NCBI GenBank assembly: GCA_051892815.1
Contig: JBJFGP010000174.1
Location: forward strand, 1 to 42,364
Length of the DNA: 42,364 nt
Origin: Kiritimatiellia bacterium
Lineage (GTDB): Bacteria > Verrucomicrobiota > Kiritimatiellia > RFP12 > DVOR01
Reading direction: 5' to 3'
Part shown: one piece after another, positions 1 through 42,364 of the stretch
Layout: every line of letters starts with the position of its first letter
How positions within the stretch are numbered: position 1 is the first letter of the stretch
Translations under genes and position numbers: made by a program
Notes under the pieces: generated by a model
Database searches by the model: none
What the model saw: only the letters and a program-made list of their open reading frames with translations
What the model was told of the DNA's origin: nothing

Positions 1-1664
1 GGTTCGACCAGCACGGGCAATTCGCGGATGGTGCCGAACTGGTTCATCAGCACGCCGTTGAAGTAGTCCAGCGCCTCGGAAATGTTGCGCCGGAAGGGTT
101 CGCGGTTGCGGCATCCGGAGGAGCTGCGCTGGGCCAGGACGACCTCGCCGACGAACTCGTGGTTGCGCAGGAACGGCAGGGGGCGTTCGAGGCGACCCTT
201 GGCTTCGGGGCCGAGGTAGGCTCGCCAATCGAAGGGGCCGGTGTTTTTGAGCAGGCGGTTCGGCGCATCGGCGAGAAAGGCGCGGTAGCGCTCCATATCG
301 CCGCCGGCGTGCATCAGTCCGCGTGCGAGGCGGGGATTGGCGAGGGTGACGACGACTTCCGTGCCTTCGGGGAGGAGTGAGTTTTCATAGAGAAAGAACC
401 AGTCGGAGACGCGGTCGAGGATGGTGGTCTTGTTTCCCGCGGGGTCGCTGCTGCGCAGGTCGTAGGCGATTGGGAACCAACCTTCGGGGAACATTCCCGG
501 GCAGGTCTGGCGGTGAAAGATACTATGCGCCTGGGCCTGCATCTTGATACCCCATTCGACATGGTCGTCAAAGGAATTGTAGACGCCAAGGCCAAAGACA
601 TCCGTGTGCCCCAGCACATTCAGCCCGCCCTGGAGTCCCGAGTACTGCTCGTTGAAGCGGCTAAAGGGCGGAAGCGGCCCGTGCACTTCAATCTTCGCTA
701 GGCACGACAAGGTGTTGAACTCGATGCCGTTTACCACACGGGAGAGCGGGAACTTGACATAACTGTTCATTCCTTTGCGCAGGCGGAACCGGACCGCCGG
801 CAGCGCACCCTCCGTAGAAGAACACTCCTTGAGGCTCTTCGGGTCAAGGAAAAGCGGCTCCACGCGGCAACCGTCCAGTTTGCAACTGCTGTGCGTGCGA
901 GCCCCCTTCACAGGCAGGCGGACACTCTCTTCACGGTGCGACTCCACCCAAGCGTAAACATTGGAAACGGTATTGGACGCGACAATCGGCACCCCCGCCT
1001 CGAAGATGCGCTTTTCGATCCACCTGCGTTGGGGCAGATCCGAGAAACGGGCCTCTTTCCGATTGAGGATGAAATGGAAGTCAATCAGGAGATACTCCTG
1101 CCGCGCCTCCCGGGAAGGCTTGGGGTCAAAGGTAAGATTGAGGTTGTCGAGGACGGCGCGTTCGTTCGGATTGAAGAGAAGCGTATAGTGGCGGAATCCC
1201 TCCTTGGCGGGTTCGACATAGAGCGTTCCCGGCACCATCTTGCCGTCCTTGCTTTGGCGGATTGCCTCGGTGCCAATGGCCTTGGCCGTGTCGAGTTCAA
1301 GCTTGAAGCCCCTGCCCGAGGCGGAAAGGACGAGGTTCGCTGGCTTGCCACCGGTCGAGGCCTTCATCTTGAAAGAGACGCCTGCAAAGTTGCCCGCCGG
1401 CTTCCCGATTCCCGTGCATTGGATGGTGCGGCGGGTTGGTTCCTTCTCGAAGGAAGCGTTCCAGAGAAAGGCGTTGGGATTCGAGTTGGTGCTCCAGCGT
1501 TCGGCTTGAAGGCTCTTCTGGAGTTCCTCCGCGGGACAATCGCGCACTCTCAGGGCAAAGGCGTAGGTGTTGTCGTACGGGAGCCAAGTCCAATCGGGGA
1601 TGCGCGTCTGTATGGTGTATTGCTCAATGGGCTGCTGGGGGAACCAATCGGTCGGGGCGCCCAC
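1..1664 (-). CDS. hypothetical (probably secreted) protein, partial, C-terminus lies beyond window start; family not recognised
   Basis: Minus-strand frame is open from nt 1709 to the window edge, and is absent from the ORF track because it has no stop in the window. My translation (...WFPQQPIEQYTIQTRIPDWTWLPYDN...FNEQYSGLQGGLNVLGHTDVFGLGVYNSFDDHVEWG...EALDYFNGVLMNQFGTIRELPVLVE) has normal globular composition and GC-rich third positions. The first in-frame start is GTG at 1664. Confidence 0.7.
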   Translation of the reverse strand, partial: MGAPTDWFPQQPIEQYTIQTRIPDWTWLPYDNTYAFALRVRDCPAEELQKSLQAERWSTNSNPNAFLWNASFEKEPTRRTIQCTGIGKPAGNFAGVSFKMKASTGGKPANLVLSASGRGFKLELDTAKAIGTEAIRQSKDGKMVPGTLYVEPAKEGFRHYTLLFNPNERAVLDNLNLTFDPKPSREARQEYLLIDFHFILNRKEARFSDLPQRRWIEKRIFEAGVPIVASNTVSNVYAWVESHREESVRLPVKGARTHSSCKLDGCRVEPLFLDPKSLKECSSTEGALPAVRFRLRKGMNSYVKFPLSRVVNGIEFNTLSCLAKIEVHGPLPPFSRFNEQYSGLQGGLNVLGHTDVFGLGVYNSFDDHVEWGIKMQAQAHSIFHRQTCPGMFPEGWFPIAYDLRSSDPAGNKTTILDRVSDWFFLYENSLLPEGTEVVVTLANPRLARGLMHAGGDMERYRAFLADAPNRLLKNTGPFDWRAYLGPEAKGRLERPLPFLRNHEFVGEVVLAQRSSSGCRNREPFRRNISEALDYFNGVLMNQFGTIRELPVLVE

Positions 1665-1804
1665 CAGGAAGCGACATAGTCGGCTGGCGGCAAGGTGCCG
1701 AGGTCGGCGCTAGGCTCCGGCAGCTTGGTCTTGTTGGAGACGGGCGCGGCACACAGAAGGGTTCCGGTCAGCACGAAGGCTGCACAAGTCACTGTTCTTT
1801 TCAT
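1550..1804 (-). CDS. signal-peptide ORF, probably the displaced 5' end of the 1..1664 gene (frameshift)
   Basis: ATG at 1804 gives MKRTVTCAAFVLTGTLLCAAPVSNKTK..., a typical signal or lipoprotein leader. After about 45 aa the translation turns low-complexity while the adjacent frame becomes protein-like. Confidence 0.35.
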   Translation of the reverse strand: MKRTVTCAAFVLTGTLLCAAPVSNKTKLPEPSADLGTLPPADYVASWWAPRPIGSPSSPLSNTPYRRASPIGLGSRTTTPTPLP

Positions 1805-1824
1805 CTGTCGTATTCTTTCCCTGG

Positions 1825-1864
1825 ATTCTCCCTGCGGCATACAATACACCACCGCAGGGAGAAT
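1825..1864 (-). terminator. 13-bp perfect stem-loop (ATTCTCCCTGCGG / CCGCAGGGAGAAT, 14-nt loop) between two co-directional genes
   Basis: Inverted repeat read directly. It lies 32 nt downstream of the 1896 stop and 21 nt upstream of the 1804 ATG. No U-tract follows on the minus strand, so its role as a terminator is uncertain. Confidence 0.25.
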
Positions 1865-1895
1865 TGCAATAATAAAACGTTTTTTCTGGGTTCCC

Positions 1896-3461
1896 CTACC
1901 GAATCAGAATCAGCGTACCGGCGGCGAGCGGCTCGCTCAACTGAAGGGAAAGGTTATTGAGGAAGGTAGCGGCGCCGGTCTCTCCCAAGGTTGTGCCGGC
2001 CATCAACTTGAGGGTGTGGAACCCGGCCTTGAGGCCTTTCAAGGTGACGGTCTCTTCGGTGAAGGTGGTGTTCAACTCCCTTTCGACCACCACTGCTTCT
2101 TTGCCATCGAGGTAGATGGGGATACGCTGTCCGCTCGTATAATTGGCATAGTTCAGCGAGCGCATATTTATCGTCAGCGTGTAGTGTCCGTCGACAGGCG
2201 CACAGAAGGTCTGCTCAAGACCATTGCCGACCTCTGCGCCCACCGGGGCAAGCAAGCAAAGTTCCCAGGAGTTATCACTTGTAGAGCCGCCAACCGGAGT
2301 TCCACCAAGAAGCGCCCAACACACGCCGCCATAACCGTTTCCGGGACCGGTGGCTGACCAGTCCGCAAAGGCTGCATAGGGATAGGTCGCGTTGTAGAAG
2401 TCCCTGACGCGGTTCAGCCAGACGTTCCCTTCCAGACCGCCATGGACCAGTTCGAAGTCGGCATTGGCGAGCAGGTTGGCGTCTGAAGCGATGACCTTTG
2501 CGCTCAGGCGGATGTCGCCGTCACCCTCGGGAACGGTAATCGTCAAGGGGTTGGCAAGGCGGTTTTCTTCGGTGATGCCGTCGCCCACCCAGCCTACGAA
2601 GTAGTATCCGTCGTCGGGGCGGACGGAGAGGGTGTGGGTCTCTCCTGTGGTAATGGCGATTGGCTCGCCGTAGCCTTGAACGGTGCCGTTGGCGACCTCG
2701 ACTTCGATCTGGCGCTCAAAAAGGCCGAACTGCATGTCGTCTATCGTATCGACGGCGGTTGCGCTGCTCTGACAGGGTTCGGCCTGTTCGGTGTAGATGT
2801 CAAGGTCGTAGTCGCCCGCCTCCAACTGGAAGGGCTCGCTCCAGACCCTCTTCCAGTCATCACGGGTAGAGTCCGACCGTACGATATGCTGGAACGTGCG
2901 GCTGAAGACGGCTTGGCCGCCAACTTCGATGGTCATTTTGCTATCGGCCCAGTTGCTGCCGCGTGTGCCGCCGGGACCATGCCAAAAGGAAATCTGATAG
3001 GTTCCCGCCTGAGGCACCGTCACCTTTTGGCGCAGGCGTTTGGGGACATAAACGACGTTCGCCGCACCCGCGGGCGCCTTGGCATGGAATGCAATGCGTT
3101 GATTCTTGCTCTCGCGCGAAGAGGACGAGACCTTACTCACATTGGAATTGGGCGGGGTGTAGTAGATGGTGTTCGGGTAGGTCGTGAGCGTCGTACCGTC
3201 TTCCAACTCGGTATCCTCCTGCACCACGAGCTCCCAGTACGTCAGCGGCTGAATCACAACCCCGCCCGGACTCGTTTGGCCCACGAGTTCCAAATTGCCG
3301 TAGCCGTTGCCCTGGTTCATATTGAGCCGGTCGGGATTTTCGATAGGATCGTCGAACCCCGGATCGTTCAGCAGGTTGTCGCCGACGATGCCAGCACGAG
3401 CCACGTTCACGGAGCAGCAAACCGTTGCCGCCGCAATATAATATGGAATAGACAGACGCAT
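1896..3461 (-). CDS. secreted protein with two CBM/DUF642-like modules flanking an InlB-B-repeat-like module
   Basis: ORF 1896..3623, with the start trimmed to ATG 3461 (MRLSIPYYIAAATVCCSVNVARA signal peptide, AAGG Shine-Dalgarno). Modules start NLLNDPGFDDP and NLLANADFELV. The middle reads GTVQGYGEPIAITTGETHTLSVRPDDGYYFVGWVGDG. The protein ends ...AAGTLILIR. Confidence 0.85.
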   Translation of the reverse strand: MRLSIPYYIAAATVCCSVNVARAGIVGDNLLNDPGFDDPIENPDRLNMNQGNGYGNLELVGQTSPGGVVIQPLTYWELVVQEDTELEDGTTLTTYPNTIYYTPPNSNVSKVSSSSRESKNQRIAFHAKAPAGAANVVYVPKRLRQKVTVPQAGTYQISFWHGPGGTRGSNWADSKMTIEVGGQAVFSRTFQHIVRSDSTRDDWKRVWSEPFQLEAGDYDLDIYTEQAEPCQSSATAVDTIDDMQFGLFERQIEVEVANGTVQGYGEPIAITTGETHTLSVRPDDGYYFVGWVGDGITEENRLANPLTITVPEGDGDIRLSAKVIASDANLLANADFELVHGGLEGNVWLNRVRDFYNATYPYAAFADWSATGPGNGYGGVCWALLGGTPVGGSTSDNSWELCLLAPVGAEVGNGLEQTFCAPVDGHYTLTINMRSLNYANYTSGQRIPIYLDGKEAVVVERELNTTFTEETVTLKGLKAGFHTLKLMAGTTLGETGAATFLNNLSLQLSEPLAAGTLILIR

Positions 3462-3507
3462 AGCGAACCTTTTTGACAAATGATTCTGACAAGACTTTGC
3501 GCCTGTC

Positions 3508-3545
3508 ATTTTAGCCCCCCCCCCCCCCCCCCCCCCTGATGTCAA
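3508..3545 (-). promoter_or_regulatory. sigma70-like promoter: TTGACA (3545..3540), 26-nt spacer containing G22, TAAAAT (3513..3508)
   Basis: The minus strand reads TTTTGCTTGACATCA-G22-CTAAAATGACAGG. It lies about 47 nt upstream of ATG 3461. Confidence 0.5.
3515..3536. repeat. homopolymer C22 (G22 on the coding strand of the downstream gene)
   Basis: Counted directly in the sequence. Confidence 0.95.
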
Positions 3546-3596
3546 GCAAAAAGTGCGTCTCGCGCCAAGAAATTTTTCGGGTTCAATCGGCCCCCA

Positions 3597-3712
3597 CTCC
3601 CCGAAGATGCCAACCTGCCACACCCCAAGGTAGCAATGTCCGCCCCCGAAAGGTACCCGAGATCGGGTGCGGAAGGTGCCTACCCGCCGCCCCGAAAGGT
3701 ACCAACGAAACG
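3597..3712. repeat. tandem array, 5 units, exact 23-bp period (C-rich orientation on plus strand)
   Basis: AAGGT/AAGAT anchors at 3604, 3627, 3650, 3673 and 3696. An example unit is CCCCGAAAGGTACCAAC. Confidence 0.85.
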
Positions 3713-3715
3713 CCC

Positions 3716-4768
3716 CTAGTGCTCCGCCTCGCCCTCGTGGAACGAACCGTCCGCGTGAAAGTGTCCCGAGGCCCCCTTCTCCCCCGCATCAAGCTGCGAA
3801 ACCAGCGCGTAGGCCCCCTCCACCACCACCTCGTCCGACGCCCCGATTCCCTCGACCGCCGCACGACCCTCGCGCTCCGCCAACACACGAACCGGACGCG
3901 CCTCAAAGTGGTCAGACTCCCCCTTCTCCCGCACCAACACCACCAGTTCAAGCCCACGCCGCACCACCGCGCGAGCCGGAACCGTCAGCCGCTCCGCCCC
4001 CCCCTTCGGAGCCAGCCACACCTCCGCCCGCTCCCCAGCCAACGCACCCACCCCCTCCGGCTCCGACAACCTCAGCCGCACCATCCCCTCCGCGCCCGAC
4101 GGCAAAACCGCGTACCTCGCCGGCTGTCCCCCGACCGACACCGATGCTCCATCCTTCAGCCCGCGCCACACCCCCGAAGGCACCTCCAGCGTCAGCGCCA
4201 ACGCCCCCTTCCGCACCAGCCGCACCAGCGAAGCCCCCCCCTCCACCTGCGCCAAATTGCCCGCGTCAAACCCCGACACCACCCCCTCGCACGGCGCCAA
4301 AAGCCGCCACACCCCGCCCGACACCACAACCCCGGAAAGCCCATAGCCCGACATCTCAGACACTACCCTCCCCAACGCCGACTCAAGTTCCGCATGACCC
4401 GTCCCCAACCGCTCATAATGCCCCAGGCGCGCCCTCAACCGAGCCCCCTCCGCCTCAAGCTCCCGCAGCCGAGGTGCCTCCACCTCAGCCAGCGCCTCGC
4501 CCGCCTTCACCCCCGAACCAATCCGAGAAACCAGCCGAACCCGACCCGCCAACGGCGTCCCCAGAACCAAACGATCCTCCTCCGCCACAGCCCAGAAACC
4601 AACCCCGCGCCAGCCCTCCTCCAACACCATCCGCCGCGGACGCTCCACCCTCAAACCAAGCGCCTCCCGAGCCCACTTCCCGACCGTCACAGCCTCCTCG
4701 TGGTGCCCTTCAGCCAACACCGCCAAAGGCAACCAGACCAACAGACAGATACCAACCTTTCCCATCAT
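3716..4768 (-). CDS. efflux RND periplasmic adaptor (membrane fusion protein, CzcB/CusB-like) with His-rich C-terminal tail
   Basis: 350 aa with an N-terminal signal/anchor (MMGKVGICLLVWLPLAVLA), a coiled-coil segment (APRLRELEAEGARLRARL) and a beta-barrel-like C-terminal half. The tail reads GHFHADGSFHEGEAEH. Its ATG overlaps the upstream stop (ATGA). Confidence 0.85.
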   Translation of the reverse strand: MMGKVGICLLVWLPLAVLAEGHHEEAVTVGKWAREALGLRVERPRRMVLEEGWRGVGFWAVAEEDRLVLGTPLAGRVRLVSRIGSGVKAGEALAEVEAPRLRELEAEGARLRARLGHYERLGTGHAELESALGRVVSEMSGYGLSGVVVSGGVWRLLAPCEGVVSGFDAGNLAQVEGGASLVRLVRKGALALTLEVPSGVWRGLKDGASVSVGGQPARYAVLPSGAEGMVRLRLSEPEGVGALAGERAEVWLAPKGGAERLTVPARAVVRRGLELVVLVREKGESDHFEARPVRVLAEREGRAAVEGIGASDEVVVEGAYALVSQLDAGEKGASGHFHADGSFHEGEAEH

Positions 4769-7700
4769 CTCTCAACCTCCTCCAGCCAGCACGCATACCC
4801 CAATTCCGCCGCCGCATCCAGCAACGAATCCGACCACGACAACTCCGACAACGCCCCCTCAAGACGCTCCTCCATCAACTCAAAACACCCCACTGCATCC
4901 ACCTCCCCCGAACGATACAACCCCCACGGATCCAACACCCCCGCCGCCGGCCGGTGTGCCAACAGACGCGACACCTTCCCGGCAACCTCCGCCGCCGCAG
5001 ATACCCTCCTCTTCCAGCACATCGCAACCTCCTCCAGCGACACCTCCCGCCTACCCGTCGCCTCCGCGATTGCCAACCGGTTGCGGTTCCAGATAGGCAG
5101 ACTCACCCCCACGCCGAACCCGAGACGGTCGCTCCCGTCTTCCCGTTCGTAGAGCGGCGAGAGCGACACCTCCGGGTACTGCCGGCGCACTTCAAGCCGC
5201 AACTCCGCTTCGCTTGCCCCGAGCCGCCCCATTGCCGCCAAAACCTCCGGATGGCGCACAAGATCGAGTGCCGCAGGAAGTTTCAGCGGCCCCCTCGGAA
5301 GCGCAGGAATCCCCTCGTCCAAAGCAATCTCCGAGCCCGGATGGAGCCCGAGCAGCCGCTTCAGATCTGCCTCCGCCTCGGCCTCTTTCTCGCGCAACTC
5401 CTGGGCCAGATGCTGCCTTTCGTGGTGGCGGCGGCGTACCGACGAGGCGGTCCCTTTGGAGAGTTCCCCCGCCTGCGACAGGTGGTCGACCGCCGAGAGC
5501 AGAGATGCCAACCTGTCGGACCCCAAGTAGTCAACCACCGTCTCACGGCGGCGGCGTATCCCCTTGAGGCGGAGCCAGGCACGAACGGCGGCGTTGGAGG
5601 TCGAGAGTTCGGCCGATTGGAGGGCAAGTCTCTCGGCTTGGGTGTACATCTCCCGGGCGCGGCGCTGGAGCGAAGGGGTTCCGGAGATGGGCAGGACGAG
5701 GCCGATTCCTGCGCCGAAGAGGAAGGGGTGGTCGGACGGCTGTGCGATGCGCAGGAGGTCGAAGGAGAGGTCGGGATCTGCCCAGTAACCGGAGGCTTGG
5801 GCGGCTTTCCGGGTGTGGGCGAGTTTGGTTCGGGCGAGGCTGAGTTCGGGGTTGCCGATGAGGGCGGTCCTGGCTGCGTCGGCGGGGGTTTGGAGGGTAA
5901 TGCGGGCGGGGCGCCATTGGTCGGATCGGGTCTGGAGGTCGAGTTGGGCGGGGTGGTAGGCGATGCAGCCGGCGAGGAGGATGGGTAGGCAGGCGAGGAG
6001 GGCGGTGGTTGGCACCTTTGGGGTGCGTTCGGTGAGGATGACGAGTGCGGGGAGTACGAGTTGGTTGAGGAGGAGGGCGCCCAGGATGCCGCCGAACTGG
6101 ACGGTTGCGAGGGGGGCGAGGAGTTCGCCTCCGGGGGTGTCGGCGCTGAGCATCAGGGGGATGAGTCCGAGGAGGGTGGTGAGGGTGGTCATTATGATGG
6201 GGGCGAGGCGTTCGCGGGCGCCTTCGCGCAGGGCTCTCGGGAGGGGCTGGCCTTGGTCGAGGCGCTGGAGGAGGGCGTTGAGCAGGAGCAGTCCGTTGCG
6301 CAGGGCAAAGCCTGTGACGGTGACGAAGCCGACTAGGGCGCTGACGCTGAGGCTGGTGTGGGCGAGGCGGGCGGCCAGGATGCCGCCGATGAGGGCGAGG
6401 GGCAGGTTGACGAGGGCCAGGAGGGCGTGGCGGAGGCGTCCGAGGCTCAGGGTGAGGAGGGCGAGGATGAGGGCGAGGAGGGCGGCGGAGGCGAGCAGGA
6501 GGGTGCGGGTGGCGCTTTGGCGGGCTTCGTGGCTGCCGGTGAGGGTGAGGTCGCAGCCTAGGTTTTGGGCGGCGGGTTGGAGGCGTTGGAGGAGGGTTTG
6601 GACGACTTGTCCGCTGCTGGCTTTGCCGTCGAGGTTGCAGGAGATGAGGGCTTTGCGGCGGCCGTTTTCGCGCAGGAGCATCAGGGGGGCTTCTTCGGCG
6701 CGGAGGGTGGCGACGGATGCGAAGGGAACGGGCTGTCCGCGGCCACCGACGAAGGTGAATCGGCGCAGGTCGCGTTCGGTCTGGCTGGAATCGTCGGCGA
6801 GGCGGATAGCAACCTCCCGGCGCGATTGGTTGGCAAGAATGGTTCCCACAGGTAGGCTCCTGTAGGCGGCGGAGATTTGTATCCCCGCATCCCTAAGGTT
6901 CATACCTTCCGCGGCGAGGGCTGCGGGGTCGTAGTCGATGCGCAAGGTACGGCCCGTGGCCTCGCGGTTGGCGCGAATGTCGGCGATGCCGGGCACCGAC
7001 GCGATGAGGGGTTTCAAGGTTTGGACCGCCGCGCGCAAACGATTCGGATCTTCGCAATAGAGGTTCACGGCCAGTTCCGCCTCGGTCCCGGAGAGGATGG
7101 CGCTGATGCGGTGCTCGATGGGATAGCCGACCATCACGCTGGCGCCGGGTATCGATCCGAGCCGTTCGCGGATGGCTTGGCGCACCGCAGAGGCGTCCCC
7201 GTCGAGGTGGACGATGAACTCGGTACTGGAGACAGGTTCGGCGTGCTGATCGCGCTCCGCACGCCCCGTCCGCCGCACGACCTTCCCGACGCCCGGGATG
7301 GAGGAGAGCACCCGACCGGCGTGCCGAGCCGTACGCTCCGCCTCCGGCAGCGACGCCGAAGGACTCAGCGACAAGAGCACATTCAGGGTCGGCTCGTGCA
7401 GCGGCGGCAGGAAACTCGTGCCCAGCCTCGTCGCCAAAGATGCCGACCAGACCGCCAACAGCAAGACGGGAATCAGCGTCAGAATCGGGTGCCGAATCGA
7501 GCACTCCAAACACGGCGCGTAGAGCCGATCCAAAAGCCTCATCAGAGGCGCCCGCCCCTTCGAAACGCCCCCGCCCGAACCACCCTCAAGCAACAGAGAA
7601 AGGCACGGCACCACCACCACCGCAACCGCGAACGACGCCCCCAGAAGCGCCAGATACGCCTTCCCCAAAGGCTTGAAAAATCGCCCCTCCAACCCGGGAA

Positions 7701-9054
7701 GCAGAAACAGCGGAACAAACGCCAGCACGATAATCGCTACCGAACAAAGCACACTCGGAAACACTTCTGCCACCGCATTCGCAACCACCTCCCGCCGCGA
7801 CAGATACCCCCCTTCGTCAAGCCTTCTGCGTATCGCCTCGGCAAAGACAATGCCCGAGTCGACAATGTCTCCAGCCGCAACAGCCACCCCACCCAATGTC
7901 ATCACATCCACCCCAATCCCAAGCACCGGAAAGAGCGAAACACCCGCCAGAACCGTCAGAAAAAGCGACGCCAAAACCACCAGAATCGAACGCCATTTCA
8001 GGAGCGTCAGAGCCAATACCACCAGCACGATCCAAAGCGTGTCCCGGAGGATTCCGCGCACACCCCGGAGCGACGTTTCTATGAAGTCCGCCTGGCGGTA
8101 GGCGGCAGGTTCGACAGTCAGTCGTGCGCCATTCCGGGCGGCGAAGGAAGCCAGCACCGAGTCGATTTTCCGCGTTAGTTCGAGGGTGTTTCCACCGGGC
8201 GTTTTCTGCACGGAGAGGAGTACCGCTTCAGCGGAATCGAGGCTAGCAGAACCCCTTCTGGGTGCGCCCGAAAGGGTGACATCAGCGGCTTGTCGGAGTC
8301 GGAGAGAAGGGCTCAAAGGGAGGTCGCGGAGGGCTTCGAGCGTCTCTACCCGGGCGGTTTGTTCGAGGGGGATTTCTTCAGACCTGTCGTCCGGAAGGTA
8401 GCCTGCGACGGGGCGCGAGAGGGCGGCACGAAGGGTATCGGCGAGTTGGTCTGGGCGGATGCCGAGGGAAGCCAGGCGGATGGGGGTGGTGTTGATTCGA
8501 TATTCGGGAAGGGCACCGCCCATGACGGCGACTTCGCCGACACCTGGGATGGCGAGGAGTTGGGGCCTGAGGTCGTATTCGGCTCGTTCGCGCAGGTCGA
8601 GGAGGTTGGCATCTTTTGTTGGAATCAGTGCGATGAGTTGGATCTCGCCGGTGACTGCCAATGGGGGTGCGATCTCGGGTTTGGCCTCTGGGGGGAGGTC
8701 GGTTTGGAGGCGTGCGAGGCGTTCGTAGAGGCGGGTTCGGGCGCGGTCCAGGTTTTCGCGCCAGTCGAGGTCGATGGTGATGATGGAGAGTCCGATGGTG
8801 GAGGAGCTGCGGATGGTGCGGACTTGGCCGATTCCGTAGGCGGCGGTCTCGAGGATTCGTGTGACGCGCTGTTCGGTTTCGGCGGCGGTGAGTCCGGGGG
8901 CTTCGGTCTGGAGAACGAGTCGCGGGGGTTGGATGTCGGGGAAGATGTCGACGGGCAGCCCGCGCAGTCCCAGGAGGCCGGCGAGGGCTACGGCGGCTAG
9001 GGCTGCGAGGGTGGTCTTGGGGTGGTCGAGGAGGGGTGCAAGGAGGGGGCGCAT
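4765..9054 (-). CDS. RND efflux permease (heavy-metal CzcA/CusA-like, aa 1 to ~1010) fused in frame to an outer-membrane factor (TolC/CzcC-like lipoprotein, aa ~1015-1429)
   Basis: 1429-aa uninterrupted ORF. The N-terminus reads ...LPVDIFPDIQPPRLVLQTEAPGLTAAETEQRVT, and 12-TM RND topology is apparent. An internal lipobox ALLACLPILLAGC has its Cys codon at 5965..5967. It is followed by about 399 aa of OMF-like sequence. Confidence 0.85.
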   Translation of the reverse strand: MRPLLAPLLDHPKTTLAALAAVALAGLLGLRGLPVDIFPDIQPPRLVLQTEAPGLTAAETEQRVTRILETAAYGIGQVRTIRSSSTIGLSIITIDLDWRENLDRARTRLYERLARLQTDLPPEAKPEIAPPLAVTGEIQLIALIPTKDANLLDLRERAEYDLRPQLLAIPGVGEVAVMGGALPEYRINTTPIRLASLGIRPDQLADTLRAALSRPVAGYLPDDRSEEIPLEQTARVETLEALRDLPLSPSLRLRQAADVTLSGAPRRGSASLDSAEAVLLSVQKTPGGNTLELTRKIDSVLASFAARNGARLTVEPAAYRQADFIETSLRGVRGILRDTLWIVLVVLALTLLKWRSILVVLASLFLTVLAGVSLFPVLGIGVDVMTLGGVAVAAGDIVDSGIVFAEAIRRRLDEGGYLSRREVVANAVAEVFPSVLCSVAIIVLAFVPLFLLPGLEGRFFKPLGKAYLALLGASFAVAVVVVPCLSLLLEGGSGGGVSKGRAPLMRLLDRLYAPCLECSIRHPILTLIPVLLLAVWSASLATRLGTSFLPPLHEPTLNVLLSLSPSASLPEAERTARHAGRVLSSIPGVGKVVRRTGRAERDQHAEPVSSTEFIVHLDGDASAVRQAIRERLGSIPGASVMVGYPIEHRISAILSGTEAELAVNLYCEDPNRLRAAVQTLKPLIASVPGIADIRANREATGRTLRIDYDPAALAAEGMNLRDAGIQISAAYRSLPVGTILANQSRREVAIRLADDSSQTERDLRRFTFVGGRGQPVPFASVATLRAEEAPLMLLRENGRRKALISCNLDGKASSGQVVQTLLQRLQPAAQNLGCDLTLTGSHEARQSATRTLLLASAALLALILALLTLSLGRLRHALLALVNLPLALIGGILAARLAHTSLSVSALVGFVTVTGFALRNGLLLLNALLQRLDQGQPLPRALREGARERLAPIIMTTLTTLLGLIPLMLSADTPGGELLAPLATVQFGGILGALLLNQLVLPALVILTERTPKVPTTALLACLPILLAGCIAYHPAQLDLQTRSDQWRPARITLQTPADAARTALIGNPELSLARTKLAHTRKAAQASGYWADPDLSFDLLRIAQPSDHPFLFGAGIGLVLPISGTPSLQRRAREMYTQAERLALQSAELSTSNAAVRAWLRLKGIRRRRETVVDYLGSDRLASLLSAVDHLSQAGELSKGTASSVRRRHHERQHLAQELREKEAEAEADLKRLLGLHPGSEIALDEGIPALPRGPLKLPAALDLVRHPEVLAAMGRLGASEAELRLEVRRQYPEVSLSPLYEREDGSDRLGFGVGVSLPIWNRNRLAIAEATGRREVSLEEVAMCWKRRVSAAAEVAGKVSRLLAHRPAAGVLDPWGLYRSGEVDAVGCFELMEERLEGALSELSWSDSLLDAAAELGYACWLEEVER

Positions 9055-9254
9055 CAGTCGCGTTCTCTGGTGTTTTTGCGGGTGCGGAGATGGCGATGGC
9101 GGCGGCAGAGGGTATGGGTCTTGGGGGGCGTGTCGCGGGCATCGGCGGGTCGGATTTCGACCTTTGCGGCGGGGGCGTTGGTGGTTGGGTTCTCGGCCTT
9201 TGCGGTGCAGGTGGCGAGGGTGAGGAGGAGTAGGGTAAGGGCAATGGGTTTCAT
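9054..9254 (-). CDS. small putative lipoprotein (66 aa)
   Basis: MKPIALTLLLLTLATC carries a lipobox. Third positions are GC-rich, and the stop overlaps the RND start as TGATG (translational coupling). The basic C-terminus includes CRRHRH. Confidence 0.5.
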   Translation of the reverse strand: MKPIALTLLLLTLATCTAKAENPTTNAPAAKVEIRPADARDTPPKTHTLCRRHRHLRTRKNTRERD

Positions 9255-9324
9255 ATCCGTTCTGCTTTGGGGTGTGGAGGGTTGGCTCCTGCCGGTTGGC
9301 GGGAGGCGGTTGCAGAACGGGGTG

Positions 9325-9720
9325 TCAGGCGAGCGGGCAGAGTCTCGTGGCGTAGGTGCGGTAGTGGTCGCCGGGGGGGGCGGCGGGCTGGTGGGCGCGG
9401 GGGATTGGGGCGGGCTCGCGGGGGGTGGCGATGAGGCAGGCGATTGGGGGATGGGAGGGCGCGGGCAGGCCGAGGTGGTGCTGCTCGACGGGGTGGGTCG
9501 GCTGGCTGTGGAGGATGAGGTGGGTGCAGGGGTCGCCGGCCTGGAGGGTGGTGTGCGCGGGGGCGGTTTCGCCGCCGCAGTCGTGGCATTCTCTGCCGCA
9601 TCCGTCGGGGTCCGGGTTGCAGAGGCAGAGGGCGCGCGCGGTCAACGGCGCGGCGAGGAGGGTCGCCGCGGCGAGGAGCGTGGCCAAGGCCTTTTTCAAC
9701 CAGTTCCCTTTGGATTCCAT
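9325..9720 (-). CDS. secreted Cys/His-rich small protein, putative periplasmic metal-binding accessory
   Basis: Signal peptide KKALATLLAAATLLAAPLTARA, then LCLCNPDPDGCGRECHDCGG and several His residues. Third positions are GC-rich. A canonical promoter lies directly upstream. Confidence 0.55.
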   Translation of the reverse strand: MESKGNWLKKALATLLAAATLLAAPLTARALCLCNPDPDGCGRECHDCGGETAPAHTTLQAGDPCTHLILHSQPTHPVEQHHLGLPAPSHPPIACLIATPREPAPIPRAHQPAAPPGDHYRTYATRLCPLA

Positions 9721-9726
9721 ACCTTC

Positions 9727-9755
9727 ACTCTAGCATTTCCGGCGGGGGATGTCAA
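9727..9755 (-). promoter_or_regulatory. sigma70-like promoter TTGACA (9755..9750) - 17 nt - TAGAGT (9732..9727)
   Basis: The -10 hexamer ends 6 nt before the A of ATG 9720. The transcript would therefore be leaderless or nearly so. Confidence 0.5.
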
Positions 9756-9797
9756 GCCTGCACCGGCGGGGGCCGGGCGGGCGGAGGCGGGGGCAGT

Positions 9798-9886
9798 GGG
9801 TAGGCACCTTTGGGGTCGACGGGTTGCAACCTTTCGGGGGCTGAGGTGGGCACCTTCGGGGGCGGGAGGTATCAACCTTTCAGATC
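9798..9886. repeat. tandem array, 4 units, exact 23-bp period (G-rich orientation on plus strand)
   Basis: ACCTT anchors at 9806, 9829, 9852 and 9875. Unit cores are GGTAGGCACC, GGTTGCAACC, GGTGGGCACC and GGTATCAACC. Confidence 0.9.
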
Positions 9887-10453
9887 GAGAGATTGGTAGG
9901 CGGCGATGGTCCGCTCGAACAGTTCGTCGAGCGTCCAGCCCAAGAGATTGGCGCCGCGGGCGATAACCTCCCGGGAGCATCCGGCGGCGAACTTGCGGTC
10001 TTTGAACTTCTTGCGGACGCTCTTGAGGTTGAGGTCCGCCGCGCACTTCGAGGGGTACATCAGCACGATGGCCCCGAGCAGCCCCGTCAGCTCGTCCACC
10101 GCGTAGAGCACCCGCTCCATCGGATGCTCCGGGGCGATGTCGTTGACGATGGCATAGCCGTGCGACGCCACCGCGCGGGCGACCGACTCCTCAACTCCCG
10201 CCTCCTTCAGAAGCGCCAGTGAGCGGGCACAGTGCTCCTGCGGCCAGAGCTCGAAGTCGATATCGTGCAGCAGCCCCACAATCCCCCAATACTCCTCCTC
10301 CGCGCCAAACCCGAGCGCCCGCGCAAACCAACGCATCGTCCCCTCCACCGTCCGCGCATGGAGCAGATGGAACGGCTCCTTGTTGTAGCGCAGAAACAGT
10401 TCCCACGCCGCCGCGCGCGACAGCCGAGTCGATCGGATCATCGATTCATTCAT
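9872..10453 (-). CDS. HD-domain metal-dependent phosphohydrolase
   Basis: 193 aa with GLLHDIDFE (HD motif) and downstream His/Asp residues. ATGA overlap with the upstream gene. Confidence 0.8.
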   Translation of the reverse strand: MNESMIRSTRLSRAAAWELFLRYNKEPFHLLHARTVEGTMRWFARALGFGAEEEYWGIVGLLHDIDFELWPQEHCARSLALLKEAGVEESVARAVASHGYAIVNDIAPEHPMERVLYAVDELTGLLGAIVLMYPSKCAADLNLKSVRKKFKDRKFAAGCSREVIARGANLLGWTLDELFERTIAAYQSLDLKG

Positions 10454-11649
10454 CCTCCAAACTCCCGTTCCAGAAACGCCCCCGTCCGCGCAAGCGCTTC
10501 CTCAAGCCGCGCCCGCGGGCAAGCCAGATTCACCCGCAAATACGCCGTCCCCGGAGGCTCGCCAAAGATGGCCCCGGGCGAAAACTTCACCCCCGACTCC
10601 TGCTCCAACCGGCGCGCCAGTTCCGTCGACGAAACCCCAAGGCTCGAACACTCCACCCACCCCAGATAAGTCGACTCCATCCGCCCCACCGCAAGCCCCA
10701 GCCCGACCCCGTGGCAAAACCCCTCCAGCACCCCCCAATTCCCGCCAATGTAGGCGCAAAGTTCGTCCAGCCACCCCCCGCAGAAACGCCACGCCGCCTC
10801 CGAAGCAACCAGACCGAACAGGTTCGGCTCGACCGCGCGATTCAGCCGCAGGACCCTGCCAATCCGCTCCCTTGCCGCCTCATCCGGACACACCACCGCG
10901 GCCGCCTGAAGCCCCGCCAGATTGAACGCCTTCGAGGCCGAATGAAAACTCGCCCCCACCCGCCCGATACCATCCCCAAGCGACAGAAAAGGCACATGCG
11001 CCGACCCCGCCATCTGCAAATCCCCGTGGATCTCGTCGCTCGCCACAAACACCCCATGCCGCCTGCACAACTCCCCCACCCGCGCCAACTCCGCCAAGCG
11101 CCACGAACGCCCCGCCGGATTGTGCGGATTCGAAAGAATCAACAGCTTCGTACGCCCATCCGCCAGCTTCCGCTCCAAATCCCCGAAGTCCATCCGATAG
11201 GTGAAATCACCCTCCTTCCCGCCCGGGAGCGGCACCCGCCGAAGCCGATTTTCCTCCACATAGCAACCCTGCTCGCGGATCACATCGTAGAAACAATTGT
11301 AGACCGGAGGTTGGATTACCACGCTGTCGCCGGGATTGCAGAAAGCCCTCACCGTAGCCGCGAGAGCCGGCACCACGCCCGAGCACGCAATGACCGACTC
11401 CGTGCCCACCCGCAGCCCGTGGCGGTGCCAAAGCCACTGGACCAGCGCTTCCTTCCACCGGGGCGGGACGAGCGTATATCCGAAGAGGCCCGATTCCAAT
11501 CTCCGCCTCAAAGCCTCGACTATCTCCGGGGCCGCGCGGAAGTCCATGTCGGCGACCCAAAGCGGCAAGACATCTGCCCGTTCGGGTGCGTCCCATTTGA
11601 GGCTGTCGGTGCCGCGCCGCGGGAGTAGTTCGTTGAAGTCAAAGGCCAT
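10450..11649 (-). CDS. patB: PLP-dependent C-S lyase (MalY/PatB-type cystathionine beta-lyase)
   Basis: MAFDFNELLPRRGTDSLKWD..., NPHNPAGR, and SASKAFNLAGL (PLP lysine). Start set at ATG 11649. Confidence 0.85.
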   Translation of the reverse strand: MAFDFNELLPRRGTDSLKWDAPERADVLPLWVADMDFRAAPEIVEALRRRLESGLFGYTLVPPRWKEALVQWLWHRHGLRVGTESVIACSGVVPALAATVRAFCNPGDSVVIQPPVYNCFYDVIREQGCYVEENRLRRVPLPGGKEGDFTYRMDFGDLERKLADGRTKLLILSNPHNPAGRSWRLAELARVGELCRRHGVFVASDEIHGDLQMAGSAHVPFLSLGDGIGRVGASFHSASKAFNLAGLQAAAVVCPDEAARERIGRVLRLNRAVEPNLFGLVASEAAWRFCGGWLDELCAYIGGNWGVLEGFCHGVGLGLAVGRMESTYLGWVECSSLGVSSTELARRLEQESGVKFSPGAIFGEPPGTAYLRVNLACPRARLEEALARTGAFLEREFGG

Positions 11650-12772
11650 TGGCGATACCTTTCTCCGCGCCCCGGATGCGCCCATCCCAGGTCTTGAAGA
11701 CGACTTCCTGTCCGTGCCGGCGGATGGCGGCGTAGACCTCGTTTGGCGGGCGGGAATCGTTCAGGAGGAACTGGGCAATGTCTCCAGATGGTTCGGCGTA
11801 GCCGCCCGGGGTGGTACGCGAGCCGGCGCTCATGTTGTCGGCGGCATCGAGGACGATTCGGTCTCTGAATTCGGGGCTTTCGCGGGTTGAAACGGTCATG
11901 GCGCATTGGGGGAATGCGATGCGGAAGGCGAGCATCAGCTGTTCGAGTTCGTGCTCGCCGACTTCGCAGGGGGGAAGGAATCCGCCCTCGACGCGGCACA
12001 AACGTGGGAAGGCGAATTGTATCTTGGACTGGGGGCATTCGCGCATCAGATAGAGGGCGTGCGCGGCCAGGCTGGCGGCCTCTTCGCGCCAGGGGGCGAG
12101 GCCGAGGAGGAAGGCGCAGCCGAGGGTTCGGAAGCCTGCGCGTCCGGCGCGGAGTTGGGTTTCGAGGCGCCAGGTGTAGTCGCTCTTTGGGCCGGCGGGG
12201 TGCATCCGGCGGTAGCAGGCGGGGTCGTAGGTTTCCTGGAAGCAGACGAGTCCTTCGTACCCGGCGGCGAAGAGTTGGCGGTAGGCGTTCTCGCTTTGGG
12301 GGGCGACTTCGAGGAGGAGGTTTGAGAAGCGGCTGGCGAGGAGTCTGCCGACCTCGGCGAGGTGTTCGACGGTGTTGACGAGGGGGTCTTCTCCGGCGAC
12401 GACGAGTACGGTGTCGAGGCCGGCCCGCTTGAGCGCGTCGGCCTCCCGGCCAATCTCCGCAAGGGTGAGGTTCCTGCGGGCGAGTCCTTTGCGCCGCTGG
12501 CTGAAGTCGCAGTAGAGGCAGGAGTTGACGCAGGTGTTGCCGATGTAGAGCGGGGCGTAGACGCTGACGGTCCGGCCGTAGTGGCGCAGGCGCGCGAGCC
12601 GGGCCTTTTCGCGCATGGCTCCGAGGAATGAGGCGGCTTGGGGGCTAATCAGGTTGAGCAGGTCGAACCAGCCGGGGCGGACCTTCCGGAGCGAATCGGA
12701 GATAGTTTCCTCCGTCACCGAAAGGAAGTAATCTCCGAGTTCCTGTCGTGTGTACCTCAGATGGGGAAACAT
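11639..12772 (-). CDS. thiH: 2-iminoacetate synthase ThiH (radical SAM tyrosine lyase)
   Basis: Start trimmed to ATG 12772 (MFPHLRYTRQEL...). CVNSCLYCDF is the CxxxCxxC motif. About 377 aa, so it lacks a HydG-type C-terminal extension. It follows thiG. Confidence 0.85.
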   Translation of the reverse strand: MFPHLRYTRQELGDYFLSVTEETISDSLRKVRPGWFDLLNLISPQAASFLGAMREKARLARLRHYGRTVSVYAPLYIGNTCVNSCLYCDFSQRRKGLARRNLTLAEIGREADALKRAGLDTVLVVAGEDPLVNTVEHLAEVGRLLASRFSNLLLEVAPQSENAYRQLFAAGYEGLVCFQETYDPACYRRMHPAGPKSDYTWRLETQLRAGRAGFRTLGCAFLLGLAPWREEAASLAAHALYLMRECPQSKIQFAFPRLCRVEGGFLPPCEVGEHELEQLMLAFRIAFPQCAMTVSTRESPEFRDRIVLDAADNMSAGSRTTPGGYAEPSGDIAQFLLNDSRPPNEVYAAIRRHGQEVVFKTWDGRIRGAEKGIANGL

Positions 12773-12791
12773 GCCTACCTCCCGGAACTGG

Positions 12792-13556
12792 TCATACGAA
12801 CAAATCCCCCGGACTCGTCGCCGAAGCCGTCGCGCGCGGCGCCGCAGGACGCGCCCCGATCGCCAGTTCCGCCGAGCGCACCGCCAGCGCGAAAGCCTCC
12901 GCCATCCGAACCGGATCGCCCGCCGCGGCGATGGCCGTGTTGGCCAGCACCGCGTCGGCCCCGAGTTCAATCGCCTCGGCCGCGTGCGACGGCAGCCCCA
13001 AGCCCGCGTCGACCACCACCGGCACGCGGCTCTGCTCGACGATGATGCCAATCATCTCCCGCGTCACCAGCCCGAGACTCGACCCGATTGGAGCCCCCAG
13101 CGGCATCACCGCCGCGGCCCCCGCCTCCTCGCAGCGGCGCGCCAGGACCGGATCCGCGTTGATGTACGGCAGCGCCACCAGCCCAAGCCTCGAACACCCT
13201 TCGACCGCCTTGAGCGTCTCGACCGGATCGGGCAGGAGATAGCGCGCATCCGGGTGCACCTCGACCTTGATCCAGCGGAACCCGGCCGCCTTCCCGATGC
13301 GCGCAATCCGCAGCGCCTCCTCCGCATTCCGCGCCCCCGCCGTATTCAGCGCAACCGTCAGGCGCGAACGGTCAATCGCCCCCAGAATCGGGTCGCCTGC
13401 CGCCTCATTCTCCCGCACCCTCGCCAGCGCGACAGTCACCAGTTCCGTCCCGCTGGCTTCAATCGCCGCGCGCATCTGTTCGCACCCCGAAAACTTCCCC
13501 GTGCCCAGGAAAATGCGGCTCGAAAAGCTTCGGCCCGCAATCGTCAAAGGTTTCAT
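12792..13556 (-). CDS. thiG: thiazole synthase ThiG
   Basis: 254 aa: MKPLTIAGRSFSSRIFLGTGKF..., VMPLGAPIGS, and VVVDAGLGLPSHAAEAIELGADAVLANTAIA. Confidence 0.95.
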   Translation of the reverse strand: MKPLTIAGRSFSSRIFLGTGKFSGCEQMRAAIEASGTELVTVALARVRENEAAGDPILGAIDRSRLTVALNTAGARNAEEALRIARIGKAAGFRWIKVEVHPDARYLLPDPVETLKAVEGCSRLGLVALPYINADPVLARRCEEAGAAAVMPLGAPIGSSLGLVTREMIGIIVEQSRVPVVVDAGLGLPSHAAEAIELGADAVLANTAIAAAGDPVRMAEAFALAVRSAELAIGARPAAPRATASATSPGDLFV

Positions 13557-14156
13557 CTAGAGCGGTTCTCCCAAAATCAGCGACACCACGGCATTGGCCT
13601 GCATCGCCGCCGCGATGCCAACCCTCGGACTCGACGGAGCCACCCCCTCGCCCACCCCGCTGGCACCGTCCCCGACCAGGCCAAGGTTCCTCCCCACCCG
13701 CCTCGTACGCCCCTCCCCCGAGCGCCCCCACCCGGCAATCCCGCTCGCCGCAACCACCAGTTTCCCCGCCGGAAGCAAACACTCCAGCAGCAGAGATTTC
13801 GCCCCCGCCGCGTCAAAAGCCTCAACCACCAGGTCGCATTCCGAGAAGATGACGGGGATGTTCGCAGCCTCCAGCCGGACCGCGCGCAACTCCAGATCCA
13901 AGTCCGGTTCAATCCGCCGGAGATTCTCCGCCAAAGCCTCGACCTTCACCATTCCCAACTGGTCGCGGAAGAAAAACTGACGGTTCAAATTCCTCGCCTC
14001 CACCCTGTCAAAGTCCGCCAAAACAAGCCTCCTCACCCCCGCACGGACGAGATGCGCGGCACAGTTCGAACCCAACCCGCCGGCCCCGGCGATGCCCACC
14101 TTCGCCCCCTCCAGCAACGCCCGCTCGCGACTGTCCAGATAGAGATTCGCCGCCAC
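13557..14156 (-). CDS. thiF: ThiF-family adenylyltransferase (short form, about 199 aa)
   Basis: VGIAGAGGLGS (nucleotide-binding loop) and DFDRVEARNLNRQ. GTG start, located between thiS and thiG. Confidence 0.85.
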   Translation of the reverse strand: MAANLYLDSRERALLEGAKVGIAGAGGLGSNCAAHLVRAGVRRLVLADFDRVEARNLNRQFFFRDQLGMVKVEALAENLRRIEPDLDLELRAVRLEAANIPVIFSECDLVVEAFDAAGAKSLLLECLLPAGKLVVAASGIAGWGRSGEGRTRRVGRNLGLVGDGASGVGEGVAPSSPRVGIAAAMQANAVVSLILGEPL

Positions 14157-14159
14157 TGC

Positions 14160-14357
14160 CTAGCCTCCCGAGACGATGTCGAAAAGGTTGAGATCCGCCC
14201 CCTCCTCCAGCACGAGCCGGTCCAGTTGCTCCCTGCCGCAGTAGACCTCTCCCTTGTATTCCGCGATGGCCGTTTCGGGCAGATTCCGCTCCCGGAGAAA
14301 CGCACCGACCGTCCCGGCGGAAGTCTGCGTCTGATGCCCTTGGTACCAAATCGTCAT
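14160..14357 (-). CDS. thiS: sulfur carrier protein ThiS
   Basis: 65 aa, MTIWYQGHQTQ...LFDIVSGG, with a C-terminal Gly-Gly. AGGAA Shine-Dalgarno upstream of ATG 14357. Confidence 0.85.
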   Translation of the reverse strand: MTIWYQGHQTQTSAGTVGAFLRERNLPETAIAEYKGEVYCGREQLDRLVLEEGADLNLFDIVSGG

Positions 14358-14367
14358 ATCCGTTCCT

Positions 14368-15423
14368 TCATTCCTTTTCGATGATTCCGCCGCAGAGGAC
14401 GACCCCTTGGTCGGAATAGACCACGGCCGACTGGCCTGGCGCGACGCCGGTGAATCCAATGCTGGATTCGATGACGCCGCCGTCAAAGACCGCGGGCCCG
14501 AGAGGCGTTCCGTACGAGCGGATTTTCACGCGGCAAGCGACGGAGCCGGTAGGCTGCGCCATCCCCTGCCAGTTGATTTCCCCGATGCGGAACCTGCTTG
14601 TGCGCAGTTCGCTTTGACGCCCGACAATGACCTGGTTGGTGTCCGGCAGGATGTCCAGGACATACCAAGGTTCGCCGCCGCCGGAAAGCCCCAGTCCGTG
14701 CCGCTGGCCGATTGTGTAGTGCCAGTATCCGTGGTGGGTTCCGAGGAGTTTGCCGTCCGACGAAAGGATGGTTCCCGGCTCATCGGGGGCTCCGAGGAGT
14801 TCATCGGCGTCGCCCGAATAGAAGTCTTGCGAGTCGCTTTTTTCCGCCATTGGAAGGCCGGCCTGGCGGGCAATCTGCCGCACCTCCTGTTTATCGAGCC
14901 AGCCGAGCGGGAAGGCAATCTTTTCGAGTTGCGGCTGGGAAAGTTTCCAGAGAAAGTAGCTTTGGTCCTTGCGGCGGTCTGCGGCTTGGGCGACGGCGAG
15001 GCGTCCGTTGCTGCGGACGAGGCGGGCGTAATGTCCGGTGGCGAACCGGTCGAACGAACCGTCGAGGCTCGCGGCGCAGTCGGGAAGGAGCCCGAACTTG
15101 AGTTTGGCGTTGCAGACGACGCAGGGATTGGGGGTTCTGCCGGCAAGGCGTTCGCGGCGGAAGTGTTCGAGCACGAGGCGCTCATAGGCGTCGGAAAGGT
15201 CGACGACGCGCAGTGGGATGGCGAGGCGTTCGGCGAGTTCTCCGGCGGCCTTGATGTCCTCTTTTTCGCCCGGTCCGAAACAGGCGTCTCGGGGGCCGCC
15301 CTTGTAGCGGCCGTCGCGCCAGAGGCTCATGGTGACGCCGACGACTTCGTGTCCGGCGGCCTTGAGCAGGTAGGCGGCGACGGCGGAGTCGACACCGCCG
15401 GAAAGGGCGACGGCGACTCTCAT
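14368..15423 (-). CDS. mnmA: tRNA-specific 2-thiouridylase MnmA
   Basis: Start at ATG 15423. [15 protein letters not shown] is the PP-loop. Also NPCVVCN and DQSYFLW. ATGA overlap with the upstream gene. Confidence 0.9.
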   Translation of the reverse strand: MRVAVALSGGVDSAVAAYLLKAAGHEVVGVTMSLWRDGRYKGGPRDACFGPGEKEDIKAAGELAERLAIPLRVVDLSDAYERLVLEHFRRERLAGRTPNPCVVCNAKLKFGLLPDCAASLDGSFDRFATGHYARLVRSNGRLAVAQAADRRKDQSYFLWKLSQPQLEKIAFPLGWLDKQEVRQIARQAGLPMAEKSDSQDFYSGDADELLGAPDEPGTILSSDGKLLGTHHGYWHYTIGQRHGLGLSGGGEPWYVLDILPDTNQVIVGRQSELRTSRFRIGEINWQGMAQPTGSVACRVKIRSYGTPLGPAVFDGGVIESSIGFTGVAPGQSAVVYSDQGVVLCGGIIEKE

Positions 15424-16499
15424 CTGGCCCTCCATCTGGGGGAATCCCCGCGCTCGTGCCAGGCGATTTCTCCTCCGGTCGAGGCAACGCGCCGGGCGAG
15501 GCATCCGCGGCACTGGAGGGGGGACTCTCCGAGGCAGGGCTTGCCGGCGTAGAGGGTGTATTCGGTTCGATAGCGCACGGGCGTGACGTTGGGCATGATG
15601 ACATTGGCTCCGGCGAGCAGGCCGCGTTCGCGCCCCTTCGGGTCGAGCGCCTGGAGGGCGGTCGCCGCGGCGATGTTGACCTCGTGCAGGTAGAGGCGCG
15701 TCACGGCAATCATACGCAGGCCCAGCTCCAGCTGGTAGGCAGCTTTTGCCCCCGACCATTGGAACCTTTGCCCCACGGGGGTTGACAGGTGCGGGACATA
15801 GGGGCCCATACCAATCATGTCGAAGTCCTCCTTCGCGAAGAATTCGATGTCCGCCGCCAAATCCTCAATCGTCTCCCCCGGAAGGCCCGCCATCACGCCG
15901 CTGCCGACCTGGTAGCCGCAGGCGCGGAGCGCGCGCAGGCAATCGAGCCGGCGCGTCCACGAATGGTCCGCCGGATGGAGCGTGGCGTAGAGTTCCGGAT
16001 TCGACGTCTCGATGCGCAGCAGGTAGCGATGCGCGCCAGCCGCCTTCCAGCGCCGGTAGGTCTCCGGCGACTGCTCGCCGAGGCTCAGCGTGATGCCAAA
16101 CTCCGCACCAGCCAAGGCACGGATGGACGAGACCAAATCCTCGACGAACGCCGCCGACGCCTCGTCGGCAACCTCGCCCGACTGGAGCACGACATTGCCG
16201 TATCCCGCCTCAATCACCCAGCCGACCGCCTCGAGAATCTCCCCCCGCTCCATCCGGTAGCGCCGAACCTCCCGGTTCCCCCGCCGGATGCCACAATAGA
16301 GGCAATCCTTCGAGCAACGGTTCGAGAACTCCAACAGCCCGCGGCAGAAAACCTTCCGCCCCGTCTGCCGGTAGCGCACCTCCCGCGCGGCGGCAAAGAG
16401 CGCCTCCGCGTCGGGAGTCGACAACAAAGCGGTCAACTCCCGGCGCGTCAGCGCGCGCGACCGTCCGGCGGCTTTCGCCAGCAGGAACTCGTCGCTCAC
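15420..16499 (-). CDS. HydE-like (biotin-synthase-related) radical SAM protein
   Basis: [89 protein letters not shown] and [10 protein letters not shown]. These track my recollection of Thermotoga HydE almost motif by motif. The likely start is GTG 16499, which overlaps the cysK stop as GTGA. A TTG at 16511 is the alternative. Confidence 0.8.
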
Positions 16500-17428
16500 C
16501 CGAAGAGCCAAGTCGACAAGTACCGCTCGCCCGTGTCCGGCAGCAGCGCGACAATCGTCTTGCCGGCAAACTCCGGACGCTTGGAAAGCTCCAGCGCCGC
16601 CCAGAGCGAAGCGCCCGAGGAGATGCCCACGAGCAGCCCCTCCTGCGCCGCAGCCGCGCGCGCCGTCGCCCCCGCGTTCTCCGCGCTGGCCTTGATTACC
16701 TCGCTCAGCAGCGAGACATCCAAGACCTTCGGAACAAAGCCCGCGCCGATTCCCTGAATCTTGTGCGGACCAGGCGCACCGCCGGAGAGCACAGGCGAAG
16801 TGTCCGGCTCCACCGCAAAGAGCTTCACCTCAGGGTTCCGCTCCTTCAGGTAGCGGCCCGTGCCGGTGATCGTCCCGCCCGTGCCGACGCCCGCGACGAA
16901 CGCCGCCACTTCACCGCCGGTTCCCACCCAGACTTCGGGTCCCGTCGTGCGGTAGTGGAACTCCGGATTCGCCGGGTTCTCGAACTGCTGGAGAATCACC
17001 GCCCCGGGCGTCGCCGCGCGGAGTTCCTCCGCCTTGGCGATGGCCCCCTTCATCCCCGCGGAGCCGGGCGTCAGCACGATTTCCGCGCCGTACGCCGCCG
17101 CCAGCTTGCGCCGCTCGATGCTCATCGTCTCGGGCATCGTCAGAATCAGCCGGTAGCCCTTCACCGCGGAGACGAGCGCCAGCCCGACCCCCGTGTTGCC
17201 GCTCGTCGGCTCGATGATGACGCTGCCCTTGGTCAGGGCTCCGGATTGCTCCGCCGCCTCGACCATCGCCAGCGCAATGCGGTCCTTCACGCTGCCGCCG
17301 GGGTTGAAGTACTCGACCTTCGCGAGCACGCGCGCCTGACCCTTGTTCAGGCGTCCGGAGATTTCGACCAGCGGCGTGCCGCCGACCTTTTCCAGAATGT
17401 TCTTTGCGATTTGGCTCAAAACGACCAT
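16496..17428 (-). CDS. cysK: cysteine synthase A (O-acetylserine sulfhydrylase)
   Basis: Start at ATG 17428. [17 protein letters not shown] (PLP lysine), TSGNTG and [10 protein letters not shown]. Confidence 0.95.
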
Positions 17429-17456
17429 CCTTTCGGTTTGGGGTTGACTATGGAAA

Positions 17457-18338
17457 TCAGAACTGGTATTGTACGGAGAAGACCGCGCCCGACCCAACGC
17501 CCAGGTTCTTCGTGCTTCCCTCGCGATAGAACTTGTCCTTGTTGCCCGTCTCCGCGAAGGCCGCCACGACCGTCAGCTGCTTGGTCACGAACCACGCCAC
17601 ATGGGCATCCCAGTAGTCGTGGTTGCGGATGCCGTCGCCCGCGTCGACCCCCTGCTTGTACTCGACACCGATTGCGACATTCTCCGCCGGCAGAATATCC
17701 AGGTTCCCGAACGCCACCACATCGTAGTCGTTGTGTCCGACCACGCCGTTGATGACTTCGTCCGAGAGCAGAAGGCCCGCCGAGACCAGAACCGGCACAG
17801 GCGTTTGGGTGATGAGTTTGGTCGCGACCGCATAGGCGTCGAAACCATCCTTGTCCAGCCCCAGCGCGTCGGCCAGTTCGGTGTCGGTGTACTTGTAGAC
17901 GCCGCCGACGGCAATTGCCGGAACCCAGGCCGTATCAAAGGCGTTCTCGTCGAGAATCCTCAGTTTCGCGCCAATGTTATAGGTGTTGATTGAGTTGTCG
18001 CCGTACTCGTGCGCGTTGATTAGGCCGTAGCCGGCGGAGAGTTCCAACCGGTCGGCGAAGGTCAGTGCCACCGAACCGGCCCACCAGTCGATGCCCGCGT
18101 CGTTGAGGTTGACGTACCACGCACCGACCTGCGGTCGCGAGACCACCTTGTCCAGGACGTTCGACCCATCCTCGCTCCACAGCAGCCCCGCCGTGTAAGC
18201 CAAGGGGTTGAACGCGATGCCGCCCGTGCCTTGGAGGTTGTTCAGAGGCACCCCCGCGTCGGCCGAAGCGGCAAGAAGCGAGAGGGCGGATGCGAAGAGA
18301 AGGGAGAAAGAGTTGTGTTTGATGCTGTTGAAGTTCAT
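17457..18338 (-). CDS. outer-membrane beta-barrel protein (porin-like), family not recognised
   Basis: Signal peptide [28 protein letters not shown], alternating beta-strand pattern, and a C-terminus ending ...VFSVQYQF (terminal Phe). Confidence 0.75.
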
Positions 18339-18401
18339 GTTGAGAATCCTTGTCTAGAGTTAGTTGGAATGTTCAGGTTGGATGGTTGCCCGGTACGGCG
18401 T

Positions 18402-19706
18402 TCAAATCTTCTCGAATGCCTCCTCCAAAGCTGCGATGATGTCGTCGATGTGCTCGATACCGATCGAGAGACGAATCAATTCAGGCAGGACGCCGGCCTC
18501 GCGCAGCTCCTCGTCGGAGAGTTGCGAGTGCGTCGTCGACGCCGGATGGATGATCAGGCTCTTCGTGTCGCCCACGTTCACGAGGATGGAGAAGATGTCC
18601 CCGCTCGCCGCGTCCGTGAACCGCCGCGCTTCGTCCGCGCCCCCCTTCACGCCGAAGACCACCACGCCGCTCGCGCCGTTGGGCAGATACTTCGCCGAGA
18701 GTTCTGGTTGCGAGAGCGACGGATACTTCACCCACGCCACCTTCGGATGGTTTTCAAGCCACTTGGCCACCTTCAGCGCATTCTCGCTATGCCGGGCAAT
18801 CCGAAGCGGCAGCGACTCCACACCTTGCAGGAACTGCCAAGCGGCGTCAGGCGCCAGCGTCGGGCCTTGATTGCGGATGCCCACAGTCAACAGGCGAAGG
18901 CTGAACGCGACAGGGCGCAGAGGCTCCGGCAGGTCATGCGCAAAACGCAGTCCGTGGTAGCCCGCATCGGGTTCGTTGTAGAGGGCGAACTTCGGGTCAG
19001 TCCAGTCGAACTTCCCCGCATCGGTCACCACGCCGCCGATACCCGAGCCAGTCCCGCCAATCCACTTCGAGAGCGAATGGATGACCAGGTCGGCACCATA
19101 TTCGATAGGGCGCAGAAGCGGCGGCGGCGTGAAGGTCGCATCGACCACCAGAGGCAGGTGGTGCCGATGGGCGACCTCGGCGTATTTCTCCACATCGGCC
19201 AGGTCGAGCGCAGGGTTGCCGACGGTCTCAATGAAGACCAGGCGGGTCTTCTCGTTGATGGCCGCCTCGACAGCCTTGAAGTCATTCACGGGAGTGAAGT
19301 GGACTTTGATGCCGACATTGGGCAGAATGGCGGAGAACTGGGAGTAGGTGCCGCCGTAGAGGTTGTTCGCGGCGACAATCTCGTCCCCGGCACGGGCGAT
19401 GTTGGTGACGGTGAAGTAGATGGCCGCGGTGCCCGATGCGAGGGTCTGCGCCGCGGCTCCGCCTTCGAGGGCGGCGATGCGCTTAGCGAGGACATCGTTG
19501 GTCGGGTTCATGAGCCGGGCGTAAATGTTGCCGAGTTCGCGGAGGGCGAAGAGGTCGGCCCCATGTTTGGAGTCTCTGAAGTTGTAAGCCGTCGTGCGGT
19601 AGATGGGGACTGCCCTGGCATGGGTGGTCGGATCACCGTGGGCATCTTGCCCGGCATGAACGGCGAGCGTCTCCAGGTGGAGTTTGCGCGCGTTGGTATT
19701 GCTCAT
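18402..19706 (-). CDS. metY: O-acetylhomoserine/O-acetylserine sulfhydrylase
   Basis: 434 aa: LETLAVHAGQ, NPTNDVLAKRIAALEGG, VIHSLSKWIGGTG (PLP lysine) and HPASTTHSQL. Confidence 0.9.
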   Translation of the reverse strand: MSNTNARKLHLETLAVHAGQDAHGDPTTHARAVPIYRTTAYNFRDSKHGADLFALRELGNIYARLMNPTNDVLAKRIAALEGGAAAQTLASGTAAIYFTVTNIARAGDEIVAANNLYGGTYSQFSAILPNVGIKVHFTPVNDFKAVEAAINEKTRLVFIETVGNPALDLADVEKYAEVAHRHHLPLVVDATFTPPPLLRPIEYGADLVIHSLSKWIGGTGSGIGGVVTDAGKFDWTDPKFALYNEPDAGYHGLRFAHDLPEPLRPVAFSLRLLTVGIRNQGPTLAPDAAWQFLQGVESLPLRIARHSENALKVAKWLENHPKVAWVKYPSLSQPELSAKYLPNGASGVVVFGVKGGADEARRFTDAASGDIFSILVNVGDTKSLIIHPASTTHSQLSDEELREAGVLPELIRLSIGIEHIDDIIAALEEAFEKI

Positions 19707-19766
19707 TGTCAGACCTCGCTTTCTTTGCGGTTCGTTTCGTCGGCGCTTGTCGCGTCAACGGCGCAA

Positions 19767-19800
19767 AGTATAGCACATCCGATTTCCATTGGATAATCGG
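19767..19800 (-). promoter_or_regulatory. metY promoter (extended -10 TGCTATACT, 19775..19767; -35 TTATCC, 19796..19791) overlapped by dyad CCGATT-N10-AATCGG (19779..19800), a candidate LysR-type box
   Basis: Both motifs were read directly. The dyad contains a T-N11-A core and overlaps the -35 hexamer. Confidence 0.45.
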
Positions 19801-19835
19801 AAGTTCTGACTGCTGGAGATAGGATGAACCTATAT

Positions 19836-20747
19836 CTAATCGATTGCTCTATCGGCGAATCTGCGGCGCAGTTCGTCGACGAAAAGCTGCCCAGAAGGGG
19901 TCAGGGAGATGCCGGATCTGCGGATGAATCCGACGCGTATCTGGTCGTCTATCTTGAGTGGGACGGAGATGATGTCGGCGCTATAGGCTTTGCTGCGGGC
20001 GCCGGAAACGACGGTGAATCCGTCGAGGTCGAGAACGAGTCGGGTCATGGTCGCCCTATCGCGAACGCGGATGTTTTTCCTGCGGTCGATGGCGGGCATA
20101 ATTTCCTCGGAGAAGTAGAGGGCGTTTTCAGTCCCTTGCTCGTAGGTGAGGTAGGGATAGGGGTCGAGATCGGCGGGGGTGACGGCTTTCTTTCTGGCGA
20201 GGGGGTGCTTGCGTCCGAGGAAGACATGGGGCTGGGCGGAGAAGAGTTCTTCGAAGAGGAGTTCTTCTTTGCGGAGGATTTTGCGAATGGGGGCTTCGTT
20301 GCGGCGGGAGAGGTAGATGAGGCCGATTTCGCTGCGGTGGCGGGCGACATCATCGATGACTTCGCTGGTGACGGTCTCGCGGATGGTGAAGTCGTAGGAG
20401 GCGGAGGGGGTTGCCTTGACGACGGGGATGAAGCATTCGGCGACGAAGGCGTAGTGCTGGCAGGATACGGCGAACTGGGGGCGGCGGACGGCTTTGCCGG
20501 TGTATTTCTCCTGGATGCGGGCGGCGTCGTCGAGTATCTGGCGGGCGGAGGCGAGGAACTCTTCGCCCTCGCGGGTAAGGGTGACGCCGCGGGAGGTGCG
20601 GTTGAAGATGGCGATGCGGAGTTCCTCTTCGAGGGTGCGGATGGCTTCGGTGAGGGTGGGCTGTGTGACGAAGACGCGGCGGGCGGCTTCGCTGAAGCTT
20701 CCGCAGGCGGCGACGGCGTCGGCGTACTTGAGTTGCTGGAGGGTCAT
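19836..20747 (-). CDS. LysR-family transcriptional regulator
   Basis: N-terminal wHTH MTLQQLKYADAVAACGSFSEAARRVFVTQPTLTEAIRTLEEEL, about 300 aa. ATGA overlap with the bioB stop. Confidence 0.9.
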   Translation of the reverse strand: MTLQQLKYADAVAACGSFSEAARRVFVTQPTLTEAIRTLEEELRIAIFNRTSRGVTLTREGEEFLASARQILDDAARIQEKYTGKAVRRPQFAVSCQHYAFVAECFIPVVKATPSASYDFTIRETVTSEVIDDVARHRSEIGLIYLSRRNEAPIRKILRKEELLFEELFSAQPHVFLGRKHPLARKKAVTPADLDPYPYLTYEQGTENALYFSEEIMPAIDRRKNIRVRDRATMTRLVLDLDGFTVVSGARSKAYSADIISVPLKIDDQIRVGFIRRSGISLTPSGQLFVDELRRRFADRAID

Positions 20748-21739
20748 CGGAGGTCTGGGGCGACATCGAATCCGGCGAGCGCCGCGAGGTGGCGGTCGTC
20801 GTCGAAGTCTGCGCCGGGGGTGGTGAGGAGGGGGCCTGCGATGCCGGCGGATATGCCGGCGCGGATGCAGCGGGCGGCGGTCTGGTCGTCAATATCCCGG
20901 CGTCCGCCGGCGAAGCGCAAGGGCGTGTCGGGGTTGGCCAGGCGGATGAGGGCGATGGAGGCGATGATGCGCGAGGGGGTGAGCGGGGTGGAGTGGCCGA
21001 GGGGTGTGCCGGGGATTGGATGGAGGATGTTGACGGGGATGGAGTCGGGGTGGATGGTGCGGAGGGCGAAGGCGAATTCGACGAGTTCTTCGTCGGTCTC
21101 TCCCATGCCGATGATGCCGCCGCAACAGGTCTGGAGTCCGACGCGCTGGGCAGCGCGGAGGGTATCGATTTTCTCCTGCGTGGTGTGGGTGGTGCAGAGT
21201 TGGGGGAAGCGGGAAGGGGCGGTTTCGAGGTTGCAGTGGAGGCGTTCGAGTCCGGCCTCTTTGAGGCGGCGGAGGGCCTCTTCGGGAATCAATCCGATGG
21301 AGGCGCAGAGGTGCAGGCGGGTGGTTTGGCGGAGGATTCGGAGGGTGTGGCAGAGGGCTTGGATGTCGGCTTCCGGGAGGGTGCGTCCGCTGGTGACGAT
21401 GCCGAAGCGGGTGGCACCGTCGGCCTCTGCCTTTTGGGCGGCTTGAAGGCAAGCATCGCTGCCGATCCATTCCCACTTTTCGCAGGCGGTCTGCCAATGG
21501 GCGGACTGGGCGCACCATTTGCAGTTCTCGGAACATCGGCCGGATTTGGCGTTGACGATGGCGCAGAAGTCGAAGCGGCGGGGGGCACAGGATTGCGTGA
21601 CGCGGTGGGCGGCTTCAACGAGGCTATCTAGGGGTTCGCGGCACAGAATGTGGAGTGCCTCCGAGGGGGTGAGGTTGCCGCCGGCGATGATGCGGTCGGC
21701 CAAGTCGGAGGCGGTGGGGTGCGTGGGGGTGGGCTCCAT
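20744..21739 (-). CDS. bioB: biotin synthase
   Basis: CSENCKWCAQS is the radical SAM motif. Also GATRFGIVTSG, HCNLET and CCGGIIGMGE. Confidence 0.9.
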   Translation of the reverse strand: MEPTPTHPTASDLADRIIAGGNLTPSEALHILCREPLDSLVEAAHRVTQSCAPRRFDFCAIVNAKSGRCSENCKWCAQSAHWQTACEKWEWIGSDACLQAAQKAEADGATRFGIVTSGRTLPEADIQALCHTLRILRQTTRLHLCASIGLIPEEALRRLKEAGLERLHCNLETAPSRFPQLCTTHTTQEKIDTLRAAQRVGLQTCCGGIIGMGETDEELVEFAFALRTIHPDSIPVNILHPIPGTPLGHSTPLTPSRIIASIALIRLANPDTPLRFAGGRRDIDDQTAARCIRAGISAGIAGPLLTTPGADFDDDRHLAALAGFDVAPDLR

Positions 21740-21771
21740 GATGGGTACTCGTTCTAATCTGCGCTGCCAGT

Positions 21772-21801
21772 AGTCTACGCTTTTTGACGGTGAAATGCCA
21801 A
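21772..21801 (-). promoter_or_regulatory. bioB promoter TTGGCA (21801..21796) - 18 nt - TAGACT (21777..21772)
   Basis: Read directly on the minus strand, about 33 nt upstream of ATG 21739. Confidence 0.4.
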
Positions 21802-21932
21802 TCGTTTGTCGCTATCGCCGGCGAAAGGGGGCTCCGATGGACGGGCGCGACGGGGTTATGCTACCACAAGCGGAGGGCTCTGGCAAGCCCGGGCTGCGGA
21901 TAGGCACCTTCGGGGTCGAATCCAAGGCTCCT

Positions 21933-24900
21933 CTAGAAGGGTATCTCAGGCACGAATGGACCGCTGTGGCGGGCGACCCAGTCGAGGATTTCGCCGTAGC
22001 AGGGAAGGTGGCGCAAGACGGCGTCGTTGCCCACGAGGTAGAAGCGTTCGCGGGCGCGGGTGACGGCGACATTGAGGCGGCGGTCGAGCGGATTGGCTTC
22101 GTCTGATGCGGCTGTCTCGGAGAGCAGAGCGGCTTCGGAAAGGCTCTGGATGACGGTTGAAAAGAGGATGACGGCACGCTCGCTTCCCTGGAAGCGCTCG
22201 ACCGTGTCGACGAGGATTCCATTGGCGACCTCGGCATCGAGACAATGCGCAATCGCGCCGCGCACGGCGGCAATCTGATTGCGGAAAGGAACGATGACAC
22301 CTATCTCGCCGGGCGCATAGGAGCGGGGCTCTCCGCCCTCTTGGAGCGGGGCGCGGCAAGGGTTGGAAACAAGCAGGCGGATGATGCGTGCGCAGCACTC
22401 GGCTTCCTTGGAACTGACCTTTTCGAGGGGCATCGCGTCCTCGTCGAGAAGGGGATAAAAGCCGAACCGGGTGGTCAAGGTGTAGTGCGCGAAGGGGTCT
22501 TCCGAATCGGGCGGCTCTGGGATTCCGGTGAGCTGGTGGGGTAGCTTGCCATCGTCGAGATGGCCGCCATAGAAGCAGGCGTTGCAGAACTCGGAAATGG
22601 CCGGATGCATACGATACTGCGTCCTGAGAGCAGCAAACCTGTTGGGGCGTTCGTGGGATATTCTGCGGAGCCGTTCGAAGAAGGATTCGCGGCAGTCGTT
22701 TAGCCCGAGTTTGTTCAATTTGGGCTCGCGGATGCGGGACTCTTCCGGGCTTTGCTGGACGACAGCGGGGAGTTGGCGATCGTCTCCGATGAAGATGAAT
22801 TTGCCTATCAGGGGTTCGTCGGAATCGGAGATTTTCTCGCCCATCGCGGCGTAGCGTTTGGCGCAGAAAAGGGGGAGGATATGTGCGTCGAGAAGTTGGG
22901 AGGCTTCGTCTACGATGGCGAGGTCGAAGTGTCCGTAATAGCCGAAGATGGGATGGTCTGGGGTGAGGGCGGCGACGGGCGCGACGATGATGCGGACGCG
23001 GTCGGCATAGGCTTGGAATTGACCGCGATTGTCGAAGCCCATCTCGTTCGCGAATCGGGTCGGAAGATTAGGCTCGGGGTGGCATTTGAGGGGGTTGCCG
23101 AGGCGCAAATAGATGTCCTCCGGGGCGGGCGGGGAGAGGGAATCTCCGGCGATTCTCCGTTCCAGCATGCGGCAAATTTCGTCGGTCGCGCGGTAGGTGT
23201 AGGCCAGCAGAAGGATGCGCATGCCGGGTGTCGCCATCGAGAGGTCGACCAAGGCGCGCATGGCCCGGCTGGTCTTGCCGGTGCCGGGGGGGCCCCAAAT
23301 CAGGAACCAGTCGCGGGCCTGCCAGGCGCGGCGGAGTAAGGTATGCAGGAATGGGTAGCGTTCCTTGACAACTTCGTCCCCCATGGGTAGGCACCTATCG
23401 GGGTCGGTCGTAGGCATCACTTGGTTCAGGACCAACTTGCGACGCCGTTCGTTGCCGATTAGGAGTTGGCCGAGTCCTTGCAGGCTGGAGGTGTGGAAGG
23501 TGGCGGGGCGGGGTTCGACGGCATACTCGGAGTCGGGGGCGATTTCGAAGAGGGATTCCGCCTGCGGATTGTCGAGTTGCAGGACAATCGATTCGGCGGT
23601 CAGGCGGGCAACGGTGGCCGCGAAGAGGCGAGAATGGGCAATGCTTTCGTCGGGCTTCCCTGACGAGCGGAAGAGGAAGACGCTGTCGCCTTCGCGGATG
23701 GAGCAATGCTTGTTGAGGGGCGATTGCGTAGTGTCGAACTCGAACGACAATAGGCGACCGAGCGCGTCTTTCCCGGGCATCCCCTTGATGCGGAGGTTCG
23801 CCAGGCGGAGCCCCGCGCGTGCCCGCTCCTGAGGCGGTCGGAGCCAAGCCGCGCCGCCCGATCCGTGCAACCCGCCGCGGCTGGAGTAGACCATCTCGGC
23901 GACGAGAAATTGCAACCAACGGTAGAGGTAGAGGCGCGTGATCGGGTCCGCCTGGTGGAAAGCAGCAAGCAGTTTTTCTACGCTGGACCGAAGGTGATTA
24001 TTCCAGTATTTCTCCCCGTATTCTTCTCTGCGAAAGTCCTCGGGTGTGGCTTTCCCGACGAGCGCCCGGAAGGTACCAGTTCGGATGAATTCAAGCAATG
24101 AAACGATGTCGTTCCTGCACTCGACGAGGAGGCTCTCCGCCGTACGACCGGGGGCTTCCCAAACCTTGGAAATAGCCTCTTTCTCGAATAGGATGCCGTC
24201 GGGTTCACAAGTATAGTTGTCCCTGATTCCTTGCGAGTAGCAGAGGGCTTGGTTGATGGCTTGGGGTGGGATTCCTTGGGCGAGTTCGAGGAGTTTGGCG
24301 TAAAGGATGGGCTGGACGGCGTGCTCGCGCTTGGGGTTGTTTCCTTGGTAGGCATCCCACTTGCCGGACTTGAGTTCGAGGATGGTGGCTGTCTTGGTTT
24401 TGGGATCGCAGGCGAGTGCGTCGACCTGCGCAGCGAGGCCATAATCGGGGGAGTAGAGTGGGGCTTCGAGGTGCCATTGGTTGGGCTGGACGCCGTAGGT
24501 TTCGGGGATTGTTTGGGTGATGAATCGTTGGATGTTGCCATCCTGCAGTTTACATTCATTGCCCCATTTTTTGTCGAGAGCAGCGACTGTGAGTTCAAGG
24601 GAATTTTGGGTGAAGAAGGTTTTCAGGCGCGCGTTGGAATTCTCTCCGCTGCCGGCACAGGCATCGGCCAAGGCGAGGTTGGCAAAGTCGCCTCGCAAGA
24701 GGAACTGCCGGGCGCTTTGAGTGTCGTCCTTGAGTAGGCACTCGGGGAGGATGGCGTTGAGCCAGAAGTAGAGCGCTGAGTTGTCGAAGTCCTGGGCGTG
24801 TCCGATGCTCTGCGGGGAGATGAGGAAGTCCGGCTCAAGGACGATGTGTTTGGCGCGGAGGCGTCCGGCGGGCTCCTTCGCGGGGGCATCGAGGATGAGG

Positions 24901-26156
24901 CTGACGGAGGCGCCGGGGTGGATGCAGTCGGGGATTGCGCCGTCGTTCCCCTCGCCCGCGCCGCTCCATACGACCTCGACCTGTTCGCCCGTATCGGCAT
25001 CGCAGAAAAGTGCCTTCCTTTCGGGGGCGATGGTACGCACCTCCGCATAGATAACCTTGCTACCAGTCGCCCCATAAGATACGCTTTCGCGGTAGGCAAT
25101 CCTATCAACCTCTTCCGCCAGACGCTTGGGCAAAGCCATCCTCGTCAAATGCCAAACTGTCAGACAGTAGGTCTTGAACGACTCCAGCCAATCCGCCTCC
25201 GAAACCTCCAACCCCGGTGCCCGCGCCAGACGGTTCCCCAACAGACGAAACCGGTTCACCCAAGCCAGCAAAGCCCGATCGCCCGCAAACAGTCCCGCCA
25301 GAAACTCGCAGGCAGTTGAGCCCGACTCCTCCGAGTAGCGACGCCGGAACTGATCCCAAAGAAGTTGGCGGAATAGACCGAACAGACGCGAGACCTTCTC
25401 GCGCGGCGTCTCAGACGACTCCCACACCCGCGCCGCCGCCTCATATTCCGGAGAAACCACCTCCTCGACGCCTTGCCCCAGCGCCCCATCCTGCCCCCCC
25501 GCCACCATCGGAGTAGTCCCCACCATCTGCGCCCGCTTGAGCCCCAACACCTTCTCCACCAACGCACGCATCTCCTCATCCGACAGACAGTTTCCCCGCC
25601 CGCCGGCGAATTGACAGACCACCTCCGCAACCTTCGAAACCGGCACCACCTTCAACCACAAACACCCCTCCCCAAGCGCATCCCAATCCGCCGACGCCTG
25701 GTTCGAAAAGACAATCACCGCAGAAATAAACTTCTTGAAATCGAACGAGCCGCCCGCCCCTGCCTCAGGCAAGAAAACCAACTGCTGGCCCTTCATCAAA
25801 GCCGCCGTCTGCCGGCGATAATCCGCCACCTGTCCAAGCGGCGTGCGACCCGGCGCCCCGCCCTTGACCTCCTCCCCCTTCTCGCTACCACAGTACCACT
25901 TTCCGTCAGTCCCCTGTACAATCTTCCCACCGTAGTTCTTCAACTCCAGAATGACCAGAGCCCGCCCCCTCAAAACCGCCATATCAACCGACGAGCGATA
26001 TGTCTTATTGTACCCCGGAACCTTGAAATTGCACAGAATGTGACACTCATCCCTCAGCGGTTCCAACGCCTCCTTGAGTTCGCGCACCACCTGCGAAACC
26101 ATCCCAGCCTCGCCCGTGTTCTCATACTCCTCCCCAATCCAAACCTCAACGCTCAC
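21933..26156 (-). CDS. 1407-aa multidomain protein: N-terminal NERD nuclease-related domain, central RecB/Cas4-type PD-(D/E)XK nuclease, C-terminal SF1B (Dna2/Upf1-type) helicase
   Basis: GTG start with a GGAG Shine-Dalgarno 8 nt upstream. NERD: VDMAVLRGRALVILELKNYGG. RecB-like nuclease: GLAAQVDAL..ATILELKSGK..QPILY. Helicase motifs: IWGPPGTGKT, AIVDEASQ, IGDDRQLPAV, RTQYRMHP, VDTVERFQGSE and LNVAVTRAR. Confidence 0.9.
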   Translation of the reverse strand: MSVEVWIGEEYENTGEAGMVSQVVRELKEALEPLRDECHILCNFKVPGYNKTYRSSVDMAVLRGRALVILELKNYGGKIVQGTDGKWYCGSEKGEEVKGGAPGRTPLGQVADYRRQTAALMKGQQLVFLPEAGAGGSFDFKKFISAVIVFSNQASADWDALGEGCLWLKVVPVSKVAEVVCQFAGGRGNCLSDEEMRALVEKVLGLKRAQMVGTTPMVAGGQDGALGQGVEEVVSPEYEAAARVWESSETPREKVSRLFGLFRQLLWDQFRRRYSEESGSTACEFLAGLFAGDRALLAWVNRFRLLGNRLARAPGLEVSEADWLESFKTYCLTVWHLTRMALPKRLAEEVDRIAYRESVSYGATGSKVIYAEVRTIAPERKALFCDADTGEQVEVVWSGAGEGNDGAIPDCIHPGASVSLILDAPAKEPAGRLRAKHIVLEPDFLISPQSIGHAQDFDNSALYFWLNAILPECLLKDDTQSARQFLLRGDFANLALADACAGSGENSNARLKTFFTQNSLELTVAALDKKWGNECKLQDGNIQRFITQTIPETYGVQPNQWHLEAPLYSPDYGLAAQVDALACDPKTKTATILELKSGKWDAYQGNNPKREHAVQPILYAKLLELAQGIPPQAINQALCYSQGIRDNYTCEPDGILFEKEAISKVWEAPGRTAESLLVECRNDIVSLLEFIRTGTFRALVGKATPEDFRREEYGEKYWNNHLRSSVEKLLAAFHQADPITRLYLYRWLQFLVAEMVYSSRGGLHGSGGAAWLRPPQERARAGLRLANLRIKGMPGKDALGRLLSFEFDTTQSPLNKHCSIREGDSVFLFRSSGKPDESIAHSRLFAATVARLTAESIVLQLDNPQAESLFEIAPDSEYAVEPRPATFHTSSLQGLGQLLIGNERRRKLVLNQVMPTTDPDRCLPMGDEVVKERYPFLHTLLRRAWQARDWFLIWGPPGTGKTSRAMRALVDLSMATPGMRILLLAYTYRATDEICRMLERRIAGDSLSPPAPEDIYLRLGNPLKCHPEPNLPTRFANEMGFDNRGQFQAYADRVRIIVAPVAALTPDHPIFGYYGHFDLAIVDEASQLLDAHILPLFCAKRYAAMGEKISDSDEPLIGKFIFIGDDRQLPAVVQQSPEESRIREPKLNKLGLNDCRESFFERLRRISHERPNRFAALRTQYRMHPAISEFCNACFYGGHLDDGKLPHQLTGIPEPPDSEDPFAHYTLTTRFGFYPLLDEDAMPLEKVSSKEAECCARIIRLLVSNPCRAPLQEGGEPRSYAPGEIGVIVPFRNQIAAVRGAIAHCLDAEVANGILVDTVERFQGSERAVILFSTVIQSLSEAALLSETAASDEANPLDRRLNVAVTRARERFYLVGNDAVLRHLPCYGEILDWVARHSGPFVPEIPF

Positions 26157-26277
26157 AGCACATTCTCCTCTCGACTAGATACCCTAAACGGGGGAAGTCT
26201 ACCACACCTTCACGAGCGAGACAAGCGCTTTTTCCCGGGGCTTTTGGAAATAACCTAACTTCGAAATATTTGTCCTG

Positions 26278-26320
26278 CCGCGCGACCTTCGGCATTTATC
26301 CCCAATGCCGCTTCGCGCGG
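26278..26320 (-). terminator. composite stem-loop immediately 3' of the tRNA (CCGCGCGA..CGGCATT-GGGGATA-AATGCCG..TCGCGCGG)
   Basis: Nested inverted repeats read directly. On the minus strand, TTTTTC precedes the hairpin rather than following it. Confidence 0.3.
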
Positions 26321-26326
26321 GAAAAA

Positions 26327-26403
26327 TGGTAGGGCAGGCGGGGATCGAACCCGCGGCCTCCGGATTAGGAATCCAACGCTCTGTCCAACTGAGCTACTGC
26401 CCT
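26327..26403 (-). tRNA. tRNA-Arg, anticodon CCU, CCA encoded
   Basis: Hand-folded 77-nt cloverleaf. Acceptor AGGGCAG/CTGCCCT, D stem GCTC/GAGC, anticodon stem TTGGA/TCCGG with loop TTCCTAA, T stem GCGGG/CCCGC with loop TTCGATC, discriminator A, then CCA. Confidence 0.9.
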
Positions 26404-26413
26404 AGAGCGGCTC

Positions 26414-26422
26414 AGTATAGCA
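26414..26422 (-). promoter_or_regulatory. extended -10 element TGCTATACT for the tRNA
   Basis: It lies 10 nt upstream of the mature tRNA 5' end. A TTGACC -35-like hexamer lies further upstream. Confidence 0.45.
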
Positions 26423-26473
26423 TAAACGCTCGCCCCTGTCGAGGTCAAACGCCAGCCGGGCGCGGCGGGAAAA

Positions 26474-26567
26474 GGTTGCCACCTCCGGGCGCGGCGGGTA
26501 CCAATCTCCGGTTCCGGTGCAGGCGCACCTCCGGATGTGATTCCTGCCAACCTCCGGCCGCGGCAGG
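26474..26567. repeat. tandem array, 4 units, exact 23-bp period (ACCTC variant)
   Basis: Anchors ACCTC/ATCTC at 26481, 26504, 26527 and 26550. Confidence 0.85.
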
Positions 26568-26594
26568 TTTCTATGAACCACGCGGGCTTTTGCG

Positions 26595-26623
26595 TTGAAA
26601 ATCGCGCCCCGTTCTGCTATACT
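26595..26623 (+). promoter_or_regulatory. dnaX promoter TTGAAA (26595..26600) - 17 nt - TATACT (26618..26623) with TG extension
   Basis: Read directly, 25 nt upstream of ATG 26649. Confidence 0.5.
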
Positions 26624-26648
26624 GCGCAGTTCAGAGTGGAGAGTCCCT

Positions 26649-27989
26649 ATGGCCTATGAAGTGCTGGCGAGAAAGTGGCGCCCGAGACAGTTCGAGGATG
26701 TCGTCGGGCAGGAGCATGTCACGCAGACCCTGACCCGTGCGATCGAAAGCGGTCGCATCGCCCACGCCTATCTCTTCATCGGCCCGAGGGGCATCGGCAA
26801 AACCACCCTCTCGCGCATCTTCGCCAAGGCCCTCAGCTGCGAAAAGGGCCCGACCCCCACGCCTTGCGACGAATGCGAGAGCTGCAAGGCCATCGCCGCC
26901 GGCAGTTCCCTGGATGTTATCGAGATAGACGGGGCTTCGAACAACAAGGTCGAAGACGCACAGGCCGTCCTCGATCAGGTCAAATATCCCCCCGCGCGCG
27001 GACGCTTCAAAATATTCATTGTCGACGAAGTCCACATGCTCACCACCGCCGCTTTCAACGCCCTGCTCAAAACCCTCGAAGAACCCCCGCCCTACGCCAA
27101 ATTCATCTTCGCCACAACCGAGGGCGACAAGGTCCTCCCTACCATCATCTCCCGCTGCCAGCGCTTCGACCTCAGACGCATCCAAACCGGCCAAATCGTC
27201 CGCCGCCTCGAACAAATCTGCCGCGCAGAAGCCGTCCAGGCCGACCAGGACGCACTCCTCGCCGTCGCCCGCGGAGCCGAAGGAGGCATGCGCGATGCCC
27301 TCTCCGCCCTCGACCAGCTCATCTCCTTCAAAGGCACCACCCTCACCGAACAAGACGTCCTCTCCGTCTTCGGCCTCGTCTCCAGAAAAGAACTCGAGAC
27401 CCTCGCCCAAGCCATCCTCACAGGCGACATCCCCACCATCCTCCGCCAGGTCGACTTCTACGAATCCTCCGGCAAAGACCTCAGGCGCCTGCTCGCCGAA
27501 CTGATGACCCACTTCCGCAACCTGCTCGTATACAGCCAAGGCGGCGCAGACCTCCTGGGAGCCGACACCACCGACGAGCAACTTCAGGTCCTCCAGCAGC
27601 AAACCACCCAGGCCGACCCCAAACGCATCCTTGACATCGCCGGACAGCTGGCAGACCTCGAAACCAAACTCCGCCAAAGCCTCAGCGTCCGCACACTCCT
27701 TGAGATGGGACTTATCCGCTGCGCCCGCCTCGCCACAGCCGTCCCCATCGACCGCATCCTACGCCAGATTGCCGCCCTCAGGCAGCAACTCCCCACCCCC
27801 GAAGCAACCCGCCAGCCATCCCCGGAGCAACCCGCCCACCCCCCCGCTCCGCAGCCGCCTCCGACACCCATTTCCGCCGCGAAACAGCCCCCAAACAGCG
27901 CAGAAGCCAGGGCTGCCGTCTACAAAGACGAAACCCTCCGCCAAGCCATCACCATGTTCGACGGGCGCGTCATCGAACCCGGCGCCTGA
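26649..27989 (+). CDS. dnaX: DNA polymerase III subunit gamma/tau
   Basis: MAYEVLARKWRPRQFEDVVGQEHV, GPRGIGKTT, a zinc module CDECESC, FIVDEVHMLT and SRCQRF. Confidence 0.95.
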   Translation: MAYEVLARKWRPRQFEDVVGQEHVTQTLTRAIESGRIAHAYLFIGPRGIGKTTLSRIFAKALSCEKGPTPTPCDECESCKAIAAGSSLDVIEIDGASNNKVEDAQAVLDQVKYPPARGRFKIFIVDEVHMLTTAAFNALLKTLEEPPPYAKFIFATTEGDKVLPTIISRCQRFDLRRIQTGQIVRRLEQICRAEAVQADQDALLAVARGAEGGMRDALSALDQLISFKGTTLTEQDVLSVFGLVSRKELETLAQAILTGDIPTILRQVDFYESSGKDLRRLLAELMTHFRNLLVYSQGGADLLGADTTDEQLQVLQQQTTQADPKRILDIAGQLADLETKLRQSLSVRTLLEMGLIRCARLATAVPIDRILRQIAALRQQLPTPEATRQPSPEQPAHPPAPQPPPTPISAAKQPPNSAEARAAVYKDETLRQAITMFDGRVIEPGA

Positions 27990-28033
27990 ACCCACCCAAC
28001 ACCTTCAACCCTTCCAAACAGGACAACCCCAAA

Positions 28034-28360
28034 ATGGCAAACATCTTCGAACAAGCCAAGCAAGCCATGGCCATGCGTCGCGAAGCCAAACGCATCCAGG
28101 CCGAAATCGAGAAAATCACCTGCACCTACGCCAACGGCGGCATCACCTGCACCGCCAAAGGCGACTTCACCATTACCTCCCTCAAATTCGCCCCCGACGC
28201 ATTCGCCGAGGTCATCGCCGGCAAGCCCGAGCGCTTCGAGACGATGCTCTCCAGCGTCATCAACGGCGCACTCAAAGGGGTCCGCAAGCAGACCCAAGAG
28301 GCCATGCAGAAACTGATGAAAGCCAACGGCGGAGGCGTACTCGGCGGACTGATGGGTTGA
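28034..28360 (+). CDS. ybaB: YbaB/EbfC nucleoid-associated protein
   Basis: 108 aa, MANIFEQAKQAMAMRREAKRIQAEIEK..., in the conserved dnaX-ybaB-recR position. Confidence 0.85.
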   Translation: MANIFEQAKQAMAMRREAKRIQAEIEKITCTYANGGITCTAKGDFTITSLKFAPDAFAEVIAGKPERFETMLSSVINGALKGVRKQTQEAMQKLMKANGGGVLGGLMG

Positions 28361-28429
28361 CGCGACCGGGACCGGCGGACGGCTACGAGCCCGTGCCGGT
28401 CCCGACCATCTCCGGGAGCGATTGCCTCC

Positions 28430-29032
28430 ATGAGCGAGCCCATTGCCCAACTTGAGACCCTGCTGGCCCGGTTGCCCGGACTCGGGCGCCGGAGTGCGCA
28501 GCGTATCGCCTTGGCGATTGCCCGCAATCCGGAGCGCTACGCCGAACCTCTGATGGAGGCGCTCCAGAATGTGCGGGAGTCGATCTGCACCTGTTCGCTC
28601 TGCGGCGGGTTCACGACGCGGGACGCGGATCCTTGCCACCTCTGCGACGATCCGAAGCGCGATCGGCGGACGCTGTGCGTGGTGGAAGATCCGGCGGACA
28701 TACCTTCGCTTGAGGCTTCTGGCGGGTACCGCGGGCTCTACCACGCGCTTATGGGTCGCATTTCCCCCGCAAAACATCTGGCTCCGGAGGATTTGCGCAT
28801 TGCGGCGCTGCTCGAACGCCTGGAGACGGGCGAGGTGGAGGAAGTCCTGCTGGCGCTGGGTACGGACATGGAGGGTGACGCGACGGCTCACTATTTGGCG
28901 GAGTTGCTGCTTCCGCTCGGGGTGCGGGTGACGCGTCTGGCGTACGGTCTGCCGGCCGACAGCGGGATTGGCTATTCGGATCCTTTGACGCTCCGGCGTG
29001 CAATTGCGGGACGCCAACCGCTTGGCGAGTAG
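28430..29032 (+). CDS. recR: recombination protein RecR
   Basis: LPGLGRRSAQRIA (HhH), the Cys4 finger CSLCGGFTTRDADPCHLCDD, and the Toprim segment LCVVEDPADI. Confidence 0.95.
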   Translation: MSEPIAQLETLLARLPGLGRRSAQRIALAIARNPERYAEPLMEALQNVRESICTCSLCGGFTTRDADPCHLCDDPKRDRRTLCVVEDPADIPSLEASGGYRGLYHALMGRISPAKHLAPEDLRIAALLERLETGEVEEVLLALGTDMEGDATAHYLAELLLPLGVRVTRLAYGLPADSGIGYSDPLTLRRAIAGRQPLGE

Positions 29033-29053
29033 GCGATGGCGGGGCGGACAACT

Positions 29054-29302
29054 TCAGCATTCGGGCATAGGCCTGCCGGCGGGGCAAAGTCCCGTATCGG
29101 GGCGGGTGCCAGGAACGCGGCAATAGCAGAGAAACGCGGCCAAGTCCAGGCGGCGTCCGCGGGTTTCGGTCTTGGAGATTTCTCTCTTGGATGCACCGAG
29201 GCGCGCGGTCAGCGACCGGATGGTCAGGTGCCGTTCGACCCATGCCTGGCGAAGCCCCGAGACGACCGCGCGGGAGGCATCGGTTGCGATGGGTTCGTCC
29301 AT
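29054..29302 (-). CDS. XRE-family helix-turn-helix regulator (82 aa)
   Basis: Start trimmed to ATG 29302. LRQAWVERHLTIRSLTARLGASKREISKTETRGRRLDLAAFLCYCRV fits a Cro/C1 HTH. It is divergent from the amidase gene. Confidence 0.6.
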   Translation of the reverse strand: MDEPIATDASRAVVSGLRQAWVERHLTIRSLTARLGASKREISKTETRGRRLDLAAFLCYCRVPGTRPDTGLCPAGRPMPEC

Positions 29303-29459
29303 AATGATGGAGGCGTTTGGCAGGTGGGAGGCGCTGGGAAAGCCAGGGAGCAAGCGGGCCGGACGGTGGGAACGGTGCCGGGTGGCTCCTGTGCGGCTGA
29401 TTGTAGCGCAGTGCCCTTGGCAAGTCAATCCATTTACGCCACAATGAGGGAGTTTTGCC

Positions 29460-30821
29460 GTGTTTGAGGCTGGGCGGGCGAGAGGTTGGTTGCTTTTGGC
29501 GGCGTTGGTTCTGGCGGCGTGCGCGGAGGGGGTTGTCTTCAGCAATGCGCGCAGTAGCCCGCGCAATCGCGAACGGGCCATCCGGAAGGAGACGCTCTAC
29601 ATCATTCTGCACACGACGGAGGGCCCGACGGGGAGTTCGCTCAACAAACTCAGCGCGAACGGGGAGTGCCACTATCTGGTGGACACTTCGGGCAAGGTTT
29701 GGCGAATCGTGGATGTGCGGCGGGAGGCGTACCATTGCGGTCTGAGCATGTGGAAGGGGCGGACGAACCTGGACTCGTGCAGCATTGGAATCGAGGTGAC
29801 GGGCTTCCACAACCGCCCGCTGACGGCGCACCAATACACCGCCTTGAGGGAGTTGCTCAAGCAGTTGCGCTTCCGCTACAAAATCGCGCCGCAGAATGTT
29901 CTGACCCACTCGATGGTTGCCTATGGCGAACCGAACCGCTGGCAGAAACGCCGCCACCGGGGGCGCAAGCGTTGCGGGATGCTCTATGCGCAGAACAACA
30001 TCCGCGCGAAGTTGGGGCTGACGGCGAAATACGGCGCGGACCCCGATGTGCGGGCGGGGCGGCTAAGGGTTGGGGACGACTATCTGGAGCGGGTGCTTTA
30101 CGGGGGCGCAATGCCCGTGGGAAGCGGCTTCTCTTCCGCCGGTTTTCTGGAGACGCGGCACGCCAAACCGCCCGCGGAACTTCCTCTTTCGGCGCCTTCC
30201 GCGAGTGCTAAAAACAATCCTCCGCCGGCCCCGGTTCCGCCCCGGAGGAAGGTCCCCAAGCCCCCAGACAAGGGGAAGCCGCCGGTCAAGGCCGCGGGCG
30301 CGAAACCGCCCGCGAAAACCACGGCGGGGCAGGTTGCCAAGGGTGGCGCTTCCGCCCAGCGTTCCGCCGCGAAGGCACCCACGCAGGCTAACGCTTCAAG
30401 CGGCGGGAAGGCGGCGCCCAATACTCGAGCAAGCGCGACGCCCGCTCAAGCGAAGGAGGGCTCAACCCCGGCGGGAAAGGGTTCGAAACCTGCCTCCGCC
30501 GCCGTTCGCAATACCCCTGCGAGAACGGGGCCTTCGAACAGCGGAAGGGGCGCGGCGAATGATAAACCGTCCGTGAACAATTCGCCTGCCAAAGGTGGCT
30601 CGGACACTAGCGGAAGCGGCAAGCTGGCGGGCAATTCATCCGCTACAAAGGGGGCGACGAGGTCGACGGCTTCGCGGGCGGAGGCGCCGGTTCGGAATGT
30701 GCCGCCGGTGGCGACGAGGCTTGACGAGCCAACGCCGAATGCGCGCGTAGAGGATGGCATCAAGGTGCGCCGGGAGCGTCCGCCGGAGTTGGATGCGGTG
30801 CCGCCGCCTCCTCCGCTCTAG
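29460..30821 (+). CDS. N-acetylmuramoyl-L-alanine amidase (Amidase_2/AmpD-PGRP fold) with signal/lipobox and about 230-aa low-complexity A/K/P/S/G tail
   Basis: GTG start with a GAGGGAG Shine-Dalgarno. LLLAALVLAAC leader. YIILHTTEG...CHYLVDTSGKVWRIV...AYHCG...NLDSCSIGIEVTG...VLTHSMV. The tail runs from about aa 225. Confidence 0.85.
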   Translation: MFEAGRARGWLLLAALVLAACAEGVVFSNARSSPRNRERAIRKETLYIILHTTEGPTGSSLNKLSANGECHYLVDTSGKVWRIVDVRREAYHCGLSMWKGRTNLDSCSIGIEVTGFHNRPLTAHQYTALRELLKQLRFRYKIAPQNVLTHSMVAYGEPNRWQKRRHRGRKRCGMLYAQNNIRAKLGLTAKYGADPDVRAGRLRVGDDYLERVLYGGAMPVGSGFSSAGFLETRHAKPPAELPLSAPSASAKNNPPPAPVPPRRKVPKPPDKGKPPVKAAGAKPPAKTTAGQVAKGGASAQRSAAKAPTQANASSGGKAAPNTRASATPAQAKEGSTPAGKGSKPASAAVRNTPARTGPSNSGRGAANDKPSVNNSPAKGGSDTSGSGKLAGNSSATKGATRSTASRAEAPVRNVPPVATRLDEPTPNARVEDGIKVRRERPPELDAVPPPPPL

Positions 30822-30822
30822 G

Positions 30823-30917
30823 GGTTGGCAAAGGTTGGCACCTGGCGGGGCGGTTGGTGCCTAGCGGCGGAGGCGGAAGGTTGGCTCCAATGGGGGCAAC
30901 AGGTTGCTATCCGCCGC
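30823..30917. repeat. degenerate array of the 23-bp family between convergent genes
   Basis: GGTTGG/GGTTGC unit starts at 30833, 30852, 30879 and 30902. Spacings are 19, 27 and 23, which sum to 3 x 23. Confidence 0.65.
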
Positions 30918-30951
30918 GGCCGGAGGCAGGCAGGAATCGAAGCCGGAGGAA

Positions 30952-31530
30952 CTAGCGCTGGCAGGGAATGCCCGGCAGATGCGCGCCGAGAAAGTTGGCG
31001 ATGGCGGCGGCGGCGTCCTGCGGGGTGATGCCGCGCAAGGCGTCCCAGGAGATGGAGAGGATGCGGCGGAGGGAACTTTTGCCGTCCCAGACAAGCAATT
31101 GGACGGTTCGATGGTCGGTCGGCGTGGGAGCCTTGTCGTAGGCGACGCTCAGCAGAGAGGAGCCGTCGGGGATGGTTTGGGCTCGGACGGTGGAGAACTT
31201 GCGGCGGGTGATGGTGCGGGTCTGAGCGTTGATGGAAATCTCGGAGCGCACCAGCGAACAGCAGGCGAAAACGAATGCCCAGAAGAGAAAGAGCAGCGAA
31301 CCGATGCAGCCCCTCAGCACGGCGGCGTCGGGGCGGTGCGGGCCCAACGCCATCAGCGCCAGGGGCGCGGCCGCAAAGGGAATCAGCAACAGCACAAAGG
31401 CAATCCACTTGGGACGGTTCGCGGCAATCTGCTCGCGGAAAGTGCCCCGGGCAATCACAATCCCCTCAGGCGTGGCACGTAGGCGAATCGGCGGCGAAGC
31501 AGGTATGGTCAGCGTCTCTTCCATAGGCAT
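30952..31530 (-). CDS. hypothetical membrane protein (2 predicted TM helices)
   Basis: ATG 31530 with a GGAG upstream. Hydrophobic helices WIAFVLLLIPFAAAPLALMAL and IGSLLFLFWAFVFACCSLV. Confidence 0.65.
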   Translation of the reverse strand: MPMEETLTIPASPPIRLRATPEGIVIARGTFREQIAANRPKWIAFVLLLIPFAAAPLALMALGPHRPDAAVLRGCIGSLLFLFWAFVFACCSLVRSEISINAQTRTITRRKFSTVRAQTIPDGSSLLSVAYDKAPTPTDHRTVQLLVWDGKSSLRRILSISWDALRGITPQDAAAAIANFLGAHLPGIPCQR

Positions 31531-31584
31531 CAATCTCCCCCGTTCGCGTCAACCTCGCCGAACGGTATCTACCAGTTTACCATC

Positions 31585-31598
31585 TTCCTGCGCAGGAA
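31585..31598. promoter_or_regulatory. perfect 14-bp palindrome TTCCTGCGCAGGAA in a divergent intergenic region
   Basis: Read directly. Candidate operator. Confidence 0.3.
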
Positions 31599-31728
31599 TC
31601 AAGCACCGCCGGGGAAATAGCCGGGCCAGGACGCGGGCAACGGACGGAAGCGTCACGCACGCGGGCAGGTCGCCTATAATAAGGTAAGGGAGGCGACAGC
31701 CGGACGCCGCCCGCCAAAGGGATAAACA

Positions 31729-31757
31729 TTGCAGAGAGAGCGCCGTTTTGTTATAAT
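31729..31757 (+). promoter_or_regulatory. promoter TTGCAG (31729..31734) - 17 nt - TATAAT (31752..31757)
   Basis: Read directly, 24 nt upstream of ATG 31782. Confidence 0.5.
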
Positions 31758-31781
31758 GCGCGGCAAAACCGCAGGGCTCTT

Positions 31782-32459
31782 ATGAAGCAAAAGGCAGAAA
31801 TAGTCGGAGAGGCAGGCGAAGACGCCCGCACGCGAGGCATCCTCAGGGGAACCGCCCCGCTCGTGGCGTTGGCCGCCGCCATCGGCTTGCTGGCAGGGCT
31901 CGCCGCCCCGAGAGAGCTGATTCCCGAAGCCGCCGTCTGGATTCTGCTGGCAGCCATCGTGGGCGGCGCCGTCGCCTACGCAACCACCCTCCGGAAGAGC
32001 CTCACGGCCTACTTCACCGGCGCACGGGGCGAACGAATGACCGCCCGCCTGCTCGAAAAACTCCCCCAAGGCTGGGTCGTCTTCCACGAAGTCGAACGCT
32101 ATGGAGCCGACCACATCGCAATCGGCCCGGGCGGCATCTTCTGCATTGAGACCAAGTGCTGGCAAGGCCAGGTAGCCGACCACGACGGTACCCTCCTCGT
32201 CGACGGCAGACGCCCGAGCCGAGACCCCCTCGAACAAGTCCGCCGCACCGCCCGCGTCATACGCCAAGACCTCCTCGACGCCCACCTGCCCATCCCCGAA
32301 CTAGAGGTCGAACCCCTCGTCTGCTTCGTCACCGGAACCCTTCAGGGGAACCCGCCAAACTGCGTCAACGGCGACCGCCTCCTGCCCCGGCTCCTGAACG
32401 CCCCCGGCCGCCTGAACGCCACGCAAATCCAACTCCTCGCCGACCACTTCAAACAATGA
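31782..32459 (+). CDS. membrane-anchored NERD (nuclease-related) domain protein
   Basis: Two N-terminal TM helices, then GERMTARLLEKLPQGWVVFHEV...ADHIAIGPGGIFCIETKCWQG (D..ExK). The stop overlaps the prc start as ATGA. Confidence 0.75.
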   Translation: MKQKAEIVGEAGEDARTRGILRGTAPLVALAAAIGLLAGLAAPRELIPEAAVWILLAAIVGGAVAYATTLRKSLTAYFTGARGERMTARLLEKLPQGWVVFHEVERYGADHIAIGPGGIFCIETKCWQGQVADHDGTLLVDGRRPSRDPLEQVRRTARVIRQDLLDAHLPIPELEVEPLVCFVTGTLQGNPPNCVNGDRLLPRLLNAPGRLNATQIQLLADHFKQ

Positions 32460-34630
32460 AAACAAGACGCCGACTCCTCCCAGCCATCCTTATCGCCGCG
32501 CTCGCCACATGGGCCCTCGCCAGCGCCCGCAGTGCCGCCCCAAATGTCCCCAAAACCGGCGACCAGCAGCCCAAACCCGAGTACCGCGCCATCGCCCGGA
32601 TGCTCGCCAAAAAACTCCCCCGAACCCACCTCCGCCAGAAACCCTTTGACACCGAAGTCGCCTACGGAGCCTGGACAAACGCCATCACCGCCTACGACCC
32701 GGACCACACCTACTTTACCCGCCGCGAACTCGACGAACTTGCCCCCAAAGCCCCCCATCTCTGCAAAGAATTCGCCTCCGGCAACGTATCCTTCGGCTTC
32801 GAACTCCACCAGCGATTCCTCAAAAACCTGCGCCTCCGCCTCGACTTCGCCAAGCAACAACTCGAACAGGGGTTCGACTGCTCCAAGCCCGAAACCTTCG
32901 TCTGGGACCGCAAAAATGCACCGTGGCCCGAGAACGACGCCCAACGCCGCGAACTCTGGCGATTGACCCTTAAAAACGCCTACCTCGCCCACCTCCTCGC
33001 CAAGGAACTCGACGCCACCAACGCCACCCAAAAAGCACAAGCACCGGCAGCCACCAATGCCGTTCCCATCCTCACACCGGAACAACATGTCCTCAAACGC
33101 TATAGCCAGCTCCTGACCGTCTTCGAGGATATGGACTCCGAGACCATCTTCCAGCGATACGCCTCCGCCTTCTGCTCCGTCTACGACCCGCACACCGACT
33201 ACCTCTCTCCCATGCGGGAGGAAGACTTCGAGATGGACATGAACCTCAAACTCGTCGGCATCGGCGCAACCCTCCGCTCCGAAGACGGCGTGGCGCGTAT
33301 CGAAAACATTGTTCCCGGCGGTCCCGCCAGCCGCGATACCCGCGACATCCGGCTCGTCCCGGGTGACAAGATTATCGCGGTAGCCCAGGACAACGAGCCG
33401 CCCGTAGACATCATCCACATGGCTCTCGACCGCGCCGTGCGTAAGATACGCGGCAAAAAGGGTACCCGCGTCGTACTCACCGTCATTCCCGCTTCAGACC
33501 CATCCGGCTCAACCACCAAAACCGTCGACCTCATTCGCGACGAGGTCAACCTCGAAGATGCGGCTGTCACCGGGCGGGTGTGCACGGTTTCCCTCCCCGG
33601 CGGCGCAGTCCGCAAGCTCGGCTATATCAAGGTTCCGTCCTTCTACGGCACTGGCAACCGATTCAAGCCGGGGGAACCGGATTTCCGCTCCTGCTCCTAC
33701 GATACGCGCAAGTGGATTGCCAAGCTCAACTCCGAGAATGTCCAGGGAATGGTTCTCGATCTGCGCAGCAATGGCGGCGGACTGCTGCCTGAGGCGATTA
33801 TGATGACGAGCCTGTTTATCGCCCAGGGGCCTGCGGTGCAGGTGCGGGATTGTGCGCGTAGCGTGGCGCTGGCGATGCCGGAATATTCGGTCGCCTGCCG
33901 GACGCCTCTTGTGGTGCTGATCAACCGTTTCTCGGCGTCTGCCTCGGAGATTGTCGCGGGGGCGCTCCAGGACTACGGTCGGGCGGTGATTGTGGGTGAC
34001 ACGCAGTCGCACGGAAAGGGTACGGTTCAGACGATTCTCGACTTGGGCGGGGAGCAGTATGGCTCTTTGAAGGTGACGACGGCTTCGTTCTACCGCGTCA
34101 ATGGGGCTTCTACGCAGGTGCGCGGGGTGCACTCGGATATTGTGGTGCCGTCTTTCGCCGACGGGCTCAAGGACATTGGCGAGGATTCGCTGCCGCACGC
34201 GTTGGCCTGGACGTGCATCGCGCCGGCGGATTATACGCCGGTGAGCGATTTGTCGGGGCAGATTCCGGGGTTGAAGCGGAAGGCGGCGGAGCGTTTGGCG
34301 AAGGACGGGCGGTACCAGTCTTATGTGCGGCTGCTGAACAGGCTGGAGGTCTTCAACAATACGCGGAGTGTCTCGCTGGAGCGCAAGGCGAGGCTGGAGC
34401 AGATGCGCACGGAGCGGGCGGCGCGGAAGGAGCTGGACTTGTCGCTCGGTGGCGACGAGGCGGGGGATGAGGCGGCTTCCGGGGATGGCAAGAAGGGGGA
34501 GAAGCCGGACATTGTGCTGGACGCGGCGCTGGACATTTTGTCGGATCTGGTGGAGCAGGTCGGGCCGCAGGTTCCGGTCAATACGGAGCCTGATTTGCGG
34601 GCGCGGCTGCTCCGCATTTTCACTCCTTGA
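32456..34630 (+). CDS. prc: tail-specific (C-terminal processing) protease, S41 family
   Basis: Start at ATG 32456 (MKTRRRLLPAILIAALATWALA signal peptide). PDZ region, then DLRSNGGG, SASASEIVAGALQDYGRAVIVGD and HGKGTVQ. Confidence 0.9.
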   Translation: MKTRRRLLPAILIAALATWALASARSAAPNVPKTGDQQPKPEYRAIARMLAKKLPRTHLRQKPFDTEVAYGAWTNAITAYDPDHTYFTRRELDELAPKAPHLCKEFASGNVSFGFELHQRFLKNLRLRLDFAKQQLEQGFDCSKPETFVWDRKNAPWPENDAQRRELWRLTLKNAYLAHLLAKELDATNATQKAQAPAATNAVPILTPEQHVLKRYSQLLTVFEDMDSETIFQRYASAFCSVYDPHTDYLSPMREEDFEMDMNLKLVGIGATLRSEDGVARIENIVPGGPASRDTRDIRLVPGDKIIAVAQDNEPPVDIIHMALDRAVRKIRGKKGTRVVLTVIPASDPSGSTTKTVDLIRDEVNLEDAAVTGRVCTVSLPGGAVRKLGYIKVPSFYGTGNRFKPGEPDFRSCSYDTRKWIAKLNSENVQGMVLDLRSNGGGLLPEAIMMTSLFIAQGPAVQVRDCARSVALAMPEYSVACRTPLVVLINRFSASASEIVAGALQDYGRAVIVGDTQSHGKGTVQTILDLGGEQYGSLKVTTASFYRVNGASTQVRGVHSDIVVPSFADGLKDIGEDSLPHALAWTCIAPADYTPVSDLSGQIPGLKRKAAERLAKDGRYQSYVRLLNRLEVFNNTRSVSLERKARLEQMRTERAARKELDLSLGGDEAGDEAASGDGKKGEKPDIVLDAALDILSDLVEQVGPQVPVNTEPDLRARLLRIFTP

Positions 34631-34646
34631 GGAGGGAGGATAGAGG

Positions 34647-35495
34647 ATGAGGCTGCACTTTCTGAAGATGCACGGGGCGGCGAACGATTTTGTGATGATC
34701 GATGACCGCGAGGGGAAGGTTCCGTGGCAGGATCATTTCCTGATGGCGGCGTTGGCGTGCCGCCGGACGGGTGTCGGCTGCGAGGGGATTATCTTGATTC
34801 AGAAGTCGGACCGTGCCGACTTCCGGATGCGGTTTCTCAATCCCGACGGGACGGAGGTCGGAATGTGCGGAAACGGGTCGCGTTGTGCGGCGGCGTTTGC
34901 GCACCGGCTGGGGGTGGTTTCGGGGCGTTCGATGACGATGGAGACGGCGTCGGGGCTGTTGGACGCGGAGATTGGGGAGGACGGGGCGGTGCGGGTCTGG
35001 ATGCCGGAACCGGACAAGCGGAAGTGGCAGATTCGGGTGCCGTTGGCGGACGGGACGTTCATCGAGGGGGACTTTGTGGACACGGGGGTTCCGCACTTTG
35101 TGGTGGAGGTTCCGGAGGTTGCGAAGGTGGATGTGGTGGGGCTCGGGCGGCAGTTGCGGTTGCATCCGGTTTTCGCGCCGGAGGGGACGAATGTGGATTT
35201 TATGACGCTTCGTCCGGGGAACCGTCTGGCGATGCGAACCTACGAACGGGGGGTCGAGAACGAGTCGGGGGCGTGCGGCACGGGGGCGGTGGCGTGCGCC
35301 ATTGTGGCGGTCGAGCGCAAGTGCTGCACGCTGCCGGTCCAAATCCGCACGCCGTCGGGCTTCGAACTTCAGGTCGACGGCCAGTGGTGGGACGGCAAGT
35401 GCTCGGCGCTCACGCTCACAGGGCCCTCGAAGGTGGTCTACGAGGGGGACATCGAACTCGACACGCTGACCCTCGAAAATGAGATGATGGAGTGA
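34647..35495 (+). CDS. dapF: diaminopimelate epimerase
   Basis: FLKMHGAANDFVMID, plus GMCGNGSRC and ESGACGTGAVA carrying the two catalytic Cys residues. Confidence 0.95.
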   Translation: MRLHFLKMHGAANDFVMIDDREGKVPWQDHFLMAALACRRTGVGCEGIILIQKSDRADFRMRFLNPDGTEVGMCGNGSRCAAAFAHRLGVVSGRSMTMETASGLLDAEIGEDGAVRVWMPEPDKRKWQIRVPLADGTFIEGDFVDTGVPHFVVEVPEVAKVDVVGLGRQLRLHPVFAPEGTNVDFMTLRPGNRLAMRTYERGVENESGACGTGAVACAIVAVERKCCTLPVQIRTPSGFELQVDGQWWDGKCSALTLTGPSKVVYEGDIELDTLTLENEMME

Positions 35496-36418
35496 AGCGG
35501 CCGGTCGTCGGTCGCCTCGCCCCGTCGCCGACAGGCGCGCTCCATCTCGGCAATGCCCGGACTTTTCTGCTGGCTTGGCTCTCGGCGCGGGCGCAAGGCG
35601 GGCGGGTCCTGCTGCGGATTGAGGATCTCGACCATCCGCACAACCAGCCGGGGGCGGAGGTAGGCATCTTCGAGGATCTCAGGTGGCTAGGACTCGACTG
35701 GGATGGTACGCACCTGGTGCAGTCGAAGAGGCGTACCTTTTACCGCGAGACATTGGCACGACTTCCCGCCTATCCCTGCATCTGCCGCCGCAGCGAGATT
35801 GAAGCCGCCCAGTCCGCCCCCCACGCCGGCGAAGTCCTCCGCTATTCCGGCCGCTGCCGCGGTCGCTTCCCCGACTACCCCTCCGCCGCCGCGCAGACCT
35901 CAGGCGTCCCCCTGTGGCGCTACCGCCTCGAACCGGGCGAAGGACGCTTCCTCTGGCACGACCGCTTCGCCGGCCCCCAGTCGGCAGACCTCGATGCCCT
36001 CACGGGCGACTTTCCCCTGGCCAGAGACCCCGACGGCGCAGGCTACACCCTGGCGGTCGTGACCGACGACCACGCCCAAGGCGTCACCGAAGTCGTGCGC
36101 GGCGACGACCTCCTCTCCGTCACACCTTGCCAACTGCTCCTCTACCGCCGCCTCAACTGGCCCGAACCCGACTTCTGCCATGTCCCCCTGATAGTCGGCC
36201 CCGACGGACGCCGCTTGGCCAAGCGCCACGGCGATACCCGCATCAGCGCCTTCCGAACGGCCGGAATCCCCCCGCAGAAACTCGTCGCCTGGCTCGCTGC
36301 CTCCGCAGGACTTCCCCCGCTGCCAACCCCGCAAAGCCTCCTGACCCACTTCACCTGGGACCGCATCCGACGCCAGCCAACCGTCTGGACCGGAACCCTC
36401 GACCTCCCCCCAAGATAG
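35492..36418 (+). CDS. gluQ: tRNA glutamyl-Q(34) synthetase (GluQRS/YadB)
   Basis: GRLAPSPTGALHLGNARTF, RIEDLD and LAKRHG. About 308 aa, with no anticodon-binding domain. The GTG start overlaps the dapF stop (GTGA). Confidence 0.85.
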   Translation: MKRPVVGRLAPSPTGALHLGNARTFLLAWLSARAQGGRVLLRIEDLDHPHNQPGAEVGIFEDLRWLGLDWDGTHLVQSKRRTFYRETLARLPAYPCICRRSEIEAAQSAPHAGEVLRYSGRCRGRFPDYPSAAAQTSGVPLWRYRLEPGEGRFLWHDRFAGPQSADLDALTGDFPLARDPDGAGYTLAVVTDDHAQGVTEVVRGDDLLSVTPCQLLLYRRLNWPEPDFCHVPLIVGPDGRRLAKRHGDTRISAFRTAGIPPQKLVAWLAASAGLPPLPTPQSLLTHFTWDRIRRQPTVWTGTLDLPPR

Positions 36419-36422
36419 CCGC

Positions 36423-37328
36423 CTACCGCCCCGAACGAGGCGAATCGCTCACCACGATTTTGCGCACCGCATCCCCGTCCGACGTGTCATACACGCAGAA
36501 CCGGATGTCCGGAAACGCACGGGACAACTCTTGCTCGATATACGCCTCAACCGCGGCCACATTCGACGCATCATCGTCCGAAAACCCGATGCTGATAGAG
36601 CGCTTCAAAGCCGACGCCCCCGTGCGTTCGAGTATGTGCACGATATGCAGCACAAACTCCCGGATCGCAAACCGCTTCGACTCCTCCGCACTGCCCCCCA
36701 AAGCACCCCCGAAACGGGCACGGAACTCCGGCGACTTCACCGCTTGACAGGGACAGAGAGATAGGTACCTCTCCAACTCCTCCTCGTCCGACCCGTACTC
36801 GTCGAGATGGTCGAAACAGTGCCGGTATCCCCTCAAGCTCGCCATCATCCGGCTACGCTCCTCCGGCGTCAAAACCCGCTCGACAAACAGCCTCACCCCT
36901 TGCCGAATCGTCTCCGAACTGTGCCCGCGCGCCGTCACAATCGCAAACAGCCGCCCCTCTATCAGCATATCGCGAAAGACCCTGAAACTCGGCGGAGGAG
37001 CCACCCGGCCCGAAAGTATCTGCTCCAGCGCCTGAGCCGTATCTTTCAGGAAAGTCGTGCCACCGTCCTGGGGGTCGTCGAGGAAATCCCTGAAGGCGAT
37101 TGACCAGTTCCCCTGGGGCGGGCGGTAGTTGCGCGTGTCCTTGCGGATTACACTGAAAAGGGAGGTGGAGACATCTTGCGGGACCCACAATCCCTGCGGC
37201 GTGCGGCGCTCCATGTGTATCGCCGTGGGCATCTTGAGGATATTGTCGTCCCAGTCGAAGATGTAGTATTTGAAGTCCCTCTCGTAAACGGAGGTATCGA
37301 CTGGGACGGTGGGTTTCGCTTTGGGCAT
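36423..37328 (-). CDS. HAD-superfamily-like hydrolase, function unknown
   Basis: ATG 37328 with a GGAGG Shine-Dalgarno 7 nt upstream. YIFDWDDNIL resembles motif I, AIVTARG motif II, and IGFSDDD motif IV. Confidence 0.6.
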   Translation of the reverse strand: MPKAKPTVPVDTSVYERDFKYYIFDWDDNILKMPTAIHMERRTPQGLWVPQDVSTSLFSVIRKDTRNYRPPQGNWSIAFRDFLDDPQDGGTTFLKDTAQALEQILSGRVAPPPSFRVFRDMLIEGRLFAIVTARGHSSETIRQGVRLFVERVLTPEERSRMMASLRGYRHCFDHLDEYGSDEEELERYLSLCPCQAVKSPEFRARFGGALGGSAEESKRFAIREFVLHIVHILERTGASALKRSISIGFSDDDASNVAAVEAYIEQELSRAFPDIRFCVYDTSDGDAVRKIVVSDSPRSGR

Positions 37329-37375
37329 GGGGAAGCCTCCGCGCGGGGGGATTCCCGGGCGCGGGGCGGATTGGG

Positions 37376-38392
37376 TCAAACCAAGGTTTCGCAGATGGAG
37401 ATGGATATGGTGTTGTAAATATCCTCTGCGCTGCAGCCTCTGGAGAGGTCGTTGATGGGCTTGGCGACGCCTTGCACGACGGGCCCGACTGCTTCGGCTC
37501 CGGCGAGGCGCTGGACTAGTTTGTAGGCGATGTTTCCTGCCTGGAGATCGGGGAAGATGAGTACATTGGCGTTGCCCTGGACCTTGCCGTCTTTGTTCTT
37601 GGCGGCGGCCACGGAGGGGACGAGTGCGGCGTCAGCCTGCATCTCGCCGTCTACGATGGCGTCGAGACCGTTCTGGGCAAACTTTTGTTCGGCGAGTTCG
37701 CGCGCCTGGCGGACTTTGTCTACCAGCTCGTGCTTGGCGCTGCCCTTGGTGGAGAAGCTGAGGAAGGCCACTTTCGGCTGTTTGCCGACCAAGGCTTTGT
37801 AGGAGAGTGCTGTGGCGTAGCCGATGTCGGCGAGTTGTTCGGCGGTGGGGTTGGGGTTGACGGCGCAGTCGCCGAAGAGCAGGACTTCATCGCCGGCGGG
37901 GGTGGGCTGCTTGAGTTGCATGACGAAGCAGGAGGAGGCGGTGGCGATGCCTTTGCGGGTGCCGACGCACTGGAACGCGGCGCGGAGCATATCGCCGGTT
38001 GAGGCGATGGAGCCGGCAACGAGGGCGTCGACCTTGCCGAGGGAGAGCATCATGGCACCGAAGTAGATGCGTTTGGCGCGCATGGTCTTGAGGGCTTCGT
38101 CGGGGGTCATGCCTTTGGCCTTGCGGCGTTCGTAGAAGGCGGCGGCGAGTTCGTCGGCAATGGGGTCGAGGGTGTAGTCGATGGTGCGGATGCCGTTCTC
38201 GGCGAGGGAGAGGCCGGCTTGCTGTTCGGCGGCGGCGATTTCGGCGGGCGTGCCGAGGACGACGACTTTGGCCAGTCCGTCCTTGGTGGCTTTGACGGCG
38301 GCGGTGATGACGCGGGGATCCTGTCCTTCGGGGAGGACGACGGTTTTGCCGGCGGCTTTGGCGCGGGCGGCGAGCTGTTCAAGCAGATTCAC
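37376..38392 (-). CDS. pta: phosphate acetyltransferase (short form)
   Basis: 338 aa: KTVVLPEGQDPRVI, ALVAGSIASTGDMLRAA, FGDCAVNPNPTAEQLADI and NVLIFPDLQAGNIAYKL. Confidence 0.9.
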   Translation of the reverse strand: MNLLEQLAARAKAAGKTVVLPEGQDPRVITAAVKATKDGLAKVVVLGTPAEIAAAEQQAGLSLAENGIRTIDYTLDPIADELAAAFYERRKAKGMTPDEALKTMRAKRIYFGAMMLSLGKVDALVAGSIASTGDMLRAAFQCVGTRKGIATASSCFVMQLKQPTPAGDEVLLFGDCAVNPNPTAEQLADIGYATALSYKALVGKQPKVAFLSFSTKGSAKHELVDKVRQARELAEQKFAQNGLDAIVDGEMQADAALVPSVAAAKNKDGKVQGNANVLIFPDLQAGNIAYKLVQRLAGAEAVGPVVQGVAKPINDLSRGCSAEDIYNTISISICETLV

Positions 38393-38428
38393 TTGGGCGA
38401 TTCCTTTGCAATGGGTTCGTGGTTAAAT

Positions 38429-38457
38429 AGGATAACATTTTCCCCAAAAGGAATCAA
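38429..38457 (-). promoter_or_regulatory. pta promoter TTGATT (38457..38452) - 17 nt - TATCCT (38434..38429)
   Basis: Read directly on the minus strand. An AAGGAA Shine-Dalgarno precedes GTG 38392. Confidence 0.4.
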
Positions 38458-38472
38458 CCAAAATGGCCGATT

Positions 38473-38580
38473 GGTTGGCACCTTGAGGGGCGGGAGGTGG
38501 CTACCTTTCGGGGGCGGTGGTTGGTACCTTGGGGGCTAAAAGGTAGCAACCCTTCGCCGTCGGAGGTTGGTCCGGCGGGA
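38473..38580. repeat. tandem array, 5 units, 23-bp period
   Basis: ACCTT anchors at 38480, 38503 and 38526, then 38550 (24 nt), then a degenerate fifth unit. Cores are GGTTGGCACC, GGTGGCTACC, GGTTGGTACC and GGTAGCAACC. Confidence 0.85.
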
Positions 38581-38625
38581 AGGGTTGCGTGTGGAGAATG
38601 GAGACGGCTCCTCGGGCGCGGGGCG

Positions 38626-40299
38626 CTAGCGCAGGAAGATGAGGGTGGGGTTGGCGCTGCGCTTGCGATAGAGGACGACATGCTGGACGCCGTCGACGGT
38701 CTCAATACGCACGGCGGGCGAGTAGATGCCGTCGGGATCGGTGCCGTCGTCGGTATCGAAGAAACAGTTGGATACGTCAAAATCGGCGGCGGTAAGGGTA
38801 CGCACGGAGGTCGGTACCTTCATTAGCGTCCACCCTTTGGCCGAGAGCGGATTCGCCAAGGGAATGGCCACCGTGGCGGCGATCTTGACGGTTCCTTCGA
38901 GGGTGCAGGATTCGTCCAGCACGAAGCAATCGCTGACGCAGACCTCGTCCTTGATGTCGATTTCGCACTTGACGCCGCCGCCAACGAAGTGGGCGTTCTT
39001 GAGCGCAACCTCCTCCGTCCCGACCGCACTCGAAGAGGCCACCGGTCTAGGATGGACATAGTGGCCAATACCCGCTTGTGAATGGGCAATCGCCGTCGCA
39101 TTGCTGGAGACCCCCGGGTGTAGGTAGGCGCACAATTCAGGGTTGGCAGCGCAGGAGTGGGCGCCAGCGTAATACGAGTAGCAACCGGCATGGATCCAAC
39201 CGCCCTCCAGCTTCAGTTGGTGGGTGGGAATACGGGCGGCATCCAAGGCAATCGTGCCATTCTCCTCCGCCCGCAGAAGCGTACCTTCCGGAATCGCATA
39301 GGCATTCTCAATCTGCAGCAAGGTATTCGTTGAAGCCGTCAGACGGGGCGTACCCTCCGAGCACGAAAGCGCCCCAGAAACCAACACAAAGCCGTGTTCC
39401 AGCGGGCATGAATCCGTCTTATTCACAAAGACCACCTCGCCCTTGCTCTCCAGGTACCAGTTCTGCATCCGCTCGGGCTTGTGCGTACCATAAGAGCTGT
39501 TGCGATTCTCGAACCACATGCCCGCCTCGTCGACCACCCAGCCGTTCTTGGCGCAGTCGAGAACGATATGCCCGCCCGAGAGGGTGAACATGTAGAAGAA
39601 ACCAGCACCACCACACACCTCAATCGCATCTGCCCGAAGTCCGCTACGGCTCGAACCGAACGACGGGAAACCACTGGACAACACCCCGTCCGAGCCATCA
39701 TAGATGACCTTTCCCAGGTAGTTTCCGCCCGTAATGGTAATCGGGTTCCAGGTAGTTGAGCCCGTTTCACGGAGCACCTTGACTGCGCTGCTTTCCGGCC
39801 CGGACAAAGGCACCCCGACACCCCCAGTCACATTACCTGTCTTCAGCGCAACAATGCGAAAAGGGTTTGCTGCCGTGGATTCGACCAGGCCGGCATTCTG
39901 CAAAGCCGTGTTACATTCCACTAGCAATTCGCCGGAGTGGAGCACGAGTTCCGGGATGACTATTTTACCGTTCCATTTGCCGGACATTCGTAGCGCGCCT
40001 TCGGTCTCGTCGGTGCCGATGGTCAGCCGCTGGCCTGCGAAGGTTTGGGTTCCACGGTCGATACCCATAATCCAGAGGGCATTCTCGGACCCCGGGCCCA
40101 AGGCGACCAGGTAGTGGTTGGTGACGGCGGCACCCTCTTCGGGTGCGGACGGGGCTTCGCCATTGCTCCAGCTGCCCGCCGCCACGAAGGAGGAGTTGGC
40201 GTACGAGCCGTCGCCCTGCGTCAAGGTGACGGTATTGATCTCGGCCAACACCGAGAGGCTGCCCAGCAAAGCGACCGCGACAATAAAAATAAAACTCAT
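38626..40299 (-). CDS. secreted protein of unknown family (557 aa)
   Basis: Signal peptide MSFIFIVAVALLGSLSVLAEI. Beta-rich and Cys-containing. Ends ...ANPTLIFLR. AAGGGA Shine-Dalgarno. Confidence 0.8.
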   Translation of the reverse strand: MSFIFIVAVALLGSLSVLAEINTVTLTQGDGSYANSSFVAAGSWSNGEAPSAPEEGAAVTNHYLVALGPGSENALWIMGIDRGTQTFAGQRLTIGTDETEGALRMSGKWNGKIVIPELVLHSGELLVECNTALQNAGLVESTAANPFRIVALKTGNVTGGVGVPLSGPESSAVKVLRETGSTTWNPITITGGNYLGKVIYDGSDGVLSSGFPSFGSSRSGLRADAIEVCGGAGFFYMFTLSGGHIVLDCAKNGWVVDEAGMWFENRNSSYGTHKPERMQNWYLESKGEVVFVNKTDSCPLEHGFVLVSGALSCSEGTPRLTASTNTLLQIENAYAIPEGTLLRAEENGTIALDAARIPTHQLKLEGGWIHAGCYSYYAGAHSCAANPELCAYLHPGVSSNATAIAHSQAGIGHYVHPRPVASSSAVGTEEVALKNAHFVGGGVKCEIDIKDEVCVSDCFVLDESCTLEGTVKIAATVAIPLANPLSAKGWTLMKVPTSVRTLTAADFDVSNCFFDTDDGTDPDGIYSPAVRIETVDGVQHVVLYRKRSANPTLIFLR

Positions 40300-40330
40300 T
40301 CTGACATCCCTTATTGGTTTCGGATGGCTC

Positions 40331-40358
40331 TAGAATAACTGCCCCCCCCCCCTGTCAA
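40331..40358 (-). promoter_or_regulatory. promoter-like TTGACA (40358..40353) followed directly by G11 (40352..40342), then CAGTTATTCTAGAGC
   Basis: It shares the TTTTGCTTGACA-polyG architecture seen at 3508..3545. Candidate -10 hexamers are TATTCT (15-nt spacer) and TAGAGC (20-nt spacer). Confidence 0.45.
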
Positions 40359-40417
40359 GCAAAATCGTCATTTCTCGTCAATTATTTTTCTCGGCTGGTA
40401 GACAGGAATTGGTCGCA

Positions 40418-40488
40418 GGGGTATCAACCTTTCGGGGGCGAAGGTCGTTATCAATGGGTGTGGGAGGTAGGAACCTTTTTTGCGGCGC
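40418..40488. repeat. array of the 23-bp family, 3 units (middle one degenerate)
   Basis: ACCTT anchors at 40427 and 40473 (46 = 2 x 23). Cores are GGTATCAACC and GGTAGGAACC. Confidence 0.7.
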
Positions 40489-40498
40489 AGACGCAGGC

Positions 40499-40527
40499 TT
40501 GCCACAAGGCGGGATTCTTGGTATACT
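40499..40527 (+). promoter_or_regulatory. promoter TTGCCA (40499..40504) - 17 nt - TATACT (40522..40527) with TG extension
   Basis: Read directly, 13 nt upstream of ATG 40541, so the leader would be very short. Confidence 0.5.
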
Positions 40528-40540
40528 CCCCAGCGTCGAG

Positions 40541-41413
40541 ATGAATGGATTGAAAGCGAAACTGAAGGCGTGGGCGCAGTTGCTGCGCGTGGCGAATCTG
40601 CTGACGGTGCCGGGCGATGCGATTGCGGGCTTTTGGCTGACGGCCGGCGCGGGTGCGCCCGGACGCGCCTTGGCGGCGAGCATCGCGGTCGGGGTTTTGC
40701 TCTATGCCGCAGGGCTCGCGCTCAACGACTTTTGCGACCGGAAAGTCGACGCCGAAGAGCGGCCCGCCCGCCCGATTCCCTCAGGGCGCATTGGTCCGAA
40801 GGCCGCGCTCGCCGCCGCCGGAGCCTTGGGCGCGGTAGCCTGGCTGGTCGCGGGAAGCCTCCTGCCGTGGCGTGGGTTGGTGGTGACCGCCGGGCTGAGC
40901 GGCTTGATTGTCTTATATAATGTATACGCCAAACGCCACGCCTGGTTCGGCATCCCTGTGATGGCCCTTTGCCGGGGGGGCAGTTTCCTGCTGGGCTGGA
41001 GCGCCGCCGCTTCCGGCGCGCCCCACTGGGGCGCCAGCGCCCTGCTGATGCTCTACATCGCCCTCGTCTCCATCGTCGCCGCCCGCGAAGCCAACCCCGG
41101 CAAACTCTTCCCCCTGCCCTACCTGCCAGGGCTAGGACTTGGCATCGCGGCGGCCTACTGGCGGCAGGTGCCCTGGTTCAACCTGCTCGCCCTCGTATTG
41201 GCCCTGCGCACCCTCCTGCTGGGCGCCGCACTCGGTCAATGGCCCAAACCCGAGGCCGTCCAGAAAACCATTGGCCAATGGCTCGTCGCGCTCCCCTTTC
41301 TCCAAGGTTCCCTCCTGCTGCTCGCCCCCCATGCACCACCCGTCTGGATCGCCTGCGTAATGGCCCTCGCCATCCCCGCACGCCTGCTCGGAAAGGTCTG
41401 CCATGTCTCCTGA
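40541..41413 (+). CDS. UbiA-family prenyltransferase (integral membrane)
   Basis: Start at ATG 40541 (MNGLKAKLKAWAQLLRVANL). LNDFCDRKVDAEERPARPIPSGRI carries the NDxxDxxxD motif. Multiple TM helices. Confidence 0.8.
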   Translation: MNGLKAKLKAWAQLLRVANLLTVPGDAIAGFWLTAGAGAPGRALAASIAVGVLLYAAGLALNDFCDRKVDAEERPARPIPSGRIGPKAALAAAGALGAVAWLVAGSLLPWRGLVVTAGLSGLIVLYNVYAKRHAWFGIPVMALCRGGSFLLGWSAAASGAPHWGASALLMLYIALVSIVAAREANPGKLFPLPYLPGLGLGIAAAYWRQVPWFNLLALVLALRTLLLGAALGQWPKPEAVQKTIGQWLVALPFLQGSLLLLAPHAPPVWIACVMALAIPARLLGKVCHVS

Positions 41414-42364
41414 AGCCACCCGTTCGGAGCAAGGAAAGGGACTCCTCGTCGTCCAAGTCGCCGCCCTCGGGTACGAACTCGCCCGCCACATTCCCGGCTG
41501 GGACTTTCGCCCCCTGCAAACCATCTTCCCCGCCCTCACCTGCCCCGTGCAGGCCACCTTCCGAACCGCCCTCGAACCCCGCGAGCACGGTATGGAGGCC
41601 AACGGCGTCTACCAGCCCGACCTGCGCAGACCTTTCTTCTGGGAACAGTCCTCCGCGCTCGTCAAAGGTCGCCGTATCTGGGACGCCTTCAGGGCCGAAG
41701 GCGGTACCGTCGCGATGATTTGCTGGCAACAGAGCCTCGGGGAAGCTGCCGACTACATCATCAGCCCCGCGCCCATCCACAAGCACGGCGGAGGCATGAT
41801 TCTCGAGTGCGCCCTCAAGCCCCAAGGCCTCGTCAAGCCTGGCTTCCCCCTCCATCGCTACTGGGGACCGCTCGCCGACGACCGTTCCACCCAATGGATC
41901 GTCGAGGCTACCCTCCAAGTCATCCGCGAACGCCAGCCAGGCCTCGTCCTGACCTACCTCCCGACCCTCGACTACCAACTCCAGCGCAAAGGCCGCGACC
42001 CCAAAGGAATCCGCCAGATTGCCGCCCACCTCGACCGCCTCCGCAAGGAATCCGGCTACCGCCTCGTCGTCTTCGGCGACTACGCCATCACGCCAGCCCG
42101 CCGCCCCATTTACATCAACCGCGTCCTGCGCCGCATGGGTCTCTTCAAGACCCGCCGGGTGCGCGGAATGCTCTACCCCGATTTCCACAACTCCCGTGCT
42201 TTCGCGCTCGTCGACCACCAGATTGCCCACATATTCGGCGAGACCGGTCTTGTCCAGAAACGCTTCCCGGAATTGGTTCGAGACCTCTCCCCGGACGGCA
42301 ACCGGTTGACCCTCCTCGCGCCCGACGGCGAGTGGTTCGCCTACCCTTGGTGGACGAGGAAGAG
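41403..42364 (+). CDS. alkaline-phosphatase-superfamily protein (nucleotide pyrophosphatase/phosphodiesterase-like), partial, continues past window end
   Basis: My own translation from ATG 41403: MSPEATRSEQGKGLLVVQVAALGYE...FPALTCPVQATFRTALEPREHGMEANG...LVLTYLPTLDYQLQRKG...VVFGDYAI. There is no stop before the window end. It overlaps the ubiA stop by 11 nt. Confidence 0.7.
   Translation, partial: MSPEATRSEQGKGLLVVQVAALGYELARHIPGWDFRPLQTIFPALTCPVQATFRTALEPREHGMEANGVYQPDLRRPFFWEQSSALVKGRRIWDAFRAEGGTVAMICWQQSLGEAADYIISPAPIHKHGGGMILECALKPQGLVKPGFPLHRYWGPLADDRSTQWIVEATLQVIRERQPGLVLTYLPTLDYQLQRKGRDPKGIRQIAAHLDRLRKESGYRLVVFGDYAITPARRPIYINRVLRRMGLFKTRRVRGMLYPDFHNSRAFALVDHQIAHIFGETGLVQKRFPELVRDLSPDGNRLTLLAPDGEWFAYPWWTRK

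Follow-up and report, generated by a model that had tools for sequence, protein, structure and literature searches.

A 22-nt G tract in the −35/−10 spacer upstream of an exported-protein gene of a Kiritimatiellia bacterium: a candidate promoter-spacer switch

Homopolymer switches in promoters are textbook knowledge for a handful of host-adapted pathogens. In Neisseria, tracts of about 8–17 nt form part of a longer spacer of mixed sequence, and their variation is centred on the optimal spacing. The poly-C tracts of Bordetella pertussis fim2/fim3 and the poly-A tracts of Mycoplasma hyorhinis vlp have lengths of 13–20 nt and are located between an upstream recognition element and the −10 box; in Bordetella, the tract separates the site of the activator BvgA from the −10 box. 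In both of these systems, several paralogous surface genes each carry their own tract, which generates combinatorial variation. Moraxella and Helicobacter are also genera with known phase variation. In the known switches, the excursions are typically ±1–2 nt about the optimum. To our knowledge, the stochastic control of surface proteins is almost unexplored in the uncultured commensal phyla.

For porA, opc, and fetA of Neisseria meningitidis and N. gonorrhoeae, the homopolymer lies between the −10 and −35 elements, and its length alters the spacing and, through it, the level of transcription (PMC2791445); a sequence-only reading of the DNA studied here had called such a mechanism established in other bacteria, and this description is borne out by these genes. 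In Akkermansia muciniphila, a G9 tract in Amuc_1413 was proposed to be phase-variable, and the trait is surface-related (PMC13055324). A full-text literature search returned no paper that links Kiritimatiellia with phase variation.

The DNA examined here is one complete contig of 42,364 nt (hereafter, the window, meaning the whole stretch analysed), whose proteins have their closest relatives in MAGs annotated as Kiritimatiellia bacterium. It carries, internally, a run of 22 G's (G22) within a predicted promoter. We consider that this tract is probably a slippage-driven promoter-spacer switch, of the ON/OFF or the volume type, for an exported protein.

The predicted promoter at 3508..3545 and a second site in the window

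The minus strand of the promoter, read directly from the sequence, is TTTTGC-TTGACA-TCA-G22-C-TAAAAT, and its wider context is ...CCGAAAAATTTCTTGGCGCGAGACGCACTTTTTGC-TTGACA-TCA-G22-C-TAAAAT-GACAGG.... The −35 hexamer TTGACA (6/6; 3545..3540) lies inside the 12-mer TTTTGCTTGACA and is followed by TCA (3539..3537), by the G22 homopolymer with the G's on the sense strand (3536..3515), by a single C (3514), and, one base past the tract, by the −10 hexamer TAAAAT (5/6; 3513..3508). The tract accounts for nearly the whole of the spacer, and TCA, G22, and C together amount to 26 nt, which is 9 nt over the optimum. The sequence, the boxes, and the 26-nt spacer are thus as the sequence-only reading had described them. 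An A/T-rich UP-like element, GAAAAATTTCTTG (3566..3578, minus strand), is located 20 nt upstream of the −35 hexamer; its distance to the motif TTGCTTGAYA is 16 nt, and the element is conserved at this distance in two related loci described below (L002 and L085) and at the second site in the window. The promoter is positioned 47 nt upstream of the ATG at 3461 of the open reading frame 1896..3461 (minus strand), and a ribosome-binding motif, AAAAGG (3473..3468, minus strand), precedes this ATG. The tract is therefore located between the TTGACA and TAAAAT of the predicted promoter of the gene that it would control, and these two hexamers are presumably the boxes actually used.

The homopolymer scan found only two runs longer than 8 in the 42,364 nt: G22 and an 11-mer at 40342..40352. 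Both have the length, about 8 or more, at which a homopolymeric simple sequence repeat can slip. At a GC content of 63.6%, the chance expectation is about 4e-7 runs of at least 22 and about 0.1 runs of at least 11 (per base type), while the runs of 7–8 G or C in the contig were close to the chance count.

The second run forms part of a similar arrangement. The minus strand there reads TTTTGC-TTGACA-G11-CAGT-TATTCT, 42 nt before the ATG at 40299: the −35 hexamer TTGACA (40353..40358) lies within TTTTGCTTGACA at 40353..40364, the G11 tract (40342..40352) follows directly, and the best −10 candidate is TATTCT (4/6; 40332..40337), which gives a spacer (G11 plus CAGT) of 15 nt. The 12-mer TTTTGCTTGACA precedes both the G22 and the G11 tracts. 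The window contains just two copies of the 10-mer TTGCTTGACA, one directly in front of each G tract. At both sites, an A/T-rich GAAAAAT..TTG element is positioned 16 nt upstream of TTGCTTGACA.

Other candidates for the initiation signal were considered. The consensus promoter scan was restricted to spacers of 16–18 nt and therefore did not call the G22 promoter; it returned one weak overlapping match, ATGACA-18-AATCAT (9/12), which was rejected as an alternative promoter because it is weak, overlaps the −10 hexamer, and is not conserved in the related locus L001. Reiterative transcription or transcriptional slippage of the pyrG and pyrBI type was also dismissed, because there is a single good −10 hexamer and the tract precedes it. 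The Rfam search gave no match near the promoter, and its sole match was a tRNA at 26330..26403.

The upstream half of the promoter was examined by a metagenome scan with a pattern that omits the tract, AAAATWWYTTG-N16-TTGCTTGAYA, which was meant to gather the Kiritimatiellia promoters of this family. It gathered 69 generic strong promoters from many phyla, and poly-G was found in none of the matches (0/69). Since these are ordinary promoters of diverse origin, the upstream half represents a generic arrangement of an UP element and a −35 box; the unusual part of the promoter is the all-G spacer, and not the UP/−35 half.

When the tract was included in the pattern (TTGCTTGAYA-N0-4-G≥9), the genome-contig scan gave 91 loci (L004–L094), mostly from MAGs of uncultured gut Clostridia/Christensenellaceae, with several loci per genome. 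CALBHW01 has seven such loci, most of them G15–G22, and CAKVCH01 has three (G16–G20), while a bin labelled 'Alphaproteobacteria', CALXTZ01, has six (G12–G13). Other PVC MAGs also carry the pattern, and several tracts in the scan are located at contig ends.

Related loci and variation in tract length

The closest independent counterpart of the locus was found in GCA_051884955.1 (L002). Its gene order is that of the window, namely, an RND pump (1429 aa), a membrane-fusion protein (MFP; 350 aa), an intergenic region, and the orthologue of the controlled gene, and over the 163 nt that precede the tract the two sequences share about 88% identity. Because flanking DNA of such identity occurs elsewhere in the same gene order, the tract does not join unrelated DNA. 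This result bears on the reading that the tract is a pure artefact, in which a poly-G read tail from two-colour chemistry glued unrelated contigs together. Poly-G tails are indeed a known artefact, and junk-like matches occur at some MAG contig ends (for example, L034, where G22 is followed by A-rich noise). However, the flanks of the tract make a complete promoter, the gene order across it and flanking DNA of 88% identity are present in the independent MAG, and the same design recurs at the second locus of the window as well as at orthologous loci from independent runs. We regard this reading as highly improbable, and the possibility of an assembly artefact, which the sequence-only reading had itself raised, is contradicted by the synteny and by the recurrence at other loci and in other runs.

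The related loci fall into three protein families. In family A, to which the protein of 1896..3461 (window protein 1) belongs, the contig of L001 (63% orthologue) starts with a-CTAAAAT, precisely where the tract would end on its downstream side. The loci L165–L168 (62% orthologue P0002; an identical protein in four runs) have gTTGACA-Gn-TAATGTTGTAGAAT, where the tract is G10 or G11. In L002 and L003, TTGATA-TCA-G6AG6 is joined directly to about codon 25 of the gene, whereas L164 (53% orthologue) has no tract. The same G6AG6 junction is seen in both assemblies, at 2990..3030 of L002 (GCA_051884955.1) and at 1230..1270 of L003 (Logan SRR30616771), and the orthologue there lacks the −10 hexamer together with the 5′-UTR, start codon, and signal peptide, the deposited protein beginning at the TTG of the −35 region. 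Either this junction is a real deletion from G-run to G-run, in which case the gene would be a pseudogene locked in the OFF state, or the assembly went wrong at the tract.

In family B, L170, which encodes an 81% orthologue of the protein at the second site (window protein 2), has ..GAGCACA-G11-TAAAGTGTATAAT, and L169 shows no tract within its 50 nt of upstream sequence. A further G10 is present in L170 at 2164..2173. It shares the divergent intergenic region with the G11 promoter tract, from which it is separated by about 270 nt on the upstream side, and it adjoins a 1172-aa gene on the other strand. In family C, L085 (MAG SUG3732) has TTGACA-TCA-G10-TAAAAT before a 491-aa signal-peptide protein that is unrelated to families A and B, and its 69-nt upstream module is significantly similar to that of the window. 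L171, with a 97% identical protein from another run, has G11, and the contig of L172 (53% orthologue) starts inside the tract, with GGGGGG-TAGAAT; TAAAAT or TAGAAT abuts the tract in all three of these loci. Another locus of the MAG that contains L085, L021, has TTGCTTGACA-G17 close to a contig end.

Throughout the Kiritimatiellia DNA compared, the runs of at least 9 G or C are all intergenic, and their G's are on the strand that is sense for the gene downstream. With one exception, they are located within about 40–70 nt of an ATG, and most directly follow ..ACA. The tract is thus conserved both among orthologues and in front of unrelated genes. Judged from these sequences, one design, composed of the UP-like element, TTGACA, a G tract, and a −10 hexamer, precedes at least three unrelated, putatively exported proteins in this Kiritimatiellia lineage. 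Exact look-up found neither window protein 1 nor the MFP on record in other assemblies, and P0008 and P0010 were likewise not on record.

The clearest length difference was seen in family A. L165 and L168 have G11 and L166 and L167 have G10, whereas the 1713 nt that follow the tract show 0 mismatches among the four contigs; on the upstream side, a further 125 nt are identical in L165 and L166, so that 1838 nt in total are otherwise identical. In family C, G10 of L085 and G11 of L171 distinguish two strains with 97% identity. The repeat number therefore differs at the related loci (L165–L168; L085/L171), and not at the window's own locus. The sequence-only reading, which had proposed the spacer homopolymer as a candidate switch, gains support from this result, since the design recurs elsewhere and G10/G11 is the sole difference between otherwise identical contigs. 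The G10/G11 differences could partly reflect Illumina homopolymer error, which is less likely for majority calls, or fixed strain differences.

At least four contigs of the relatives (L001, L167, L168, and L172) end at the tract or within a few bases of it, and those of L167 and L168 start 3–7 nt before it. These start points were not accepted as proof that the tract is heterogeneous within a sample, because a simple two-allele bubble predicts other break positions; breaks of this kind are at most suggestive of switching within the population. They are also what would be seen if the tract were real and its assembled length wrong. In that case, the true tract would have either about 13 G's, which gives a 17-nt spacer and an ordinary strong promoter, or a much longer and heterogeneous run, and G22 would be the assembler's product of low-quality reads. 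Several tracts of the Clostridia MAGs at contig ends and the scrambled G6AG6 of L002 and L003 point in the same direction, as does the number itself, for 22 equals 21 + 1, that is, k + 1 for the common k = 21, possibly a value to which a de Bruijn graph collapses. On the other hand, the tract is internal to a 42-kb contig with the correct gene order on both sides, and the shorter tracts that were cleanly assembled (G10/G11) vary between samples as well. We give the wrong-length reading a real but minor share of the probability. It leaves the switch standing in any case, because a length that assemblers are unable to resolve is what a heterogeneous tract looks like.

The controlled proteins and neighbouring features

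The gene at 1896..3461 (minus strand) encodes window protein 1, a 521-aa putatively exported, predicted all-beta protein with the C-terminal tail ..AGTLILIR. Its N-terminal signal peptide, MRLSIPYYIAAATVCCSVNVARA/G..., was recognized by inspection, in accordance with the secreted product that the sequence-only reading had named. The carbohydrate-binding-like modules of the same reading were not supported: the only Pfam match was an InlB B-repeat (Flg_new_2) at residues 256–314, NCBIfam gave nothing beyond this match, and relaxed scans with both Pfam and NCBIfam revealed no carbohydrate-binding module. The AlphaFold model, built from a 5-sequence alignment, was all-beta with a pLDDT of 51, too poor for a fold search. 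The gene at the second site (38626..40299, minus strand) encodes window protein 2, a 557-aa signal-peptide protein that has the tail ..NPTLIFLR, is unrelated to window protein 1, and matched no family in the Pfam search. N-terminal signal peptides were identified by inspection in all three protein families.

Window protein 1 and its orthologue in the L002 MAG show 63% amino acid identity, as compared with 83% for the neighbouring MFP (3716..4768) and about 88% nucleotide identity for the intergenic region. The faster divergence of the controlled gene than of its neighbour would fit an exposed, fast-evolving product.

A short hydrophobic tail is conserved at the extreme C-terminus of all of the proteins with poly-G promoters, that is, in three unrelated families: ..AGTLILIR, ..SGTLILIR, ..PTGFLITIR, ..KGICIYLR, ..NPTLIFLR, ..NPTIIFLR, ..SGFMVIVR, and ..AGTVLYIY. 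The tails are encoded at 1896..1925 and 38626..38655 of the window, in P0001–P0007, and at 4200..4227 of L085, and within the window only these two were found among the open reading frames of at least 150 aa. No Pfam or NCBIfam model matched the tail, which does not have the length needed for a transmembrane helix; it may serve this lineage as a specific signal for sorting or anchoring.

Other features were noted around the promoters. Intergenic arrays of 3–5 imperfect 23-nt units (about GGTAGGCACCTTTCGGGGGCGGn) are located at 3599..3717 (minus strand) and at 9789..9881, 38450..38555, and 40397..40479 (plus strand). Of these four arrays, two immediately precede the poly-G promoters and are oppositely oriented. 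An array is conserved in L002 and similar units are present in L085; the array core ACCTTNGGGG is over-represented (27 matches versus 13 expected). The arrays have no Rfam match, and the RNA of 3550..3720 gave a folding z of −2.7. The upstream efflux gene (4765..9054, minus strand) encodes a 1429-aa fusion of a full AcrB/RND transporter (residues 10–1007) with an outer-membrane-factor (OEP) region (residues 1059–1236), which is an unusual combination in one polypeptide; a 1429-aa orthologue is also present in L002.

Spacer lengths, proposed mechanism, and comparison with known systems

The optimal spacer for sigma-70 is about 17 nt, and one of 26 nt is too long for a single holoenzyme to contact both boxes. 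The promoter as assembled is therefore predicted to be silent or very weak, unless the true length differs from the assembly. That is, spacing rules for sigma-70 predict the G22 allele to be OFF or weak, with the reservation that the assembled length of 22 is unreliable; the rules applied here are those for sigma-70 in general, from which the sigma-factor specificity of Kiritimatiellia may differ. Tracts of G12–G14 in TCA-Gn-C would give spacers of 16–18 nt. Among the other alleles, L085 and L171 have spacers of 13–14 nt, which are too short, the second site of the window has 15 nt, and L165, L166, and L170 have 18–19 nt when measured to a better downstream hexamer. Few of the observed alleles are thus at the predicted ON length, but a scatter of alleles on both sides of the optimum is what one would expect if a mutable switch had been sampled in a mixture of its states. 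The wider survey covered 87 TTGAYA-N0-4-G≥9 sites from public genomes, of which 71 had a callable −10 hexamer: most of the 71 spacers were 15–20 nt long, and only four, including that of the G22 promoter, were 25–27 nt long. The 9-nt excess is far from the small excursions of the classic switches, and this counts against the switch reading. In addition, the search for terminator-like sites found none that would separate the promoter from the RND/MFP genes, which lie upstream in the same direction, so that read-through may express the gene regardless of the tract.

The spacers of 13, 14, 15, and 26 nt, which are incompatible with simultaneous contact at −35 and −10, might also be taken to indicate that length does not matter. 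The poly-G would then be a conserved structural or protein-binding element that acts independently of its length, with TTGACA used differently or not at all; it may be a spacer made rigid by an A-form-like structure, a non-template strand that folds into a G-quadruplex, or a binding site for a regulator through which a −10-only promoter is activated. In favour of such an element, every tract has its G's on the sense strand and most tracts are directly adjacent to a TAnnnT hexamer, and the shared 69-nt upstream module and the 23-nt repeat arrays that adjoin the promoters could bind a factor. However, the length differs in otherwise identical sequences, which a fixed element would not tolerate, and the perfect TTGACA and the UP-like element at its canonical distance are hard to explain if they are unused. 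We thus consider a length-independent role unlikely.

The promoter-spacer switch, which we prefer, would work as follows. The G22 tract would be a real hypermutable homopolymer that constitutes almost the entire spacer of a sigma-70-type promoter (UP-like element, TTGACA, tract, and TAAAAT). Slipped-strand mispairing at replication would add or remove G's, and the changed number would alter both how far apart the −35 and −10 boxes are and their rotational phase. Transcription of the downstream gene for the exported protein would thereby be switched or graded. This scheme supposes that the length changes arise by slippage, at a high rate and reversibly, and that they alter expression.

A broader proposal is more tentative, and we put it forward as conceivable rather than probable. 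Kiritimatiellia, several uncultured gut Clostridia, and other MAG lineages might share an unrecognised phasome, in which a modular cassette, made up of the UP-like element, TTGACA, 10 to >20 G's as the spacer, and TAAAAT, precedes many unrelated exported proteins, those of Kiritimatiellia bearing a short C-terminal [G/P]-T/F-h-I-h-h-R/Y tail that might be a new signal for sorting. Short-read assemblers break or scramble contigs at such tracts, and the switches would therefore systematically escape notice.

If the switch reading is correct, three consequences follow. It would provide a concrete, testable example of a promoter-spacer switch in the PVC group, and it would define a group of target proteins with a common promoter design, which probably face hosts, phages, or competitors. 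It would also be a warning that such tracts fragment or corrupt metagenome assemblies at regulatory sites, as is seen in the contig ends and in the spurious or real promoter-to-CDS fusion of a public MAG.

Finally, the locus can be compared with the described systems. It resembles porA (poly-G), opc (poly-C), and fetA (poly-C) of Neisseria in having a G or C homopolymer in the promoter spacer of a surface-protein gene, the effect on expression, with graded or ON/OFF output, being presumed here. Unlike the Neisseria tracts, that of the window is 22 nt long and takes up nearly the whole of a 26-nt spacer, and its host is an uncultured commensal of the PVC group and not a pathogen. With the Bordetella and Mycoplasma systems, it shares a long homopolymer in front of the −10 box and separate tracts for several genes. 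Unlike in Bordetella, the window has a canonical TTGACA, and the controlled proteins are unrelated apart from their termini. The closest likeness in layout came from the poly-G promoters of Moraxella and Helicobacter that appeared in the same scan, TTGACA-AAT-G14-TAAAAT (L065; spacer of 17 nt) and TTGACA-G14-TAGAAT (L049): they also consist of TTGACA, 0–3 nt, and a G tract with an abutting TAAAAT or TAGAAT, but their alleles are at or near functional spacing. With Amuc_1413 of Akkermansia, the window shares a poly-G tract in a gut member of the PVC superphylum, whereas the Akkermansia tract is intragenic, would act by frameshift as a translational ON/OFF switch, and is only 9 nt long. By its sequence, the mechanism would likely belong to the promoter-spacer homopolymer class of porA, opc, and fetA, and thus to an already known kind. 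Some features stand out, namely, the extreme tract length, the repeated use of one cassette in front of exported proteins that are unrelated but have the tail in common, and the all-G spacers that seem to be abundant in MAGs of uncultured gut Clostridia.

Follow-up and report, generated by a model that had tools for sequence, protein, structure and literature searches.

Intergenic gaps in the chromosome of an uncultured Kiritimatiellia bacterium hold interspersed repeats with iteron-like architecture, in which directly repeated units of the approximate form GGT-N4-ACC-TT(Y)-GGGGG-N4 follow one another in a strict 23-bp register. No described repeat family matches these arrays, and the searchable literature gave no relevant description of Kiritimatiellia repeats or of 23-bp intergenic repeats. 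We tentatively favour, with a probability of about 0.4, a reading in which the arrays are iteron-like lattices of sites for a cooperatively binding protein, dispersed over the chromosome. This reading is preferred because the period is exact, the core asymmetric and the arrays indifferent to the direction of transcription, because they lack RNA structure, and because resident copies appear to be constrained.

Units, arrays and periodicity in the window

The window, by which we mean the whole 42,364-nucleotide stretch of DNA analysed, carries ordinary chromosomal genes (an RND efflux operon, thiamine genes, mnmA, dnaX-ybaB-recR, an amidase, Tsp, dapF, pta and tRNA-Arg), mapped as open reading frames backed by Pfam annotation. 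Its phosphate acetyltransferase, the pta product, is 99% identical to a protein labelled "MAG: Kiritimatiellia bacterium". The full consensus of the repeat unit reads GGT(T/A/G)G(G/C)(C/A/T)ACCTT(Y)(S)GGGGG(C)GG(N)A, and the arrays have a GC content of 65-70%. Information is highest at T3, A8, C10 and T11, followed by G1, G2, C9, T12 and the start of the G run. The sequence-only reading had described the core as a dyad, GGT-N4-ACC; a dyad is present, but the information at T3, A8, C10 and T11 is better captured by a pseudo-dyad with an asymmetric extension, GGT-N4-ACC-TT. The unit is also strongly strand-asymmetric, one strand being G/T-rich and the other A/C-rich; a simple symmetric dimer site would not require such asymmetry, which counts against the reading that we favour.

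Upon re-reading of the sequence, the AAGAT/AAGGT anchors of the first array were found at 3604, 3627, 3650, 3673 and 3696, in the 23-nt steps originally reported. This array (3593-3707, G-rich on the minus strand, five units in 23-nt register) has the HlyD/RND operon stop (3716) on one side and the promoter region of gene 1896-3476 on the other, and the gap containing it (3477-3715) gives a lag-23 autocorrelation of z=4.0. The array at 9799-9890 (+) comprises four units, starting GGTAGGCACC, GGTTGCAACC, GGTGGGCACC and GGTATCAACC, the last of which overlaps the stop of ORF 9872-10453(-); ORF 9325-9720(-) has its -35 box at 9755-9750, and the array is about 45 bp upstream of this box. The array at 26474-26578 (+), placed between the divergent promoters of tRNA-Arg (26327-26403, minus strand) and dnaX, has 4-5 units of a variant subfamily, ACCTCCGG, which lacks the G run and shows little G/C skew; it includes an inverted cap motif, GGCAGGAATC, at 26539-26548(-), and its lag-23 autocorrelation reaches z=3.8.

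Four units at 30833-30924 (+) are followed by a 3' cap, GGCAGGCAGGAATC, at 30925-30938, in the gap where the amidase gene (stop 30821) and ORF 30952-31533(-) converge. The array at 38473-38564 (+) has four clear units within a feature that spans 38450-38590 as a whole: a unit-like 23-mer at 38450-38472, which contains the -35 box of pta, precedes it in register, and the array runs into a hairpin (38545-38590) in which a pair of inverted unit cores forms a 17-bp stem and which resembles a terminator for ORF 38626-40299(-). The array at 40420-40488 (+), with three units of which the second is degenerate, lies between the divergent promoters of ORF 38626-40299(-) and of the plus strand (40499-40527).

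Solo units are common, making up 21 of the 49 array or solo calls. One in the window, GATAGGCACCTTCGGGGTCGAAT at 21899-21921 (+; 21.7 bits), lies 12 bp past the stop of the NERD-helicase gene 21933-26156(-). Another, GGTTGGCACCTTTGGGGTGCGTT at 6007-6029 (+; 22.2 bits), is found inside a 1429-aa ORF, precisely where its AcrB part meets the lipoprotein signal peptide that belongs to the outer-membrane-factor part; owing to this position it looks like a former intergenic site, and the ortholog of the locus in the related genome SUG3732 (see below) keeps a unit-like sequence (locus L019, position 7825). The third, GGTAGGCACCTATCGGGGTCGGT at 23386-23408 (+; 20.7 bits), is located inside the NERD-helicase ORF and falls between the NERD and AAA_11 domains. 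The recurrence of the family along the window was thus borne out by six arrays that print in perfect 23-nt register and by the solo unit at 21899, while a further site proposed at 9262 is a single weak match with no lag-23 signal and is not convincing.

Statistical tests of the spacing were based on the bare dyad pattern and are independent of any trained matrix. GGTN4ACC occurs 28 times in the window, compared to 9.9±3.1 times in dinucleotide shuffles, and pairs of dyads 23 bp apart occur six times, compared to 0.00 in 100 shuffles. All same-strand dyad pairs in the window that are no more than 120 bp apart are spaced by 23, 46 or 69 bp. The periodicity extends beyond the window, as shown by 123 kb of conspecific DNA, in which the distance from one perfect dyad to the next is 23 bp (29 times), 46 bp (three times), 69 bp (once) or 121 bp (once), and never 22 or 24 bp. 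Half of the dyads (14 of 28) fall within the 2,963 bp of intergenic sequence, at about 13 times the coding density; strong matches to a position weight matrix, which was trained on these same units, are 47-66 times as dense in intergenic as in coding sequence. Of the 12 window gaps longer than 100 bp, six have their identity autocorrelation maximum (z of 3 to 4) at lag 23 or 46. Arrays occupy six of these 12 gaps, with a solo unit in one more, so that the "almost every gap" of the sequence-only reading becomes about half. TRF alone detects a period of 23 at 9789-9863 and 38476-38536; a third period-23 match, at 27793-27836, is a proline-rich coding repeat in dnaX and no member of the family. 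A regular 46-bp super-unit of alternating A and B units can be seen in some arrays and is not general.

The same arrays were recovered in five independent assemblies or read sets (NCBI, ENA and Logan), and they are therefore not assembly artefacts. Together, this recovery and the shuffles rule out an origin by chance or composition.

Lineage range and evolution of the arrays

In a scan of one genome per GTDB species for two adjacent units, 27 stretches matched, 12 of which belonged to one representative genome, Kiritimatiellia bacterium SUG3732 (GCA_034178815.1), whose pieces are packed with 23-bp arrays. The other stretches were scattered singletons, close to the approximately 17 matches expected by chance on a rough estimate. 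No further family members emerged from a scan of JGI metagenome contigs, and cousins with about 70% pta identity are devoid of the 23-bp units. The relative GCA_002309765.1 is an example of a genome without arrays, and the organism of ERR12318434 is one that bears them. The family was found only in the SUG3732 lineage, with a variant form at one locus (pta) of a sister species. The GTDB scan also matched true 23-bp arrays in Bacteroides, Anaerobutyricum and others, as a cross-phylum family might; a scan of viral contigs, in which 23-bp tandem units with GGT-N4-ACC recur in phage-like DNA, then showed the search pattern to be satisfied by every 23-bp tandem repeat in which GGT-N4-ACC is present, and we therefore attribute these matches to ascertainment rather than homology. 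Two cousin genomes (L006 and L038) possess 22-23-bp dyad arrays of their own, unrelated in sequence to the window family, which suggests that phased short arrays may be a wider habit of this group of Kiritimatiellia. Extrapolating from the window and one unbiased locus (L002), there is roughly one array per 6 kb; this and other genome-wide statements are extrapolations, as they build on about 170 kb of the lineage.

We aligned orthologous arrays between the window strain and the strains of loci L002-L005 and L019. The SUG3732 ortholog of the array at 9799 is longer by precisely one 23-bp unit, and at 30833 the strain of locus L003 carries a 68-bp insertion, corresponding to about three units; there were no other indels inside the aligned orthologous arrays. 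Core positions (GGT, ACCTT) differ in 13% of comparisons and all others in 32% among 13 orthologous units of the window strain and SUG3732 (Fisher p=7e-4). Non-core identity is 40-46% within one array and 44% between arrays; since membership of one array brings no extra similarity, the arrays are not recent local duplications. A sister organism (pta 87% identical, GC content 54%) also has an array upstream of pta, at the corresponding position, with four units and a period of 23 bp. These units (GCTAGCAACCTCTCCCTCGCAAA, GGTAACAACCTTCGCCTCGAGAA, GCTAGTAACCTCTTCCGCCAAGA and GGTCTCAACCTCCTGTGACGGCG) retain the core as G(G/C)T-N4-AACCT and have a C-rich spacer in place of the G run, indicating that the G run is dispensable for the lattice. 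The intact phase of arrays whose units have diverged, the conservation of the core between strains and the persistence of an array in the sister species point to purifying selection on the core and the spacing of resident copies.

These observations bear on the main rival to a protein-binding lattice, namely that the family is a selfish or neutral composite repeat without a host role, a minisatellite resembling BOX or MIRU elements. According to this explanation, ancestral 23-bp modules together with a terminal cap spread by transposition or recombination, and the number of modules shifts by slippage or unequal crossing-over. We regard it as unlikely, although several features of the family suit it: the repeats are dispersed, intergenic and confined to one lineage, many of them are solo, and a 3' cap, GGT(A/T)GGCAGGAATC in the G-rich sense, recurs at about six arrays. 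The cap motif occurs twice in the window, both times at arrays, versus 0.16 occurrences expected, and suggests descent from a composite, possibly mobile, element. Moreover, arrays border a strain-variable segment. The direct arrays at 38473 and 40420 flank a segment of 1.85 kb (38566-40414), containing a 557-aa ORF and its promoter, that is replaced in three other strains by about 140 bp of unrelated sequence, with homology resuming within array units on both sides; the arrays may recombine as a side effect and may in this way have a role in rearrangement between strains. This possible role, the recurrent cap and the existence of inverted unit pairs were all absent from the sequence-only reading.

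Other features speak against a selfish repeat. The core of orthologous copies is 2.3 times better conserved than the rest, the sister species keeps its array at pta in spite of a changed spacer, and the phase is unbroken even though units are as diverged within as between arrays. In addition, no 5' module, terminal inverted repeats or target-site duplications were seen at the arrays, the window encodes neither a RAYT (TnpA_REP) nor any other transposase, and none of the three orthologous loci compared showed presence/absence polymorphism of a whole array.

Among characterised repeats, BOX elements have boxB modules of about 45 bp, terminal boxA and boxC modules with inverted-repeat character and a predicted RNA fold, unlike the window units, which measure 23 bp and come without a 5' module, terminal inverted repeats or a stable fold. 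Pneumococcal BOX (boxA-boxBn-boxC) is nonetheless interspersed and intergenic, and the number of its tandem inner module, boxB, varies by strain (PMC3049150). The window family resembles the Streptococcus pneumoniae element in these respects, as its module number varies (indels of 23 and 68 bp) and its terminal cap recurs. With mycobacterial MIRU/VNTR and cyanobacterial STRR loci it shares a tandem, intergenic organisation at many loci and copy-number differences between strains. MIRU units are 40-100 bp long and STRR units 7 bp, and MIRU copies within a locus are similar; in contrast, window units are no more alike within an array than between loci, yet strictly in phase. REP sequences are imperfect palindromes of 20-40 nt that form stable hairpins, occur mostly as inverted pairs and are mobilised by RAYT transposases, and binding of architectural proteins (IHF, gyrase) has been proposed for REP/BIME elements. 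Like the REP/BIME (REPIN) elements of enterobacteria and pseudomonads, the window family is intergenic, high-copy and lineage-specific and forms occasional inverted-pair hairpins, but its units are direct repeats and self-complementary over 3+3 bp only.

Gene context, RNA structure and DNA conformation

Arrays had been said to occur in either orientation, following genes, in gaps where genes converge and in divergent promoter regions, and all of these arrangements were seen when the gene map was combined with promoters located by consensus scans. The arrays at 3593-3707, 9799 and 38473 lie between a gene end and the next co-directional promoter, the solo unit at 21899 and the array at 30833 between convergent gene ends, and the arrays at 26474 and 40420 between divergent promoters, where read-through transcription is not expected. 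The first two of these arrays, 3593-3707 and 9799, have equivalent gene contexts and opposite orientations. All three types of gap were encountered again at locus L002, for which genes were called independently. Of ten window units or arrays, nine have the plus strand as their G-rich strand (binomial p=0.02), a bias that may reflect a link with the direction of replication.

Arrays are situated just upstream of -35 boxes and are out of register with them except at pta, where both the -35 and the -10 box are in register with the array at 38473. We considered whether the arrays could be duplicated promoter modules consisting of a -35 box plus a 17-bp spacer (6+17=23), and dropped this idea because the promoters at 9755, 26595, 26442/26448 and 40499 are 4-10 bp off the lattice. 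Sigma-54 or ECF promoters, called to mind by TGGCAC and TTGC in the units, were likewise discarded, as the spacing is 23 bp rather than 12 bp and there is no -12/-10 partner.

An explanation at the RNA level, which we consider improbable, could take two forms: in the C-rich sense the arrays would serve as Rho-utilisation or 3'-UTR elements, while in the G-rich sense (G)GAGGU or GGA-like motifs would titrate an RNA-binding protein or ribosomes, in the manner of CsrB/RsmZ. A rut region, read in the direction of the upstream transcript, has much C, little G and no structure. At four of the seven window loci (9799, 21899, 30833 and 38473) the array or unit follows a stop codon in the C-rich, G-poor sense, leaving some room for an RNA-level role, and few intrinsic terminators are predicted in the array gaps. 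Conversely, the array at 3593-3707 has the sense opposite to that expected of a rut element in a like gene context, and those at 26474 and 40420 are found between divergent promoters. The replacement of the G run by a C-rich spacer on the same strand in the sister species is, in addition, a change that a strand-specific RNA function would not tolerate.

Folding predictions agree with the earlier view that the units are not hairpin-forming REP elements. Four of five arrays gave z values between -0.1 and -2 in both senses, and in the units the arms outside the 3-bp GGT/ACC core do not pair. Even with G-U pairs counted, only 47-68% of units could pair at the positions flanking the GGT and ACC triplets, and for the most part their N4 is not self-complementary; neither folding nor pairing counts support stable hairpins or arms extended by G-U pairs. 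The exception is the stretch 38463-38600, where inverted unit cores form the 17-bp stem of the hairpin at 38545-38590 (z=-5.4). Inverted unit pairs also form a long hairpin at locus L011 (1639-1694), and such strong hairpins are compatible with action as RNA. So are the 22-nt units of the distant relative L006, which contain CACGGAUGUG, a sequence that we take to resemble the CsrA SELEX consensus. Sponge RNAs such as CsrB and RsmZ display many GGA motifs in hairpin loops and have a promoter and a terminator of their own, whereas the window units exhibit no conserved GGA, no consistent fold and no Rfam match. At gathering thresholds Rfam identified only tRNA-Arg in the window, and at E<=1 it returned nothing in the 2.4-kb stretch 38300-40700, so that the arrays correspond to no Rfam family.

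A third possibility is that the phased G5/C5 runs adopt non-B conformations (G-quadruplex, i-motif or A-like DNA), through which they would influence transcription or replication, the dyad being no more than a loop. In conservation the G5 run ranks second among the features of the unit, and the plus-strand bias described above would fit such a role, but with 23 nt from one G run to the next the canonical G3+N1-7 quadruplex motif does not arise, arrays of four or more units are the minority, and the best-conserved positions lie outside the G run. The 26474 subfamily and the sister species, moreover, retain the lattice without the G run. We consider non-B DNA very improbable, and it is, like a role in RNA, less likely than a protein-binding lattice.

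Finally, the arrays had rightly been distinguished from CRISPR arrays, in which near-identical repeats of 23-47 bp alternate with unique spacers of similar length and cas genes or a leader lie nearby: window units abut without spacers and are degenerate (40-46% non-core identity), and the window ORFs are housekeeping genes by Pfam, with no cas genes. The only CRISPR locus met in any of the scans was an unrelated archaeal one (L021). Overall, the family is set apart from CRISPR, REP/BIME elements and sponge RNAs, and it has part of the properties of BOX elements and of iterons.

A candidate protein-binding lattice

Plasmid and phage iterons are near-identical copies at one origin, next to which DnaA boxes, an AT-rich unwinding element and a rep gene are found. 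Unlike them, the window arrays are degenerate and GC-rich, with six arrays and three solo units distributed over 42 kb among housekeeping genes, and no rep gene was detected in the window. The architecture is similar in other respects, since, like the iterons of R6K, pPS10, RK2, P1 and F, the arrays consist of 2-5 direct units with exact 23-bp spacing and an asymmetric core. Iterons are 3-7 direct head-to-tail repeats of 17-22 bp, about 22-23 bp from centre to centre, and each repeat is bound by one protomer of the initiator (Rep) protein, cooperatively and in dependence on helical phase, such that a half-turn shift abolishes cooperativity (PMC4980987).

By analogy, we suggest that the window arrays are head-to-tail lattices of sites for one abundant, sequence-specific DNA-binding protein, with one protomer or one dimer per 23-bp unit. 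As neighbouring units are about 2.2 helical turns apart, the bound proteins would be displayed on nearly the same face of the DNA, and could bind cooperatively for this reason, as Rep does on plasmid iterons. The sequence-only reading had already argued for a role at the level of DNA and had suggested a dimeric protein on the dyad. Core conservation, the kept phase and the array in the sister species fit the first proposal, with binding itself deduced from these patterns. As to the second, whether the protein is a dimer is uncertain: with an asymmetric conserved unit in head-to-tail repetition, the arrays are equally compatible with monomer or iteron-style binding. No obvious candidate for the protein is encoded in the window, where the small ORFs beside the arrays have no Pfam match.

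Occupied arrays would form nucleoprotein blocks between transcription units, namely just upstream of -35 boxes, where two promoters diverge and where gene ends converge. Such blocks would probably act as architectural or boundary elements, be it as roadblocks, topological insulators or organisers of the nucleoid. Judging from position, a boundary or roadblock, a topological barrier and nucleoid organisation are all possibilities for the function of an array. Recombination between arrays may be a side effect of the lattice; the number of units varies between strains, and two arrays flank the variable 1.85-kb segment.

A bolder version, of which we are doubtful, is a genome-wide "chromatin boundary" system in which a lineage-specific protein polymerises on phased 23-bp lattices. 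Lattices between most transcription units would then set topological or transcriptional boundaries, and recognition sequence and protein would co-evolve quickly, as might be reflected in the different cores of the 22-23-bp lattices of sister and cousin Kiritimatiellia. The lattices might also be favoured breakpoints at which gene cassettes are gained or lost.

Interspersed repeats such as REP, BOX, MIRU, ERIC and STRR are common in bacteria, and most are without an established function. Among them, the 23-bp family provides an unusually clean signal of constraint, in that an exact period and a small asymmetric core are kept and the remainder, including base composition, drifts, which is the pattern expected of protein-binding lattices. 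For an uncultured lineage of the PVC group, the family makes a concrete binding experiment possible. If there is no partner protein, it would still be useful as a VNTR marker for strain typing and a possible substrate for recombination in the lineage. If a partner protein exists, the arrays would represent iteron-style cooperative binding on the scale of a chromosome and would bear on how transcription units are insulated in compact genomes; demonstration of the partner together with a boundary function would raise the importance of the family further.

Strand polarity and elements at array ends

The G-rich strand of the repeats coincides with the plus strand in nine of the ten units or arrays of the window, regardless of gene orientation (binomial p=0.02), and local co-orientation of units was also seen at several loci of SUG3732 (GCA_034178815.1), a Kiritimatiellia MAG of the same lineage. 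Read in the G-rich sense, a motif GGT(A/T)GGCAGGAATC was repeatedly found at the 3' ends of arrays, with sites in the window at 30925-30938 and, on the minus strand, 26539-26548, and in the comparison loci L010 (1594), L025 (7150-7159, minus strand) and L036 (5220). The stop codon of an opposite-strand gene is often 10-30 bp away from it.

Two inverted unit cores build a hairpin with a 17-bp stem at 38545-38590, which strain L004 of the window lineage also keeps; a comparable inverted pair of units is present at 1639-1694 of locus L011. As the hairpin is followed on the minus strand by CUACCUUUUAG, the arrangement looks like a terminator, putatively that of ORF 38626-40299.

Phased repeats in relatives and other contigs

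Window-type units were absent from L006 (GCA_031552845.1), a cousin whose pta shows 72% identity, and this locus has intergenic arrays of its own with a period of 22 bp (9340-9560 and 19411-19503). Its array repeats, exemplified by GTACTGTTTCACGGATGTGAAA and AAAACCTATACGGGTTTCGTAC, are each a short dyad centred on ACGG(G/A)T; one unit, CACGGAUGUG, is similar to the CsrA SELEX consensus. A further relative, L038 (GCA_965339035.1), bears an array with a period of 23 bp built from strong 8-bp palindromes (TAGACGTACATCCATCCCAGGGA), as well as long intergenic runs of ATGGAC/GTCCAT at 9-bp steps, its repeat regions spanning 192-277, 600-900 and 3895-3945.

Dozens of distinct, short and densely packed tandem repeats, whose periods are 7, 8, 9, 22 and 23 bp and whose copy numbers reach 22, occupy positions 1-13321 of a metagenome contig (VOFD01001305.1), where they sit between small ORFs, one of which has a YafQ toxin domain; one of these repeats, GGTGCGCACTTCCGGGGGGTGGT (3.4 copies), is similar to the window unit. 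In an uncultured Bacteroides (CASGED010000002.1, 776-960), the space separating two genes that run in the same direction is filled by eight 23-bp units, each consisting of AAAGGT(G/A)TA(C/T)ACCTTAT and a further 6-7 variable bases; judged by their translated ends, the two genes presumably resemble phosphonate-pathway genes. Dyad arms and period are identical to those of the window family, homology with it being at most putative. Loci L023, L014 and L013 were grouped with this array.

A unit at a pump gene junction

A single minus-strand ORF of 1429 aa (4765-9054) encodes both an AcrB-type RND pump (aa 10-1007) and an outer-membrane-factor protein, the latter retaining its own lipoprotein signal peptide (..TTALLACLPILLAGC). 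The unit at 6007-6029, which includes a possible GTG start, coincides exactly with the junction between the two parts. The ORF represents either a true fusion or the loss of a stop codon; for the SUG3732 ortholog, the listed ORFs suggest a stop inside the RND part.

Homopolymer promoters and a variable cassette

Tracts of C22 (3515-3536) and C12 (40343-40354) on the plus strand each directly adjoin GCTTGACA, a -35 box on the minus strand, and the spacers of both minus-strand promoters, those of ORFs 1896-3476 and 38626-40299, therefore consist of G-runs; the spacer at 3515 would be ~26 nt long. These tracts could mediate phase variation through slippage, or the assembly could be uncertain in tract length.

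A 1.85-kb segment (38566-40414) carries a 557-aa ORF together with its promoter, and in strains L002, L003 and L005 of the same lineage ~140 bp of unrelated DNA stands in its place (compare L002 9425-9560). Since both breakpoints fall within the co-oriented arrays 38473-38564 and 40420-40488, these repeat arrays border a variable cassette.

Follow-up and report, generated by a model that had tools for sequence, protein, structure and literature searches.

Tripartite efflux pumps are built from three separately made proteins that are distributed over two membranes. The heavy-metal systems of Escherichia coli (CusCFBA) and Cupriavidus metallidurans (ZneCAB/CzcCBA) contain the closest solved relatives of all three parts of the operon described here, and solved structures have established that both termini of the permease CusA are cytoplasmic. 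Outside the efflux systems, FbcH of Bradyrhizobium japonicum is a cytochrome b-c1 polyprotein that is cut at an internal signal peptide. In an uncultured gut Kiritimatiellia bacterium we find that a metal-efflux pump has both its permease and its outer-membrane factor (OMF) encoded by a single gene. The fusion is genuine, has been maintained in evolution and belongs to a three-component RND efflux operon of the heavy-metal type. The window, i.e. the whole stretch of DNA that was analysed (42,364 nucleotides), belongs to a MAG of 2.15 Mb in 251 contigs.

The fusion (RND::OMF; 4765..9054, minus strand) is a single open reading frame of 1429 codons, with an ATG start and its stop codon at 4765..4767. 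A preliminary description of this DNA had reported an uninterrupted 1429-residue frame comprising a permease of about 1010 residues and an OMF of about 399 residues, with the cysteine codon of a lipoprotein signal at 5965..5967. All of this is borne out: the permease part spans residues 1-1007 (6034..9054, minus strand), the mature OMF part covers residues 1030-1429 (400 residues; 4768..5967, minus strand), and the cysteine codon lies where it was placed.

The permease part is matched by the Pfam ACR_tran model over residues 10-1007 (profile positions 7-1019 of 1021; E 2.8e-178) and displays the full-length AcrB/CusA-type architecture, with 12 helices and two large periplasmic loops. Its top NCBIfam model is that of CusA/CzcA (TIGR00914), at 482.5 bits under a cut-off of 701.45, and among solved structures it is closest to CusA (E 1e-88) and ZneA (E 9e-78), with alignments that run end to end and in the case of CusA extend over chain residues 32 to 1042 of 1054. 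Although the TIGR00914 cut-off is missed, no other model scores higher and no solved protein is closer than CusA and ZneA; the permease is therefore heavy-metal-efflux-like and represents a divergent subfamily. The essential proton-relay aspartate in TM4 of CusA (D405) aligns with D399, which is invariant in 36 fusions. At two of the three positions of the CusA methionine triad (M573, M623 and M672), M573 and M623 are replaced by Leu560 and Ser610, so that a CusA-type Cu/Ag site is lacking and a CusA-like Cu/Ag specificity was rejected. The pump probably transports a divalent metal cation and not Cu(I)/Ag(I). The assignment to the metal type as such is an indirect one, made because the three parts match CusA/ZneA, SilC/CusC and CusB/ZneB, respectively, and because the adaptors of relatives are His-rich.

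The OMF part contains two OEP stretches in Pfam searches, the best of them at residues 1059-1236 (E 1.7e-13). No NCBIfam model matched this half at E <=0.1 and no PDB chain matched its sequence at E <=0.01; matches to solved proteins came from the fold search alone. An AlphaFold2 model (pLDDT 83, pTM 0.76), with four strands and long helices per protomer, gave TOprJ1, SilC, CusC and OprM as the best Foldseek matches (E about 1e-15); with TolC included, the matches have E-values of 1e-16 to 1e-10 and TM-scores of 0.6-0.74. On the strength of this model the CusC/SilC/OprM fold can be predicted for the OMF half with confidence. Rather than being a separate polypeptide with its own N-terminal signal, this half follows the RND part in frame, without a stop codon in between. 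Other OMF genes are also present in the genome.

The operon consists, in order, of a promoter-like site, a 131-aa ORF, a 66-aa ORF, RND::OMF and the adaptor, confirming the earlier account of accessories, RND::OMF and adaptor in an arrangement unlike the classical czcCBA. In a genus of another class of the same phylum the orthologous OMF comes first and is followed by the adaptor, which is a czcCBA-like order. The promoter-like site (9727..9755, minus strand; TTGACA, a 17-nt spacer and TG-TAGAGT, with 10 of 12 matches and an extended -10 TG) is the only strong one on the minus strand in a consensus scan of 3400..10100. The 131-aa ORF (9325..9720, minus strand) codes for a putative exported, Cys/His-rich accessory protein with a signal-peptide-like N-terminus and the motif CLCNPDPDGCGRECHDCGG; it has no Pfam or NCBIfam match and weakly resembles (E 0.006) a 150-aa ORF found at the same place in a related locus, L015. 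The 66-aa candidate ORF (9054..9254, minus strand), whose stop overlaps the RND start (TGATG), has a signal-like N-terminus and no family match. The periplasmic adaptor (350 aa; 3716..4768, minus strand) overlaps the fusion stop with its start (ATGA) and is preceded by a strong Shine-Dalgarno (SD) sequence, GGAGGAGG. Its matches to the RND_mfp and CzcB/NccB sequence models are weak and under the cut-offs. The AlphaFold2 model of the adaptor (pLDDT 81, with a hairpin at residues 99-144) has CusB (3NE5_C, E 8e-17) and ZneB (E 4e-16) as its best Foldseek matches, and is predicted to comprise the lipoyl, alpha-hairpin, beta-barrel and membrane-proximal domains of the CusB/ZneB-type fold. Adaptor orthologues lie 3' of every fused or unfused locus examined, and their C-terminal GHFHADGxxHE is invariant. 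As a cause of the alternating GC3-skew blocks, amino-acid composition was rejected because synonymous codons flip.

An identical open-frame arrangement is found in a second genome of the genus (G344), and the fused layout recurs in about 38 protein clusters of 1390-1492 aa in which both halves are covered (95-98% coverage of residues 960-1429 at 32-41% identity; P0002 at 87%). A sample of 301 genomes from this order yielded open frames of 1424-1893 codons in 25 of them, distributed over the genera g1, g2, g8, g11 and g19, with open-frame length serving as the proxy for fusion and 12 genomes being ambiguous (frames of 500-1250 codons). The open frame also recurs in dozens of assemblies across NCBI, ENA, JGI and Logan. 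Neither chance nor error comes close to accounting for the fusion. Relative to G344, dN/dS is 0.24 for the RND part and 0.26 for the OMF part, the latter being free of stops; both halves are under purifying selection, with dN/dS of about 0.25. The fused proteins are named only as permeases in public records.

The junction (residues 1008-1029; 5968..6033, minus strand), which reads ...LVILTERTPKVPTTALLACLPILLAGCIAYH, comprises the basic linker TERTPK and then an uncharged stretch, VPTTALLACLPILLAG, terminating at the lipobox L-A-G-C (residues 1027-1030; 5965..5976, minus strand), which conforms to the pattern [LVI][ASTVI][GAS]C; Cys1030 is proposed to be lipidated and to begin the mature OMF. 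All elements of the complete lipoprotein signal that had been described at this point are present, namely a basic n-region, 16 uncharged residues and the lipobox. At least 90% of the 36 aligned fusions share G1029 and C1030, and both residues are kept in all 35 Kiritimatiellia fusions; the only aligned fusion that lacks the lipobox Gly-Cys, P0043, comes from another lineage. After the cysteine, the mature N-terminus conforms to C-[RKQ]-S-Y-x3-P-I-D-W, a pattern shared with free-standing orthologues. In fused forms the uncharged stretch is 12-26 residues long and in free OMFs 10-20, and its column conservation is 0.38 versus 0.79 for TM11-12; by this alignment, the hydrophobic stretch drifts in sequence like a signal peptide, at signal-peptide length. 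The linker is net basic in all fused relatives. In this genus it is a copy of the 23-bp intergenic repeat of the genome: the core of this dispersed element (GGT-N4-ACC-TTYGGGG) occurs as an exact copy at 6007..6023 on the plus strand and is read as TPKVPT on the minus strand. The repeat has 10 matches at <=1 mismatch in the window versus 0.18 expected, and 43 exact copies in the 2.15-Mb genome; an identical 17-mer of it is also found directly 3' of another OMF gene (C163:5617). Profile searches of the genome recovered LspA (127 bits), Lgt (192 bits) and Lnt (261 bits), all exceeding their cut-offs, and did not detect LolA with a model that also misses it in 9 of 14 control genomes.

The reading that we favor, to which we give a probability of about two in three, is that a single precursor is made whose signal serves as a 13th transmembrane helix, and that Lgt and LspA release the lipidated OMF from it. 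The ribosome would produce one chain of 1429 residues, the 12-helix RND part of which would end in the cytoplasm; the basic linker would stay inside and the signal peptide would then insert as the 13th helix, running from inside to outside, so that the lipobox would come to lie at the periplasmic face. An even number of helices ahead of the internal signal is indicated by the homology to CusA (12 helices and a cytoplasmic C-terminus) together with the net-basic linker, from which we infer this topology. Cys1030 would receive diacylglycerol through Lgt, and the cut ahead of it would be made by signal peptidase II (LspA). The RND permease would remain an inner-membrane protein that carries the signal helix as an extension of its C-terminus, and the acylated 400-residue OMF would proceed to the outer membrane, fold into a trimeric channel and associate with the adaptor, the product of a separate gene, on the RND trimer. 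Such a fusion would fix RND and OMF at 1:1, matching the 3:6:3 pump. Cleavage appears to be structurally needed because order in the OMF model sets in about 5-10 residues past the cysteine. The preliminary description had raised a genuine fusion, either cleaved at the lipobox or spanning the envelope; cleavage is the better supported form, in view of the conserved fusion, the Gly-Cys, the predicted topology and the enzymes, and the envelope-spanning form is unlikely on structural grounds. Our literature search found no natural RND-OMF fusion, internal lipobox processing or comparable route to an outer-membrane protein, and no documented action of Lgt/LspA on a signal behind 12 membrane helices.

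Alternatively, translation of the OMF might begin chiefly at an internal start, whether the template is the full-length mRNA or an internal transcript, and the read-through fusion would be a tolerated by-product. We consider this unlikely. The only candidate is the in-frame GTG (V1014; 6013..6015, minus strand) located 16 codons before the cysteine, and it is kept in both species of the genus, including that represented by G344, which makes a restart a candidate in this genus. It would also agree with this explanation that the linker is a former intergenic repeat unit, that some genes of the genome, the fusion among them, begin without a clear SD sequence, and that at the equivalent place of the L015 junction there is an ATG with a strong upstream SD, GAGGAAGG. 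However, the sequence ahead of the GTG, CACCCCAAAG, lacks an SD-like motif, as the preliminary description had observed, and a minus-strand consensus scan of 3400..10100, in itself weak evidence, found no internal promoter near the junction. A product initiated at the GTG would begin with MPTTALL... and would be devoid of the basic n-region, and there could be no termination-reinitiation coupling, because no stop lies upstream. Moreover, a conserved internal start was rejected at the family level: L010 has no ATG, GTG or TTG from TM12 to the cysteine, the sole start candidate of L017 lies only 4-5 codons before the cysteine, inside the hydrophobic core, and the junction methionine of L015 is absent from its close relatives. 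An open frame maintained in five genera would also go unexplained by a restart. The in-frame restart suggested earlier thus stands as a candidate for this genus and falls as a feature of the family.

A fusion that remains uncleaved, with the signal as a permanent 13th helix that tethers the OMF to the inner membrane as part of an envelope-spanning chain or a periplasmic extension, would be in keeping with the conservation of a single frame, but we regard it as very unlikely. In its shortness and poor conservation the hydrophobic stretch resembles a cleavable signal and not a packed helix, and an uncleaved chain would give no reason for keeping the lipobox Gly-Cys. In the predicted structure only about 5-10 disordered residues separate the cysteine from the ordered OMF body, and, going by solved pump structures, such a tether would probably be too short to reach the inner membrane under the RND headpiece and the adaptor ring. 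In addition, the OMF part has changed freely between the fused state and that of an ordinary free lipoprotein. Finally, an artefact or decay has next to no likelihood, whether the stop is taken to be lost through an error of assembly or sequencing or the OMF half to be an unused relic. In its favor are the fragmented source MAG and the presence of other OMF genes that could substitute. However, the frame is retained in a second, independently obtained genome of this genus and in dozens of assemblies, and the OMF half is free of stops with a dN/dS of 0.26; by these results the sequencing error entertained in the preliminary description is refuted and a pseudogene rejected. The OMF model is, moreover, confident and complete.

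Lgt- and LspA-dependent release of the OMF from a single precursor remains the preferred reading. Concerning the origin of this precursor, a comparison of orthologous loci for the presence of a stop codon, as proposed in the preliminary description, showed that unfused orthologues carry one and that many relatives are fused. The unfused loci differ only by this codon, with the RND stop located 55-74 nt before the cysteine codon; in L006 the RND and OMF genes overlap as ATGA, and in L021 they are in the same frame with only the stop and 5 codons between them. As the unfused orthologues differ only by the stop, its loss is supported as the evolutionary origin of the fusion. An ancestral RND-OMF-adaptor operon would have acquired the fusion by losing the stop between abutting genes, and the former spacer, one unit of the 23-bp intergenic repeat, would have become the linker in this genus. 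The reverse change is seen in G194, which is re-split by a 217-nt palindromic insert with a 98/98-nt inverted repeat. A tree of 86 OMF parts, built by a quick method, points to 3-4 changes of the fused or free state. P0043 (1490 aa) is an independent fusion, and its cysteine-free internal signal is of the signal-peptidase-I type. The family thus appears to illustrate both the birth of a fusion, by stop loss and conversion of a spacer repeat into a linker, and its undoing by palindromic insertion. The natural series, which includes free genes that keep their stop, genes that are fused, a repeat-linker fusion and a palindrome-re-split fusion, could serve as a test set.

It seems reasonably probable that the RND::OMF fusions at large are bacterial membrane polyproteins, from which a C-terminal outer-membrane beta-barrel lipoprotein is freed by Lgt and then LspA, with the signal kept as a 13th helix. 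If so, the substrate range of signal peptidase II extends to internal sites, and two trimers of a trans-envelope machine would have a built-in 1:1 dosage and a shared birthplace. The fusion suggests selection on the RND:OMF stoichiometry or on co-localised assembly. Two testable questions are raised, namely the processing by Lgt/LspA of a lipoprotein signal that is not N-terminal, and the fate of a pump that retains this signal as an extra helix. If internal processing takes place, annotation would also be missing outer-membrane proteins hidden in "RND permease" genes, because the records speak of permeases only and no NCBIfam model sees the OMF half, and lipoprotein predictors confined to the N-terminus would undercount.

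Compared with CusCFBA, ZneCAB and CzcCBA, the locus differs in that RND and OMF form one polypeptide and in the order RND-OMF-adaptor instead of C-B-A. The OMF resembles CusC in being a lipoprotein with an N-terminal cysteine, as predicted here for its mature form, whereas the permease departs from CusA in the replacement of Met573 and Met623 by Leu and Ser and in missing the TIGR00914 cut-off. The junction shares with ordinary prolipoproteins such as OprM, CusC and Lpp an LAGC lipobox, a basic n-region and about 16 uncharged residues, all of them typical; the genome has genes for Lgt, LspA and Lnt, and the mature N-terminus matches that of free orthologues. Unlike in these prolipoproteins, the signal is internal, behind 1007 residues and 12 membrane helices, and once cut it would stay on the RND protein instead of being degraded. 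P0043 shares the RND::OMF architecture, but its internal signal contains no cysteine. The nearest parallel in layout is with FbcH, in which a polytopic inner-membrane protein likewise continues into a signal peptide and then into an exported subunit of its own complex, the two being parted by a signal peptidase. In FbcH, however, the enzyme is signal peptidase I and both products remain at the inner membrane, whereas here the signal is of the lipoprotein type, pointing to signal peptidase II, and the OMF would be bound for the outer membrane.

The fusion of an RND permease to an outer-membrane factor (OMF) is real, old and maintained. It is encoded on the reverse strand (4765..9054) by one uninterrupted frame with an ATG start, whose 1429-aa product shows, in Pfam, a full-length ACR_tran domain (residues 10-1007, E 2.8e-178) followed C-terminally by two OEP stretches, thus bearing out the single polypeptide proposed in the preliminary description. 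The lipobox cysteine codon lies at 5965..5967, as had been claimed, and 400 residues run from this residue (Cys1030) to the C-terminus. The junction reads ...NQLVLPALVILTERTPKVPTTALLACLPILLAGCIAYHPAQ, and Cys1030, the first residue of the mature OMF part, is followed by IAYHPAQLDLQTR. A homologue search with residues 960-1429 of the fusion recovered, besides a protein with 87% identity over this region (P0002), another 38 or so clusters of 1390-1492 aa, with 95-98% coverage of the query and 32-41% identity. These fused clusters come from NCBI, ENA, JGI and Logan assemblies, and the named ones all belong to Kiritimatiellia or to Ca. Spyradenecus, which NCBI places in Lentisphaerota. Among 301 genomes sampled from the order to which the window belongs, 25, spanning five genera and two families, have an open frame of 1424-1893 codons across the OMF match; in 43 others the OMF stands alone in a frame of about 390-500 codons, and the state of 12 is ambiguous. 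The sister species G344 carries the same frame, and comparison with it gives dN/dS values of 0.24 (RND half), 0.26 (OMF half) and 0.42 (junction, 24 codons). Loss of a stop codon through sequencing error, raised earlier as a possibility, is ruled out by this recurrence of the fused frame in G344, the clusters and the 25 genomes; the suggested comparison of orthologous loci also uncovered free loci in which the RND gene ends in a stop. The OMF half matches no NCBIfam model and no PDB sequence, and fused proteins in public records are named only 'efflux RND transporter permease' or 'CusA/CzcA family', so that the OMF (4768..5967, reverse strand) is invisible to current annotation.

The RND half aligns end to end with CusA (E 1e-88) and ZneA (E 9e-78), its nearest solved structures; its best curated model is CusA/CzcA (TIGR00914), at 482 bits under a cut-off of 701. 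D399 of the fusion corresponds to the TM4 aspartate D405 of CusA and is invariant in 36 aligned fusions. An AlphaFold2 model of the OMF half, built from a 39-row alignment (pLDDT 83, pTM 0.76), shows four strands and long helices per protomer, and its closest folds are TOprJ1, SilC, CusC and OprM (E about 1e-15). The periplasmic adaptor, of 350 aa, is encoded immediately downstream (3716..4768, reverse strand), and its predicted structure (pLDDT 81) is closest to CusB (E 8e-17) and ZneB. This relatedness of the three parts to CusA/ZneA, SilC/CusC and CusB/ZneB identifies a pump of the heavy-metal type, whose substrates we infer to be probably divalent cations. A CusA-type methionine site for Cu(I)/Ag(I) is ruled out, as M573 and M623 of CusA, two of its three triad methionines, are replaced by Leu560 and Ser610 in the fusion. 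Adaptor orthologues follow every fused or free locus examined. An invariant GHFHADGxxHE closes the C-terminus of all adaptors (those of the window and of loci L006, L007, L009, L010, L015 and L017), and most orthologues additionally begin with a His/Asp-rich region, which reaches about 90 residues in L010, where it is longest, and is shrunk to GHHEE in the window. These ends are likely to be metal-binding tails.

Upstream of the fusion, the reverse strand encodes within 9054..9720 an exported Cys/His-rich ORF of 131 aa carrying CLCNPDPDGCGRECHDCGG, and an ORF of 66 aa that overlaps the ATG of the fusion with its TGA; neither matches any family. A single, strong promoter-like site (9755..9727, reverse strand) precedes the 131-aa ORF, and at the equivalent position locus L015 has an ORF of 150 aa whose Cys/His pattern is similar (E 0.006). 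Another contig of the same genome (C163:821..5439) encodes an RND permease of the classical form (ACR_tran, 995 bits) with a separate gene for the OMF behind it, indicating that fused and unfused pump designs exist side by side in one cell.

The region 3716..9054, like the genome as a whole, shows a preference for G or C at third codon positions that flips every 300-400 codons or so within single genes. In the fusion, GC3 skew spans -0.8 to +0.8, and alanine GCC/GCG counts in successive blocks are 20/0, 1/17, 43/0 and 1/13; amino-acid composition is ruled out as the source, since it is the choice among synonymous codons that flips. AT skew runs opposite to GC skew, and genome-wide GC-skew autocorrelation oscillates, with a minimum of -0.25 at about 1.7 kb and a second maximum of +0.09 at about 3.3 kb. 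The same-genus orthologue L004 has the same block pattern, which is absent in other genera (skew standard deviation 0.04-0.10 versus 0.35).

The fused and the free arrangement are alternative states of one locus. When the mature OMF part was used as query in an exhaustive search without profiles, 548 proteins matched with E values of at most 1e-10; the fused representatives are as distant from the query (34-38% identity) as many free OMFs of 417-450 aa, and the free proteins have the same lipobox and mature N-terminus as the fusions. Where the OMF is free in this order, the RND gene is its immediate upstream neighbour, and the RND stop falls 55-74 nt ahead of the cysteine codon (L019, L021, L023, L027, L030). 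The two genes overlap as ATGA in L006, and in L021 they share one frame, separated by just a stop and five codons. A quick maximum-likelihood tree of 86 mature OMF parts groups the 43 fused rows, without exception, with 14 free ones in a single 57-member clade, and requires at least three to four changes of state. A clade of free OMFs that stands apart (CVAYEP...) lacks an upstream RND gene, and in one genus from a different class the OMF comes first in the operon, followed by the adaptor. One genome (G194) is a fusion naturally re-split by an inverted-repeat element: at its locus L007 a 217-nt element (2779..2995) with two 98-nt inverted arms, 80% complementary, sits exactly at the linker position of its relatives and provides both the RND stop and a new OMF start (MMIMIWKNDMNTDLKIPR...), and the sequence on both sides of it matches fused relatives such as P0021.

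The origin of the linker in the genus of the window may be read from a dispersed repeat. The segment 6007..6023 (forward strand) exactly matches the unit GGT-N4-ACC-TTYGGGG of a 23-bp intergenic repeat, which has 43 exact copies in the genome and 10 matches with at most one mismatch in the window (0.18 expected). An identical 17-mer, GGTTGGCACCTTTGGGG, occurs as a 23-bp-phased pair (C163:5594 and C163:5617) just downstream of the other, unfused OMF gene. As the linker is an exact unit of this repeat, the junction would most likely be a former short intergenic spacer brought into frame.

In all 36 aligned fusions the junction elements come in one order: TM12, a net-basic linker, an uncharged stretch, x-x-G-C and [RKQ]-S-Y-x3-P-I-D-W, with about 15 to 36 residues between the end of TM12 and the cysteine. 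The residues equivalent to G1029 and C1030 are retained in 35 of 35 Kiritimatiellia fusions. The uncharged stretch measures 12-26 residues in fusions (median about 16) and 10-20 in free-standing orthologues, and its column conservation is 0.38, versus 0.79 in TM11-12 and 0.62 in the mature N-terminus. In its conservation it behaves like a cleavable signal peptide and unlike a helix packed into the transporter. A further protein, P0043 (L018 176..4648; 1490 aa, 28% identity), represents an independent lineage of RND::OMF fusions. Its cytoplasmic linker is long and basic, and its internal signal, which lacks a cysteine, is of the signal-peptidase-I type (...LTVLFVAAGVPSLSSVQAQS); downstream there is no adaptor gene, and rpoN follows on the opposite strand.

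The best-supported reading, to which we assign a probability of roughly two in three, is that the polypeptide is cleaved at the lipobox. The RND C-terminus would be cytoplasmic, as in CusA, with the basic linker kept on the inner side and the signal entering the membrane as helix 13. Lgt would then modify Cys1030 and signal peptidase II (LspA) would cut before it, leaving the signal helix on the RND part while the acylated OMF moves to the outer membrane and the adaptor connects the RND and OMF trimers. The genome encodes LspA, Lgt and Lnt, each above cut-off; LolA (PF03548) was not detected in it, with a model that also fails in 9 of 14 control genomes. A fixed 1:1 dosage of RND and OMF is a plausible benefit of the arrangement.

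Alternatively, the OMF might be made mainly from an internal start codon, in this genus the in-frame GTG of V1014 (6013..6015), a route we regard as improbable. This GTG, pointed out in the preliminary description as lacking an obvious Shine-Dalgarno sequence, is retained in both the window and G344, in each case without such a sequence upstream, whereas the adaptor gene just downstream of the fusion has one (GGAGGAGG); no promoter-like site was found near the junction. In the fused relative L015 (junction of P0007, about 8090..8110), an in-frame ATG 16 codons ahead of the lipobox cysteine is preceded by a strong Shine-Dalgarno sequence, GAGGAAGG, which may be a relic, or a still-working ribosome-binding site, of a once-separate OMF gene. 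This methionine is, however, Leu, Ser or Ala in close relatives; at the DNA level L010 (genome G161) has no ATG, GTG or TTG from TM12 to the cysteine, and the sole candidate start in L017 (P0038) lies 4-5 codons ahead of the cysteine, inside the hydrophobic core. Internal initiation is thereby ruled out as the OMF route of the family, though it might operate in this genus. It is unlikely that the protein stays uncut. In the OMF model, order begins about 5-10 residues beyond the cysteine, and, judging from solved pump assemblies, a cysteine that an uncut helix retains at the inner membrane would be incompatible with an outer-membrane barrel above the RND headpiece and adaptor ring.

Reviews of tripartite pumps and adaptors describe fused adaptors, fused ABC domains and SecDF, and contain no natural RND-OMF fusion; a literature search on internal lipoprotein signals likewise returned nothing relevant. 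The fusion is the heavy-metal version of a polyprotein design that recurs and has gone undescribed.

What the first reader, a model, noticed from the sequence alone, without database searches (positions are those of the whole stretch)
21933..26156. Stand-alone 1407-aa NERD + RecB-like nuclease + SF1B helicase gene beside tRNA-Arg: candidate single-gene nuclease-helicase immunity module
My domain reading of the single 4.2-kb ORF is as follows. (a) aa ~10-130 form a NERD-type PD-(D/E)XK module (VDMAV...LVILELKNYGG). (b) aa ~250-560 have no motif I recognise. (c) aa ~565-625 form a second, RecB/Cas4-type nuclease core (GLAAQVDAL, ILELKSGK, QPILY). (d) aa ~780-900 are a beta-rich insert. (e) aa ~940-1385 are a complete Dna2/Upf1-type SF1B helicase (GPPGTGKT, DEASQ, GDDRQLP, QYRMHP, RFQGSE, VAVTRAR). 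The gene is monocistronic, wedged between the bioB promoter and a tRNA gene, and flanked by housekeeping genes. By eye it is less GC-rich than its flanks (not computed). Nuclease + SF1B is the logic of Dna2 and of Nhi-type anti-phage proteins. The extra NERD head and the roughly 300-aa unassigned region are not explained by either.
Basis: partly seen in the sequence, partly recalled or inferred. Interest (0 to 1): 0.72.

Follow-up and report, generated by a model that had tools for sequence, protein, structure and literature searches.

The report
Orphaned NERD–Dna2-like nuclease-helicase defence gene
This 1407-residue gene fuses a NERD nuclease to a complete bacterial Dna2-like nuclease-helicase; it is probably an anti-phage effector that in related genomes ends a multi-gene cassette, and here the partner genes have been cleanly deleted.

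Summary
The ORF is real: 21933-26156, minus strand, 1407 aa, GTG start with an RBS.

Two corrections:
- The "unassigned" residues 250-560 and the "beta-rich insert" are ordinary parts of a Dna2 body: helical region, OB fold, nuclease N-half and beta-barrel. A model of aa 216-940 matches Dna2 (5EAN) over 672 columns. The Dna2 Fe-S cysteines are absent.
- The gene stands alone only secondarily. In its closest relatives the tRNA-Arg/bioB interval also holds a DUF1848 gene, an SF2 (RecQ/DpdF-like) helicase and a coiled-coil protein, plus a DpnII R-M system in one relative. DUF1848 and a protein sharing a ~200-aa N-domain also precede distant homologues. In one contig the same NERD head is fused to the SF2 helicase instead. 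The window has a precise deletion of these partners.

The orphan is not decaying. Its branch dN/dS is 0.19 and every catalytic residue is intact.

The Dna2-like body belongs to a large family (986 clusters). Headless members lie beside recA or uvrD, so a repair role remains a live rival.

Verdict: a new variant of nuclease-helicase defence proteins, of moderate interest.

The parts
21933..26156 (-). Complete ORF, 1407 aa plus stop: NERD head fused to a Dna2-like nuclease-helicase
25512..26156 (-). aa 1-215: NERD-type PD-(D/E)XK head. E12/E16, D58, E71-x-K73. This head is replaced by other heads in relatives.
   Evidence: Pfam NERD 37.8 bits. Residues conserved. Model pLDDT 70 with an alpha-beta-beta-beta-alpha-beta core. 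Foldseek hits are only weak and are mostly to PD-(D/E)XK nucleases. Head is 39% identical to the head of an SF2 helicase, P0017.
25452..25511 (-). aa 216-235: variable low-complexity linker, with indels between orthologues
   Evidence: pLDDT below 50
25062..25451 (-). aa 236-365: helical N-terminal region of the conserved body
   Evidence: predicted helices; conserved in kinase-headed and headless relatives
24837..25061 (-). aa 366-440: five-stranded OB-like beta domain
   Evidence: secondary structure. The model has CspA/IF1-type partial Foldseek hits and aligns to Dna2. Assigning those hits to this segment is inference.
23847..24836 (-). aa 441-770: RecB/Dna2-type nuclease domain. P442-D443, E564, D579, E594-x-K596, Q615..Y619. 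No Fe-S cysteines.
   Evidence: invariant columns in 142 representatives; Foldseek to Dna2 5EAN; weak PADLOC DruK PD-(D/E)XK hit
23352..23846 (-). aa 771-935: stalk and beta-barrel (strands at aa 785-882), placed as in Dna2/Upf1
21936..23351 (-). aa 936-1407: Upf1/Dna2-like SF1B helicase. Walker A GPPGTGKT 955-962, DEASQ 1083-1087, GDDRQLP, QYRMH, VERFQGSE, NVAVTRAR.
   Evidence: AAA_11/AAA_12; phmmer to Dna2, E=1.5e-20; motifs invariant
26157..26187 (-). RBS and proximal 5' region, and the deletion junction (about 26186/26188). Below the junction the sequence matches the segment just upstream of the NERD gene in L001 and L002.
26188..26326 (-). tRNA-proximal flank, 96% identical to the region that precedes the DUF1848 gene in L001. 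Contains a weak promoter-like TTGTCT-17-TAGACT (8 of 12, with TG).
   Evidence: The site is below the scan threshold, so calling it a promoter is inference.
26327..26403 (-). tRNA-Arg(CCT), one boundary of the variable island
20744..21739 (-). bioB, the other boundary of the island. It starts a syntenic housekeeping block shared with L002.

Best explanation
What it is. The gene encodes a two-nuclease, one-motor enzyme. The body (aa ~236-1407) is a bacterial Dna2-like machine with this domain order: helical region, OB fold, RecB-type nuclease, beta-barrel, SF1B helicase.

How the body probably works. By analogy with Dna2, it should load on a free single-stranded DNA end, thread the strand through or past the nuclease, translocate 5'->3' on ATP and degrade the strand.

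The head. The N-terminal NERD domain is a second PD-(D/E)XK endonuclease and is interchangeable. Relatives carry a defence-type Ser/Thr kinase, a UvrD+RNase T module or no head at all.

Likely role. The NERD- and kinase-headed branch is most likely an anti-phage/anti-plasmid effector. It normally works as the last gene of a cassette anchored by a DUF1848 protein. The cassette also holds a protein with a shared ~200-aa, weakly methyltransferase-like N-domain, fused either to ankyrin repeats or to a RecQ/DpdF-like SF2 helicase, and often a coiled-coil protein.

This genome. The partners were removed by a precise deletion between the cassette's upstream region and the effector's RBS. The effector is left alone beside tRNA-Arg, and it has stayed under purifying selection.

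Shown versus inferred. Shown: architecture, conservation, contexts, deletion junction, selection. Inferred: the enzymatic mechanism, the defence function, the role of the partners, and that the orphan still acts on its own.
For: Architecture:
- Pfam NERD, AAA_11 and AAA_12 hits.
- The best PDB sequence match is the Dna2 helicase.
- An AF2 model of aa 216-940 (pLDDT 74.7) has Dna2 5EAN_A as its top Foldseek hit: E=5e-14, 672 aligned columns. Only one other hit, the Ighmbp2 helicase (4b3f), reaches E<=1e-3 (9.5e-4).
- Catalytic residues of both nucleases and all helicase motifs are invariant.

Modularity of the family:
- Kinase heads occur in P0015, P0016 and P0022 and resemble PD-T4-6 and mad6.
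- A UvrD+RNase_T head occurs in P0121, and 17 of 147 representatives have a C-terminal methyltransferase-like tail.

The island:
- L001 (88% orthologue) reads: tRNA-Arg(CCT), DUF1848, 1428-aa DpdF/RecQ-like helicase, coiled-coil, three DpnII R-M genes, the NERD gene, then a cut 137-aa gene at the contig end; L001 matches the window to its end, into bioB.
- L002, L003 and L011 have the helicase C-terminal end cut at the contig edge, then coiled-coil, the NERD gene and bioB.
- The window matches L001 positions 1-312 and then from ~9977 onward, so the partner genes are exactly missing.
- The sister and the outgroup both have the partners, so loss in the window lineage is the parsimonious reading.

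The cassette recurs in distant homologues:
- L009 (38% identity) and L095 (32%): DUF1848, N-domain-ankyrin protein, NERD gene. L096: N-domain-ankyrin protein, NERD gene.
- The DUF1848 proteins are 54-63% identical to one another, and the N-domains are homologous.
- L169: DUF1848, a NERD + N-domain + SF2 helicase fusion (head 39% identical to this gene's head), then a coiled-coil protein.

Selection:
- dS is 0.255 against 0.19-0.39 for the flanks. dN/dS is 0.38 against 0.02-0.20 for the flanks.
- On the window branch dN/dS is 0.19 (48 synonymous, 29 nonsynonymous changes), against 0.31 in the partner-bearing sister.
- The window copy has only 4 conservative private changes at conserved sites.

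A NERD domain acts as the defence effector nuclease in ZwsA.
Against: - There is no experimental evidence for any member of this family.
- No PADLOC or NCBIfam defence model covers more than the helicase or the head.
- Headless members of the same body family sit in housekeeping contexts beside recA (L091) or uvrD/phoH (L094).
- The gene is vertically inherited here and its composition deviates only slightly.
- Some NERD- or kinase-headed homologues have no DUF1848 nearby: L004, L008 and L097.
- Many contexts are short contigs, and only about nine independent lineages were examined.
- The methyltransferase-like nature of the N-domain rests on sub-threshold hits.
- Only 42 kb of this genome is visible, so the partners could lie elsewhere.
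Confidence: 0.6

Rival explanations
1. Housekeeping DNA-repair or recombination enzyme. On this view the gene is a bacterial Dna2-like end-resection or flap-processing nuclease-helicase with an extra NERD nuclease, and its neighbours in other genomes are incidental.
For: - The body family is large: 986 clusters at 50% identity, of which 94 of the top 147 are headless ~1100-aa proteins.
- Headless members lie next to recA (L091) and next to uvrD/phoH (L094).
- The gene is present at the same locus in all four closest genomes, with dS equal to the flanks and under purifying selection.
- The closest solved relative, Dna2, is a replication and repair enzyme.
Against: - The NERD- and kinase-headed branch recurs in defence-type neighbourhoods and with DUF1848 cassettes.
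- The heads are swapped for defence-type kinases.
- dN/dS is 2-20 times that of the flanking housekeeping genes.
- None of 19 more distant Kiritimatiellia-type MAGs has a homologue within 10 kb of bioB.
- Only about 16 full-length homologues were found in 5.8 billion clusters.
Confidence: 0.2
2. Always-autonomous single-gene defence. On this view the gene never needed partners, and the DUF1848/helicase/coiled-coil genes are separate systems that insert at the same tRNA hotspot.
For: - The gene persists intact and under constraint without them.
- A DpnII R-M cassette has clearly inserted independently into the same island.
- Homologues in L004, L008 and L097 lack DUF1848.
- Single-protein nuclease-helicases such as Nhi do defend on their own.
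Against: - DUF1848 plus an N-domain protein lie directly upstream, with overlapping or short gaps, in lineages only 32-38% identical to this gene.
- The same NERD head is fused to the partner SF2 helicase in L169.
- Relatives carry a methyltransferase-like domain either fused in cis or encoded by a neighbour.
Confidence: 0.12
3. Functionless relic: an effector stranded by recent loss of its partners and not yet degraded.
For: The partner genes are deleted at this locus and absent from the 42-kb window.
Against: - The 4.2-kb ORF is intact.
- dN/dS on the window branch is 0.19, lower than in the partner-bearing sister.
- Only 4 conservative private changes fall at conserved sites.
- The RBS and upstream region are retained.
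- A very recent deletion cannot be excluded.
Confidence: 0.08

Closest known systems
Dna2 nuclease-helicase (eukaryotes and archaea; structure 5EAN)
   Same: - Same domain order: OB fold, RecB-type nuclease, beta-barrel, SF1B (Upf1-like) helicase.
- Dna2 is the top structural hit (E=5e-14, 672 columns) and the top PDB sequence hit for the helicase.
- A headless relative scores on Pfam Dna2 (PF08696), and archaeal Dna2-like proteins appear among distant hits.
   Different: - No conserved Fe-S cluster cysteines.
- This protein itself has no PF08696 hit.
- It has an extra helical region (aa 236-365) and an N-terminal NERD nuclease.
- It is bacterial, patchily distributed and found in defence-type contexts.
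- TM-score is only 0.47, so the domain arrangement is similar but not superposable.
Nhi (nuclease-helicase immunity, SERP2475)
   Same: A single polypeptide combining an N-terminal PD-(D/E)XK nuclease with an SF1B helicase. It defends on its own and needs both activities. This is the closest functional analogy for the orphan state.
   Different: Nhi has an HsdR-like nuclease, a DUF2075/Dda-like helicase and a glyoxalase-like C-terminus. No DUF2075 or Nhi-type hit was found here. This protein also has a second nuclease, an OB fold and a barrel.
Mokosh MkoA/MkoC and other Upf1-like defence helicases (CoCoNuT CnuH, PLuB helicase-like protein)
   Same: The helicase domain is related. PADLOC MkoA scores E=8e-37 and NCBIfam PLuB_AAA scores E=1e-36, both over aa ~940-1396 only.
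   Different: - The match covers only the C-terminal quarter of the MkoA and PLuB profiles.
- There is no PLD nuclease or MkoB partner.
- The PLuB score is 126 against a cutoff of 999.
NERD-domain defence proteins (ZwsA; PADLOC candidate PDC-M16A; TALON systems)
   Same: A NERD PD-(D/E)XK head with the E...D...ExK residues. In ZwsA those residues are needed for defence. The head has weak matches to the N-terminus of PDC-M16A. NERD nucleases accompany defence helicases in TALON.
   Different: [quoted passage not shown] PDC-M16A matches only aa 1-200. None of these has a Dna2-like body.
Dpd/DISARM-type cassettes with DpdF/RecQ-like SF2 helicases
   Same: The partner helicase in the sister genomes scores on DpdF (E=1e-77) and RecQ models. 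These are multi-gene, helicase-rich, island-borne systems.
   Different: There are no 7-deazaguanine genes, DpdA/B, DrmB or similar. The anchor gene here is DUF1848, which these systems do not use. The window itself has none of these partners.

Membership tests
NERD (PF08378) PD-(D/E)XK nucleases | Profile match above the Pfam gathering score | tested here: met
   37.8 bits against a cutoff of 22.1, aa 25-150
NERD (PF08378) PD-(D/E)XK nucleases | Catalytic D...(D/E)xK with an upstream acidic residue | tested here: met
   D58 and K73 are invariant; E71 is nearly so (D in P0014). E12 and E16 are at least 90% conserved in NERD-bearing homologues. Activity was not tested.
Dna2 family | Domain order OB, nuclease, barrel, SF1B helicase | tested here: met
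   Foldseek to 5EAN_A, E=5e-14 over 672 columns, plus helicase phmmer E=1.5e-20
Dna2 family | 4Fe-4S cluster cysteines flanking the nuclease domain | tested here: not met
   No cysteine is conserved in aa 441-770 in either the 16- or the 142-sequence alignment
Dna2 family | Pfam Dna2 (PF08696) profile match | tested here: not met
   No hit at E<=1 for this protein. The headless relative P0032 hits at E=2e-5.
RecB-family nuclease | Motifs E / D / ExK / QxxxY | tested here: met
   E564, D579, E594-L-K596 and Q615..Y619 are invariant in 142 representatives
SF1B Upf1/Dna2-like helicase | AAA_11 + AAA_12 matches with intact Walker A/B and motifs III-VI | tested here: met
   42 and 108.7 bits against a cutoff of 27; motifs invariant. 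The 5'->3' polarity is inferred, not tested.
Nhi | HsdR-like N-terminal nuclease plus DUF2075/Dda-like helicase | tested here: not met
   No DUF2075 hit in Pfam and no Nhi hit in PADLOC. Architecture taken.
Mokosh (type I/II) | Full-length MkoA or MkoC match and a PLD nuclease (MkoB, or fused) | tested here: not met
   Only profile positions 817-1099 of 1112 are matched. No PLD domain is present in the protein or among its neighbours.
PLuB system helicase-like protein (NF040671) | Score above the curated cutoff | tested here: not met
   125.9 bits against a cutoff of 999, helicase part only
DUF1848-anchored cassette (proposed here) | A DUF1848 gene and an N-domain protein immediately upstream | tested here: not met
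   Absent from the window by tblastn. Present in L001, L009 and L095; L096 has the N-domain protein but is cut at the contig edge; L169 has DUF1848 with the N-domain inside the NERD-SF2 helicase fusion. The window gene is an orthologue of a cassette member, not a cassette.
Anti-phage defence system (any) | Protection phenotype | not testable with these tools
   Requires expression and a phage or plasmid challenge

The most novel reading that the evidence does not exclude
The DUF1848-anchored cassette may be an undescribed class of defence system. It comprises DUF1848, a methyltransferase-like N-domain fused to ankyrin repeats or to an SF2 helicase, an optional coiled-coil protein, and the NERD-Dna2-like effector. 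In this reading the DUF1848/N-domain pair marks or senses DNA, and the Dna2-like motor-nuclease executes. The window would then be a natural experiment: the executor tolerates loss of the marking or sensing module. That would rule out classical restriction-modification logic and point to an effector gated by DNA ends or structures.
Probability: 0.25. Interest if true: 0.8.

Novelty: new variant of a known kind. Interest (0 to 1): 0.55.

Why it matters
- It would add a bacterial Dna2-type machine to the repertoire of nuclease-helicase immunity. The full architecture is OB fold, nuclease, barrel and SF1B helicase, without the Fe-S cluster, and with swappable heads (NERD, kinase, UvrD-exonuclease) or a methyltransferase-like tail.
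- It links the uncharacterised DUF1848 family to a recurrent cassette. Only three papers in the searched library mention DUF1848 (two were listed), and the one read does not describe this arrangement.
- The sister genomes, with and without the partner genes at an otherwise ~90-96% identical locus, form a ready-made comparison. They can test which components are needed for activity and for self-tolerance.
- The same body family also includes probable repair enzymes. It is therefore a good case for studying how a repair nuclease-helicase is recruited into immunity.

Tried and rejected
- Island integration scars. I looked for direct repeats of the tRNA 3' end flanking the gene and found none.
- Partner genes elsewhere in the window. 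The 1429-aa ORF at 4765-9054 has the same length as the partner helicase, but it is an AcrB-OEP efflux protein. tblastn with the DUF1848, helicase, coiled-coil and ankyrin proteins found nothing in the window.
- Phage or plasmid carriage. There were no hits in IMG/VR by pattern scan or in INPHARED phages. Only two weak hits to headless Bacteroidales proteins appeared in PLSDB.
- Terminators, Rfam families and leader structure. No terminator-like site was found. Rfam found only the tRNA. The leader fold is not better than shuffles, z = -0.5.
- Foldseek of the NERD head. No significant match was found (best E=0.03). The weak hits are mostly PD-(D/E)XK nucleases, which is supportive of the fold class only.
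- Homology between the partner N-domain and the C-terminal methyltransferase-like tail of sister clades. Only weak, SAM-motif-centred similarity was found, so it is not claimed as shown.
- Pfam scan of the 142-sequence alignment.
- Literature on 'PLuB'. Nothing was found.
- Presence/absence at bioB in more distant relatives. They lack the gene, but tRNA-bioB synteny is also lost there, so the test is weak.

Full report
**Observation**

A GAGGAG Shine-Dalgarno lies 9 nt upstream, and all homologues begin with the same MSV(E/K)(V/I)W, so the start is sound.

tRNA-Arg(CCT) lies 170 nt upstream at 26327-26403 on the same strand. bioB lies 193 nt downstream at 20744-21739, with its own promoter-like sites. 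All other genes identified in the 42-kb window are housekeeping-type: dnaX, recR, an amidase, Tsp, dapF, pta, the thi and sulfur genes, and an AcrB pump.

The gene is slightly AT-shifted. Its GC is 60.7% against 63.9% for the rest, and its GC3 is 74% against 76-84% for the neighbours. That places it in the lowest ~6% of 4.2-kb windows.

**Anatomy**

- Pfam gives NERD at aa 25-150 (37.8 bits, cutoff 22.1), and AAA_11/AAA_12 at aa 942-1378.
- Against PDB sequences the best match is the Dna2 helicase, E=1.5e-20 over aa 940-1394.
- I modelled aa 216-940 with an alignment of nine family members (pLDDT 74.7).
- Foldseek against the PDB returns mouse Dna2 (5EAN_A) as the top hit, E=5e-14 with 672 aligned columns. 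The only other hit at E<=1e-3 is the Ighmbp2 helicase (4b3f, 9.5e-4). Partial hits to Upf1-type helicases, OB folds (CspA, IF1) and ATPase-type beta-barrels follow.

- helical region, aa 236-365;
- OB-like domain, aa 366-440;
- RecB-type nuclease, aa 441-770;
- stalk and barrel, aa 771-935;
- SF1B helicase, aa 936-1407.

Assigning the partial Foldseek hits to particular segments is my inference from the secondary-structure map.

In an alignment of 142 family representatives the invariant columns include P442, D443, E564, D579, E594, K596, Q615 and Y619. The Walker A, DEASQ and later helicase motifs are at least 90% conserved there and invariant among the 16 close homologues. No cysteine is conserved in the nuclease domain, so the Fe-S cluster of Dna2/AddB/Cas4 is absent.

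In the NERD head, D58 and K73 are invariant and E71 is nearly so (D in P0014), with E12 and E16 nearly invariant in the NERD-bearing homologues. A model of the head (pLDDT 70) shows the alpha-beta-beta-beta-alpha-beta core. Its Foldseek hits are individually non-significant, but they are mostly PD-(D/E)XK nucleases.

**The family**

A word-indexed search found only about 16 full-length homologues. Two are close (88% and 82% identity), and one of these is from a Kiritimatiellia MAG. A group lies at 45-47%, one at 38%, and two have a protein kinase in place of NERD.

A profile of the body without the helicase, searched against 1.84 billion representatives, found 986 clusters, 314 of them at E<=1e-30. 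Of the top 147:
- 94 are headless, tailless proteins of ~1100 aa;
- 14 have the NERD head;
- 17 have a ~300-aa C-terminal methyltransferase-like tail, some together with NERD;
- others have a kinase head or a UvrD+RNase T head.

The kinase head resembles the defence kinases PD-T4-6 and mad6.

Two headless members whose contexts I fetched lie beside recA, and beside uvrD and phoH. The body family therefore probably includes genuine repair enzymes.

**The locus in relatives**

The sister contig L001 carries, in order: tRNA-Arg(CCT), DUF1848, a 1428-aa RecQ/DpdF-like SF2 helicase, a 360-aa coiled-coil protein, a three-gene DpnII R-M system and the NERD gene, followed by a cut 137-aa gene at the contig end. 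L001 matches the window right to its end, which falls inside bioB.

L002, L003 and L011 show the C-terminal end of that helicase cut at the contig edge, then the coiled-coil gene, the NERD gene, bioB and the same housekeeping block as the window. L011 was found through bioB, so it is an unbiased sample.

BLASTN places the window's tRNA-side flank on L001 positions 1-312 (96% identity). Everything from 26186 downward matches L001 from ~9977 onward and L002 from 1346 onward. The window therefore lacks exactly the partner genes. It keeps the region that precedes DUF1848 in L001, joined ~30 nt upstream of the NERD start codon.

Both the sister (L001) and the outgroup (L002/L011) have the partners, so deletion in the window lineage is the parsimonious reading. 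In L001 the R-M cassette is flanked by a ~65-nt duplication of the NERD gene's 5' end, which indicates a separate, later insertion.

**The partners recur in distant homologues**

- L009 (38% identity): DUF1848, then a protein with ankyrin repeats overlapping the NERD gene by 4 nt.
- L095 (32% identity): DUF1848, an ankyrin protein and the NERD gene, inside a clear defence island with an Eco57I/MmeI-like enzyme, an antitoxin, RhuM and a kinase.
- L096: an ankyrin protein, then the NERD gene.

The DUF1848 proteins are 54-63% identical to each other, more than the NERD proteins are. The ankyrin proteins, the N-terminus of the L001 SF2 helicase and a UvrD-like protein in L095 all share a ~200-aa N-domain (E values 1e-7 to 1e-63). 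That domain has sub-threshold methyltransferase hits.

L169 encodes DUF1848, then one 1768-aa protein made of a NERD head, the N-domain and the SF2 helicase, then a coiled-coil protein. The head is 39% identical to the window's head, and the helicase is 43% identical to the L001 helicase. The NERD head is thus fused to either of the two helicases of the cassette. This domain-fusion evidence argues that the NERD-Dna2-like protein works with the cassette.

Not all homologues have the cassette:
- L004 sits among TerB/DnaJ, VWA and an STK_OB kinase.
- L008 sits beside RmuC and VWA/DUF58 genes.
- L097 sits beside an HpaII R-M system.

The NERD + body + methyltransferase-tail clade (L100, L101) also lacks a DUF1848 neighbour.

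**Evolution at this locus**

Between the window and L002 the gene has dS 0.255. Eight syntenic neighbours have dS 0.19-0.39. The gene was therefore inherited with its flanks and is not a recent import.

Its dN/dS is 0.38 against 0.02-0.20 for the neighbours, and its amino-acid identity is 83% against 92-99%.

Polarising changes with the trio gives dN/dS of 0.19 on the window branch (48 synonymous, 29 nonsynonymous), 0.31 on the L001 branch and 0.28 on the L002 branch. The window copy has only four conservative private changes at family-conserved sites. So the orphan is not decaying, although a recent deletion cannot be excluded.

None of 19 more distant Kiritimatiellia-type MAGs (bioB 58-67% identical) has a homologue within 10 kb of bioB. 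The tRNA-bioB synteny is also lost there, so this is weak evidence.

**Mechanism (inferred)**

By analogy with Dna2, the body should engage a free ssDNA end, translocate 5'->3' and cut the threaded strand. The NERD head adds a second endonuclease; a NERD domain is the catalytic effector in the defence protein ZwsA.

In complete cassettes the DUF1848 protein, the N-domain protein (ankyrin or SF2 helicase) and the coiled-coil protein presumably sense, mark or gate. In this genome the effector stands alone behind the cassette's former upstream region. That region contains only a weak promoter-like site, 8 of 12 matches, below the scan threshold. Read-through from the tRNA promoter is equally possible, since no terminator was found.

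**Comparison with known systems**

- It works like Dna2 structurally and like Nhi logically, but it is a member of neither. The Fe-S cysteines and a PF08696 match are missing. Nhi's DUF2075 helicase and HsdR-like nuclease are also missing.
- Matches to Mokosh MkoA/MkoC and to the PLuB helicase-like protein cover only the helicase domain.
- Only three papers in the searched library mention DUF1848 (two were listed); the one read links it to UG25 reverse transcriptases and does not describe this cassette.

**Verdict**

The defence interpretation is plausible but unproven, and a repair role is the main rival. The "stand-alone" status results from a deletion. I rate this a new variant of a known kind (nuclease-helicase immunity proteins), with interest 0.55.

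Noticed in passing
L001:6734-6798 and L001:9977-10045 (window 26112-26178): The first ~45 nt of the NERD gene plus its RBS region are duplicated on both sides of the three-gene DpnII R-M cassette in L001. This looks like the footprint of an R-M insertion between the coiled-coil gene and the NERD gene.
   Followed up: partly
window 4765-9054 (-): A 1429-aa ORF combines a full AcrB/RND transporter (aa 10-1007) with an outer-membrane efflux protein (OEP) domain (aa 1059-1236) in one polypeptide. A HlyD-like gene (3716-4768) follows. This is an unusual pump-OMF fusion.
   Followed up: no
window 24837-25061 (aa 366-440, OB-like domain): Against L002 this 75-codon segment has dN 0.135 but dS 0.038 (ratio ~3.6). 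Against L001 the ratio is 0.74. This could be diversifying selection on the DNA-entry domain or small-sample noise.
   Followed up: no
L169:21-7395: DUF1848, then one 1768-aa protein fusing a NERD head, the shared N-domain and a DpdF/RecQ-like SF2 helicase, then a coiled-coil protein. This is a compact version of the cassette without a visible Dna2-like gene; the contig ends there.
   Followed up: partly
P0015, P0016, P0022 (L008:10001-14686): Dna2-like bodies carrying a PD-T4-6/mad6-like Ser/Thr kinase in place of the NERD head. In L004 a separate STK_OB kinase lies two genes upstream of a NERD-headed homologue.
   Followed up: partly
P0121 (1921 aa): A Bacteroidales protein fusing a UvrD helicase with an inserted RNase T/DEDDh exonuclease to the Dna2-like body. 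It has two helicases and two nucleases in one chain.
   Followed up: no
L091:8027-12471 and L094:7408-14804: Headless ~1100-aa members of the body family sit directly beside recA, or between uvrD/pcrA and a PhoH-PIN gene. This suggests a housekeeping repair branch of the family.
   Followed up: partly
P0050, P0056, P0075, P0155; L100:126-5096, L101:197-5134: NERD + Dna2-like body + a ~300-aa C-terminal methyltransferase-like domain in one ~1630-aa protein. The layout resembles a fused restriction-modification enzyme, and there is no DUF1848 neighbour.
   Followed up: partly
window 26270-26318 (-): Nested inverted repeat immediately after the tRNA (CCGCGCGA..GGCATT..AATGCC..TCGCGCGG), conserved in L001. 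There is no T-run, and the fold energy of the whole leader is not unusual (z = -0.5).
   Followed up: partly

Follow-up and report, generated by a model that had tools for sequence, protein, structure and literature searches.

The window, by which we mean the whole 42,364-nt stretch of Kiritimatiellia DNA that was analysed, is chromosomal, has about 63% G+C and carries the housekeeping genes pta, dapF, dnaX and mnmA together with those for a Tsp protease and an AcrB-type pump. Upstream of an ORF on the minus strand (38626..40299), whose ATG lies at 40299, the minus strand of positions 40326-40364 reads TTTTGCTTGACA-GGGGGGGGGGG-CAGT-TATTCT-AGAGC, in which the hexamers and the tract between them have the form GATTTTGCTTGACA-G11-CAGTTATTCTAGAGC. 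This promoter core lies 32 nt upstream of the ATG. The elements of the locus, with the -35 hexamer and the ribosome-binding site identified by reading of the sequence, are as follows.

40380..40392, minus strand: A-rich block GAGAAAAATAATT, about 22-34 nt upstream of the -35 hexamer
40359..40364, minus strand: TTTTGC flank 5′ of the -35 hexamer, common to the G22 promoter described below and to the Kiritimatiellia MAG SUG3732 (contig L008)
40353..40358, minus strand: -35 hexamer TTGACA, a perfect sigma-70 consensus, abutting the tract
40342..40352, minus strand: poly-G tract, G11 on the gene strand (C11 on the plus strand), the bulk of the promoter spacer
40332..40337, minus strand: candidate -10 TATTCT, preferred, with a spacer of 15 nt at G11 and of 16-18 nt at G12-14
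40327..40332, minus strand: alternative -10 candidate TAGAGC, with a spacer of 20 nt
40307..40312, minus strand: ribosome-binding site AAGGGA, 7 nt before the ATG
38626..40299, minus strand: the controlled gene, for a 557-aa exported protein with signal peptide MSFIFIVAVALLGSLSVLA (cleavage before EINTV) and C-terminal tail NPTLIFLR

The hexamers and the two spacers, 15 nt to TATTCT and 20 nt to TAGAGC, had been given in a preliminary description of the locus, and on re-reading of the sequence all of them are right, including its remark that neither candidate -10 sits at 17 nt from the -35. The choice between the two can be narrowed by conservation among copies of the core. While CAGTTATTCT is kept in all three core copies, the bases that follow it differ, and TATTCT, not TAGAGC, is therefore likely to be the -10 of the G11 promoter; TAGAGC, which lacks the final T and is absent from the other copies, is disfavoured. 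At the G11 tract, whose spacer falls outside the 16-18 nt of canonical promoters, a sigma-70 consensus scan of positions 38000-42364 called none. Judged from the sequence alone, the tract lies between the -35 and the -10 and its length sets the spacer, and G11, as well as the companion G22, belongs to the slippable repeats, with about 8-9 nt or more of G/C. Blocks resembling GAGAAAAATAATT can be aligned in the G22 promoter and in the MAG contig L008; the block resembles a UP element and may act as one.

A matching arrangement of -35 and poly-G about 37 kb away, to which the preliminary description had pointed, is indeed present upstream of ORF 1896..3461 on the minus strand, and its elements are as follows.

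3508..3552, minus strand: companion promoter TTTTTGCTTGACA-TCA-G22-C-TAAAAT, spacer 26 nt as assembled
3545..3540, minus strand: companion -35
3536..3515, minus strand: companion poly-G tract (C22 at 3515-3536 on the plus strand), the arrangement spanning 3545..3515
3513..3508, minus strand: companion -10
1896..3461, minus strand: companion gene, for a 521-aa exported protein with a signal peptide, an InlB B-repeat (Flg_new_2) and the tail GTLILIR

The companion spacer amounts to n + 4 nt (TCA + n + C), and as assembled both spacers are off-optimum, at 15 nt for G11 and, by hand count, 26 nt for G22. With such a spacing the companion is predicted to be in a deep off state. Because 8-10 slips would be needed to reach a functional geometry, G22 is more in keeping with a tract that drifts or is locked off than with a rapid switch; long tracts have precedents in Bordetella bronchiseptica, in fim3 (22) and fim2 (20) (PMC1891110). 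In a relative that is syntenic with the window over about positions 1-11000 (L040, 8255-8300; NCBI MAG GCA_051884955.1), and likewise in L041 (1236-1280), the sequence of the companion promoter is TTTTTTGCTTGATATCA-G6-A-G6, fused directly to codons for ...GENLVVNAGFDDP. Here the -35 is mutated, the tract is interrupted, there is no -10, 5′UTR, start codon or signal peptide, and the gene caller began the ORF at a TTG within the promoter. The allele has the appearance of a deletion that joined the G-run of the promoter to one in the signal-peptide codons, by which the locus would have been locked off.

Apart from G11 and G22, no homopolymer in the 42,364-nt window exceeds 8 nt, and these two tracts are intergenic and stand beside GCTTGACA, of which the window holds only four sites on the two strands, half of them with a tract. 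Under a first-order composition model about 0.16 G/C runs of at least 11 nt and about 4e-7 runs of at least 22 nt are expected in the window, and by our own estimate the chance of G11 abutting one of the four GCTTGACA sites is about 1e-5. Given these low expected counts and the position of the runs beside GCTTGACA, the placement of the tracts is not due to chance. An Rfam search of the window returned one tRNA only, and a known RNA element at the tract was rejected on this ground.

The third GCTTGACA site, at 9757 on the minus strand, belongs to a tract-less TTGACA-N17-TAGAGT promoter, an example of a normal promoter of the organism. In this promoter (9716-9757, minus strand, GCTTGACA-N17-TAGAGT) the ATG of a 131-aa ORF (9325..9720) lies 6 nt past the -10, suggestive of a leaderless mRNA, and the ORF itself lies upstream of an AcrB/HlyD-type efflux operon (4765..9054 and 3716..4768). 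The window also contains a repeat of about 23 nt, GGT-N4-ACC-TT(T)CGGGGGCG-N2-4, which forms arrays at 9799-9881, 38450-38555, 40397-40479 and, in the opposite orientation, 3590-3700, with single units at 473 and 6007. At each poly-G promoter and at the 9757 promoter an array precedes the -35 by 39-45 nt, another lies between the 557-aa gene and pta, and one is kept in the syntenic MAG contig L040 (8100-8220); their orientation relative to the gene is variable. The repeats could be a REP-like element or sites for a regulator.

The G11 promoter had been described as lying upstream of a secreted protein, and the 557-aa product of ORF 38626..40299 does have a signal peptide. The cleavage context A/EINTVTLTQGDG (A/EINTV, the slash marking the cleavage) is kept throughout its family of four homologs while the signal peptides themselves differ, and on these sequence features the protein is classed as exported. 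Its relatives are few, with only three among 5.8 billion proteins, one of them labelled Kiritimatiellia bacterium, and the protein matches no Pfam or NCBIfam family. An AlphaFold model built from a 4-sequence alignment is mostly beta and poor (pLDDT 51), and a Foldseek search of the PDB with this low-confidence model gave nothing significant (best E = 0.14). The top neighbours in that search, all non-significant, are without exception right-handed beta-helix proteins, a hint from the model that the protein might be a beta-helix adhesin or lyase. In a pig-gut metatranscriptome (run X15) a 185-nt contig is about 97% identical to window positions 39985-40169, within the 557-aa gene; this contig, which may be DNA carry-over, weakly hints that a close homolog is transcribed in vivo.

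The relatives of the 521-aa companion protein include another Kiritimatiellia MAG. The 557-aa and 521-aa proteins were rejected as paralogs (BLASTP E = 0.39), and what they share is a C-terminal tail, [PG]TLI[FL][LI]R, coded at 38629-38649 and 1899-1919, respectively. Among window ORFs of at least 150 aa, a hydrophobic tail followed by arginine is found only on the two behind the poly-G promoters. The homologs have the ends NPTIIFLR, GFMVIVR (a looser fit), NPTLIFLR and GTLILIR, and the tail of the 557-aa protein is kept in two of its three homologs and is looser in the third. At this length it is too short for a transmembrane helix, and it matched neither PEP-CTERM nor any other NCBIfam sorting domain at E <= 0.1. 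From its sequence and distribution, the tail may be an undescribed C-terminal sorting signal.

As a stretch of 34-36 nt, the promoter core is found outside the window in other sequence contexts and with other tract lengths. The sequencing runs with words in common with the window come from pig-gut and faecal metagenomes; when runs were queried at the level of contigs with three stretches of the window, no near-identical run was found, the best (X1) sharing 26-37% of words, and the 91-nt promoter gave no match in four further pig-gut runs. A 747-nt contig of run X1 matches the window only over 40331-40366, with three extra C (G14), and a 257-nt contig of run X25 matches 40332-40365 with two fewer (G9), in both cases between unrelated flanks, the homopolymer lengths in such k-mer contigs being open to sequencing error. 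The upstream flank of the X25 contig is that of the Kiritimatiellia MAG SUG3732 (L008), where the tract is G17. The companion core likewise recurs between unrelated flanks, as TTGACA-TCA-G18-TAGAAT in X1 and as TTGACA-TCA-G11-TAAAAT in X28, and the depth of these contigs, 2-6 times the baseline, indicates several copies.

Homologs of both genes also keep a tract in the promoter spacer. The gene for P0003, which is 81% identical to the 557-aa protein, has ...AGCACA-G11-TAAAGTG-TATAAT upstream, with a spacer of 18 nt and otherwise different flanks. P0006, which is 62% identical to the companion protein, was found in four samples of a single study, on one contig each, with the promoter ACAGTTGACA-Gn-TAATGTTG-TAGAAT (TTGACA-Gn-N8-TAGAAT). 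All four contigs agree throughout the 1713 nt that follow the tract, and the two that extend beyond its other end also agree over 120 nt there; the sole difference between the contigs is the tract, which in the contigs as assembled is G11, G10, G10 and G11, for spacers of 19 or 18 nt. The homolog L001 (P0002) has no tract within the 50 visible upstream nucleotides and L030 has none, and the design is therefore not universal in the family. The Logan contig that carries P0003 (L039) has two tracts in its intergenic region (3589-3598 and 3858-3868), a G11 in the P0003 promoter spacer and a G10 (C10 on the complementary strand) some 12 nt upstream of TTGCAG-N17-TATAAT, a promoter that drives a divergent protein of more than 1172 aa with a signal peptide and, by eye, possibly an InlB-type repeat. 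The proposal in the preliminary description that the arrangement is a conserved design is borne out by the several copies of the core, with G9, G14, G11 and G18, by the retention of the tract in homologs of both genes and by the G10/G11 difference between the P0006 contigs.

A genome-wide search of the kind that the preliminary description had proposed was run for TTTTGCTTGACA-N0-3 followed by at least eight G in 185,579 species genomes, and gave 22 loci, against about 4 by uniform chance (our own estimate). These span many phyla, with four in one gut MAG and others in several Clostridia MAGs, Helicobacter cynogastricus, Moraxella and the Kiritimatiellia MAG SUG3732. Nearly all have a -10-like box next, and where the downstream gene can be read, most lie upstream of genes for signal-peptide, lipoprotein or pilin-like products. 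In metagenome contigs, TTTTGCTTGACA-N0-3-G9+ was found at 8 loci, with a Kiritimatiellia origin established for none, and GCTTGACA-G9+-N0-15-CAGTTATT gave 0 matches. One low-GC gut MAG labelled Alphaproteobacteria (BRZ_AF__bin11) has at least four promoters of the form TTTTGCTTGACA-GT-G12-13-TAGTG-TATRCT (L003, L006, L010 and L019), three of them upstream of genes with similar N-termini (MSVFGSIFG..., MFKLKSLFGK... and MMKFSSIFGKK...). Between assemblies the tract lengths of promoters of this type, L007 and L034 included, are 11-13, and by their sequence they look like an independent poly-G promoter family.

We propose, as the probable reading, that the locus upstream of the 557-aa gene is a sigma-70-type promoter whose spacer consists nearly entirely of the hypermutable G11 and that it acts as a simple-sequence contingency switch. 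The homopolymer would gain or lose G through slipped-strand mispairing at replication, and each slip would shift both the distance and the rotational phasing between TTGACA and TATTCT. With TATTCT as the -10, the spacer would be n + 4 nt, so that G11 (15 nt) is predicted to give a weak or off promoter and G12-14 (16-18 nt) the on state, with the optimum at G13; the assembled allele would thus need one slip for weak activity and two for the optimum. Transcription would start about 7 nt past TATTCT, near 40325. Because slipping would alter promoter strength, a clonal population would always mix cells with differing amounts of the 557-aa protein; at a distance of 37 kb, the G22 promoter would act likewise on a second, unrelated exported protein. 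We infer that expression depends on tract length and that the change is reversible, as we do any selective benefit. The signal-peptide cargo supports this proposal by analogy, such proteins being the usual cargo of contingency loci. Of the preliminary interpretation, that gain or loss of a few G would tune the promoter, the design and the variability are supported, and the function would follow as described; to this extent the interpretation is upheld in part.

Besides the geometry, well-studied analogues point to length-dependent tuning of the promoter. In the porA promoter of Neisseria meningitidis, expression is graded in the order 11G > 10G > 9G (PMC3639595); porA (van der Ende 1995) and opc (Sarkari 1994) are both as cited in PMC5084427. 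In these promoters, slips of one base make expression graded or on-off. As in porA (poly-G) and opc (poly-C), the -35 of a sigma-70 promoter is separated from its -10 by a G/C run, here ahead of a gene for an exported protein and there ahead of one for an outer-surface protein, and G11 is the tract length of high-expressing porA. The present case differs from both in that the organism is a Kiritimatiellota gut commensal, the cargo is unrelated, a perfect TTGACA abuts the tract, the promoter core is reused at several loci, and the device is known from its sequence only. In the C-stretch promoters of Bordetella fim2, fim3, fimX and fimN, tract lengths range from 7 to 22 across genomes and strains and affect transcription (PMC1891110). 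There, too, several genes have one long C/G-run promoter design, and G11 and G22 fall within the 7-22 range; however, the Bordetella promoters are BvgA-activated and serve paralogous fimbrial subunits, whereas here a consensus -35 is combined with two non-homologous cargo proteins. A perfect TTGACA stands where a promoter of the Bordetella type would have a BvgA site instead of a -35 consensus, and we know of no BvgA-type site in this phylum. Repeats in the promoter spacer are also found in Haemophilus influenzae hif (TA) and Mycoplasma hyorhinis vlp (poly-A). In these systems a change of repeat number between -35 and -10 switches surface-protein genes, which is the likeness to the present locus, although the repeat units (dinucleotide TA, poly-A) and the organisms differ; for hif, van Ham 1993 appears in the reference list of PMC5084427.

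It is unlikely, in our judgement, that the tract is instead a hypermutable passenger that varies by neutral drift while expression is set by other means. The lengths of the copies do scatter widely (9, 11, 14, 17, 18 and 22), many of them far from a 17-nt spacer, and the tract is absent from some homologs, all of which speaks for this reading. Yet unselected homopolymers of 11-22 nt decay fast, and here the tract is kept in homolog spacers whose flanks have diverged; moreover, the tracts are found only beside the -35 boxes of exported-protein genes, and a change in the sigma-70 spacer is established to alter promoter strength, as in porA.

Nor do we give much credence to a switch that depends on tract length by a route other than hexamer spacing, be it the distance to an upstream activator (as in Bordetella fim), the structure of the DNA (as a rigid G·C run or a G-quadruplex) or a protein that binds poly-G/C. 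A perfect TTGACA adjoins the tract in every copy, which an activator-only model does not need, G9-11 cannot make a canonical three-tetrad quadruplex, and tract lengths are not conserved. Such a switch could make use of the A-rich and other upstream sequence common to three Kiritimatiellia promoters, or of the arrays of 23-nt repeats that precede the -35 by 39-45 nt at each poly-G promoter and at 9757, but these repeats also occur beside tract-less promoters and in either orientation. That G17-22 is too long for sigma-70 to bridge also speaks for a route of this kind.

Although poly-G artefacts are common in Illumina two-colour data and contigs often end at the tracts (L025, which starts at C-TAAAAT, L028, L029, L008, L011, L020, L021 and those of runs X1 and X28), an origin of the run in sequencing or assembly, as two-colour-chemistry poly-G or a chimeric join, is effectively refuted, since the tract falls inside a 42-kb contig, occupies the space between the -35 and the -10 of a promoter, and appears with identical flanks and other lengths in independent runs and MAGs, so that the preliminary description was correct in holding that it is not a sequencing accident.

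Returning to the contingency switch, a broader version of it is conceivable, albeit doubtful, in which a cassette of A-rich block, TTTTGCTTGACA, poly-G and TAnnnT stands before many non-homologous exported proteins with the hitherto undescribed 7-residue [PG]TLI[FL][LI]R tail and forms a dispersed contingency regulon. If this were true, stochastic poly-G switching would diversify one tail-sorted surface proteome of an uncultured gut commensal.

Promoters with a homopolymer in the spacer belong to the textbook repertoire of mucosal pathogens, Neisseria, Bordetella and Haemophilus among them. A full-text literature search found no paper linking Kiritimatiellia with phase variation, and the mechanism proposed here is not new in itself; it is a known trick in a new bacterial group. 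What goes beyond the textbook is that one promoter core stands before non-homologous genes and that both of these genes share the [PG]TLI[FL][LI]R tail. Poly-G tracts break short-read assemblies, and assembled lengths are not to be trusted. The presence of this device in an uncultured Kiritimatiellia bacterium of the pig gut suggests that slipped-strand variation of the cell surface also occurs in little-known commensal phyla, and the two tailed proteins are good candidates for surface factors that face the host, phages or glycans.
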